A stretch of DNA of 64,000 nt, taken from assembly GCF_947242115.1 (NCBI RefSeq), contig NC_074722.1:29860340-29924339 (forward strand), written 5' to 3'. Positions within the stretch are counted from its first letter, which is position 1, and every line of letters begins with the position of its first letter. This DNA comes from Biomphalaria glabrata. Lineage: Eukaryota. The translations under genes were made by a program, and so were the position numbers. This document shows, piece by piece, positions 1-64,000 of the stretch. The notes under the pieces were generated by a model, which worked only from the letters and a program-made list of their open reading frames with translations, was not told the origin of the DNA and did not search any database.

Positions 1-442
1 TTTTATTCAAGTAACATAGAATAATAGAAATCTTGCAAGTTATTTCTTACAGTAAATAATGCTTCTGAAAACTTACTAACTCGTGATTCGAAGCCAATTA
101 TTACATTTTTGTATCCTTCTTACCATACATGTGTTACTGGCTTTATAAGTAGTAAAAATTAATTGTATATTAAAATTATTAGTGAACTATCAGTCATAAC
201 AATGCTATTTTAAGATCTAAGTTTTACCTGAAATAGTGTAATGTCCTACCCTTAACCATTGTCCAGTCATTAGTACATAGTTTGTGACCTGAACTGATTT
301 GCATTGTTAATAAATTGTATCTGATGAGATAGTGTAGTTCACAAGTACAATTATGTTTGCGTAGGTCAAGGTTATAGTTTCTATTTATAAATTGGAATAT
401 TACAATTTTACGGTTTTGAAGCATCCATTGCTATTTTGACAG

Positions 443-552
443 CAGACAGTGCAACAGGTGAGCCAGAGACTAAGAAAACCAAAAGACCAAAAAAAGAAGA
501 TGACCAAAAAGATTCAAAGAAAAAGAGAAAGAAAGACAAGAAAAAAAAGAAG
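443..552 (+). CDS. Penultimate coding exon of an unidentified + strand gene. It encodes a Lys-rich stretch (…ATGEPETKKTKRPKKEDDQKDSKKKRKKDKKKKK), with acceptor ttttgacAG and donor GTATTT.
   Basis: Open frame that connects in phase 0 to the next exon; canonical acceptor and donor read directly in the sequence. The 5' end of the gene lies outside the window. Confidence 0.3.
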
Positions 553-879
553 GTATTTTAGACAAGTTTATCTTCTTTTCAAAAATGTAAATATAATTAC
601 AAAGTTCATTATGCTCACACAGGTCTTTCCATTGTGTCTGCACTGGACATATAAACAAACAAACCCTGCAAAAATGTACCAGAGACACTCATATTGTTAA
701 TTTCAATCCTTTACCATTATTTCAGTTTCTTTTTTCTCAATTCATTGTTTACTTGTAATTTTCTAGGTTTATAATTGTTCAGTTCAAACAATTTAACCTT
801 ATGTTCTAATATCAGAACAATAAAATTTTGTAAAAAAAAAATATTAAGTTGCTTTGGTATGTTTTATTTTCATTTACAG

Positions 880-930
880 AAGCATAGCCCAGAACCAACA
901 GCAGCAAATGGTACAGATGTAACAACATGA
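880..930 (+). CDS. Terminal coding exon (KHSPEPTAANGTDVTT*) of the same Lys-rich gene. AATAAA lies ~65 nt downstream (994..999).
   Basis: Acceptor catttacAG at 871-879; in-frame continuation from 443..552; stop TGA at 928-930; polyadenylation hexamer downstream. Confidence 0.3.
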   Translation, partial: KHSPEPTAANGTDVTT

Positions 931-2051
931 AATATATTTGTTGCGTGTAAATTGTGTATATATACTTGTTTTTTTTATTCAAATAACTTTTGTAATAAAT
1001 TTGTATGTAGGAGAGTTTAGATTTTTTAGCTGTTAAGTAAAGTCAACTGAAATGTAAAAAAAAAAAATTACAATGAATTTATCTTTTTTTTTTTTTAATA
1101 TATCTTTATTTTGGATTTATATTCTTTCTCACAATTTCAAGAATATGTTAACAAAGATTATTCTTTTTTGCATTAGTTTAATTGTGAAAATTTTGTAAAA
1201 CTATAACCCGTATGACATAAATACTAAACATCTAATTTCCAAATTATGTCATATTGAACAGCCAGCATTCTTCATGACTTTGTTGATATCTTCTCAGCAT
1301 CTCCCTTGTAGATATATATCAATTGTAAAAAAAAAAATGTGTCTTTCTTCCAAATTTTTCAGTTATCTTTAATCTTTAAAAGAGACTTTTGCATTTTTTT
1401 TTTGTTTCCAGGTTAATACAAGTTTTGTTCTTATGTAGAACATGATCTGTATGCCTAACCTGTTTGTTTATTGGGGGTCATTTATCTTTGCTGTGTCTTT
1501 TAAGTTACTGTATGTGGTAGAAAGAAAGTAAATTTATGCAGTGCTGTAATGACAATCTTGTAATGGTGTTATAGTTGTTCAGTCATCCTGCTAAATTATT
1601 ACTCATATTTGTTTTTTAATACATACTTTTTGTTACTCTATGAATAGTATAATACCCACATCTAACCCAAAAGCTACCACTCCCAGAGTTTGCATCAGCT
1701 GGCTGTATGTATGCTGCTAAATCAACAAGAACTACCAGGTCAAGCCTACTACATTGATGAAAAGTATGAGTCTATTCTACAAAGTGTATGATATGTCACT
1801 TTAAGACGTAGTGCAATGAAAAGAGTCATAGTTGTAATTATTAAAGAGTAGTAAACAGTATTGTTGTGTTAGTAAATTAATTTGTGATTTGTATTGTTAC
1901 TCATTGTGAAAAGATGAGTCAAAGAATTTAATGTCTTTTAAAAATACATTTTTGAAAAATTGAAAAAAAAAAGTACAAAAAAAAAAAAAAAAAAACAAAT
2001 GGTCAACAAATCTGTAACAAAGAAAAAAGCTGCTAGATGATAAATATTCTT

Positions 2052-2345
2052 TTATTTTATGCTTTGTTGACAATCATTTGAATTATCCTTATCTTTGTCC
2101 TCTTCTTCAAATGTCTTCAGTAATGCTAAGTCAAGTTCATTAAACTTCTGCTGTAAATGAGCTGGAACCTCCACTTGGTGTAAATCCTCCATACCTTGCT
2201 CTGGCTCATCAGATATGAGGAGTTCACACAGATTTTGACATGCCAGTTTAGCTTTTGGGTCTTTCTCCCATTTGTGAAGTTCTCTTAGTATGACATAGGC
2301 ATTTTTTTCTTTGATAAACAAGCGTCCACATTTGGTGGAACAAAG
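2052..2345 (-). CDS. HGH1: HGH1 homologue, terminal exon (LCSTKCGRLFIKEKNAYVILRELHKWEKDPKAKLACQNLCELLISDEPEQGMEDLHQVEVPAHLQQKFNELD…SIK*).
   Basis: Acceptor tctgtttAG, phase 0, stop TAA at 2052-2054. Aligns with human GAYLILRELHSWEPEPDVRTACEKLIQVLIGDEPERGMENLLEVQVPEDVEQQLQQLD. AATAAA lies just downstream on the - strand. Confidence 0.75.
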   Translation of the reverse strand, partial: LCSTKCGRLFIKEKNAYVILRELHKWEKDPKAKLACQNLCELLISDEPEQGMEDLHQVEVPAHLQQKFNELDLALLKTFEEEDKDKDNSNDCQQSIK

Positions 2346-3266
2346 CTAAACAGAATAAAAAAGATTTTTATTAAAATTGATGCTTTAATTATTTTTCATA
2401 ATTTGTTGTTTTTAAAGCTGTTGATGTAAAAAAAAATACAAAGAATATGTTTGAAATACATAATAGCATTTTTTTTCTCTTTAATGCTGTAATGAGTTAG
2501 GCATTAGTGGTTTACGTGCAAAATGTAAATAAATTTTGTTCTATAAATGGTCAGCATAGCAGATACATGAATTATATGGAAAGAATTTGTCATCAAACAT
2601 GTTAATGAGCACATGAAAAAGTTCAAGGATACTACAATTCAGTTTGCTAAGTTTAGACAAGATGGTTAATATTGCATGGTTGTTAGTCTACGTTTCAATA
2701 TTAAAGCTATCCTAAACGATTCTAGTGATATGTTATTTTTATTTATGTTATTGTTTCTATGTTTAATTCTAAGTCACTTACTATAACTACTGAATAGTTA
2801 AGCCTCATTTTTTTAACCATGATAATTTTAAATTATATTAAAGGAATAAAACAATACAATGTACACTTACAATTCTTTTTAAGTGTCAAAGCAATAATAC
2901 TAATTGATAATGCAAAGGAAAGTGCTCTCTTTAACTATATGTACTCCACCATTCTATTTCATCACATAGTTACCTCTGTTCAGCCCTAATAGCTGGAATG
3001 AACTACACAATTACTAAAAACAAAACACAAAATTTTCAGTAAATAAAACCATTTTATTTATTTAAAAGCTCAGTATCAAACAACTTAAGAAATGGCCTTT
3101 GCCCATTTATAGAATATGTGACTGATATCTTCTAAAAATTTAAATAGAAGGTCATCATTTTCTATACAACTCTGTTTGCATCTTAGTTTAACCAGTCACT
3201 AAAGGGAATAGCGTTTGGCCTATCTAGCAATGTGTATAACCCTATTACTTATGTGAAAATATTTAC

Positions 3267-3457
3267 CTGCATTATAGACTCAATCAACATAGTCCTGAGG
3301 TCAGGGTCCGACTCCCTATTTTTGTCTGGTGGAAGATATTGAAGATCAATTGGCAGCTTGTCCATGTCATCTTCATCTAGTTCCTCTCCTCCAGCTAGAG
3401 GCAGTAACAGTCTTGTCAGTAAGTCAACGTCTTCACTAAGAAGCCATTGGTGATAAT
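3267..3457 (-). CDS. HGH1: HGH1 homologue, exon 2 (DYHQWLLSEDVDLLTRLLLPLAGGEELDEDDMDKLPIDLQYLPPDKNRESDPDLRTMLIESIMQ).
   Basis: Acceptor ttattgcAG and donor CAG|GTAAAT. Phase joins exon 1 (g + at = D). Aligns with human HEWLLGPEVDILPFLLLPLAG…LPVDLQYLPPDKQREPDADIRKMLVEAIMLL. Confidence 0.75.
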
Positions 3458-3948
3458 CTGCAATAAAATATTATCCTCTTAAAAAACATTTTGTCAAGAA
3501 AAAATGTGAAGATCTAAATACATTTCTAATGGTACCAGAAGACACAAAAATTCCAGTAATCTACAATTTATAGTTAGAACATTCTTGGTGTAAAGAGTGA
3601 TAAAAACACAACTGACTGCTGCAGACTTGTTAAAATTGGACTCAGGGGGAAAAGGATTATAATAGGCAAACAAGATATAAATCACCTTTTAAAAAAGATT
3701 TCCCTCGGAGCAGAGTTCCAGAGATATGAAAACCACTAAGACTAAGCTTCCATGACAATAAATAAATATAATATTAAAACAAATGTTTCTTACATATTAC
3801 AACTGAATTCAAAAGTTGTTGTCTAAAGTAGTAACATATATTGTATATGTTTATGTATCCACAGATATTTAAGAATATATATATATATATTAAATATATA
3901 TAAAAATATAATGAATTATAATGCAAATTTTAACTTAAAATAGCCTAC

Positions 3949-4621
3949 CATATTCAAAGCAGCAGTTTTTTAAAGTTCCTATGATGCCACCTCTACGTGT
4001 CAAAGAATCAGCATACTCTGTAAAAGGTAATAGCTTTTGTATTATTCTTTTTTCTTTATCCATTATTATTTTACGTATTTCTGAAACTTGAGTTAGATTT
4101 GACAAAATAAGTCCCAAATAATGGAGCGCTGCATGTTTGTTATAATTTATTTGACACAAAACAGATACTATCTTTTCAATAGTAACTTTTGAATTATCTG
4201 CAAGCACCTGCTCTGCTAAATGTTTAGCACAAGATGGTATTCTAGTGACATTGGAAACAATACTACAAGCCTCATCAGCAAATTTAAAGTCAGGTTGTAG
4301 AATTTTTTGTAGCAAGTCCATTATAAATGTGGATGTAACATCATTGTGCATAAGTTTCCAGGATATTGTATCTTCTGAAGACAGATTGATAAGTGTGAGA
4401 AAAGCGTCCTTAGCAGCATCCAGCTGAGTGTCTGTAGTTAGTGAAATTATGGCTGGGATAAATGTGTTTCCTTCTGCAATGAAGTCTCGTCCTTCTTTAG
4501 AACCCGTCATTTCCAAAAAATATCGAACAGCAATTGATTTAACGTCGGGTCGCGCGGATGGCGTCAGAAATGGAAGCATTTCTTTTTCTAGAAGTAGCTT
4601 GGTTGTCTGGTCTAGGGCCAT
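3949..4621 (-). CDS. HGH1: HGH1 (FAM203/Brp16) homologue, exon 1 (ATG at 4621; MALDQTTKLLLEKEMLPFLTPSARPDVKS…CCFEY, then 1 nt).
   Basis: Translation aligns with human HGH1 (LLPFLAPGARADLQAAAVRHVLALTG; YNARAPLHYLAPLLSNLSQ; RRGGVVGTLRNCCFE). Kozak context accATGg; donor g|GTAGGC. Confidence 0.8.
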
Positions 4622-5179
4622 GGTAGGTGATTATTTTATTAAAACAGTGTTAAATACCTCTATTAATTTTATATGGAAAAAAAATAGTAACGTGCTTTTG
4701 TTTACGTCGCCATTTTTTAATTTATCTAGAGCGTCCCTACTTTTTTATGCAGCCTCATTTTCGTATTTATATTGTATTTGACTTAAATACTTTTTTAAAT
4801 ACAATAGTATATATAAATAAATTTTTAACATAAAAAATATAGAAAAAAGATTTATCATTGCTTTTTTAATCTAGATCAAGATCTAGCTATAGTTTTACCA
4901 GTATACTGAGTATAGTTATAGTTTGGGGAAACTTGTGTCATGCCTAGCTCTTAATTTGGGAAACCACTCTAAATTACCTTTTAATAAACAGATGCATTTT
5001 TCTATACTTTAAAGTCAAAAGATTTTAATAATTTACAGATACACTTTTGTGCAGATTTACAAATCGAAGAGGTGCCAGTGTCTTAGTATGACCACCAAAA
5101 CTCCCCTACAACTCTATAAATATTTACTTCGAGTCGTTAAAAAACTTCCACCTGACGCACAGCCCTATTATAAGCACCA

Positions 5180-5700
5180 TATAAAGCAGGTTGGTTATTT
5201 CTAGATTCTAGACATAACTAGAATGATAACTCGACCCAAGAGTAACTAACTAGATTAAAAAAAAAAAGATTGTCTAGAATGTAGAATATCATATAAAATT
5301 TATAAATGAAATGAATATGTAGATAAGAGTCTAGTTACTTAGTAACTTACTACTATAGTAACTATACTAGTACTAGAATCTAGAATTAGTAGAAGATCTA
5401 CTAACTAAGACCAAGACACTAAGAATACTAACTATATTGTTACTAGTAACTATATATTATATATTACTATATAATAAATTTTTTTAAAGTATATAACTAG
5501 ATCTATATTACTATATATATATATATATTTATAACATAACTAAGTTAAAGATCTAAACTCACTCACTAAACTAATCTTCATCTATCTAGATCTAAGCAAG
5601 CCCTAGTAGAGGTCTATCTAGCGGGCTAGGGCCCGCTAGGGGAATCTAGACTTTCTAGAGTCACTAGAGAGATTAGTCTAGTATTGAGTATAACACAGCC
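5180..5700. repeat. CTAG/TAGATCTA-rich low-complexity block. It is one of many in the window (others around 21960-22230, 22790-22900, 23600-23900, 24780-24850, 25300-25460, 61020-61260, 62640-63760).
   Basis: Dense recurrence of ctaga / tagatcta / actag short palindromic motifs, visible by eye. Confidence 0.5.
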
Positions 5701-8700
5701 TTCATAACAATCATCGAATTAATTCTTATCATAATCCAATGATATAGCCTAGCTTGATAATAAAGAATAATTTATAATTATGTTTACAATTTTCTTAGAT
5801 CTATCTATACCGATATTTAGGTCATAAGATCTATTATATATTAAAAAATGGCCTGCTTCTCTACCACCAAAAGTGAAAAACAAATTGACTTTCTATATAT
5901 GTGGACGGGAAAGTCTCTCCAAATAAGGCTCCACAGCCATATGAAAAAGTGTTTGAGATAAACCATGGTCGTTCTATGACTGAAGGAGGCCAATATATTA
6001 TATATAATATATTATATATTTATATATTAGGGCCCTGATTGATTTATCACTCATCACTAATTCTATCACTTGCTGTGGACAAAAATAGGAAAATGTAACC
6101 TTTACCTCTTACCTTAATCTAGCATTTCTAGGACAACTAAGATATTTTCATGGTCGAAACCACAGCATCAGCAATAAAATGTACCAAAATCAATTTTTTA
6201 TTCGCAATATTGACTCAACATGTTGTTTCTTAAGCCAACATATGTTACAATATTGAAAAGTACAAGATTATACTTCAGCTTTTAAGCATTTTATTTTTTA
6301 TGTGTAATTTCCTTATGTAGTCAACCCCCTTTCCTTTCCCCAACTAAAACTTTTAGTAAAAGAATTTGAAAATAAAAAGTTTGGTGTGTTTCTTTCTAGG
6401 ATCTGATCTTTTTGTCATCCAAAGATTTCTATAGTAGCCCAATTGTTTTGTAACAATAAAAATAGGTTGTCATGTACTACATGAAACACAAAATTGCTTT
6501 ACATGTTTCAGATGTTCCTAAAGAGTTGAAGATAACTTACATCCTAGCCCAAACCTTCCGCAGGTTGACGGGGGTTGGCAGTGGGTAAGATATGAATTTG
6601 GGACTCTGGATGATGGAACGACAGTCCAGCATGCGTACTGCATGACCAGACAGTCATTTTGACTTATTAATATACTTGTTTGTTAAGGTCTTATTCATAC
6701 TCTTGACAGGAAGTTGTTGTTTGTTTTTTTTTAGTAAAATGACAAAATCTGACATTGGAGTGAACATTTTTGCCTACCCATATCTAATGAGTATCTGATT
6801 TTTTTTTTAAAAGTAAAAGAATTTTCATTGACAGAGCATTGTTTTGTGTTTCTTAAGAATCTTCGCATCCTGCAGTTATTGATGAATACCTGGAGTTTTT
6901 CCATGGTGGTAGTGGTTCTCCAGGTCTGGTTGGTGGCCTATGCCCCAGAAGGGACCATAGGCAGAGATGAGATGATGCATTTTTTTGGTTACATTGTACA
7001 AAAAAATATACAAATGTTTACAAAGTAAACTATTGACAATGCAAATAGTTTTATTTGCTCTTAGCCAAATCAAGCACACATGTATCTCCAATAAATCTTG
7101 CTCATTAAGTTACATATTTTTTTTAGCTTGAGTCTTTTCTGCTCACAGGCCTTCAAAAGTCATGAGGATGAAACAGATAAAGAGAGAATAGCAATGATCA
7201 TTGAAAGAGCAATAGAAGATGCTGCATGGGTTTTAGAAAAGGTAGGATAAAGTTATTAAATGTTATTATAGTATAAATTAATGCTGGAAACTTGGCACAC
7301 TACAATTTAATCTTTGTGTCTCATCCAGAGTAAGGGCCATGTATCCCTTTGTGTCAATTCCCAATTATTTCTTTTGGCTTCCTTTTTTTTTCCCTGATAC
7401 TGTACCTTCACAGAGAGCTCTTTTCAGGTTCTTAGAACCATGTGACATAGCCATACAACTTGAACATACACAAATGTTTTGCTTTTTTTTTTTTAATGGT
7501 TAACTTTTGAAAAAGAACTTGCGTTAATTATCACTGGAGTATTTTTAAAAAGCAGAACTGTGGTAGCTATTATATATATATCAAACTCTCCTATTTTTTT
7601 GTTAAATTATGAATTAAGAAAAGCAGTAAGTCTGAGAGGTACCACTTGATCACTTTTTTTCTTGTTTTGGGATAAGCACTGGTAGTGTTTTTGCTTCCCA
7701 CTGCTTTATACCAATGAATATTGTTTATACAAAAAAAAAATTGACATAGAACCAAAGCTTTACTTTGTGTAGATGCTGTCAACTTTGTCAAAATAAAAGA
7801 CTATCAGGTTTATTTGAAGCATGATTATATCTAGCAGGAACTATCTGGGGCTTATTAAAAAAAAAACATAACAATTTATTTGTAGCATTTTAATTTTTTC
7901 AAATCATTCCAACATTCTTGTATTCAAAGTTTTTAGTGGAGCTCTATACTTACTTATTTTATATACTTAATCTTTCAATATTTACTAAAGAGGCAACATC
8001 GGAAGGTCCAGGATATAGTCTATAGCTACATGTTATGCACAATGAAACTTGAGATTTCTTGAAAAACTTACTTTTTCTCCATCAAGCTAGTTTTTACTTG
8101 ACATTTACTTGTATTTATAGTATTTGTAGGTCTAGGCTCAGTTATCAAATTCATCAAATTTTTTTTATACCATTTTATTCCTTATTTTTACAATATTATT
8201 ATTATTATTGTAAATATGAGCTAATAGTCCTTTGTTGGCACCACCAGGATCAAGGCTTATTATTGATATTAAAGATATTGATATTATTACATTATTTACA
8301 GATATTATTATTATTATTATTATTATTACAGTATTTACAGAAAAAGAAGAAGTGACTGGTTCAAGTTAATCTGAGTATGCTCTGCAATAATGATAACTAC
8401 CAGCTCTACAGGCAAATACAGAATTTAAAACAGCCTAATGGAAGATGATTGGAATACCTTCAGCTCAGCATCTGTATTAACTAATGAAATACATTGTTTA
8501 CCTATAGGGCAAGCAAGATTGTTTCCAAACGCTGTTTAATCATTAGTTTCTAACAATACAGAAAACCATCTTACTATTTTTTATCAACATGATAAAATAT
8601 CAAAATGCATGATGTTTATATATCAGTTTGAGGTTTAGTTATAGTGTCTGTAATATAGCATTGTTAAGGGACTAGTATTAAAGATATGGATCATTTTATG

Positions 8701-9559
8701 ATTAGTTTTAAAGCAAACAGTTTGTGAAAATGAAGAATTGTATTACTTTAAATGTCCATAGAATTTTTATTTTTTTTTTTAACTTTTTTTTGTTTGTGAT
8801 TTGTCAATATTAATAAAATTGTCTACCACTTATTGAAAAAAAAACATCCCCAAATTTTCATCATTCTTGGTAATGGATACAAGATATGGGAACAGATCTT
8901 TCAATAATAAAGAAAATTACTTTTTAAGAAATATCTTTAAGAATATATTCTTTATAAATAGCTTGAAGATTGCATAGAATAATAATAAAAAATAATAGTC
9001 AGATTAAAAATTGTTATGTTACATAAGAATATAAATCTATGTCAGATTTTCAACTTGTACACACAAAAAATTGTATATTTTTGTACATTTTCAACTTCTT
9101 TTCAGAAATTTTGTTTATAATTAAATATTTTCATTTAAAACTATTGTTCTTTTTAATTTGTGTGTATGAAAGTAAATTTCACCTGGACCTGATCATTCAA
9201 TTAGATCATGTGCTACATTCTAGGTATATGTTGAAGCCCTTTTAAATATCCCCATCATTTAATTTCAATTCTTAACTGAAAGCAACAGAATATATACCAG
9301 ATACTAGACATTGTACATGATATTAAAACAAAAAGCCCTGATTCTGTTCGATTACTTATGGGAGATTTCAACCATTTTTCAATAGCTAAGCACTGGCTGA
9401 TATTTAGTTAATATGTTCATTGTCCTTCAAGGCAAGATAGAACTCTAGACTTGTTACAGCAACATAAAATAGGCCTTTACATATCGAACATTATTTTTCC
9501 TCGGAAAGTTACACCACACAATGTTCCATCTTAGATCCACAAAGGGATTTTAAAGACAG

Positions 9560-10510
9560 CAAAATCTGAATTGCAGTCCATCCAGTCAGACAGATTGGGA
9601 TATGTTTGTTAACAACTGCCCTGACAGTTGAACTTACCACAATCAATTCTTATATCCAGTTTCTGTGAAAACATGATTATACACAAGAAGGCAATTAGAA
9701 CATTCAGTAATAATAAACCTTGGATGACCAAAGAAATCAAGGATGTGATACTATATTAAAGAATGTTCAAATGCAGTCCTTTTTAATTCATCTCAGCCAA
9801 TAAAGCTCTTAAAAAGAAATTATTTGAAAAAATGTAAAGCTTTTTCCAGAAAAATAACTATAAAGCTTGTTGAGTTTGCTTGAAACAAATTACTGGCTAA
9901 GAGTGTGTTGCTGACAAAAAAAATTGTAAATGAATTAAATGATTTTACAGTTATTTTGACTGCCATCAACTTAATTGTTTGTTACACTAGAAAGTCAAAT
10001 AAGTTCAAACAAACACAGCCAAAGCCTTGCTACCCGACAAATTAGGTAGGAAGCTAGTAAAGCTTTTTTGGGAAAAGCTGTCTTCAGTGGTATAGTGACT
10101 ATAGTCAACAGGTCATAGCAAATGCACAAAATATCTACAATTTGGAAGACATCAGAAATAATACCAGTACCGGGTAACCCCCCCCCCCCCCCCCCCCCCA
10201 AATAAATTGTTTCTAACATTTAATGAAGTGCTTGGAAAAAATATTCTGAAACGTCTATTGGAAGAAGAAACACATATTGACCCTCACCATTTTGCATCAA
10301 GAAGTACCAAAGATGCTGATAGTCTATACCATCATCTTGACATTGAAAAAAACTATGCTTGAGTAGGCCTATATATTATTCTTTGACTTCTCAGCGACAC
10401 TAAAAAAGTTATCTGATTTTAGTGTAAACAAACATACGCAAGCGTGGATCTAAACATTCTGATAAAATGCCCACAATATATAAAAGGGAATGGTCATGTG
10501 TTTTTTGTTT
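9560..10510 (+). mobile_element. Degenerate LINE ORF2 (reverse transcriptase) fragment. It is frameshifted and interrupted by a C18 homopolymer.
   Basis: Translations resemble LINE ORF2 segments: …NKPWMTKEIKDVIL…; …CTKYLQFGRHQK.YQYRVTPP (cf. FP..WK.A.VIPIPKKG); …LKRLLEEETHIDPHHFASRSTKDADSLYHH (cf. QFGFRPGRSTTDAI). Confidence 0.45.
10182..10199. repeat. C18 homopolymer (poly-C / poly-G).
   Basis: Read directly in the sequence. Confidence 0.9.
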
Positions 10511-10770
10511 TTTTTTTCACCAGAATGGATATTCCCATCATTAACTTGGCTGAGGACACAGCCATCATCAGCTTTATCGCAGATAACAACAGTCCGTACC
10601 GTTGAACAATTAACACTTTCTACCAATGGAGCATGACTTTTTAATTTTGAATTTTCATGAAACTTAAGAAATGATTGTATATTTTAGGAAACATTAAGGC
10701 TATCTTGCAGAGATTCATATCAACAACCAAACAGTAGACCAAGTGAAAGAATATAAACATATTGGTCAAA

Positions 10771-12545
10771 GGCGGACTGGGTGTCAAAATCGGCCCGGGC
10801 ATTGTATATGATATGATGGGCATTCAATAGTCTGACGGTTCCCGGACATTTCATCGCCGGCCACTTCATCCCCGGTCATTTCATCCTCTAATCCATCAAT
10901 AATAATTGTAAAAAGTATGAAATTAACAATATTTCATAGATTTGTTTTTATTTACATGACAAAAAGAATTACACATTAATAGATAATAATAGAATATAAT
11001 GTCATTAAAATATAAAAAAAAGAATTGACATTTATAGATATAGAGCTAATGTAAAAATTGTTTTTGCGTGTTAATTGAAATCAATAAGATAATTTCTATT
11101 ACTAGTAGATACAGAAGACGATTCTTTGATTCGTATATTGGTGTACATCACTTGTAATTTCTTGGCCAGTGTTGTGTATTTCTTAAGTTAGCGTTTATTA
11201 GAATAAATAAAACGTTATATCAGAGTTTGAAATTACACGCTCATATTTAAGAAAGAACGAATGACCAATAAAGTGAAAGATGGTCTTCAGGAGACAAGTT
11301 ATCAGCAGCAAGATCATAAGTATTCTAATCGTTCTCATTTCTCAAAAGATTTCCACTACTTCCACCATACCTTGGCCTTTGATCACGCAATATGCGCAGG
11401 ATAATATTAACATCCCAACAACAAACAGAAACAATATAACTAAATACAAACTAACTAAATACAAACTCCGCATTACAATATATCTACTTATTGAACTATA
11501 TTCTTTCATTTCTCAACAAGTCTGAAGAGAGAAGGGAGAACACTATAAAAACTATTAATAACAAGTCAAAAATATAAAAAGGTATTCTAAACCAACTATG
11601 TATATAGCCTATTAGATGAAATAAGGACTTAAAGGCACAGTTTTAACAGCACAATTACACAATGACTAAGAAAACAGAATTTAATTGGGGATGAAATGAC
11701 TGGGGATGAGGTGTCCGGGCATGAAGTAACCAAGGATGAAATGACCGGCCACCAGTCTGACATGTCCTCAAAATCATTATGTTAAGTTTAATAATGTATC
11801 GATAACTGTACGCATGCATAGGCCTACTGTTGCAACTCTAGGTTAGGCACTCAACGAAAGGCATGCAACTCAACACAGTTTAACAGGAAATAATAGTTGT
11901 GTTTATTCACTAGGGTAAACACATAACATGATGATTCATCCTTCAGCTTCCTCAGAGTCTTACTACTAAGTATACCAGTCCTTTGCTATTTAACCCGAAT
12001 GTGGACCAACGACAGCCTTCCCCGCTTCGCTCCAGGTCCCTACTACAACCTTCAGGCAGCACAAAAGTTGGCCTCTTAGTTTCCCAAATATTCAGACTCT
12101 TCACAATCCCTGATGCACTATTCTTCTCTCCATTCTAGTGTCTTCCTGTTTTCGTTCACTAGTGCGCTAGTGCGCACCTCAAGCACTGGTGCAAGGCAGG
12201 GTTACAACAATACAGTGAACTCTATATCATTATAAGAAACATAGGCATCATGTTGCTTTTTAATCGCTAAGTGTGTAGGCTATAAAATGATGGAGCCTAC
12301 TAATAGCACTACGGATGTAGGCTATTACATTATTTTAAAAAATGTGTTAGATTAAATTAGTATTAACCAGTAGAGTCTGTACAAATTAAAAAAAAAAACA
12401 CGACTCTTAGAGGGTTCCTTTTATAGGAGAATATAAAACCTTTAAAACTTTATTACATTCAAGCAGCCCTTTCGATGGCTTTGGCGATTCATTTTGGTAC
12501 CGGCCCACCGGGCATTTTTCCGAATGCCGGTATAGCCAGTCCGCC
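10771..12545. mobile_element. Putative non-autonomous DNA-transposon-like element, bounded by imperfect terminal inverted repeats (TCARRGGCGGACTGG…), with a second nested inverted pair (10838-10890 / 11686-11765; GGTCATTTCATCC motifs).
   Basis: Left end aggcggactgggtgtcaaaatcggcccgggcattg matches the reverse complement of 12500-12546 (…ccggcattcgg…ccagtccgcc). The interior is AT-rich and non-coding. No clear target-site duplication (TSD) was seen. Confidence 0.3.
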
Positions 12546-12859
12546 CCTGATTTTAGGTACAACCGTAAAATGTAAGCTAAAATCGAATGAATATTGTCAA
12601 AATACATTGAATACTTTTCTAACTTAAAAAGCTAGGGAAAGTTAAAATTGATTAAGCAATGATTAGGCCTATAGGCTACTCTTTAATACAGCCACTAATT
12701 ATAGCCTACCTTCGCTATCGTATGCTGGCATGGGCGTTGCCAGGGGGGTGGTGGAATTCAACCCCCCTCCCCCCGAAATGAAATCCCCCCCCCCTGCGGG
12801 GGGTCGGACTTCAGTGACTATTTTAGGTGGAATTTTAATACTAGACCATGACTATCCCC

Positions 12860-13560
12860 AGCGCAGCTAAGGGGGTTTTGAGTTTAAAACACCCTTACCA
12901 GGGGGTTTTGCAGTTAAACACCCCTCTTCTATAAAACAAAAGAAAAAGTGCAAACGACAATCCCCAAAGTCCAAGAGCATAGCTAAGGAAGATTCTGATT
13001 TTAACCCCCTCCGAAATTTATGATAAAACCTCCTCTTCAATATAAGACTATCCATACATCAGTCACCTGATTCTATGAGCGTAGCAAAGAGGGGTTTTGT
13101 GTTTAAACCCCATCCAGCGGGGTTTGAAGCTAAAAAAATACCTCTTCAATATAATAAAAAAGCAAATTACGCATTTAAAATGCTATGAGCGTAGCCATTA
13201 CGCGTAGGACGTAATCATCTTCTTTTTTTGAAAAAAAATTCTGCATTATATAAGATTAAGTTTAACCCCCCCCCCTTCGACGGGGTTTGGAGCTAAAAAA
13301 TACCTCTTAAACACAAAAAAAGCAGATTGCGCATTTAAAATGCTATGAGCCAAAGGGGTTTTTGAGTTTAAATCCCCTCCCTCCAGAGGGCTTTTTTTTT
13401 AAGTTAAAAAAAAACACCCTACAGAGAATTTTGAATTTGTTAAAAAAAATCCAGAGATTTTTTAGTTTAAAACCCCCTAAATCAGATGATTTTGACGATT
13501 AACTTCCATTTTCGATATAAAATCTAAATCAAACTACAGTCACCAAATTGCATGAGCGTA
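12860..13560. repeat. Minisatellite-like array of short hairpin-type monomers (GGGGTTTTG-N-TTTAAAACACCC) interleaved with a ~170-bp higher-order unit (…aatacctcttcaatataataaaaaagcaaattacgcatttaaaatgctatgagcgtagcc…).
   Basis: Motif repeated at least 8 times. The higher-order unit recurs at about 13121-13200 and 13290-13350. Confidence 0.5.
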
Positions 13561-13786
13561 GCCAAGAGAGGTTACAAATTTCTACCGGTGGCTGAGCTCC
13601 ATTAATAAAGTACAGTGAATAGTCATCTGCCGAAATTGAAAAAAGACTTGTAATGGAGGAAAGTTGGGGGTGGGGTTGGAGTGGAGGAGAAGTGATACTT
13701 GAATTTACGGGCTGGTCCGATTCAATGTAATCCGTCTATCCCTCCACCCCAGTGGCGCTACTGTCCATGGAGGGCTCTGGCCTGCT

Positions 13787-14050
13787 TTAACACATCTCTC
13801 CATTCAGATCTCTCCTGAGCCTTTCTTCTTCACGCCATAACCCCAAGCAGTTGTAGATCTGCTTCCACATCGTCAATCCATCGCATTCGGGGTCTGCCTT
13901 TGGTTTTTTGCCGGTATACAATTTCTGCTCCTCTGTTGTCTGACATTCTTCCAAGGTGACCTGCCCAACGTAGTTTGTTCTTTTTTCAACTTCTGTCACT
14001 ATCGGTGGGTCTTCAAACAATTGATACATCTCATGGTTAATGCGTGTCAT
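13787..14050 (-). mobile_element. CR1/L2-type LINE ORF2 C-terminal fragment.
   Basis: …RTNYVGQVTLEE…QKLYTGKKPKADPECDGLTMWKQI… resembles the conserved LINE tail RLRWAGHVARM…LLYGEL.GKRS.GGQKKRYKDTLK. Confidence 0.4.
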
Positions 14051-14295
14051 CCACCCCGTTTCATCTTGTATAGCACCATAGATTTTTTTAAAAGAATTTA
14101 GAATTTTTGGCTCTCAAGTATTTAGTAGATTTTCGGTTGTCTTTATCACTTGCATACATTGCTATTAGTCTTATTAACCTTTTGTAAATCGTTTTCTGTA
14201 ATAGATGCTAGAATTAGATGGTCAAAGAAATGTATATGGGAGCGATTAACTTCATATCATTATATTGTTAAGAGTAAGAAAAAATAGGAGGGGGT

Positions 14296-14379
14296 CCATG
14301 GCAAAAATAAATAAATAAATAAAATAAATAAAAAAAATAAATAAATAAATAAAATAAAATAAAATAAAATAAAATAAAA

Positions 14380-14415
<36 letters not shown>
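14296..14415. repeat. (AAAT)n / (AAAAT)n microsatellite.
   Basis: Read directly in the sequence. Confidence 0.9.
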
Positions 14416-14422
<7 letters not shown>

Positions 14423-17400
14423 ATATAGCCTGGGACAAAATCAACAGTGAAGCTGGTGGGTAATGCTAGTTAAAAATAAAAACAAAAAACGTACACATTA
14501 TTCTTCCAATTTAATTTAATGAGACTGAAATATTAACACAAAAAAAAAATTAAGTTTGTAATTTCAAGGTCCACAGGCACTTCATTGGACCACCTAAACA
14601 GATACATTCTCAAATTATATACAATTGGCACAAATCAAAGCTTGTCATCTCCACAGTTTTAATAGAAAGGAAAATGAAAAAAAAACAACATTTTGATTTT
14701 CAATGTTTAGGATTGTGTGCAAATAATCCATCTCCAGTCACATAACTGAAAAAGCAACACAATGGTTTAGGATTATGTCCATTATAATACATAGCTCCAG
14801 TAACTAACTGAAGTAAAACAAATGCAATGGGGTATACCTAGTGCCATTCCTGAATAATCAACATGACAAAAAAAATTTATATGTACACTAGATAAAAAAA
14901 ATAATTGAGTGGGAAGGAAAGGGGGGGGGGTGTGTGTTCATGATGAGTACACACAATTTATAAACCAAAATTATAACATGAACTGTCATAAAAAAAAATC
15001 TATGATTTGTTTTGCTTTAAAAAAAATATTTTGAAATAAGAAATAGATGAAATATATGCATATGAACAGAGCTTTCTCCAGCTGCTGTTACTTCATAGTT
15101 GCTCACACCTTTTTCAGATACCGGTACAGAAACAATGAAAGAAAAGTTTTCATTGAAAGACAGCCCTTTTTGCGCTTCCCCGTCAACAAAGCATATTCAC
15201 AACCAACTAAATGTCACGGTCAATAAGGATTCACACTATCAATAGTTTTTTGTTGATATTTTGTGTGTGTGTGTGTGATTGATGCCGTATATTAAATAGT
15301 CAACCACATAACTGTACAGCAAACTACAGGAACAAGTAAAATACAGAGATTATTTATTCCAATGCTACTGAGGTTTAAAACAAAAAATGGCTGAATGTAA
15401 CCATGTTTTAAACAAATCCAAAGTATTCTTGATTTTATTTTTTAAACAATTCACAAAATTGTTTATTGAGTGGGTGTTCAACATACACTTAAGTGGGTTA
15501 ATTGTGTTAAGAAAAAAAAGCTGCATAAGATGAAAATAACTAAAGAAAAATAGAACTAATCTAATAGCCTATGATAAGCACCATATACAAAAAAAAATTA
15601 ACATGCATGCATCTTAACTGCCCTAAAATGATTAAGTAACAATGAAGCATTAAAATTCAGTTCTAAAAGCAAAACACTATTTAAAACAAAAATGTAATTA
15701 AATTTTCTTCATGTAAACTGCATTTTGTGTAGTTTTTCAAAAACTATATTTTTAATTGGACCATTTTTTGAAGTAACGTCTGTATTATACAAGATAAGAA
15801 CATAAGATAATATGGTGGACAAAAAAAATATTTTCTTGCTGCATAGAGATGTAAAACTGAGTTTGCCAGAAATCACGAATTAATTATTACAGATAAAATG
15901 CTAATTTTAATCAAGACAGCAAAAGAAATAGTATTAAAACAAAAAATATTACTTTTTGACAGATACAGACAAGCAAATAAAGGACAGATTTTTTAAGGTA
16001 AAAAAGTTTATATCTCAATAATAAACTTCATTAACAAAACATGTACAATGTAATATAGTGTCTTTCTTTTTTTTTTTTTTTTTGATTTGCATTTACTACT
16101 AATTAAAGAAATGCTGAGGTTATGTTGGTCACCATCCATCATCAAAAAGTTGTTTTTTTTACTAGAATAAACAAAAGTTGACTTAAGGTCACATTCTGAT
16201 TTCCTGAATGTACAAATTATTTTACCCAGAAATCTGATCTGATCTTTTCATTTCAGCAGTCAAAGCAACTTTCCCCCACCTTGTCCCAAATGAGAACATT
16301 TTGATAAAAAATATCATTCTGAGCCATGAGACAACAGGCTAAGTCAGCATATGTACTAATTTATTTTCTTTTATTGTGACAATTTTTTATTTACTAAACT
16401 TGCAAATCCAATATAAAGGTATCTTTTTGTGACAATTTTAAAACCCTTTCTTGTATCAGGAATGATTTCATTCACTGAATCACATGATGGCTTCAAAAAT
16501 TCAAGTAGCCATGTTTGTTTCAGTGAGATACGATGAATGAAAAGAATGTGGTCTCTCCACAATAAACCATACTTGATAATCATCTTTGATTCCAAGAAGT
16601 ACTGCTTCAATCAAGACATGCTACTTGTTGACTGAATCCTTTAGCAGTTATAATAACTTTTCTATAGAACCCCCAAATCCATCAACACCATAGCACTATG
16701 AAATAAAAGACCTTGTTTATTTAATACTAAGCAAGCTTCATAGAAATAAATTCTATATAATATACTAGTCCCAATACCTTAAGGGTGGTGTTGGTGCAAA
16801 AATATAAAATACAAATGCAGGCCCGTTACATTTTTAATGCTTGCAAGATAAAAATTAAGTTAAAAAATACATTACTAGTCTGGTTTGAAAGAGCAAGTAT
16901 TTTTGTACCAATCAATCTAGATAACAACCCTTGTATAAAATGGACAGGGGTTTATGAAAGTGTAACAAAATTCAAAAATAGTTAAGATTCACAATCACAG
17001 TTTAGAAAACAAATTAATGAAAAATACATTTGCAAGTCATTATTATTGTAACACTGCTAGAAACCCAAACTGTTAATGTGGCTCTTCACAAAAAAAAAAA
17101 TAGTAACAAAATGGCGTTACTGATAAAACATGATTTAAAAAACAAAAAACAACTCACAACTCATAAAATCAAAAATAAATTTATACAGCTAACAAAAATT
17201 ATCGCCATATGACTGAATCACAATAATTAAGCTAGCCACTTTTTTTTTTTTTAAGAGAAGTAAATGTATTTACATTTGAAGTGGAACCTATGTACAACAG
17301 TGAAATAAAGTTTTCTCATATCAATTTTATACTGTCTTTGAGTTGGTGGACGAAAATAGAAAAAGTAGATCAATACTTAATATTAAATTGAGTCAAATAA

Positions 17401-19925
17401 TAAATCAATGTGCAATATGTGCACAGCTATACTTCTGTGTTTTAAATCCTGCAAAAAAAATATTATCCACAATAAATCATCACAACTATCCTTTTAGATT
17501 TCTTATATCATTAAAAGTGTGAAAAAGGAAAAACTTGCCTCATTTAGCTTTTGGTTTTAAAATAATTATTATTATTAAAGCCAAAAATTAGCTTTGATAA
17601 CTAGTGTTCCCTTTCATAGGCCATGTGAAATTATACATTTGTTTTATATATATATATATATGACTTCACTTAAATCTATTTGCTTTAGTAAGCTAGTAAA
17701 AAAAGTCTCCCTGAATGTTTAAATAAACTCTTTAAATACTGACTAGATCTGACCAAGAGGAAAAAGAAGAGGGTAAAGTTTTTTTTTCTAACTTAAAATG
17801 TCAGTTCCAGTGAAGTTACACAGTTGTCCACAAATAATTTTTTTGTTAGAATGCTATGTGGCAAGCATGACAATCAACCTCTTAATCGCTACTAAAAATA
17901 GTTTAGGCATTCATATAAGATGGATGAATATCCTAAAATTGTAAACAAAAACAAGAGCCTCTACCTAAAATCCTTGGTTTTAAAGCAAGGAAAAATATGT
18001 TTTTTTTTGTAAACAGATTTCATAGAAACACATCTACAAGGAAATAAAAGTGAAATAAAAGGTTGATCAAACATTTAGAGGTTAAAACCTTTTTTATTTT
18101 TTTTTTGTTTAAGAAAAGAGATTCATTAAATTATTTATAAAAATTTAAAAAAAAAATGTTGATTTAGGTCTCTATTAAATGTAAACAAAACAAAAAAAAA
18201 ACCAACAAATCTCGATTGGAATTTAAATAATGCTAAAACATCCTGGTGTGACACACACAAACTTACATCTAGTCAAATTCACAAGTGACCATAAATTGTC
18301 AATAGAAGGCCATCATTATCATTAACAGACTGTAGGAGAAAAATAACGAGGTTCTTTGTCACACTTTTTTATATTATATATATCTTCTTTTTTGAAGCAA
18401 CGTCCTGGCAAGTGCGTCTGTTATATCAACATACCTATAAAATGTGTATTACTGAGTAGATAATAAGAAAATAAATGAAGTAGAATAATATCAGAAGAAT
18501 TTGTATCTAACTAAAGAAACTAAACCAAACAGTGTGGATGGATACTGTTCAACTGAACTAAATGAATGGTAAAGAGCACCTAAAATAATATAGATTGCAC
18601 GCAGCTATGCAATAATACAAAGTCCCTTTTTCATTTTTTTTTAAGAAAAACAAAAGTATATGGATATATAAAGAAAGCAAAAGGCCACAATAAATTTATG
18701 TAATACATTTTCTTAAAATTAGAGCATTAATGAAAAAAGATCATTAGTTGCTTTTTATTGATTTAATATGGTTTTACTTTTATGTATAAAAATGTTACTT
18801 ATTTTCAAAATCAGAAGGCAAATAAGTAGCTGCTGTACCGATGTAGTGTATGTTGAAGACTGGAGTATTGATTTTTATAGGACATTTCTTTTTAAAGCAG
18901 AGACTATATTTTTCACCTTGTTTTTTTAAACGATTTACACATATGTGAATAATACACAAGCATGCTCTTGGAAGACCAAACATAGCCATTAAATAGATTA
19001 TAAGCACAAGGAAAAGAGTGGTAAAATCTGATTTTCAATAAACCTTTGGTGCTTGAGATTTAACTATGACAAAAAGCACAAACACAGAAGCAGCTTTTCT
19101 CTATGGAGGCTGCTAAAAAACAATTACAAAATAAATAAAAACTTGACAGTTGTTGACATTAGCACCTTAATATTCAAAACAGAAAAATAAATTTAAGTCT
19201 TTTTTTTTGTTGTTGTTGCTTTTTAATTTCATCAAGAAATCAGCAGAAAATAGACACAGAATTAAGATATAACTTTATTTCATGCCCTTTTAAAGCATTG
19301 GTGTTTACTTGAACAATGATGTTGTCTGCCTGATCTTCAGTGATTAAAAGATGGATCAAATACTAAAGCAGGAGAAGAAAGAGGTAAATTTTAAATTTGA
19401 GTACTGATGTTTTAAAAAGCCAATTAAAATCTCAGAAAGCATGAAATTCCTGAATTAATTATTCCTTTGCTTCTGAAAAAAAAAACAGTTTTAAAATTGA
19501 AGTCTAATGCTTTCCAATTGTTTCAAACACTTTGATTACTGGTATAATATATCAAGTTTAAATTGCCTTATGTTTCCAACACAGGGTCAACTAAACAGAT
19601 TGGAAAAAAAAAAAATAATAATTGTCAGATACCAGTTTTCTTACAGTAATAAACAATGCAATGCATCATATACTTTTGTGTACTGGGATTTTTTCGTTAA
19701 CCCTGTATATTACATACAGCTTGGACAATTTATAGGGCCCTTCTGGCTTAGTAATACTAATAATTATAGGATAAGAGTTAAAATAAGCTTGTGTTAAATT
19801 ACACAAATATTTCAGACTACGAGATGTTCAGAACCAAGTTCAACAACTATCCATTGTCTTTTATTTGTCTGACTCAAGAATATCCTTTCCATGCACTGGA
19901 AATAAAGATGATTCGCTGGATGCAT

Positions 19926-20247
19926 TCAAAGTACAAGCATAGTTTCAAAGGATGAAAACGTGGGATAGTCAACATATGGCTGGACAAGCATGGCATAGTG
20001 CCCATTGTTGCAGGCAATGCGGACATTAGTCATGTCATCATCCATTAAAAGAATTTCATCCTTTTTCAAAGAGACATGGTGTTCCTTTTGGATCTCTTCT
20101 AAGACAGCTGTTATGTGAGCCTCTTTGCCATTTAACTCTGGCATAAGGTACCTTCCTGCAATAGAATCTGATGAACCTGAAGTTAGCGACCTCTGACGTT
20201 GCATGAAATCTGATGTGTTTCCTTGAACATAGATTTTATTAGCGACT
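19926..20247 (-). CDS. HAD-like hydrolase, exon 2 (terminal) (KVANKIYVQGNTSDFMQRQRSLTSGSSDSIAGRYLMPELNGKEAHITAVLEEIQKEHHVSLKKDEILLMDDDMTNVRIACNNGHYAMLVQPYVDYPTFSSFETMLVL*).
   Basis: Acceptor aaaatttttcAG; phase 2 joins exon 1 (aa + a = K). Contains a conserved-Lys region (NGK) and an acidic motif IV (MDDD) typical of HAD phosphatases. Total 206 aa. Confidence 0.5.
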
Positions 20248-22264
20248 CTGAAAATACAAAAGAAAAAAAGTTAATTTTACCCAATAATAAAACAGTACAA
20301 TGAGAATTATTCAATTGAATGTAACCAAACAAGACTGTAAAACTCTCTGATAAGAGAATAAGCATAGATATTCATGTCTGGGGTGGGAGAGATGGGACGG
20401 AAGCTTTAGCAGGTTTGTAGAGCTCCTGTGGCATTTATTGCTTTCATTTATCAAGCACATTTTTTAAAAACCTACCATCAGTCACTAAAAAATATATTCA
20501 AGTCCAACAGTAAACAAAAAATACATTGAAGAAGTAAAACCCAAAAGGCATGCCAATGAGAGATACAGTAAAATGACAACTTTCTAGAGACGGTCACTAT
20601 CACACTGCATATTGATCATGCTAGGTTGTTGCCTATCTGAGGTGAATGAAATTGACGCCTTCTAAGATTAACAGTTTCATAAGGGGGGGTGCAATGTCTA
20701 CAGCTGGATTTATGCTGTTTAGAGTAAAATTTAAAGATTTATGTCCTGATCTGAGTTAAAAGATCTGAAAGTAATACAACATAATGTTTTCTAATAATGA
20801 TGTATTTGATTTTAAGAATTAAAAAAAAACTTACTCGAGGAGTAAATTAAAAACAAAAATTTTAAATGCTCTAATATAAAGTCAATAAGTCTATTTGTTC
20901 ATATAATATGGGAGTCAACCCTGAGAATAATCAGGAGCCGGTGAACCATAGGCAGCTTGCTACCAACAGTGCTAAACCATGGCCAAATCTGCAATGCCAC
21001 TGATCTCAAACTGTATCATTCCTTTGGACACATAAGCTGAATGGAAAAAAAATGTGTGGGGAACACTGTTCCAACTATAGCTAATAACCAGGCTTTCATC
21101 TAATTGATTATCTATGAGATGAACCAAAGTCACTGAAGGGAGATAATAGACTTATAAGCCTTTGGAAAAATCATGCATTAAACTTCGAAGTTGAGTCTCA
21201 TGATTGACATTTTCTAAGTCATTTTAGTATTCTATTATAGGACTGTCCAATGATATGTACATAGTATACAATATAACTTTTCCAAATTAGATTTTTCTTT
21301 AATTTTTTAAAAAGGTCATCAACAGGTAGGTTTTTATGTATGTGGTGTTGAAACATTATTGCTACCTGGTATAATTGCATGAAAACAGACAAAATATTTT
21401 TTTTTTCCACGGTAGGGTAGTTAATTTTTTTTTTAAATGAGTTTTTTTTTATGGTCAGCACTAATTGGCAACTTTCCATGCTGAGAACAGTTCTAAAGCT
21501 TATAAGATAAGTCTTCATCTTCAAACTTAAAAAAAAATTTCCTCTTCCGCCTGCTCAACCATCAAGCCAATGATTCTCCATTTAGAGGTTAAAGTTAGGA
21601 TTTGAAAATGCCTGCTCACCTTGTGTGCCTCTGCTAGTGAGAGTAAACATTAACACAAAAAAAAAAAAAATTTTAAATTACTTTTGTACAGTGCATGTTT
21701 CATGCTAAGCATAATCAGTGCACTATGATCCAATCTCTTGTGGACATTTGGAGGTATCTTGTTCAAGGTTTTTATGTTGTCTCGATAGGTAGCCAACTCG
21801 TTTACGCCACTTATCCAAATATTTCATATTATCTTCAAAATTTTTGAATAGCCTACATTTCAAATTGAATTTAATCTGTTAGATGACTACTTAGATCTGG
21901 GTCCTATCGTAATCACTAACTTAATGAGGTTTTCACAGTTATTTCTTTTTAATTTTAAAAGACAAGTACGAACAATTATTTAGTTTTGATCATTAGTAAA
22001 GACTTTATAATTATAAAAGATTAGAGCTACTCTAGAAGTATAATCTAGACCTTATTATTATAACTTATAGAATAGAACTGAATAGATCTAGATCTATATA
22101 TAATTATATGTATCTCTACTCTAGTCATTCCAGGTTTTTTTTTTAATAAAATGTTACACAAATAAACGTCTTCACTTTCAAAATTTTCATGATAAAACTA
22201 TTTAAAACTATATAAACTATATCTAGAATATTACTAGAATCTAAAGTCTAAAGTAAAAACTTAC

Positions 22265-22563
22265 TTCTTTGGCAAAACTTTGTGAAGCAAATCTTTGATG
22301 AGCCATCCTTGTCGATGGTATGTTACAATAGCTACAAATATTCCCTTATTGACTGCTCCTTCCAACAAATCTCTCATGCACGGTCGAACGTGAGGGACAA
22401 GCTTGTCAACACTCTCTGTCCACGTTCCCCCAGAATGAATGTCGATTAGGGTTTTGTCAAAGTCCATAGCTAGAAGCTTGATGCCTTTTTTCGTTAATGC
22501 TAGCACGAAGGAATCCAGTCTGGCTTTTACTTGTTTACTGGGCTTGCTTCCTGAACATGCCAT
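22265..22563 (-). CDS. HAD-superfamily (DxDxT) hydrolase-like protein, exon 1 (MACSGSKPSKQVKARLDSFVLALTKKGIKLLAMDFDKTLIDIHSGGTW…LLHKVLPK, then 2 nt).
   Basis: ATG at 22563 has a good Kozak context (gaagATGg). The upstream 'M' at 22596 has a weak context and may be non-ATG. HAD motif I is DFDKT; donor aa|GTAAGT. Confidence 0.55.
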
Positions 22564-24311
22564 CTTCCTTCTGCAGCGTAAACTAACACAACACATCTGG
22601 CAACATTAACACATTCGCTAGAGTCCACAATTAGCTTTTTTCAGGGGGAACAGAAGAATGTAAACAAATTTTACCCCCTTGGATTGGTCTTTTGACACAG
22701 CTAGCCAGGAACACAGGAACACACATTACATGAATTTCGAGAGTTGTCGCTCGTTGTTGAGATAACACTTTACAGGTCAAGGGGAGTGGCTGCGTACAAA
22801 TCTAGAATCTACATCCAAGATCTAGAATTTTTCCCTAATTACAACTAGATTCTAGATCTAGAATTAAGTCATCTTTTGCATGTAAATCTAATAGATATAG
22901 TTAGAAATAAATGTGGGTTAATGCTTATTTAAAAATCGTAGATCTCTATAATTTATTTCTATAATAATAACTGACATAGAAGAGAGCACCTGGCTGCAGA
23001 CAGCTTCGGAAAAACAGCTATCACTTTCAAAGGCCGAGGGATACACATATATAGAGAAAAAGAAAATACACTGCCGGGGACAAACTCGTAGACGGCGAAA
23101 AGAGAACCTAAATCGACGATGGTTATATTATGTCTGCGCTGAATGTGACAAAATATGTTGATCGCAGCTGTGGCAGCGTAGACTCGTGAAATACTGCCTT
23201 CCTCATTAATCTTCGGACGTGAAGATTCGACAAGCTTATATTATTATTATTATTTTTGGGTTAAGTATTCCAAAAAAAGTGTTTATCATATAAATAAATA
23301 ATATAGATTTTCTGGTACCAGCCAAGTACATGTATACTATTTTGAAATCTGCGCTGAGTGTGGCAAAATATGTAGATCGCAGCTGGGGCTGCGTATAGCC
23401 ACATGAATATATATATAGTAATGCACTCCTCATTATTCTTCGTACTTGAAGATTCGACAAGCCTTATATATATTATTATTATTATTGGTTTAAGTAATCC
23501 ACACAAGTATATTTAATTACCATATAAATAAATATGTTCTGGTACCAGCCAGGTATAATATTTTTGAAATCAATTAAGAGACAAAAGAGAGAGAGAGAGA
23601 GGCTGAAAGTATATATAGGTCTATATATGTGCTAATGATTTATAGGCCTAGTCTGATATTTTATTAAGTATCAAATTTAGAGTTATTAATTATAATAACT
23701 AGATCTATATATTTTTACAATTGGCCCTTATACATATAAATATTTAGTTAAAACTCTAGCATTTTTTGCCATAAAATAATATCGATGGTATAATTGCAAA
23801 TTCAAATTATAAAGGTGTAGGCTATAGACTTAGCCCATATAGATCTATATAGCCTACTAGACCTATATAGGTCTATGGTATGGGCCTACCATTTATTTTA
23901 GGACTCGAATTGTCTTAATGGAAACTTTATTGCGACGATATCGCTCTATAAATTGTATTTAAGGAGGTATCGCCTTTAAAAATAACAATATTAAAGTATT
24001 TTAAATGGTATTCTTGTCTTACAATACCTCTATTCAATTTCTAATTTCATGGAAACAAAATGGAAACTTATATATATGGGTGGGTACTTCGACTCGATTA
24101 TCGAAAACGGCTCTAACAACTTTCCTAGAAATTTGACAGTTATTGTTTATATAAATATATCGTTAGGAAAAGAATCAAATACTAGCAAGAATTGGCCACG
24201 ATTTCCGCATATAGTCATCGTATAGATATTATTCATCGGTTTTGAAAGGATTCGACTATTATCGATTCGAGCGCGTCCTTTTAGGACTTATTCGCGTTCG
24301 GGAATTTCCGA

Positions 24312-24342
<31 letters not shown>

Positions 24343-26082
24343 ATATTGGTGAAAGAGTTTTTTTTTTAAATTAATCAAGAAAACATTGAGAGCATCGTCT
24401 TCCAATGTCTTGATCTAATGGCCTATATATCACTGGAATATTATAAAATGTAGTAGATCTACATCTATATTATACGTTACATTCGCTTAACCAGTAAAAC
24501 TAAACTACTCTTCTTCATCATAGTGGAAAAATGGAGAGGGGATAAAAATATTCCATCACCATAATAAATATGTTTTTTTGTTTTGTTTTTTTAATCAAAC
24601 ATTCATTAATTCAATAATACGGCTCTGTATACCTATGTTATTATTTTAAGTATATGTATGTTGACATTGTTTTGTTTTTTTCAAAAGTAGGCATATTTTA
24701 AATGCTTTTCAGACTTTTCTTGTTTTAAAAAAATTAGTTTAAAAATATTTTTCTTGTTAACAGAGTAGCCTAAATGGTCATCTAGTGTAGACAACGTAGA
24801 CAGATCTAGTCTATAATAGATCTAGATTCTAGATATATCTAATACTAGACATTGAACCTTCTTTAGAGAATGGAATGGGTTGCCTGAATCAGTCCTAAAA
24901 ACAAACGGCTTGGCAGAGTTTAAGTCATTGATTAACATGAATGATTAGATTGACAAATGAAATGCGTAGATCTTTCTTCTTTTTTGAAGTAACGTCTATA
25001 ATATATGAGATTTGTCTTTCGGCCAGAGAGGAACTCTCTCTATTTCGGAAATTTCCATTTTTAAAATTAGACTTTAGAGCTCCTCAATGATCGGTTCTTT
25101 TGATATAAAACACAAGGTTAAGCGTATTCTACTTTTAGAAACTTAGGTATTGTAAAGAAGTAAGTTACTAAAAATAGAACCTGCTCTTTCAAGACTTCTT
25201 CAGCTCTGTCACGGAAAACACGTCCTGGTAAAATTATAACACTAACCGAATTGTGATTATTCTGTCATAGTCAGAGTATATAGTTTTGACAAAAGATTAG
25301 ATTGATTAGAATTAGATCTAACGACATATCTAGATTTTGAATCCACTTGGTTAACCAAGCAACGTTTGTAACAAATCATTTCTATTTTATTTTTAAGCTA
25401 GACTCTATAGTAGTCTATAGTACTATAGCTATAGTCTATAGGCATATAAATAATTATTATATTATTAGTTATATAGTCAATATAGTTGATATTCATATTG
25501 GCAATGCAATTATCAATGAATATTTGATTGATAAATTATGGAATCCTTATCAACTTTAATTTTAACCTTATTTCACTGTGTTGCAACATTTTATTTTTTT
25601 ATGTGGTTAACCACATTGATTTAAAGTCATTTAGATCTAATTCAGATAAACTTGTCTTAGCATGACCATGTCGGCATGTCACCAGACCATGCAATATAAT
25701 TGGCTGCTTGGCTTAAGATCTAATCTAGACTTGTATATATAATGTCTTGATTGATATTAGGTCTTATACATTAGCAATTGTGTTAGTAATCATGCTACTG
25801 TAATGTTAGAAGTTAGAATAACTTCATTATAAGCCTAAATCACACATCATAGATTTACTTAGGCTTAGGGTGAAGAGTGGTAAACATGGCATTTTGAAGC
25901 GATGTTGAAATGCTGCATTGTTCACCATTTATCAAATTTGAGCAGACAAAAAGCACATTTTTCAAAAGTCAAATGGCACTGAAATCGTTGTTTTTTTGAC
26001 ATACATTATTCTTATCGATACTCTCTAGATCTCAACTTTTATTAGGAAGTATTGAACTCTTGACTCTGAGCTCTGTTTAATA
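22564..26082. promoter_or_regulatory. Intergenic region between the divergently oriented HAD-like gene (-) and MVP (+). It presumably carries both promoters and contains a ~225-bp tandem duplication.
   Basis: Position between two start codons on opposite strands. No specific promoter motif was verified. Confidence 0.3.
23121..23571. repeat. Two-copy tandem duplication (~225 bp unit, ~85% identical: …ctgcgctgaRtgtgRcaaaatatgtWgatcgcagctg…gaagattcgacaagcYtata…ggtaccagcc…ttttgaaatc).
   Basis: Copy A is 23121-23349 and copy B is 23350-23571, aligned by eye. Confidence 0.6.
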
Positions 26083-26219
26083 ATGGCTGCACCCAAGAAA
26101 GAGGAAAATGCCATTTTCAGGATACCACCTTACTATTACATTCATGTTTTGGACCAGAACACAAATGTCACAAAGATTGAAATTGGCCCACAAACTTATA
26201 TCAGACAAGACAATCAGAG
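26083..26219 (+). CDS. MVP: Major vault protein, exon 1 ([45 protein letters not shown], then 2 nt).
   Basis: ATG at 26083; aligns with human [39 protein letters not shown]; donor AG|GTAAGT. Confidence 0.9.
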
Positions 26220-26299
26220 GTAAGTGATATTATCCTTATTATTTTCATTTGTAATGTTTAGTGCAGTTAACAACTCACAATATTTAACTGTTTTTTGTT

Positions 26300-26490
26300 T
26301 TCTCAAAAGGTCTCCAATTTAATGCTGCCTGGTCGTGCAGTTTGTGCGCTGGACTGTCGTTCAGACTTATCGATGTCCTGGTTTCAAACCCTGCCCGCTC
26401 CCATCCCCCGTCATCCTGTGGGAGGTTTGGACTAGGAAGTAAATTATCTTCAGTTCTAAAGGAACATCCGAAACATGGAAAACATAATGC
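26300..26490 (+). mobile_element. tRNA-derived SINE, family A (copy 1), in MVP intron 1.
   Basis: ~85% identical to 48140-48335 (…gctgcctggtYgtgcRRtttgcgcgctggactgtcgtt…ggttcaaatcctgcccgctcc…gggaggtttggactaggaagtaaa…ggaacatccRaaacatg). Carries a Pol III box B GGTTCAAATCC. Confidence 0.6.
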
Positions 26491-27355
26491 TGTCTTAGTG
26501 TCTATTAGATTGAAACACAGTTCATCCTCAGCTTGGACTTTCCAATGAATGCCATGCACAATTATTATACTCATTAAAACTGATACTCAGTGATACAGAC
26601 TGAGAACATTGAGTTTATATCCCATTGGCCGTTAGCCTTTAAATTTTTATTTGTTTTAGGGATTAATATGGCATATATATACTTATATATATACATAGTG
26701 TTAATGTGCCATAAAAGGAGTTATACAGTTATTCTTGAAACTCCTAATAACACAGCCAACACACACTCACTTGAATGCACTGTCTAACAGAAAGCAGAGC
26801 ATGTTTGTATCTCATAACATGACTGGACATTTTAAAAAAAGGAAAATAAAAAAATACTTTAAAAAAAATCTTATTATTAAGTGTAATTGTATCAATTAGT
26901 TTGGATCAGTCATGCAATTATATGCAGGATTGATCTAGACATAATAAATCTGGTGATCGTTTCTTAAATGCATAAAAAAAAGTCCTAAGTCCTCAAGTGG
27001 ACTAATTCAACTTGTACTACTAATCTGTCAAGTATGATTTCTTTCCCTTGTTCAAGATACCAAACAAAATAATTAATTACCAAAAGTTAATTTATACAAT
27101 TGAGTAAATAACCTTCAAGTGTTGTTCCAGGTCCACACATTTAACAGGCATGTCAAAGGATGCCCCTTTTCTAGTTGCAGAAAACTAACTCCTTGGATTT
27201 GTTTGGCCAGTGCAGGACATTGGTACAACACTATATTTAAAGTTTTTGTTTGTGTATCATGAACAAACTTGCTGGTGTGAATATGTTTTTCCCACCTTTT
27301 TTCAACAATCTTAAAAAAATAAATAAAATATTAGCATTGTAAATGTTCATTGCAG

Positions 27356-27551
27356 GGTCACTTTGGGACCAGAGAAAATGGTGGTTGTTCCTCCACGTCA
27401 CTACTGTGTAATTGAGAACCCAGTTTGCCGTGACAAGGATAACAAAATTATTGTTGATAATTTGGGCCAGATAAAACTACAGCATGCTGATCAAGAAATA
27501 AGATTGACTCAGGATCCCTTCCCACTGTACCCTGGTGAAGTTTTGAAACAG
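27356..27551 (+). CDS. MVP: MVP exon 2 ([66 protein letters not shown]).
   Basis: Acceptor tgcAG|g and donor CAG|GTAATT. Matches human VLFAPMRMVTVPPRHYC…[25 protein letters not shown]. Confidence 0.9.
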
Positions 27552-28837
27552 GTAATTACTGTGCTTCTTTAAGCTGTACAGAATCTAAGATTTTTAAATA
27601 CCTTACTGTTTTCAACTGGGCCAGTTCGATCTTATTTCCAGTTAATATTCCAACATTTGCCATACTAAACTTGAGCATTCTCTGAGCCAATTTAAAAAAA
27701 AATCTTACTGTATATTTTTGGTTTTCATTATCATGAATACTTTCTAAACAAAATTTACAATGGAAACATTAAAATATTTTTCTACTAGCTACGTCGAAAT
27801 TCCCTAACCATAAAATTCATTAATAAATATATATGTTCTATCACGGGAAGTGGATGCAGACCAACAAATTTTAAAATTCCAAACTTAATATTATTATGAA
27901 ATTTCATGCGTGAACTATGCTAGGGTAGGAGTCATGCAGAGTGTACAATGAAATGGTTTCCTGCTTCCAGACTAATCATATGGAAGAATGTTGTGCATTA
28001 TCTTGTGTTCTGGTTGTAAAATATTGCTAGTTAACATAGAACCTTGGCTATGATAGCAGAATGTATGAAATTAAAAACATGCATTTCCTTGTCTTTTGGC
28101 TTACATTCCATATTAGCACATTGTTTGAAAGCGCTGAGCCACACTGTTTAAGCCCTTAGTCATTGGTGCATCATAAATGGAAAAACTATGCACAAATTAT
28201 GTTCTTCTGTCTTCATGCACAAATAAAAACAAACCTAGGCATAATAGAAATATTTTTCTTTCCCTCCCATTGGTCTATGCTATGATTAATATTGTAATGA
28301 CTCTCACTATTCAGACTCCCTGCAAACTGCACCACACAACACTACCAACTCAAAGACAAAACTACCATCTCAAAGAACTTGACAACTCAGGGCACCTAAT
28401 AACGTAACACTTAAATGTCATATAAATTACAGCCAATACTGTACAATGACAGTATGTAAAGCTGACTGTAAAAATGCTTCACATTTGATAACTGTACCAC
28501 CCTATCAACCTTTGTAATGCTGTATCAAGGCCTTCAAGAAAATGCTCGAATATACCTTGATCCTTCTTGATGATCATATCACTAAAGCTGACGTGATTGG
28601 CTTGGGTAGTGTTCACAATAAATATTTCTTGTATAATCACTGCATCGCCACTAATCACTGTTGACTGTCACTGTTTTCCTCTCGCTGGCCTGTGTAATTA
28701 TCAGCTTGCTAAAAACACCACTAATCCCTATCCACGTCACCTCCAGAGTTATAATGATATTAATCCATAACATTGAAAAACTTGCTATTTTCTCACTGAA
28801 TACCTATGTTTAGTCTTGTTTTTTTTTAACTTTTCAG

Positions 28838-28961
28838 CCTGTTACTGCTTTAAAAGTTGTGCCAGCAAACTCAGCTTTAAGGATTCGAGCGATCCTTGAT
28901 TTTGAAGATGAGAATGGGGAAAAGAGAACCGCTGGAGATGAATGGCTGTTTGAAGGACCAG
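28838..28961 (+). CDS. MVP: MVP exon 3 ([41 protein letters not shown], then 1 nt).
   Basis: Acceptor ttttcAG and donor g|GTACAG. Matches human [25 protein letters not shown]. Confidence 0.85.
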
Positions 28962-29993
28962 GTACAGCTGCATATCTAAATTATAGAATGGAGTCAGAGT
29001 TCAATAAGTTGATCAAACCTTGTTTTCGCTCAGGGTCAGAGTTCGTAAACATGCTGATCAAATTGTTGCACATTAACAGCAGCACTAAACTTGGACAAAA
29101 ACAGATAAAATTAGAGAATCTAGAGAGGAAATTCATGAGGACTTTGTATTTTGCAGCTTGTCAAAAGTTTTATAAATGTGATCTCAAATGCTTATTAAAA
29201 GATTTGATTGGCATTGGCCTTGTGACTTGTGGAGCTGTTTGTTTGTCTATTGTGGTAGTAAACAAGGTTTTTTCAGCTGATTTGGACATGACAATTGTCT
29301 TTACAATTGTGATTATGTTATCTGCAGTTTTTTTCTTTGTCATATTTATGTTGAGGCTGCTGTGCAGATTACTAAGATTAATGCTAATAAGCAGGTATAA
29401 AAATGTAAGGCGAAAGATGCAGTTATTACCAGGTAAAATTCAGGTTCCTGTAGTTATTTGGAAATGTTAAAATATTTTTTTATTTATAACTAAATCACAG
29501 TATAGCTTCTAAGAGTTTAGAATAAAGTTAAATTTTTTTCTAAGCTATAAATAAAAATGTAAAAAAAAACCAAAAAAACACATGCATATCTTTCTGAAGT
29601 TACAAGTATAGTAATTGTAATTTTCTTTTTGACATTAAAGTTAGATGTAAGGCATTTATTTAAAATATATTTATTACTTGTATATAATTTAATTTTAAAA
29701 AAATGAAAAGAACGCAAAAAATTAATTTTAAGAAAGGTCTATGAATTTTTATTAAAAACAAAACTCCTGGAGTAATGTTTACTTTACATTTTAGCAATTT
29801 TTAAATTAGTTAAAATATAAAAAAAAGATTTTAAAATGCCTGTTATCATAAAAAAATATATGGCTAAGCTTTTTGTGAACATAAAATAAATTTGTAAAAA
29901 AGATTTCCCATTATTTTTTACGTTGCCTAAGAATATATGTTATCTTTAAGGAAATTACTAAAAACTTAACCAAATGTGTATTGTTTGTTACAG

Positions 29994-30220
29994 GTACATA
30001 TATTCCTCGCAAAGAATGTGTTGTAGAGGAAACCATTCGGGCAACTGTGATTGGTCCCAATCAAGCCATTCGTCTACGGGCTCGCAAGGAATGCACAGAC
30101 AGGGACAGCAATGATAGAGTAACAGGTGAAGAGTGGCTGGTAAAAAAGACTGGCGCCTACTTGCCTGGTGCCTATGAGGAAGTTGTGGATGTTGTGAATG
30201 CCTATGTCCTGACTGAGAAG
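29994..30220 (+). CDS. MVP: MVP exon 4 ([76 protein letters not shown]).
   Basis: Acceptor gttacAG and donor AAG|GTGAGC. Matches human [50 protein letters not shown]. Confidence 0.9.
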
Positions 30221-31208
30221 GTGAGCATTTGTAGTTCTGTTTTACTTTATCAGCTTACATGTTTCTTCGTGTCTTTTAAATTTGTTCTCTCAACATTAGA
30301 TTTTAATGTCAGATTTTGTAGCACAGGTAAGCTTCAAATTATCTTCTAGTTTTTTTTTTCTTCTGTTGCTACTATTAATAGAACACTATTTGGAATGATC
30401 TTTTCTATTTGTCTTGTGCAAGTTTTTATTGCAGGAAGAAAGTAATGCTCTCCTTTTATCTACAAATTAATAGTGCAGTTTTAGTCAAAGGCACTTGGTG
30501 TTGTGAATAGTATTGATAGTTTTGTCAACGGACTGCCTAACCATTTTAACTTACATTCCTCAGATCAGATAGTTGGAAGCTAATTGAACCTTAGGTGTTT
30601 AGTCCAGTTTATTAGCTCCCACTCTAGTATCATCTAGACTTGATTCTTGTATATTGGAGTCGTACTGAATTTTCAGTCCAATGAAAATTTTTTTTTAAAT
30701 ATGAATGTCTGAAAAATCTATTTTCATTCCAAATGGACACACATTGAAGTACAGACTAGACACAAAAGTTGGCAAAAAAGAGGGGGGGGGGGTGTCCCTC
30801 CATACTTTAACTCTTTCTCTCCGTAATTATTTACCACATTCTGGTGGAATCAACATTGGTATCGTCTGTTAAGAGACAAAGAGTTAAGGTTCTCAATATT
30901 AATTGTTGTAAAAACTGGGATTTGTAATGCTCAACATTTCAAGGATATGCCTATTTAAAAGGTCATGGCATTTGAGGGCGCAAGAAACTTGGTAATTTGT
31001 TAGCTGTATGAAACCATTATTAGCCATTTGTTTTAAGAAAAAGGTAAACATATCTGCCTCATGTGTAAATAACTCCATATAATATGAAAAATTTCCTTTT
31101 TTGTTTTAAAAGATGAAAAGAAATAATTTAATGGTTTTCAGTTTCATTTTTAAATATTTGTTCTGTTCTTAAATTTGTTAGTGCATCATTTTATGCTTTT
31201 GATTTCAG

Positions 31209-31334
31209 AAAGCTCTACACATGAGAGCTCTGAGGACATTTAAAGATGATTTTGGAGTTGTGAGGAAAAATGGTGAGGAGTGGTTGATCACAATGAAGGA
31301 TACAGAAACACACATTCCAAATGTGTATGAAGAG
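31209..31334 (+). CDS. MVP: MVP exon 5 ([42 protein letters not shown]).
   Basis: Acceptor gatttcAG and donor GAG|GTAAAT. Matches human [42 protein letters not shown]. Confidence 0.9.
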
Positions 31335-31855
31335 GTAAATGATTGGACTAGAGCAGCAGAACTTGTCTATTATTAGTGTGGCAGTTGTAGAATATTTCAA
31401 ATAACTGACTTAGACTTAGGTCCTCCCGTGCCTTTCGGAGCATTGGGCGGCAAGCTGTCTCCATAAAGATCTGGCTGTCTCCATAAAGATCTGTCACTGG
31501 CAATGTCTGAAGCCTCCTCCCACCTGGCGTTCACTGTTCTGAGGTCCTTTATGAAGGTGTGACGCCAAGTTTTACGAGGATGTCCCTGTTTGCGCTTTCT
31601 TCATATAGGCCTCCATGTTGCAATGACATGGAGTTGCATTGACATGGAGGCCTATTTCAAACTCTTTTGATATTTTATTTTTGATAGAAACATTAGTGAA
31701 GAAAAAAAGCTAAAATTTTAAACTTCTAAATTGTCAAGTGTTCAAGGGACACAAACTAGAATTTATAGCTATAAGGACATTCATTTTGTGTTTTAAACAA
31801 ACATTTGAAAAGGTTTCATACAAAATAAAAATGTTGACACTATCTTGTTTATCAG

Positions 31856-31966
31856 GTGGTTGGCGTTGTGAACATCACCACTTTGAACAATCGTCAGTAT
31901 TGTGTGATCTTGGATCCTGTAGATGTCCATGGAAAGCCACAGTTGGGACAGAAAAAGTTGGTTAAG
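31856..31966 (+). CDS. MVP: MVP exon 6 ([37 protein letters not shown]).
   Basis: Acceptor tttatcAG and donor AAG|GTAAGA. Matches human [37 protein letters not shown]. Confidence 0.9.
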
Positions 31967-32121
31967 GTAAGATTTCACATGCATTGTCTGCCAAGTTACC
32001 TAAATATAAGCATTACTTTGTGATTGGACACTTTTAATGGCTTAATAGAAGACTATTATTAATCTCAATTTTATTACTTTATTAACTTTGTTTAAAAATT
32101 ATCATGTTTTTTTGTTTTCAG

Positions 32122-32241
32122 GGTGAAAGATCTTTCTTTTTGATGCCTGGTGAGAAACTAGAAAAGGGAATCCAGAATGTTTACATTATGGGAGAAGATG
32201 AAGGTTTAATTCTCAGAGCAAATGAAACATTTACTGATGGG
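32122..32241 (+). CDS. MVP: MVP exon 7 ([40 protein letters not shown]).
   Basis: Acceptor ttgttttcAG and donor GGG|GTAAAT. Matches human [33 protein letters not shown]. Confidence 0.9.
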
Positions 32242-32841
32242 GTAAATACTTAGTTATATAATAGCTTGCTTTCAATGCCATTCATATCATTGTTTAAGTG
32301 TGTGAAGTGTACATAAATGGTTTAATTACAGTACAGCTTCAGCATATTAGAGATGCAATGCAATAGTCAGTTCTCAATCTATTCAAGTCAGTTCTCAATC
32401 TATTCATACTTGTTACTCTATTTTCTTTTACCTATGACTCTACTTTTGTAATGTACGGACATGAAATTTAATATTTTTAAAGTGTTTATTTTGTCAAGCA
32501 ATCATGGTCTAATTATAGTTTTTGTTAGTGAGTGAATGAAGTTGATTTTTAGATCATAGCTTTTTATTTAACATCTCCAACCAATACATTCAAGGGATTA
32601 AAATAGTTCTACTTTGTTTTGCAAACATGGTTTAATAAACTTGCCCTACTTTTATTTACACATAATACAGAGATGTTTGTATTTATTTCACAACACATCC
32701 ATAATAGTAGCCTGTTGATCTATTAACTTTCCTCTGTCCTGATGTTCCTGTTTGTCCTAGTGATATTATCTATGTAACTTCAATATTTAGTAACAATCAC
32801 TATCTTACAATACATGTTTTTTTATGATCTATTCTATCCAG

Positions 32842-32991
32842 GATACTATTAGGTCACCTGGTGACAGATGGATGATTCGTGGTCCTAAAGAGTATGTCCC
32901 TCCAGTGGAGGTTGAAGTAGTCCTGAAGAGACAGGCCATTCCGTTAGATGAAAATGAAGGCATATATGTCAGAGACATCAAAACTGGCAAG
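32842..32991 (+). CDS. MVP: MVP exon 8 ([50 protein letters not shown]).
   Basis: Acceptor tctatccAG and donor AAG|GTGAGC. Matches human [44 protein letters not shown]. Confidence 0.9.
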
Positions 32992-33589
32992 GTGAGCCAT
33001 TTTCTTTTCAAGCATATGTTACTCAGATTTTCATTACATTCAATAAGGGACAAAAAAACAAGCCAAAAAAAAAGTCACTTTAGATAAATGTGGTTTGTAT
33101 TTTTTGGAATTCTACACAACTAAAATTATCAATATTTGATAAGAAACATAAGCAGATGGGACAATTTCAATTTTTTAAAGTGCCATTTTCAGCTGTTCTT
33201 CCAAAAAGTACAGCTTAAGTATTAATTTTAAAAGAATATTCCTTTTAAATTATACTTTTTGTACATATCCCTCAAGATTTTATGCCCTATTTGAACAATT
33301 GATGTATACACATTTGTAACCAATTTCGATATCAAAATAATCATAAAATGGATATCTGTAATATCTACCATATCTGCATCTGTTTTTGATTGCTCAATAT
33401 CATTCCTTGTGCTTGATAAAAACAGGTCACAAGTTGAACATTGATAAAATTCCATTGGGTCAGTATGTTGAACTCTTGATTTCAGCGGCCAACCAGTTTA
33501 TGACTCATTCACTTAGAAATTTCATCGCTCATTTGAATTTGACTACAAAAAAGTTTTTCTTATTAAAAAAATGAATGTTTAAAAAGTGT

Positions 33590-33935
33590 AACAATTAGTA
33601 TATATTATAATAGTTTGTCCATCGTGGTTCAATGACCACTTTTGTCATCCAGGAGGCTGAGGGCTTTGCACTGGGGTTTTGTGCCGCCTCATGTGGCTGG
33701 TGAGACCTATGTGAGCCTGTAATGTTTGGCTGCACACTGGGCAGTTTAGTCCTGCTGGAGCTAGTGTCATTTGCCTTGCTTTTCTTCTCTGGCACTTTCC
33801 TTCTGCCAGCGCTGTTCTCTTTTCCTCACTAACCTGTGCGCCAGTTTTCACAGCGTGACTCCATGATGCTCTGTCATGTGCCTCTGTCTCCCAGGTGGCT
33901 GGGTCTATGCTGAACGCCTTCAGTAACAATTAGTA
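33590..33935 (-). mobile_element. CR1/L2-like LINE 3' end (ORF2 C-terminus with zinc finger, plus tail) in MVP intron 8.
   Basis: - strand translation …IDPATWETEAHDRASWSHAV… and …CPVCSQTLQAHIGLTSHMRRHKTP…SWMTKVVIEPRW*. A second copy on the + strand at 55081-55240 shares CPVCSQTFWAHTGLTSFMKRHKTPVQPQPPWMTKVFIIEPR*. Confidence 0.6.
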
Positions 33936-33973
33936 TCATCTTTTTAAAAGCTGTTAACATGCTCTACTTAAAG

Positions 33974-34203
33974 GTCAGGGCCATTCAAGGAGAAACATAT
34001 ATGATTAATCAAGATGAAGAGCTCTGGGCTAAAGAATTGCCACCAACAGTTGAAGCCCTGCTCTCCATAGATCCTGTAGCTGATAGAAGTGAAAGAAAAA
34101 GTGAAGGAAGCCCAAAAGTTCGTGACAAAACAAGAGTAGTTTCATACAGAGTACCCCACAATGCAGCAGTTCAAATTTATGACTACAAAGAAAAGAAAGC
34201 CAG
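33974..34203 (+). CDS. MVP: MVP exon 9 ([76 protein letters not shown], then 2 nt).
   Basis: Acceptor tacttaaAG and donor AG|GTAAGC. Matches human [30 protein letters not shown]…[26 protein letters not shown]. Confidence 0.85.
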
Positions 34204-34785
34204 GTAAGCTGAATGTTGTCTAGTGAAAATTCACTTGGCTGTTGTTTTGTCTATGCTGTATGATCAGGAGTGAACTTGTCATAGAGCTGTGAATGTCAGA
34301 GTTCCTTGTAACATGTTTGTGGCACATGCTTGCCAGAAAGATGAAAATGAGACTTTTTCCAGAGTTCCCCAAAAAGAACAGTGTCACAAATTAATTCTTG
34401 CGGTTCAGCTAATAATTTCTACACAAGTGTACAAAATGTTCCTGAATGTCTTTTTTAACTTTCTACTGAATATATGCAGGAATTTCCACTTACCTATGTT
34501 GAAGATATAGATCTCTAGACCAAATTTAATTTTAAGATGATAATTTTAAAAAATTATAATGATCTTACCAGCGCTTTCCCAATTAGCTAATATTTTTTCC
34601 CAAAGATATACATTAACAGTTCAATTTCTAGGGAAAAAGTCATTTTTGAGATCCTCATTCTTCCACTCACCTTGCACCCATGAAGAATACACAAGCCAAT
34701 TAGAGGAATTCTAATTAGTCTATATTTTGTGTGTTTATCAGATTAATTAATAAAATCTTTTTTATTTTCCCCTTTCCTTTTGCAG

Positions 34786-34983
34786 AGTTATTTTTGGACC
34801 AGAATTAGTTATGCTTGGTCCTGATGAACAGTTTACTCAACTCAGTTTGTCTGGTGGCAAACCCAAGAAACCCAATGTGATCAAATCTTTGTGCCTTTTG
34901 CTGGGGCCAGACTTTTGTACTGATATTATTGTAGTGGAGACAGCTGACCATGCCAGATTGTCACTTCAACTTTCTTATAATTG
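34786..34983 (+). CDS. MVP: MVP exon 10 ([66 protein letters not shown], then 2 nt).
   Basis: Acceptor ttttgcAG and donor tg|GTATGA. Matches human [29 protein letters not shown]…[33 protein letters not shown]. Confidence 0.9.
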
Positions 34984-35106
34984 GTATGAAATATTGAAAT
35001 CAGTATTAATCAGTTATTTAAGTACTTGAAAAAAAACTAATTTTTAATCAATTTTTTTCCTTCATATTATGGAGCATATTTTGACACAAAACCTAATTCT
35101 ATGTAG

Positions 35107-35248
35107 GCATTTTGAATGCGGTGACAGATCACCAACAGAAGCAGCTAAGTTGTTCAGTGTCCCAGACTTCACTGGAGATTCATGTAAAGCCATTGCTTCT
35201 AGAGTGCGAGGTGCAGTAGCTCAGGTTCAGTTTGATGATTTTCACAAA
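35107..35248 (+). CDS. MVP: MVP exon 11 ([48 protein letters not shown]).
   Basis: Acceptor tctatgtAG and donor AAA|GTGAGT. Matches human [49 protein letters not shown]. Confidence 0.9.
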
Positions 35249-36009
35249 GTGAGTTTTATTTGCTTGGTCAATTGATAGACATTTAAAAAATTACATTAGC
35301 TATTTGGTTAACAACTGAAATGAAAGTATTATAAAATTCTATTTGCTTTTTTAAAATTAAAATGTTGAAATCAAATAAATAATAAAAGGGACTTGTAGCA
35401 ATAATATATGTTTATTATCCTTAAGGGATTTGTCATACAGTAGTTCAACACACAGATCAAAATGTTAAATGAGTTGTACACTCATACTATAGTTTACTCA
35501 AACTTGGCACATGATTTTTACATCAGTAACATGAAATCAAGAAAATCCACACAATGATATTACTGTTGCAGATTTTAAATTATATAGTTTATTGTAAATA
35601 GTTTCTTGCCATGACTGTCTGGATACTGCTGTGACTATTGCTAACCTAAGCACCAAAAGAACTTGTTATTGTCATACACTTGACTTCATCACAACAATAA
35701 TAATAAGGATGCATATCCATTTGTGACCTGCATATTTTGCCACATCTGATGCAAAGTTGTAGACTGACATTTGTCTATACAAGTTATTTTCATTGTGCTT
35801 GGAATACACACAAAAAAAATGCAGTTAACTATTATGAACTTCTGGTCACTCATATATTCTGACTTAACCTATTCACATAAAATTGGAAAATACTTCACCA
35901 GTGAAAGTTACATTTTGGACATTTTTTTTATAGTGAAGGATTTTGGGTGATGATAAATAACACTTGCAATTATATCAAGTTACTATATCATTAATTGTTT
36001 GATTTAAAG

Positions 36010-36221
36010 AATTCAGCCAAGATTATCAGAGCTTCTGTTTTTGGCCTGGATGCCAATGGTAAAGTGAAAGATAAATTCCACTTCCCTCAAAACAATTTGG
36101 TCATTACCAGCATAGACATCCAGTCTGTGGAGCCAGTAGATCAGAGAACAAGGGATGCTTTACAGAAGTCTGTACAGCTGGCTATTGAGATTACCACCAA
36201 CTCACAGGAAGCTGCTGCAAG
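36010..36221 (+). CDS. MVP: MVP exon 12 ([70 protein letters not shown], then 2 nt).
   Basis: Acceptor gatttaaAG and donor AG|GTACAT. Matches human NSARIIRTAVFGF…[48 protein letters not shown]. Confidence 0.9.
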
Positions 36222-36838
36222 GTACATGAATGTTTCCAACATTTTGTTTTTCTTTGTGTATGCTGCCAGGTATTTTGAAGTCCATGTTTAATGTTTAGAA
36301 ATGTTTAAAATTCTGACCTTTATTTTAGATTTCATGTTAGCCAAAACTAAAATGAAACTAAACTGAAATTGAGTTCATGTAATTCTTAATAGTTGATGTA
36401 GTGATGACTCTATTCTAGAAGCTATGTGACATGCTTGTTGGGCCCCACCCTCATACCATTTGTTTAGATCCCCTTCATCCTTGATGCTATAGGTGGCCAT
36501 TTTGGTCTTAATAGTAGACCATATCAGATTTGTATTAACACTATTACCTTTAGGCGTGCTAACTTGGAAAACATTTAGTTCAAATTTATATTGCATAAAA
36601 CGAAATATATTAAACAGTTTTTTTTGTTTTTATGCTTTTCATGATAGAAAAAATGCATGGAATTTAATGTATTGTATCCTGTGTTGTTGCACCTACCTGC
36701 TGACCATATAGTAAAAATGACTAACCACCGTTATTTAAAATTATATTCTAGAAAACAAAAAGTAAATTGTAAAATTGAGTCTCCCTCTCCTCCATTAAAG
36801 TATTACAACTTTGATGTGAATATATTTTTTTGTTTTAG

Positions 36839-37082
36839 ACATGAAGCTGAACGTCTTGAACAGGAAGCTAAAGGCAGACTTGAGCGCCAGAAGATTACTG
36901 ATGAGGCTGAGGCAGAGAAAGCCAGAAAAGAACTATTGGAACTCCAAGCCAACAGTGCTGCTGTGGAGAGCACTGGTCAGGCTAAGGCTGAGGCTCAGAG
37001 TCGTGCCGAAGCTGCCAGAATTGAGGGTGAAGCTGCTGTAGAGCAGGCCAGGTTGAAATCTATGGCTACCAAAATAGAAGCA
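36839..37082 (+). CDS. MVP: MVP exon 13 ([82 protein letters not shown]).
   Basis: Acceptor tgttttAG and donor GCA|GTAAGT. Matches human [65 protein letters not shown]. Confidence 0.9.
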
Positions 37083-37334
37083 GTAAGTTAATAGACATCT
37101 CAAAATAGTTTGAAAAATAATATTAATCAATTTAAAACTGTTAGCAGTTTGGAATAATGAAATTTCAAAACATGGCTTGTTAAATTTTAGATGATTATTT
37201 TTTGTATTCTATTTAATCATTTTGGAATAACAGTATCATTTTCTTAAGAAGTTACTACAGTATATAATTATATAGGCCACATAATGTATTGGTATTTTAG
37301 TTTAAATAACTTTCACAAAACCATTGAACACCAG

Positions 37335-37523
37335 GAGTCAGAATTGGAGCGCTTAACTCGAGCCAGAGAAGCAGAACTGAAGTATGTTTCTGAACAAAAC
37401 AAGATGGAGCTGGAGAAAGTCAATGAAATGTCCACTATTGAAATCACGAAGTTCAAAGAGATGGTCGGTGCCATTGGTGCAAATACTTTGCTTGCTATGG
37501 CCACTGCTGGACCTGACATGCAG
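37335..37523 (+). CDS. MVP: MVP exon 14 (ESELERLTRAREAELKYVSEQNKMELEKVNEMSTIEITKFKEMVGAIGANTLLAMATAGPDMQ).
   Basis: Acceptor aacaccAG (weak pyrimidine tract; the only in-phase option) and donor CAG|GTTGGT. Matches human …[27 protein letters not shown]. Confidence 0.8.
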
Positions 37524-38185
37524 GTTGGTACATTTATTTTTACAGCATGCTCAACTTGTACAAAATGCTTGAAATTAAAATTACTCCATAGTCTTCTTAA
37601 ATTGTTGCAGCCTTTTCAGTTTAATTTTTTTTTTAGTCATTCTTATCTTATTATTATCTTTTTCCTCTGCTTTTTATTTCTGATACATTGATCAATAAAT
37701 TATCTTGTAAGTCTTCAAAACAAACAATTCTGGTCAGTTATTGCAAGTCTTAACTGCACTAGATCGCCATACTGATTAGTCAGTAATTTTTAAAATGGCA
37801 CCATGCATGTTTATATTTTTGATACTGTCTAATAAAAAGCAAAAAAATGGTCAGAATGTCAAGTCATAATTAAACTAGATTTAGCCATTGCGTGTGTCTG
37901 CCCCCATGTGTTTACATTTACCTTAAAAATTTCTAAAAATTCACTTTGAACATAAAACCAAATGTAATCAAGTTTAAGTTTACAATAAGACTAAAATTGA
38001 TTGATAAGATAATTGATTTTGAGTCAGAATTTTTTAAGAAGAGCTCAATTAATAAGGATATTAGAACTAGAGCTAGTTAGAAAGGAAGGGGGGAGATGTG
38101 GCCCTTAGGCTTTGGAAAAATGAGTTTTAGTTGGTTATTGAAAAAGATGATTCTAGATGATTGAAAACTTGTTTCGCTTTACCAG

Positions 38186-38335
38186 GTTCGTATGCTTCAA
38201 GCTCTTGGCCTGAAGTCAACTCTGATTACGGATGGTTCTTCTCCCATCAACCTTTTCAATACAGCCTCAGGTCTAATAGGAGGACTCGTCCCTGCCAAGC
38301 GTCGACGTGACCCAGACGATGATGACACAGAATAA
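38186..38335 (+). CDS. MVP: MVP exon 15 (terminal) ([49 protein letters not shown]).
   Basis: Acceptor ctttaccAG; stop TAA at 38333-38335. Matches human [32 protein letters not shown]. The summed CDS is 2556 nt = 851 aa, with all splice phases consistent. Confidence 0.9.
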
Positions 38336-48716: not shown

Positions 48717-49339
48717 CTGAATAATAACAACATACAAGTTAATAAGTGGCAAAAAAATAGGCACATAATGGAGTACTAATAACACTGAATGCTTAACTTC
48801 CATTCTGACTAGTGTTATTACCCTAAAAACCCAGAAAATTTAAGGTGCTGGGCAATAATCTCAACAAACAGTAAATCATATCACATATGAAATTCTTTTA
48901 CATGTGTAGAAAAAGATGAGAAGCAGAAAAAGAAAAAGGTTAACAAAATTAATTCACTGTTGTAATCAATAAAACTTATGTGAAAAGATTTGTATAGTAT
49001 TTATGAGGAGGGAGGATTTCCATAATCACAACACAATGCAAACAAATAAAAAATACACAACTCATACAAGAATTGTCCACAAAATGTATTGTGATGATCC
49101 ACAAAATAGACTTGTCATTGTAAAGTCAATTTCTAGCTAGACACAAAGTAATTTGATTGAGAATCCCCAAGGTAGATTTTGATAGATTTAACAATGGTCC
49201 TATAATACTAAAACATGTATTTAAGATACAATTTTAAATTGTTGATTTGAAAGTAAGTAAAGTATTCTTTTCTGTGTGGACATTCAAATCATCAAACATA
49301 ATTACAATAAAAGATTTTTTTATGTGCCATAACCTCAAA

Positions 49340-49560
49340 AAACGTGATTATGTCCCTTATGTTTTGATCTGATTATAATACATGGGGAATGTGATGTTGC
49401 TTATGTTTTGATCTGATTATAATACATGGGGAATGTGATGTTGCTTATGTTTTGATCTGATTATAATACATGAGAAATGTGATTTGGCTTATGTTTTGAT
49501 CTATAATACATGGGGAATAAAATGTGGCTTATGTTTTGATCTGATTATAATACATGCTAT
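49340..49560. repeat. Minisatellite of ~4.5 copies of a ~49-bp unit (cttatgttttgatctgattataatacatggggaatgtgatgttg).
   Basis: Read directly in the sequence. Confidence 0.85.
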
Positions 49561-52300
49561 CAAATTTTAGATAAGCATTTAGATAATTGAAATACTTCAA
49601 GACAACAGCTCAAACTCAACAGGACACCTGTGCCATTAAAAGGGCAATCAACACATACAAGTAAACATAAAATCTAAAAAAAAAACAATACTACATAACA
49701 AGAATCAATTCATCACAAATAGATTTAGCCAACCTTCACTGGAACATCTGAACTGGTCTTTGGTTTATTACATTGTGCAAAGATCAAATAAAAATCAGAT
49801 AATCAATCATGCAATAAAAAAAAAACTAATACAAAAACAAAAAGTCAAAAAGGTTTGTATTACTGAGTTAGATTAATCAAAATTGAATCAGTAAACACTT
49901 ATGTTTCAGCCCCATATAGTACAATGATACACTAGATTCAAACACTCAAATCTTTTGGAAACAAAACTGCAAAAGTAGCCAACAACAACAACAGCACAAC
50001 ATTCAGTGTAGCACAAATAGCAAGTGACCAGATCAACAGACAACAACCAAAGTCATAACCATTAAAACATTTTTGTTTATGATGTAATGCTCACATTAAG
50101 TTTTTTTTATTTTTTTGTTTTGTTAACGCACAGAGATACATGTAAAAAAGTATGTATCACCTTACATTGTACAAAATACATTAGCATTATGAAGTGCAGT
50201 CTAAAAACAATACCACTCTAAATTCCCCTTTAATTTTTCATAGCTAGTCTCCATGCTAGTGTGTACACTTAATATGATTAGTCTCATCTCTTTGATGGAT
50301 ATGTGGGTATCTGGAGAAAGTTTCAATACTGTCTTTAGATGTTTGGCAATCTTCCATGGAGTAGCATTTAAAACAGATGCTAGGTTAAATAAATCAGCTA
50401 GTTTCAAAGGCAGGTGAAAAGTAAATTATGCACCAAATTTATGTCAAGTTGTCTTTTAAATTTCACCACAATGAGCTGAGTTTAACAATTTATTATTAGA
50501 AAAATAAGTGAGCCATCTTTGTTCAAACATTTACAGAGTTGAAAGGATGTCCTGTCACACAGCTCAAGGTATTCTTCAGCAAAGAAAAATATGAAGGGTT
50601 TATAATCATAATGATAATAAAACAAAAAATACCTTAAAAATTAAAAAAAAGTTAACAGTTAAATATTAAATTAGTTTAGCAAAAGAAAAAAAAGGAAAAA
50701 GAGCTTTAAATCATTTAGTAACAAAAATATTTGGGATGAGTTCCACTAGCATGCTGCCCACATAATACTTCCATGAACTGATGTGAAGCAGGTTCAATTC
50801 AAAACAGAAAAAAAATAAATAAAAGGTCTGAGAGGATTAAGCATTCTATATTGAATAATTAATACTAAATATATGCTATGAAAAAACTTTTATACATCTG
50901 TAAATAAACCTGCATATCTAACAAAAAACAAAAACTCTATGTCAGTACATAAAAAAACAGCTCCATACTAGCAAAACTTTTCTAAACAACAAGTGAGACA
51001 GATGAAGTGAGTAGTTTTACCTTCAACATCCTATCTAGTGTAGCACTTCCCTGGAAAAGAAGATTATTGACACAAGAGGTGGTATTGAAAGAACATTAGA
51101 GAAGGGAGGCAACTCACATGTGCAGACGGTTGAAGTTGAGATGGCGTTGCCTTACTGATATGTGAACAGCACAAAAAGTTGATGGCAAAAAAAAAATGTG
51201 TGTGTTCATTAAAGAAGTGACACACTGATGAATTATAAAGAGCAAAGATGGAGAGATATTAGAATGATGTGCATCTCTACACAGGAAGTGATTTGATGAC
51301 GAATGTACCAGAGTTTAACTCATTACGAATCAGATGCAGGCCTCAAAGAACATAAAATGAGAAAAAGTTGTCATTTTAATTATTATTCTATATTAGGAAA
51401 AGAAAGTAAAAAAAAAAGTATTACATGAGAATTACAGCCACTATAGTAAAACTTACTATCATCAACAAGGGAGAAGTAGTAAGCAGGCAAGGTTTATCTC
51501 CTACAGAGATGTCATTGCTAATGTACCAACACATAACTATCAGAGTCAGTGCAAAAAAAATATTTAAAAAGCATGTTCTGATATTTCTAATACAAAGTTG
51601 AACAAATTAGTCATCAAATAATACAACTAATTACTGGATGCATTTTGTGGCTTTAAAAAATCAGTTGCTTTCCATTAAGTTGACATTATCCAATAACCAA
51701 ATTAATGCAGTTTCTTCCAAATCCCCAATTTGACTAGTGAGCCTTCAAGGCTTATTAAACAAAAAAAAAAAAAGAAGCTCGATTTAGTGAATGAACTTTC
51801 AAATTACTTTAGTTTTTATTGGCCTAAATCAAAGCTTAGGTCATCCTGGAAAATGAAGGAAAACTCTCAAAATTGTGCAAATGAGAAATGATAAATAATA
51901 ATCAATTTTCTTATAATACTTCAGTAACATTTCCTTTTTAGATAAATATTGAACTGTTAAAGAATATTATTATTAGTTATTATTATAACTAGCTTTGATG
52001 CTGCCTTTTAAGATGAAATAAATCAAATTATAGCTATTTGCTTTAGAAAACATAAGTAGAATTTATGCCCAGACTAACAGCCAATATATATATATATATT
52101 AGACTTCACCTATTTAAATCTGGATAAACACAACTTTAAATGAAACCTTTTAAGAAGAAGAGTCATGACGATATGGAATAGTTGAACCGATATAAAGAAG
52201 TATTGGGAGTCAAGTTCAAAGACCTATGCACAATAGAGGAAGGCAAACAGATTTTTAGTCAAGTGAATATAATAACAAACATTTCATTCATTTTAATTAC

Positions 52301-52409
52301 CTTTAAAATGCTGGTTACTGTGGCTTCTGCATGTGTCACTCTGCTAAGATTTTTGCCCTCGTTGGAACCAGATATGTCTGATGGACGCAAACGACTTCTT
52401 TGTTCAGAT
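52301..52409 (-). CDS. MED24: MED24 exon 10 (RSEQRSRLRPSDISGSNEGKNLSRVTHAEATVTSILK).
   Basis: Acceptor tttgttcAG and donor AAG|GTAATT. Matches human KADREHAPQQKSGENANIQPNIQLILRAEPTVTNILK. Confidence 0.8.
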
Positions 52410-52740
52410 CTGAACAAATGAAACAAGTTGAAAATAATTTGGTCTCAAGCATTTTTTTAAATGTATAAAATAAAAAACAAAATGCAGTTATATTAATCAA
52501 ATATGCCATGAGGAGTCAGTGAGACAGATGGAGTGAGTAATTGTACCTTCAACATCCTATTGTGTCAAGAACTTAAGATGGTGGAAGTTGTCATCCATAA
52601 AAAGCATCAAGCAAAAAGAAATACTAACAAATTTCAAGCATAAAACATAACTATTTGATCAAAATATTTATCAAAAATATTTTTTTTATTCTTACTCCTG
52701 ACAGGCTGAACAAGTGAAAATTGTTTGTAAGTTAAAATAC

Positions 52741-52827
52741 CTTTTCATACAGAGAGATGTTTTCTGTGATTCTGTGATGATGTTTGCTTTCTGAAGTTCT
52801 GTGATAAACTGAACCAGCATGTCAAAA
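52741..52827 (-). CDS. MED24: MED24 exon 9 (NFDMLVQFITELQKANIITESQKTSLCMK, then 2 nt).
   Basis: Acceptor cttcaacAG and donor ag|GTATTT. Matches human CTNFLLQECGKQGLLSEASVNNLMAKR. Confidence 0.75.
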
Positions 52828-53320
52828 CTGTTGAAGAAAAATAATGAACAAATATAACAGTTGTATATTAATTAACCAGCCTAACATATTTCATGCTTCA
52901 AATCCCCAACTCTTGGCTCACAACCACTGTGTGCTTTCTTAAACATGCAAGTTTCATAACAAGTAACTCTACCAGTCTTTTAATTAATCTCAAAATTAAA
53001 GATTAAAAAAAAAAAGTCACAATCAATAATATGTAATTTTTTTTTTTCAATAATAATATAAAAATTCATTAATTTTCTTTTATGAAATGTTTCCTTTTTT
53101 TACAAACTGCATTTTTTAGTCCCAAAGATGAAACTAATTATAAGTTGTGAGTATTCTAACTGCATAGTATATCATAGCCACCATCAAAATGTCCACCTAC
53201 TTTTATTAACTGATGTGAGGTAGGTATGGAGATTTGTATCAACTCATCATGTACAAACCTCCCAACATAAAGTTCAAATACTTTTTCCCATCAGGAGATA
53301 TCAAGTAGGTACATCCTTAC

Positions 53321-53562
53321 TTTTGTTTAATATCTGTCTGATCCAGCAGATGAGAGAACTCCAGTAACATGTCCAGCCCTCTCTCCACGTGGGAGCTCAT
53401 GTCCCAATCAGGCATCTTCTCCTTTATTGCATTCAGAATGTGCGGGACCTTGAGGAAAGCAAATGTGGCCCACTGAAGATCTTCCGAAAAGTCATTGGTG
53501 TCCACAAAGCCCATGAAACAAACACGGAATATTTCTAAACAAAGCTGTGGCATGGGCAGTTT
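53321..53562 (-). CDS. MED24: MED24 exon 8 (KLPMPQLCLEIFRVCFMGFVDTNDFSEDLQWATFAFLKVPHILNAIKEKMPDWDMSSHVERGLDMLLEFSHLLDQTDIKQ, then 2 nt).
   Basis: Acceptor ttctctacAG and donor aa|GTAAGG. Matches human HIPTPLFVLEIWKACFVGLIESPEGTEELKWTAFTFLKIPQVLVKLKK…FEFLLKLTPLLDKADQR. Confidence 0.85.
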
Positions 53563-54010
53563 CTGTAGAGAATATGAACCACATGTTTGTGAATGTCAGT
53601 TCAAGGTAAAACTCAAAACCAAATTAACAATTAATTAGGGCTAATTTAATTTATAGCTAGAGCAAAGGTCTCTGTCACAAAAGCATAGAATAGCTTCATT
53701 TTTAGAAGATACAGTGTTTAATATAGGTTACAGCAATATCCATTTTCTTTGAACTAAAACATAATATCTTTTAAATGATATGAAAATATCACAAGCAAAT
53801 TTGGCAAGACCAAGTGGCCTAGTTTTAAACCTTAACAATAATATTTTTTAACTAGAATAACTTCATTCACTCTTGTATTTTGGAGTAATGTCTAGTACAG
53901 CTAAAATTAGCTCTTAAATTCTATGGTGTCACAAGTCTAGGCCTTTCCTATACTAGTAAGAGCAAAAGAAAACAGCTTTGCAAGAAGAAAAGCACAACAG
54001 AAGAAAGTCA

Positions 54011-54140
54011 AAGCTATTGGTACAAGCTCCAGCTGGCATGGCTTGCCCAGTGAACATCTGAAAACTTTGGGCACATCAGTCACACGAGGAGGCACAAAAC
54101 TGCCCTCAGCCCTCTGAATGACCATTGGTTATCATTGTAG
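54011..54140 (+). mobile_element. Degenerate CR1/L2-like LINE 3'-end fragment.
   Basis: Sequence similarity to 55081-55240 and to the reverse complement of 33600-33800 (…agctccagctggcatggcttgcccagtg…cacacgaggaggcacaaaac…). Confidence 0.4.
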
Positions 54141-54281
54141 CATGATGAATTAATTATATAAGAGCAAAACAGTCAATGAGTAAACAGCTAGATGATTATG
54201 ATTATTAGTATTGAATAGTAATACAGCACCTGCTGAAGAACGCCTCAGTCCAAGAATAAATATGAACTGTTTCATGCTTAC

Positions 54282-54441
54282 CATGAGTCTTGAGACAACC
54301 AAGACTTGATCCACAAAAGGCTGAATGTCACTACTGGAGTTGAGTATGGCCTCCAAAACAACCAGAGAATTTATTGTTGGACATATGGGTGAGTTGGTGA
54401 TTTCTAGAACTGGTTCCAAGCTTGGTGCCATGTCATTAAGT
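54282..54441 (-). CDS. MED24: MED24 exon 7 (KLNDMAPSLEPVLEITNSPICPTINSLVVLEAILNSSSDIQPFVDQVLVVSRLM).
   Basis: Acceptor ttgtccacAG and donor ATG|GTAAGC. Aligns with human TLIRSIPTMLSVHAEQMHKTGFPTVHAVILLEGTMNLTGETQSLVEQLTMVKRM. Confidence 0.7.
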
Positions 54442-55080
54442 CTGTGGACAAAAGATAAGGATTTAATAATGTATAAAACCAAGTCAGGTGTTTAATCATT
54501 AAATCTATGATCAAATATAGAAGTGAATTTCTAAAAGTGATTAGCTACCAAGAGCTATGTTACTTAGCATTATAGACTAATAAAGTCAAAGATTTTACTC
54601 AACATTCACTTCTAAAACAATATTCTTTTTTCCTGTTCTGACATAAAATGACTGGATATTTATGCATGAATTAAAAATATTCCAACAGTCCAACTGAAAT
54701 GTTTCCAACATGTCTTTCCACTATATATTGTTACATGCAACAAACTAAGTTAAGCCAGTCTTTCGTTGTAGTACCAGACCCAAGTTTCTGAAAGTAATTA
54801 CTTGAAGACAAAGGAAAAAAAAAGGGAATACTACTATTAGCCCATGCTAATTGTTGTTTTTTTTAGAATACCTCAAACATTTCATACAACTTATGTTTTC
54901 CAAATCTCTCTGGCCAGTTTCATGGCAACTCTCATAAAGCTAAACAAACTGAACTCTTACATTAACAGTTTTCATAAGAGAAAAAAACAATTGAGTTAAT
55001 CAAAGTATATAGTAAAAAGTGTAAAAAAAATCAAAACAATAACATCCTTTTTATCATATTGTATTTATTTCTGTTTCATA

Positions 55081-55240
55081 GAAACTAGTTCCAGCTGGAA
55101 TAACCTGCCCAGTGTGCAGCCAAACATTCTGGGCTCACACAGGACTCACCAGCTTCATGAAGAGGCACAAAACCCCAGTGCAACCTCAGCCCCCCTGGAT
55201 GACAAAAGTGTTCATCATCGAACCACGATAGATGAACTAT
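55081..55240 (+). mobile_element. CR1/L2-like LINE 3' end (zinc-finger tail: CPVCSQTFWAHTGLTSFMKRHKTPVQPQPPWMTKVFIIEPR*).
   Basis: Translation in the + frame; same family as the copy at 33590-33935. Confidence 0.55.
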
Positions 55241-55538
55241 GTATTTATTTCTACAATGTTGATCAAGTGTAGAAATATATGTTGTTTTTTTTTTTCATTT
55301 TTTTCTCTCTGTCAAAATTGCTTTTTAATTTTAGTCTAGACAAACCCTAATAATTTAATAAATTAGCCAAGAAAAGTAAACATAACTAACTGGTCATCTC
55401 TGGAAGCTGTTGCTAATCTGCTGATCACAGAACAATTTTTTTTATTTCTGGTTACCTGGTACTTCACTTTTTAAATCCACATATAGAACATGATAAAAGT
55501 ATTACTATATCTATCTACGTATATAAATATGGTCTTAC

Positions 55539-55662
55539 TTTGAAAGCTGTAAAAGGGCAGAGTTTATTTTCTCCCGGGTGTCACCCAGCTGTGAGTTACT
55601 TGGCAACTGACTAATTGTACCGCCAACATTCATCTCACATTGCTCAAACTCTCTGTATGCAT
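55539..55662 (-). CDS. MED24: MED24 exon 6 (DAYREFEQCEMNVGGTISQLPSNSQLGDTREKINSALLQLS, then 2 nt).
   Basis: Acceptor tgtctttAG and donor aa|GTAAGA; phase-consistent with neighbouring exons. Similarity to human is weak (this region is divergent). Confidence 0.55.
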
Positions 55663-56098
55663 CTAAAGACATAACAAACAAATTTCATTAACATTTCTAC
55701 TTTGATTTTTAACAAAGGGAGATAAAAAAATCTTTAATGTCTAACACAAGGCATCACTTACTAAATATCAATGTGTCAAAATGTAAAATTTATTGGTTCA
55801 TGCAACTATCACTATAATTAAGTTGTTGTTGTTTTTGTATACAGTTTAATCTGCTTATCATTTTGTTGCACATTAGTGGAAAAAAAAAAAGTTAGCAAGT
55901 GTATTCTTCTGTTCTCTCCTTGTATCTGCTTACTCTGGTTAATCATATGAGAGTAATTTACATAATAGCTAATTAATTAATGTCAGTGTAATTTAAAGTG
56001 AGAAATCTGAGTTACACTGAGGAGCAGCTTAGTTTAAGGTTTCAACATTGCTGATTAGTTTCAACAACAAAAAATACCATCCATATGTTTAGTATTAC

Positions 56099-56234
56099 CT
56101 GGACTATCTGTCTTGGCAATCTGCATGAGACTCCTGACAGCCTTGCGATCCAAAATATTAATGATGGCACGACTAGCATTATCCATAATTACAAAATATT
56201 CTGCAGCCACAGTGCTTTTGTTTTCCTGAATTCG
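56099..56234 (-). CDS. MED24: MED24 exon 5 (RIQENKSTVAAEYFVIMDNASRAIINILDRKAVRSLMQIAKTDSP, then 1 nt).
   Basis: Acceptor gatttcAG and donor g|GTAATA. Aligns loosely with human RLREGLEAGTPAAGEKQLAMCLQRLEKTLSSTKNRALLHIAKLEEAS. Confidence 0.65.
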
Positions 56235-56402
56235 CTGAAATCAACATTAGTTTTCTATAGTCAAAGCCCAAAATAAAAGAAATTAAAGATATAATTAAAA
56301 AAAAATAAAAAAAATTTTTTATTTATTTTTAGAAAGTAAATTATTTCATTAATGTTACAGAATCATTCTAACCTAAAGTTCAGTAATTATTTGACCTCCT
56401 AC

Positions 56403-56490
56403 CTGGAGACAGATGTACAAAGCCTTCACTTGCCAGTGTATCAGGCTCAAAATAGTTCGAACTAATTGCAAAGGAGAGTCTTGACATGGG
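56403..56490 (-). CDS. MED24: MED24 exon 4 (SPCQDSPLQLVRTILSLIHWQVKALYICLQ).
   Basis: Acceptor caagtttaAG and donor CAG|GTAGGA. Matches human SCHGKAEECIGLCRALLSALHWLLRCT. Confidence 0.7.
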
Positions 56491-56556
56491 CTTAAACTTG
56501 AAATAAAAGAACAATTTAGAACAAACTTTATTTTAAAACAAAAGTTTGGTTAATAT

Positions 56557-56652
56557 CAGACCTGCCTACCAAAAAAAGTCCAATTGCGTAACGCTGATGG
56601 TCAAAATGCGTATTTTGGCACCAGAATGCGTAACGCGATCCATTATTTTGTC

Positions 56653-56683
<31 letters not shown>

Positions 56684-57533
56684 AATCTACTCTAGACTCT
56701 AGATCTGGGCTTAAGAGTGTTACTGATGCCGTGGATCCGCTACAAACGTAGATCTAGGTCTACTCTTCATCCTTGATCTATTCTATACTAAGACTAAGAA
56801 TCTAGTCTAGATCTAGACTAGATGGTAGTAGATGTTATCGATCTAGATCTAGTCAATCTAAATCATACTACAACTAAATTGGATCTAGATTGTAGAGTAA
56901 TGTAAGAGAATCATGACATAACGTAATGACTAGCTAGACTCTAGCTAGGGTCTACATTCTACATCTAGACTAGATAAAATTGCTAGATCTATTTATGTAT
57001 AACATTAATAACAAGTTATCTAGATTCTAGATCTAGAATCCAGATCTAGATTAGATATCTACAATGTCACTCAATGTGTTTTGAATCGATAGCACTTCGA
57101 TATTTTTTCTATACAAATGAATACGGGAATCAGGGATTCAACATAATTAATTTCTACTAATGAACTTACAAAAAAAAAAAAAGTCACGTTGGTATATCAG
57201 CTAACTGACGGTACCAACCTGGTACCAACCCGCCACTCCCTCACACTCACGTTCTTCATTTCTAGACTAAATCTAATTGCTTTTAAGAACCAATCAACGT
57301 ATAGATCTGGACACAATGTGTTCCCCCACCTTTTCTGTCCCCCCCCCCCCGCCAACAGGACGGCTTAGCCTTAGCGTGACCTCCGTGACCGCTCGTAAGC
57401 TAGTCAAGAGAGGGGAAAAAAAGGATACGAAATGCGTAACGCGACGGGTTAAATGCGTATTTGCGTACTGACGGTCATTTTTGGGAGATTTTGCGTAACG
57501 AATCCGCATTTTGCGTAACGGTAGGCAGGTCTG
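56557..57533. mobile_element. 977-bp MITE-like non-autonomous DNA transposon in MED24 intron 3. It has terminal inverted repeats (TIRs) CAGACCTGCCTACC…/…GGTAGGCAGGTCTG, multiple subterminal GCGTAACG repeats, 6-bp TAATAT flanking target-site duplications (TSDs), and a TAGATCTA-rich interior.
   Basis: TIRs at 56557-56570 and 57520-57533; TAATAT at 56551-56556 and 57534-57539; GCGTAACG at ~56589, 56627, 57431, 57483, 57495 and 57513. Confidence 0.65.
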
Positions 57534-57689
57534 TAATATTAAAAACTCAACACAGCCTAAAATCTCAAGATATAATATTTCACATATTTGAACACTCATT
57601 GGTATTAAATATTAAATAAATATTTGGTGTAACCAATGACACAAGTTCAAAAAAGTATTTGCATATAAAATTTCCATGAAGTTTTCAAT

Positions 57690-57802
57690 TTAAAAATACC
57701 TTATCTTTGAACCAAACATTTCTGCCAGATGTAGAAGCGCCAAGATACAATAAGGTCTTGAGAAATCATCAAACTCTGTGATATACTTTAAAACTGTATG
57801 GT
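57690..57802 (-). CDS. MED24: MED24 exon 3 (MIPYHTVLKYITEFDDFSRPYCILALLHLAEMFGSKI, then 2 nt).
   Basis: Acceptor tgtcctcAG and donor ag|GTATTT. Matches human MVSYSSVLTAISKFDDFSRDLCVQALLDIMDMFCDRL. Confidence 0.8.
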
Positions 57803-59040
57803 ATGGAATCATCTGAGGACAAGTACAAAATTAAAATACAAACTTACAGCCATTTAATGGAACTCTTTTATTAATTTTTTAAGCCACTAGGGCAGTGATG
57901 GGCAAACTACGGGCCGCGGGCCAAATCCGGCCAACTGAGAAGTCTGATCCAGCCCACACATGTTTTGTTTTCACAATGAAAAATACAGGTTTTTAATACG
58001 AGTTAAAACATTGATATTATTTAAAAGAAAAATTTCTTTTACTGAAGAGTTATCCTCCATTTTTTCTTTGTTAAATTTCTAAATTTTTATATAATGGCCC
58101 GCCAAAACTTACTGGCAAAGGGTATCTCTAAGACCTCTGTTAACAACTTGTGGCAACAATATAGGTCTTATGTTATTTTCATTAGTAAAAAGAAAACTTA
58201 AAATTTCTTTAACAACTATTTAGCAAGGCAAATATTACTGATATTTTGAAGAGTAAATGATATTAGCAATTTATTTATGAACTATTATTTTTACATAAAG
58301 TATAGTGTTACATTTTATAACAATCTTTCAGGACATTTAAAAGGTTTTAGCAATATCAAGAGAAAAAAAATAAATAAATTTGACCAAAAGAAGAATAGAA
58401 AACAGTGAGATATTTTCAAAATAAATGAGTTTTTTGACAATTATACTTCCACAACATAATTTAAAATTACTGATATTGACTATAATTTAGTATGCTAATG
58501 AAATGGTTAAGGCCCAATTTGTTAATGTTGTGATATTTAAGCTTTAAATACGTACTAAAAAATATGTGCCATTTAAATATGAATTTCAATAAAAGTTAAT
58601 ACAATCTAAAAAATTAATTGTCAACTAAGTTTAGTTATTATTAGCGGCCCCCGAAATGGGAAAAGACGCTATTAGATTTGTGTGAAATGTCTGTTCGTCT
58701 GTCCCGTTTAGATCTCGTAAATTAGAAATGATAGTGAAAATCCGACATCACAATAAATCTAGACCATTCAAAGTTCTGATGCAACGGCTACTTTTTTTTT
58801 CTCTGAAAGCGAAAAATCTAATTTTTTAAATCACTTATGCAAGCAGTTTTTTAAAGAGAAAAAGCTATTTAGTATGCATTATAAGTTAGACCTAATTTAA
58901 AACGAATAGTAATCTTGTAAACTGCATTTTCTAGAACATTCTTTTTAATTTGTGGAAATTTTTTTTTGTTTTTTTTTTAGGATTCAAATAAGAGATTGAG
59001 CCTTTTCAAAATAATTACATCAATTATAACACTTCAGTTA

Positions 59041-59335
59041 GGCCAGGGGAGGCATGGTAGCTGAGCGGTAAAGCGATTGGCTTCCGAACCGGGGGTCCCG
59101 GGTTTGAAACCTGGTGAAGACTGGAATTTTCAACTTAGGAATCTTTGCGCGTCTCTGAGTCCACCCAGCTCTAATGGGTACCTGACCATAGTTGGGGAAA
59201 AGTAAAGGCGGTTGGTCGTTGTGCTGGCTACATGACACCCTTCTTAATCGTAGGCCACAAAAACAGATGAACTTTACATCATCTGCCCTATAGACCACAA
59301 GGTCTGAAAGGGGAACTAGTTAGGACAGGTTCACA
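59041..59335 (+). mobile_element. tRNA-derived SINE, family B (copy 2), in MED24 intron 2.
   Basis: Homology to 42846-43130. The head ggccaggggaggcatggtagctgagcggtaaagcg…gggtttgaaacc is tRNA-like. Confidence 0.55.
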
Positions 59336-59611
59336 TCTAACTTTGCATTCATTTGCACCTATCCTTTGATCTGCTGGACCGTTGGGGTACTACACAAGAT
59401 CTGTTAACCTTCTTTCTCCTTTCTTATCTCTCATTTGTCTTTGATATAATTTCATTTGGATGTTTTTTCTGAATATATTGAAGCCTGCCTGGGTGGACCA
59501 CTTCGGGGGCCAATTTTGAGTTTGTGTTTCCACACAAACTGTCTTTGTAACCTTGTTATTATTATTATTATTTAAATATTTATATTTATTAATCTAATTA
59601 GTTCAATCTAC

Positions 59612-59694
59612 CTGTGATAAAACACCATGCTTTAGGTATGACAGGATCAGTGAATTTGGACTGCTCCCAACAAGAGCTTGTTGCATCAAAATTT
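59612..59694 (-). CDS. MED24: MED24 exon 2 (EILMQQALVGSSPNSLILSYLKHGVLSQ).
   Basis: Acceptor ctttgaaAG and donor CAG|GTAGAT; phases 1→0. Matches human DALLEQAMIGPSPNPLILSYLKYAISSQ. Confidence 0.8.
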
Positions 59695-60218
59695 CTTTCA
59701 AAGAACAAACATAAAATACAACTGTATATTTAATTAATGAAAAACAAACATTGAGAATGAGAAACAACACCAAAAAGAGACAAAAAAGAATAATAGTTTT
59801 AACTTTTTATGGTCAATGTGTGATAACGAACATTCAAAACTGAGTGTATCATGCTGAAAAGCAGCAGAATAGCCCTTCCAAACTAAAACTATTTGAATTT
59901 TGGGCTTTTGGGCATAATGCAGGCTAACCCACCCGTGGCCTTAGAAACAGCTTAACTTAAAATCATCTTGCCATACAATGTTACACACTTTAAGCTTTTA
60001 GTTGTAAATGAATTCATATTTCACACTTTACATTATTAATGAAAATTAATTTAAATGAGCCCTTTTTAGCCTCCTTATGCAAACAATTTGAATTGTTAAA
60101 ATAAGGGCTAAGTATCTTAGTAATATATTATTACAAATACTAAAAATAGAAAGTTAACCATACTGTATAACCTTTAAAATTCTGCAACAATTAAGTAGCA
60201 TCAAGAAGAATACATTAC

Positions 60219-60324
60219 CTGCAACATCAACATTTTCTGTACAATATGCTGCCATTAATTTCTTCAGTTGAATGGCCCACTGTATTTCTGTCCACCTCTC
60301 TCTCCATGCTTGCATCAAGTTCAT
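60219..60324 (-). CDS. MED24: Mediator subunit 24, first coding exon (MNLMQAWRERWTEIQWAIQLKKLMAAYCTENVDVA, then 1 nt).
   Basis: Aligns with human MED24 N-terminus (LQAWKERWSDYQWAINMKKFFPKGATWDILNLAD). ATG at 60324 (aaaATGa). The frame stays open upstream to an acceptor at about 60395, so the true start could lie in an upstream exon. Donor g|GTAATG. Confidence 0.65.
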
Positions 60325-63300
60325 TTTAATTTTGCTGACTAAAACTGCTCTGGTATTGGAAGCATTTTGACTGCTGGAGCCAGGCTCTTTTTTGATATCC
60401 AGCAATCCACTTTAAGCAAAACACACACACACACAAAAAAGATAAATGATGTTCATTCTGTCATTATTAAATTTAGAGTAGAAGATCTAACGGTCAATAT
60501 GTACCAGTTGTAAGATAATTTCATTATTAAATTTAATGCTCTTTATTAATAAATTTAAAAATTCCCTAGTAAAGTTTTAATTACTAAATATCTATCAATA
60601 AAAAAAATGCTGTTCACATTCACATACTCTTCATATTTTATAGATAACATTTTATTTATATAAACAAACCCTTTTCATCAATGCTCTAGTTGGGTACAAG
60701 TATTATTAGTGGTAGCTGTTTGGACAACACAATAATTTTTAAAAAGATATTAATATGCTCATATCTATCTCATATATTTTTCATTTCTTTAAATCTAAAG
60801 CGTAGTCCAAACATCTGCCATAATCTCAGCATAATATGATTGAACAATCAAATTAATTAATGCAAAACCAAAGAATGCTTTCTTACCTAGAGATGCCAGA
60901 TCCTGTGGGCTCTTTTTTTATCTGAATAGACATTTTTCACTACATCAATAAGGAAGTTAAAACAATCAACAATTTCTTTAAATCTGAAATATCAAAGAGA
61001 TGCACAAAGTTGACTAAGAGTCTAGTAAGAGTTATAATAATAATAATACTTAAACTAGATCTAGTACTAGAATCTAGACTACTATTCTCAGTATTCTTTA
61101 TTAGAGTAGACTCTAGCCCTAGTCAATCTAGATAATATATCAGAATTGACTAGAATAGATTCTACTTAGAATGATTTGATCTATATTACTACTAGTTTAA
61201 CTAGGTCTAAAGTATATTTAAAGTACTTAGAGGCTATTGTCAGTATTGTATTATAATTTATTATATATATATTTTATTTTTTTTATAATGTAATTTCCCT
61301 TCCGAACAAGTTAAGCACTGCTGTCGCAATCTTTGCGTTTCAATTTTTATAGCTCCGTAATGGTTAGTCCTAGGAAAAAACTACAAACATCTATAAACTT
61401 GTCATCCATTTGTCAATAAAAATAGCTATATTGTTTTGTTACGCTAGGCATAGTTACAGTAAAATATGATGTTGAAGAGGGTCAGGTTAATGTGGTCCAG
61501 CGCTAACATTAACGAACACCATTCCCTGCTCTGTACACTAACGAACAATGTCTGTACACTAACGAACACCTCTTAGTTATTGCATTTAAAAATAATATTA
61601 TCTTCAATTTTATTTATTTTATTTTCAATTTCTTTTTAAAAAGCTCTAGACCGACAGATTAGTGTCCCTTTTCCCTCTTTTAATTGTTCCCTTCTCTGCT
61701 AAACCCTCAACTTTACGAAGGGCCATATACTGTGACCTACCTAGATCTTGTTGACCCAACAAAAAAAAAACAAAAAAACTGGGTGACCCCAGGCGTCTAG
61801 CCTGCTCACTCCACACAGTGAATGTGACCCAATTAGGTACCTGCTTGATCAATAATTATCCCTCCCTCTACTTTTTTTTTCTCTGGTACTATGTTGATGA
61901 TGCCATGCTAGGTATATAATAAGAGCGACAAGGAGTGAAAAAAAGAGAGAGAGAGAGAGAGAGCAGGAGTGTGCCACTCATGAAAACATTTTTTTCATTA
62001 TTCACATTATACCCAACTCTACCCCTCATCAGCACTATTTTTAGCAATATTCCCTTTCTTTTTACTCATTTATATCCCACTTGTTTTAACATCTAAAACA
62101 AAAGCAAAATTAAGTAAGAAAATGTTAGACCTATACAAAATAAATCAAAGAAATCTCCATTTCCCAGCCTTGAGTTACATCCCTCTGATATGCATTTTCA
62201 ACATTAAAATAGGGTTTGTTAGTGTCATTGATAGTGATAAAGACAGTTCATTAGTATCATTGATTGTGACCAACGAAAATCATGAAACACCCCATATTTA
62301 GAGATAGACTATGACATGTGTGTGTTTTTAGGCCAATTTAGAAGCATTTTAGACAGTTTATGTTTAGCTGATACTTAAATTTTCTAAAAAAATCTCCTTC
62401 ACCCTGGACCTACCCTCCTTCTGTCCTACCAGTGCTCTTTGAACCCATGTAAAACTCTTGTTTTTCAGAGTATACTTAACTAAATGTGTCTGAACTGTAA
62501 AAAAATGGAGTATAAATAAAAAACAATATACTAGTTTCATCATAATCATAGCTGTCAACATAGAGGCTCATTTTAATAAAGATTGTGGGGTGTTCGTTAA
62601 TCATAATGTCAGAAAATAGGGGGTGTTCGGAAGAGGAAAATTACTCTAGGATCTATATTAGGTACTTTGATAAAAAAATCAAATTATTTGAATCTAAATG
62701 AAACCAGTATAGTTAGTTAGATCTTTTTGAATGGAGTTATAAGTTATATAGTTAATAATATAGAGTAGAGTAATAGACAGTATACTATAGTTACTTATAG
62801 TACTCTATACTCAACTATAGTCTATAGTCTATAATTAGATCTATATACCATATTTAATTATACTGAATAAATAAGCTATACTTAGACTTAATTAAGCAAA
62901 TTAAGCCCTTAGGCCGTACTCTCAATAGTCTCAAACTCTGGCGTCTCTGGCCTTATCTATCTCAGTTACAGTATGATTGATGAGTATCTGTATCTTTAAA
63001 AAAAATCCTCACTTATACTTATAGATCTAAATCTATATTAATTATAATATATATATTCTAGAGATGTAGTAGAATCGGTAAAATCTAGGCATAGATCTAC
63101 TTAGTCATCTAGACCTAGACTTAGTCTGTTAGATCTGGATCTAGAATCTATTATATCTAGAAATCTAGATGGATCTATTTACACAATACCGCATCCCTCA
63201 GAAAAGCGATTCACATTTTTATGTTTACATGTTTACATATTTACAAATTGTATCTAGATCCAGGATTTAGTAAATAAGTTACGAAACAAATATTATATAG

Positions 63301-64000
63301 ACCTGGAAGTCAAAGGTCGAGATCCGTAACTTTAGCTATAGACGAGTAGACTCAGTAGAGTGTATAATTACTAACACAAGTGACAAGATATTGCTAGATC
63401 TACTAATTTAGTAGCTAGGATCTAGATCTAGTGTTTTAGACTGTATACATCTAATCTAGTTTTGAATTTTTTTTTTCAGCGAAGGAAGCAAATGATGTTA
63501 TTTTTATTCAGTCTATTAATTCAAGCCCACAACTATATTATAATAATAATTTATTATTATAGACATCTATAGCTTACATTGCTTTTAATAATTTACAGTA
63601 AATTACAATTACAGTACTACCGTTATATCTACTAGATCTAGATCTAGTACTAATACTACTACTATCTATACTAACTGTAACGACACTAACTCTAATTATA
63701 TTAATTATAACAACTTGAAGATTATAGATCTAGAATTATCATAATATAATATAAGAACAATATCATAACAATAAAAGAACTCACAAACAACACTTATTCT
63801 TTCAAAATTGAAAAGAATATATATTACATTAGCCCAAAAATCCTGCAGGATCCACCACACAATTTAACCAGGCAGCCATCCATGATCAGGAAGAATACAT
63901 TAAAGAGACCAATTTATTTTCAGCTGTGGGTCATGCTGATACCATGATTAATCAAATCAATGAACTTCAACAGTTACAATAATTATAATATGTTATAATA

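Follow-up and report, generated by a model that had tools for sequence, protein, structure and literature searches.

A probable hAT-type non-autonomous DNA transposon with a 6-bp target-site duplication in intron 3 of MED24 in Biomphalaria glabrata

Is the non-coding 977-bp segment at positions 56557-57533 of this Biomphalaria glabrata window (the whole 64-kb stretch of DNA that was analysed) a mobile element, what kind of element would it be, and are the CTAG-rich blocks found elsewhere in the window its relatives? The original prediction described a MITE with terminal inverted repeats, subterminal repeats and a 6-bp target-site duplication. The transposon architecture is supported, and the claimed MITE corresponds to a non-autonomous element. 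Its parts are as follows:

56551..56556, no strand: target-site duplication, left copy TAATAT, identical to 57534-57539
56557..56570, + strand: left terminal inverted repeat CAGACCTGCCTACC, 100% complementary to 57520-57533
56571..56652, + strand: left subterminal region, in which TGCGTA is present three times (56585, 56607 and 56627)
56653..56677, no strand: (TA)12.5 microsatellite within the element, period 2, 12.5 copies, 100% matches
56686..57060, no strand: CTAG/TAGATCTA-rich palindromic core, with five TAGATCTA and short ATCTAG runs only
57063..57425, no strand: unique interior, richer in GC (0.42), containing runs of A13 and C12 and two copies of GGTACCAACC
57426..57519, + strand: right subterminal region, with five TGCGTA motifs at 57433, 57454, 57462, 57492 and 57512
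57520..57533, - strand: right terminal inverted repeat GGTAGGCAGGTCTG, the exact reverse complement of the left arm
57534..57539, no strand: target-site duplication, right copy TAATAT, read from the sequence

The 14-bp terminal inverted repeats are present where they had been predicted and are perfect, with termini reading CAG...CTG. No further match to CAGACCTGCCTACC was found in the window beyond the two arms, even when up to 3 mismatches were allowed. The arms are GC-rich (9/14 bases) compared to the 32% GC of the surrounding DNA. The predicted TAATAT duplication is also present, exact and real-looking; when the flanks were compared at lengths of 2 to 10 bp, they were identical at 6 bp only. 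Alternative boundaries were tried and rejected. An 8-bp hAT duplication and a TTAA site (piggyBac/Kolobok) both clash with the flanks as read, and a TA..TA (IS3EU) boundary requires shifting the ends to TA, which abolishes the inverted repeat together with the duplication.

The reiterated subterminal octamers were confirmed and are confined to the ends. GCGTAACG occurs five times in the window (56586, 56628, 57434, 57493 and 57513) compared to 0.03 expected, and all five copies lie in the subterminal regions of the element. The TGCGTA core has 13 copies in the window, eight of them inside the element, where all are on the + strand and fall within the two subterminal ~100 bp (56585-56635 and 57433-57520). 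The left motifs are TGCGTAACG, TGCGTATTT and TGCGTAACG in order, spaced by 22 and 20 bp. Left and right ends carry TGCGTA on the same strand, and the last right-end copy adjoins the inverted repeat.

Perfect inverted repeats of 12-14 bp within 3 kb are frequent in this window, which contains 141 of at least 12 bp and 18 of at least 14 bp. This frequency, and the single known copy of the element, favour a reading in which an inverted repeat arose by chance in AT-rich, low-complexity intron DNA and no mobile element is present. However, only one of the 141 inverted repeats of at least 12 bp is flanked by a direct repeat of at least 4 bp, and that one is this element. In 150 windows simulated with a first-order Markov model, the mean count per window was 0.08 for an inverted repeat of at least 12 bp with a duplication of at least 5 bp, and an inverted repeat of at least 14 bp with a duplication of at least 6 bp was never obtained (0/150). 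The GC-rich arms, the exact 6-bp flanking repeat and the excess of GCGTAACG also argue against chance. So does the CpG content: the observed/expected ratio is 1.04 in the element compared to 0.37 in the window and 0.25-0.36 in the 1-kb flanks, giving a CpG-undecayed island with edges that match the inverted-repeat arms. A chance origin is thus extremely improbable, and the anatomy of the element goes beyond a chance arrangement.

The element is located in intron 3 of MED24, where it makes up 983 of the 1203 nt. MED24 exons were mapped using Elysia MED24, and the splice sites were read off the sequence. The two flanking exons are:

56403..56496, - strand: MED24 exon 4, encoding SLSPCQDSPLQLVRTILSLIHWQVKALYICLQ, with 81% identity to Elysia P0072 residues 147-178
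57700..57812, - strand: MED24 exon 3, encoding ...MIPYHTVLKYITEFDDFSRPYCILALLHLAEMFGSKI, from tblastn with Elysia MED24 P0072 and Pfam Med24_N

The 5' splice site of exon 3 is the GT at 57699/57698 on the - strand, 166 nt from the right end of the element, and the acceptor of exon 4 is the AG at 56498/56497, 60 nt from the left end. In Elysia chlorotica the orthologous intron measures ~530 bp, and in a contig of another gastropod 600 bp; no similarity to the element was found in either. The insertion hit a pre-existing MED24 intron, as its location and its absence from the two other gastropods indicate. The landing site would have been an intron 3 of formerly ~220 nt, at a point with the donor 166 nt and the acceptor 60 nt away, and the element is presumably spliced out together with that intron.

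Transposons of the hAT superfamily generate 8-bp duplications in general. In classic hAT ends (hobo, Hermes, Ac, Tol2) the termini read CAG...CTG, the inverted repeats span 10-25 bp, and binding motifs are reiterated in the subterminal DNA. The hAT terminus signature is 5'-YARNG, the subterminal motifs are transposase binding sites within ~100-250 bp of each end, and an autonomous hAT encodes a BED zinc finger, a DDE/RNase-H fold that carries an insertion domain and, at the C-terminus, a hAT dimerisation domain. The hAT-type features present here are the reiterated subterminal motifs (putative binding sites) and the 6-bp duplication (as in hAT6; one copy); the 14-bp inverted repeat falls within the hAT size range, with a terminus that departs from the signature at its fifth base. 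The element resembles hAT6 in its CAG...CTG termini, in the short length of its inverted repeats and in having subterminal repeats; it differs in having C rather than G as its fifth terminal base and in being known without a transposase. It also shares the duplication length and the animal lineage with hAT6, which has 6-bp duplications and groups with animal hAT lineages (PMC12730594, citing Kapitonov & Jurka 2007 in Repbase Reports). The original prediction called a 6-bp duplication unusual; such duplications are indeed uncommon but are documented for hAT6, IS3EU/GingerRoot, Polinton and Dada (PMC12730594, PMC10045372, PMC3706591). We suggest that the element, seen in one copy, is probably a class II (cut-and-paste) DNA transposon of a non-autonomous, MITE-like type, and that it most likely belongs to the hAT6 group of the hAT superfamily. 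Judged from its ends and a single duplication, its superfamily would be hAT, and its mobilisation would occur in trans.

Two features of the ends stand against the hAT call. The terminus CAGAC matches Y-A-R-N but has C at position 5 instead of the G of YARNG, and all eight TGCGTA motifs have the same orientation at both ends, with none inverted. The CGT-A-ACG core is nearly palindromic, which weakens the objection from orientation.

The basis of the hAT call in the ends and one duplication, and the deviation of CAGAC from YARNG, leave some room for a different or unclassified superfamily with 6-bp duplications. Examples would be atypical elements (MULE/IS256-like, P-like or of KDZ type) and an orphan family of MITEs without a surviving partner; we consider this possible, if unlikely. 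P elements have 7-8-bp duplications and start with CATG, which counts against a P-like element, MULE inverted repeats are usually long, and CAG...CTG with short inverted repeats and subterminal repeats fits hAT better. MuDR/IS256 duplications range from 4 to 10 bp (PMC10045372), and unclassified repeats constitute 17.6% of the B. glabrata genome (PMC5440852), both of which favour another superfamily. Kyakuja has CA..TG termini and 7-bp duplications but is without any inverted repeats (PMC12730594).

An IS3EU/GingerRoot-type non-autonomous element, the best-known maker of 6-bp duplications, would account for the duplication length, and the B. glabrata annotation includes 177 IS3EU fragments (PMC5440852 Supplementary Data 41). 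However, the IS3EU/GingerRoot ends are TA..TA (rarely TG..CA) with longer inverted repeats (PMC10045372, PMC12730594), and in the fungal families the inverted repeats exceed 30 bp and the ends are TAYGG..CCRTA (PMC12730594). Here the termini are CAG..CTG with a 14-bp inverted repeat, and the shift to TA destroys both repeats. Membership of this group is very unlikely. Dada elements also make 6-7-bp duplications, and 414 Dada fragments are annotated in B. glabrata; in contrast to the element, with its perfect inverted repeat, Dada lacks terminal inverted repeats and targets multicopy tRNA/snRNA genes (PMC3706591). No small-RNA genes were detected in the window (0 Rfam and 0 tRNA matches). Polinton/Maverick elements are 15-20 kb long, with long inverted repeats and polymerase/integrase genes. 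They share the 6-bp duplication (PMC10045372), whereas the element is 977 bp and non-coding.

Within the hAT superfamily, a similar organisation is seen in internally deleted, non-autonomous derivatives of Ac/Ds, Hermes and hobo, Ds-type elements among them. These keep the ends required for transposition (inverted repeat plus ~100 bp of motifs) around a non-coding interior that is partly unrelated filler, and mobilisation would again be in trans. They differ in having 8-bp duplications and motifs in both orientations, compared to the eight TGCGTA on one strand here. SPIN elements, also hAT, have 8-bp duplications and CAGTGGTTCTCAACC-type termini. A SPIN-like hAT family of ~1,000 copies is documented in B. 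glabrata (PMC5440852); it shares with the element the host, probably the superfamily, and non-autonomous copies, but has no sequence relationship to it.

The element has no coding capacity. It contains no ORF longer than 101 aa and no Pfam family, the ORFs of the interior (57063..57425) have no Pfam domain or homologue, and the concatenated stop-free frames of the element gave no match at E<=10 against 5.8 billion proteins. The longest ORF in the window, at 228 aa, is an exon of HGH1, and none is transposase-sized. With inverted repeats and a duplication around non-coding DNA the element resembles a MITE, but its 977 bp are at or above the usual limit (~800 bp); MITEs typically also occur as many homogeneous copies per genome. 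The core at 56686-57060, where CTAG is denser than in any other bin of the window, contains the majority of the 20 TCTAGA/AGATCT hexamers of the element and, as single-stranded DNA, has a fold stabler than that of shuffled sequence (z = -3.95). The original prediction of a CTAGA array in this core is right as to its CTAG richness but not as to regularity: Tandem Repeats Finder gives runs of 2-6 units only, and the core is a cluster of short palindromes.

CTAG-rich blocks exist elsewhere in the window, as predicted. TAGATCTA occurs 27 times compared to 2.5 expected, and dense CTAG blocks are found at 5101-5800, 22701-23000, 24651-24950, 53801-54000, 60901-61300 and 62951-63550, with further TAGATCTA copies in 21960-22230, 23600-23900 and 25300-25460. 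The original prediction suggested a large family of related elements, or AGATCT arrays seeded by this element. On such a model, family members would carry or seed CTAG/AGATCT arrays, and the other blocks would be degraded relatives. The strong over-representation of TAGATCTA favours this model, as does the core itself, which shares its TAGATCTA-type composition and (TA)n adjacency with the host blocks. However, none of the other blocks carries the termini (at up to 3 mismatches) or GCGTAACG, no homology of at least 60 bp was found by self-BLAST between blocks or between a block and the element, and an inverted repeat with a duplication delimits none of the blocks. Instead, the blocks follow gene 5' ends and not the boundaries of transposons: 22 TAGATCTA copies lie outside the element, and 21 of these fall in three gene-5' zones. 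Similar TAGATCTA clusters are located at gene 5' ends in single loci of Elysia and Aplysia that lack the element. The family model is therefore highly improbable. A further point against it is that a second B. glabrata assembly has the 5.1-5.8 kb block at an unchanged position, with differences that are mainly small indels. Between the two B. glabrata haplotypes, indels are enriched ~3-fold in this single CTAG block, which is not significant.

In a handful of loci, then, TAGATCTA clusters concentrate around gene 5' ends in B. glabrata. A further proposal is that these clusters are a lineage-specific gene-5' feature of B. glabrata and some other heterobranchs (Elysia, Aplysia) and that the transposon carries a portable copy, which we regard as doubtful; the evidence, from a handful of loci, backs the half of the proposal that concerns 5' ends. 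TAGATCTA might serve as a palindromic motif, free of CpG, of promoters or insulators, and the form of TAGATCTA-type palindromes can be compared with that of the DRE motif of Drosophila, TATCGATA. The carried cluster may be the promoter of the parent element or captured host promoter DNA. A literature search on the TAGATCTA motif returned nothing relevant.

Searches for other copies of the element were negative. BLAST within the 64-kb window returned no second copy, only (TA)n matches and CTAG-run matches of 20-30 bp, and no copy was found in 22.5 kb of the second B. glabrata assembly (GCA_025434165.1). Scans for the termini in metagenome, prokaryote and viral contigs, where snail DNA is not expected, gave 0 matches. 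Exact look-ups of three ORFs (a 101-aa ORF across the right end, the MED24 exon-3 ORF and the exon-5 ORF) returned no record, and a name search for MED24 among annotated proteins returned only a fragment from another species. Literature searches with the inverted-repeat string and its substrings returned nothing relevant.

The insertion looks young and fairly recent, because the CpG of the element is undecayed relative to the depleted window and flanks, and because neither the inverted repeats nor the duplication contains a mismatch. By part, the CpG observed/expected ratio is 1.32 in the left 96 bp, 2.31 in the right subterminal region, 0.45 in the core (56686..57060) and 0.90 in the interior (57063..57425). 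The high CpG could alternatively reflect a local absence of methylation rather than youth. We also considered the CpG depletion of the CTAG core as a sign of host origin; it says nothing on this point, since sequence of the CTAG type is inherently poor in CpG. According to the B. glabrata genome study, DNA transposons are old and did not invade recently, and no intact transposase was found (PMC5440852), which is in some tension with the young-looking copy described here.

The following mechanism is proposed from the sequence features. A transposase encoded elsewhere in the B. glabrata genome would recognise the 14-bp CAG...CTG inverted repeats and the TGCGTA(ACG) subterminal motifs, phased at ~21 bp. 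The element would be excised and re-inserted via cuts staggered by 6 bp, and repair of these cuts would produce the TAATAT duplication. The interior would not be a transposase remnant; the (TA)n and the TAGATCTA-rich core would be carried along inside the element, and may derive from the parent element's own promoter-like region or from host-type filler captured when the deletion derivative formed.

The element itself is of an ordinary kind and adds another non-autonomous DNA transposon to a genome of which repeats make up ~45%; greater interest attaches to the clustering of TAGATCTA at gene 5' ends. Should an active transposase of hAT type that matches the element still exist, it would be an endogenous candidate tool for transgenesis of a vector of schistosomiasis, and would give rise to insertion polymorphisms among snail strains. 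If the clustering of TAGATCTA at 5' ends holds genome-wide, it would represent a new regulatory or structural feature of heterobranch promoters, and if the transposon does carry a portable copy of such a cluster, the family could carry promoter-type modules into introns.

The 977-bp element at 56557-57533 begins with CAGACCTGCCTACC (56557-56570) and ends with its exact reverse complement (57520-57533), and no third match to this terminal inverted repeat was detected in the window at up to three mismatches. TAATAT was found on both sides (56551-56556 and 57534-57539), and comparison of the flanks over lengths of 2-10 bp revealed agreement at 6 bp only. Five copies of the subterminal motif GCGTAACG are present in the window compared to 0.03 expected, all of them within ~100 bp of the element ends. 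Eight of the 13 copies of TGCGTA in the window are in the element (three at the left end, five at the right), mostly spaced by 20-22 bp and all on the plus strand; since CGT-A-ACG, the core of the motif, is almost a palindrome, this shared orientation may matter less than appears. Longer direct modules common to both ends are AATGCGTAACGCGA, AAATGCGTATTT and CTGAYGGTCA. All that the original prediction had described is present in the sequence. From left to right, the element consists of:

Left inverted repeat, then ~80 bp of subterminal repeats
(TA)12.5, to the right of the left subterminal repeats
375-bp core rich in short CTAG palindromes, with five copies of the palindromic 8-mer TAGATCTA
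363-bp unique segment, GC-richer, between the CTAG core and the right subterminal repeats
~95 bp of subterminal repeats, then the right inverted repeat

Since the core contains only short ATCTAG runs, it forms a cluster and not a regular array; its fold as single-stranded DNA is more stable than that of shuffled sequence (z = -3.95). The element is non-autonomous: its longest ORF is 101 aa, no Pfam families were detected in its ORFs, and its concatenated open frames had no homologues among 5.8 billion proteins. The longest ORF of the window is 228 aa, so no intact autonomous partner lies within it. No second copy was found in the 64-kb window or in L004 (22.5 kb), a locus from the second B. 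glabrata assembly, and no match was returned by protein-proxy and exact-ORF searches or by searches for the termini patterns in metagenome, prokaryotic-genome and viral collections, none of which is a snail genome.

Of the 141 perfect inverted repeats of at least 12 bp within 3 kb in the window, only that of the element is flanked by a direct repeat of at least 4 bp. When the window was simulated 150 times with a first-order Markov model, no inverted repeat of at least 14 bp with a duplication of at least 6 bp was obtained, and the relaxed combination (at least 12 bp and at least 5 bp) arose 0.08 times per simulated window. Together with the motif clustering, these counts and simulations mean that chance is not a serious explanation, and the element is very probably a cut-and-paste transposon insertion.

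The classic hAT end design, as in hobo, Hermes, Ac and Tol2, comprises CAG...CTG termini, a short inverted repeat and phased subterminal motifs. The element is similar in its CAG...CTG termini, its inverted repeat of 14 bp and its phased subterminal motifs but departs from the hAT YARNG signature at position 5, which is C rather than G. Duplications of hAT elements are normally 8 bp, with two groups placed among the animal hAT lineages, hAT5 and hAT6, having 5 bp and 6 bp, respectively (PMC12730594). IS3EU/GingerRoot elements also have 6-bp duplications, but their termini are always TA..TA (rarely TG..CA) and their inverted repeats are longer (PMC10045372, PMC12730594), whereas the element has CAG...CTG ends and an inverted repeat of only 14 bp. 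Dada elements have 6-7-bp duplications, lack inverted repeats and target small-RNA genes (PMC3706591); the element has inverted repeats, and no small-RNA gene was found in the window, which had no Rfam or tRNA matches. CACTA, Mirage, Chapaev and Transib have CA..TG ends and duplications of 2-5 bp, in contrast to the 6 bp observed here. We regard the element as an ordinary further instance of a hAT6-like non-autonomous transposon, its placement in hAT specifically being slightly favoured.

A second transposon-like element of ~917 bp lies at 10837-11753 (region 10829-11761). It has imperfect 19-bp inverted repeats (GGTTCCCGGACATTTCATC / GGTGGCCGGTCATTTCATC, 16 of 19 positions matching), 3-4 tandem 15-bp subrepeats (CCCGGACATTTCATC) at each end and an exact 8-bp direct repeat, AGTCTGAC, on its flanks.

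The window, from the nuclear genome of the freshwater snail B. glabrata, is AT-rich (GC 0.32) and CpG-depleted (o/e 0.37). It and L004 come from different assemblies (the latter from GCA_025434165.1), and their alignment over the first 9 kb shows identities of 97.4% and 92.5%. The ORF at 3935-4621 (minus) matches NCBI "protein HGH1 [Biomphalaria glabrata]" at 100% identity. The MED24 query, the Elysia chlorotica protein P0072, shows 70% identity, contains Pfam Med24_N and has a cluster-mate named Mediator subunit 24. The genes recognised are:

ATG at 4621, minus strand, HGH1
ATG at 5088, plus strand, LYR-motif gene
ATG at 22596, minus strand, HAD-like gene
ATG at 26083, plus strand, major vault protein (MVP)
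60396 down to ~40170, minus strand, MED24, from co-linear tblastn matches to P0072
57700, minus strand, end of MED24 exon 3, with GT donor at 57699/57698
56496-56403, minus strand, MED24 exon 4, with acceptor AG at 56498/56497

The MED24 introns also contain a 509-bp tandem unit (45252-46651, ~2.7 copies, 99.2-99.4% identity), a GC-rich region (0.41-0.42) whose right edge carries a 39-bp inverted repeat (45717 or 46226 pairing with 46684), and a 44-bp minisatellite (49356-49556, 4.7 copies, 88% matches). Three copies of a ~160-bp interspersed repeat, probably a SINE or MITE family, are present at 6491-6658, 26321-26485 and 48173-48338 (76-86% identity), with another at L004 2587-2754. The translation of an inverted pair of ~160-bp copies (33610-33768 and 55081-55240, 83% identity) resembles the conserved C-terminal tail of ORF2 from a non-LTR retrotransposon, and further LINE-like tail fragments occur in the six-frame translations of the window.

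The MED24 intron hosting the element is 1203 nt long. The element and one copy of the duplication account for 983 nt, leaving an intron of ~220 nt before insertion. With 166 nt separating the element from the donor and 60 nt separating it from the acceptor, its ends fall outside the zone where branch points usually lie. Orthologous introns of ~530 bp in Elysia chlorotica (L005) and 600 bp in a gastropod Logan contig (L006) do not resemble the element. The CpG o/e of the element is 1.04, compared to 0.25-0.36 in the 1-kb flanks and 0.37 in the window; it reaches 1.32 and 2.31 in the terminal ~100-bp ends and 0.90 in the unique segment. The value of 0.45 in the CTAG core is uninformative on age because CTAG-type sequence is CpG-poor by construction. 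The undecayed CpG, perfect inverted repeats and perfect duplication suggest that the element inserted recently, in a gene body whose CpG is decaying. The B. glabrata genome is said to have no recent DNA-transposon activity (PMC5440852), and the young look of the element in such a genome gives it modest interest.

The CTAG-rich blocks of the window are genuine, with 27 copies of TAGATCTA compared to 2.5 expected and AGATCTAG 14.5-fold above expectation. The other CTAG-rich blocks of the window had been proposed to be relatives of the element. They contain neither its termini nor GCGTAACG, no homology of at least 60 bp was detected from block to block or from block to element, and no block has an inverted repeat plus duplication at its boundaries. 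The reading as a transposon with a 6-bp duplication stands, and the link to the other blocks is not upheld. The core of the element has (TA)n adjoining TAGATCTA clusters, as do the blocks in host 5' regions. Lying more than 120 bp inside either end, it was carried in by transposition and is not target DNA; it fits a promoter-proximal part of the parent transposon and also host-type filler captured when an internally deleted derivative arose.

The block at 5.1-5.8 kb occupies the same place in the second assembly, where most of its differences are small indels and few are substitutions; indels are ~3-fold more frequent than in neighbouring DNA in this one block, which is not significant. Inside it, L004 carries a 5.3-kb insertion (3881-9212) that is absent from the window (~5337-5376), so that strains or haplotypes differ structurally here. 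This insertion is flanked by a ~40-bp duplication (CTAGTACTAGTATAGTTACTATAGTAGTAAGTTACTAAGT) and codes for a Gag-like protein of 691 aa that contains two CCHC zinc knuckles and weakly matches the SCAN domain (24 bits, below the Pfam cutoff of 27).

Outside the element, 21 of the 22 copies of TAGATCTA fall in three zones, leaving a single copy in ~50 kb of intronic and 3' intergenic sequence. These zones, and the clusters at other loci, are:

Window 5498-5796, LYR gene first intron, adjoining the HGH1/LYR divergent promoter, three copies
Window 22083-25632 (22.1-25.6 kb), HAD-like/MVP divergent region, nine copies
Window 61056-63725, 3.3 kb upstream of MED24 exon 1, nine copies
L004 17004-18983, surroundings of the Med19 5' end, ten copies
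L005 1775-2349, MED24 start codon in Elysia chlorotica, all seven copies of the 22-kb locus within ~350 bp
L007 9743-9762, Aplysia HGH1, 240-260 bp upstream

The Aplysia locus was a test made after the 5'-end idea had formed. In the window, 49% of TCTAGA/AGATCT outside the element lies in the 15.7% of sequence that extends from 1.5 kb upstream to 1 kb downstream of start codons. Across seven loci, 11 of 18 TAGATCTA clusters are within 1 kb of a start codon compared to 2.97 expected (P about 3e-5), the hypothesis being post hoc, the loci few and start codons a stand-in for transcription start sites. The clusters are patchy, and the loci from Bulinus, Lymnaea, Candidula and Mya have essentially none. 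A ~20-bp tandem satellite of CTTAGTCAGTCATCTAG type, ~700 bp long, in Bulinus truncatus (L001 1850-2570) scores as CTAG-dense but has no relation to the TAGATCTA clusters. We found no published work on TAGATCTA clusters at gene 5' ends. The association with gene 5' ends is a lead rather than a result; it is of more interest than the element itself, and the TAGATCTA clusters may be a lineage-specific promoter-proximal motif.
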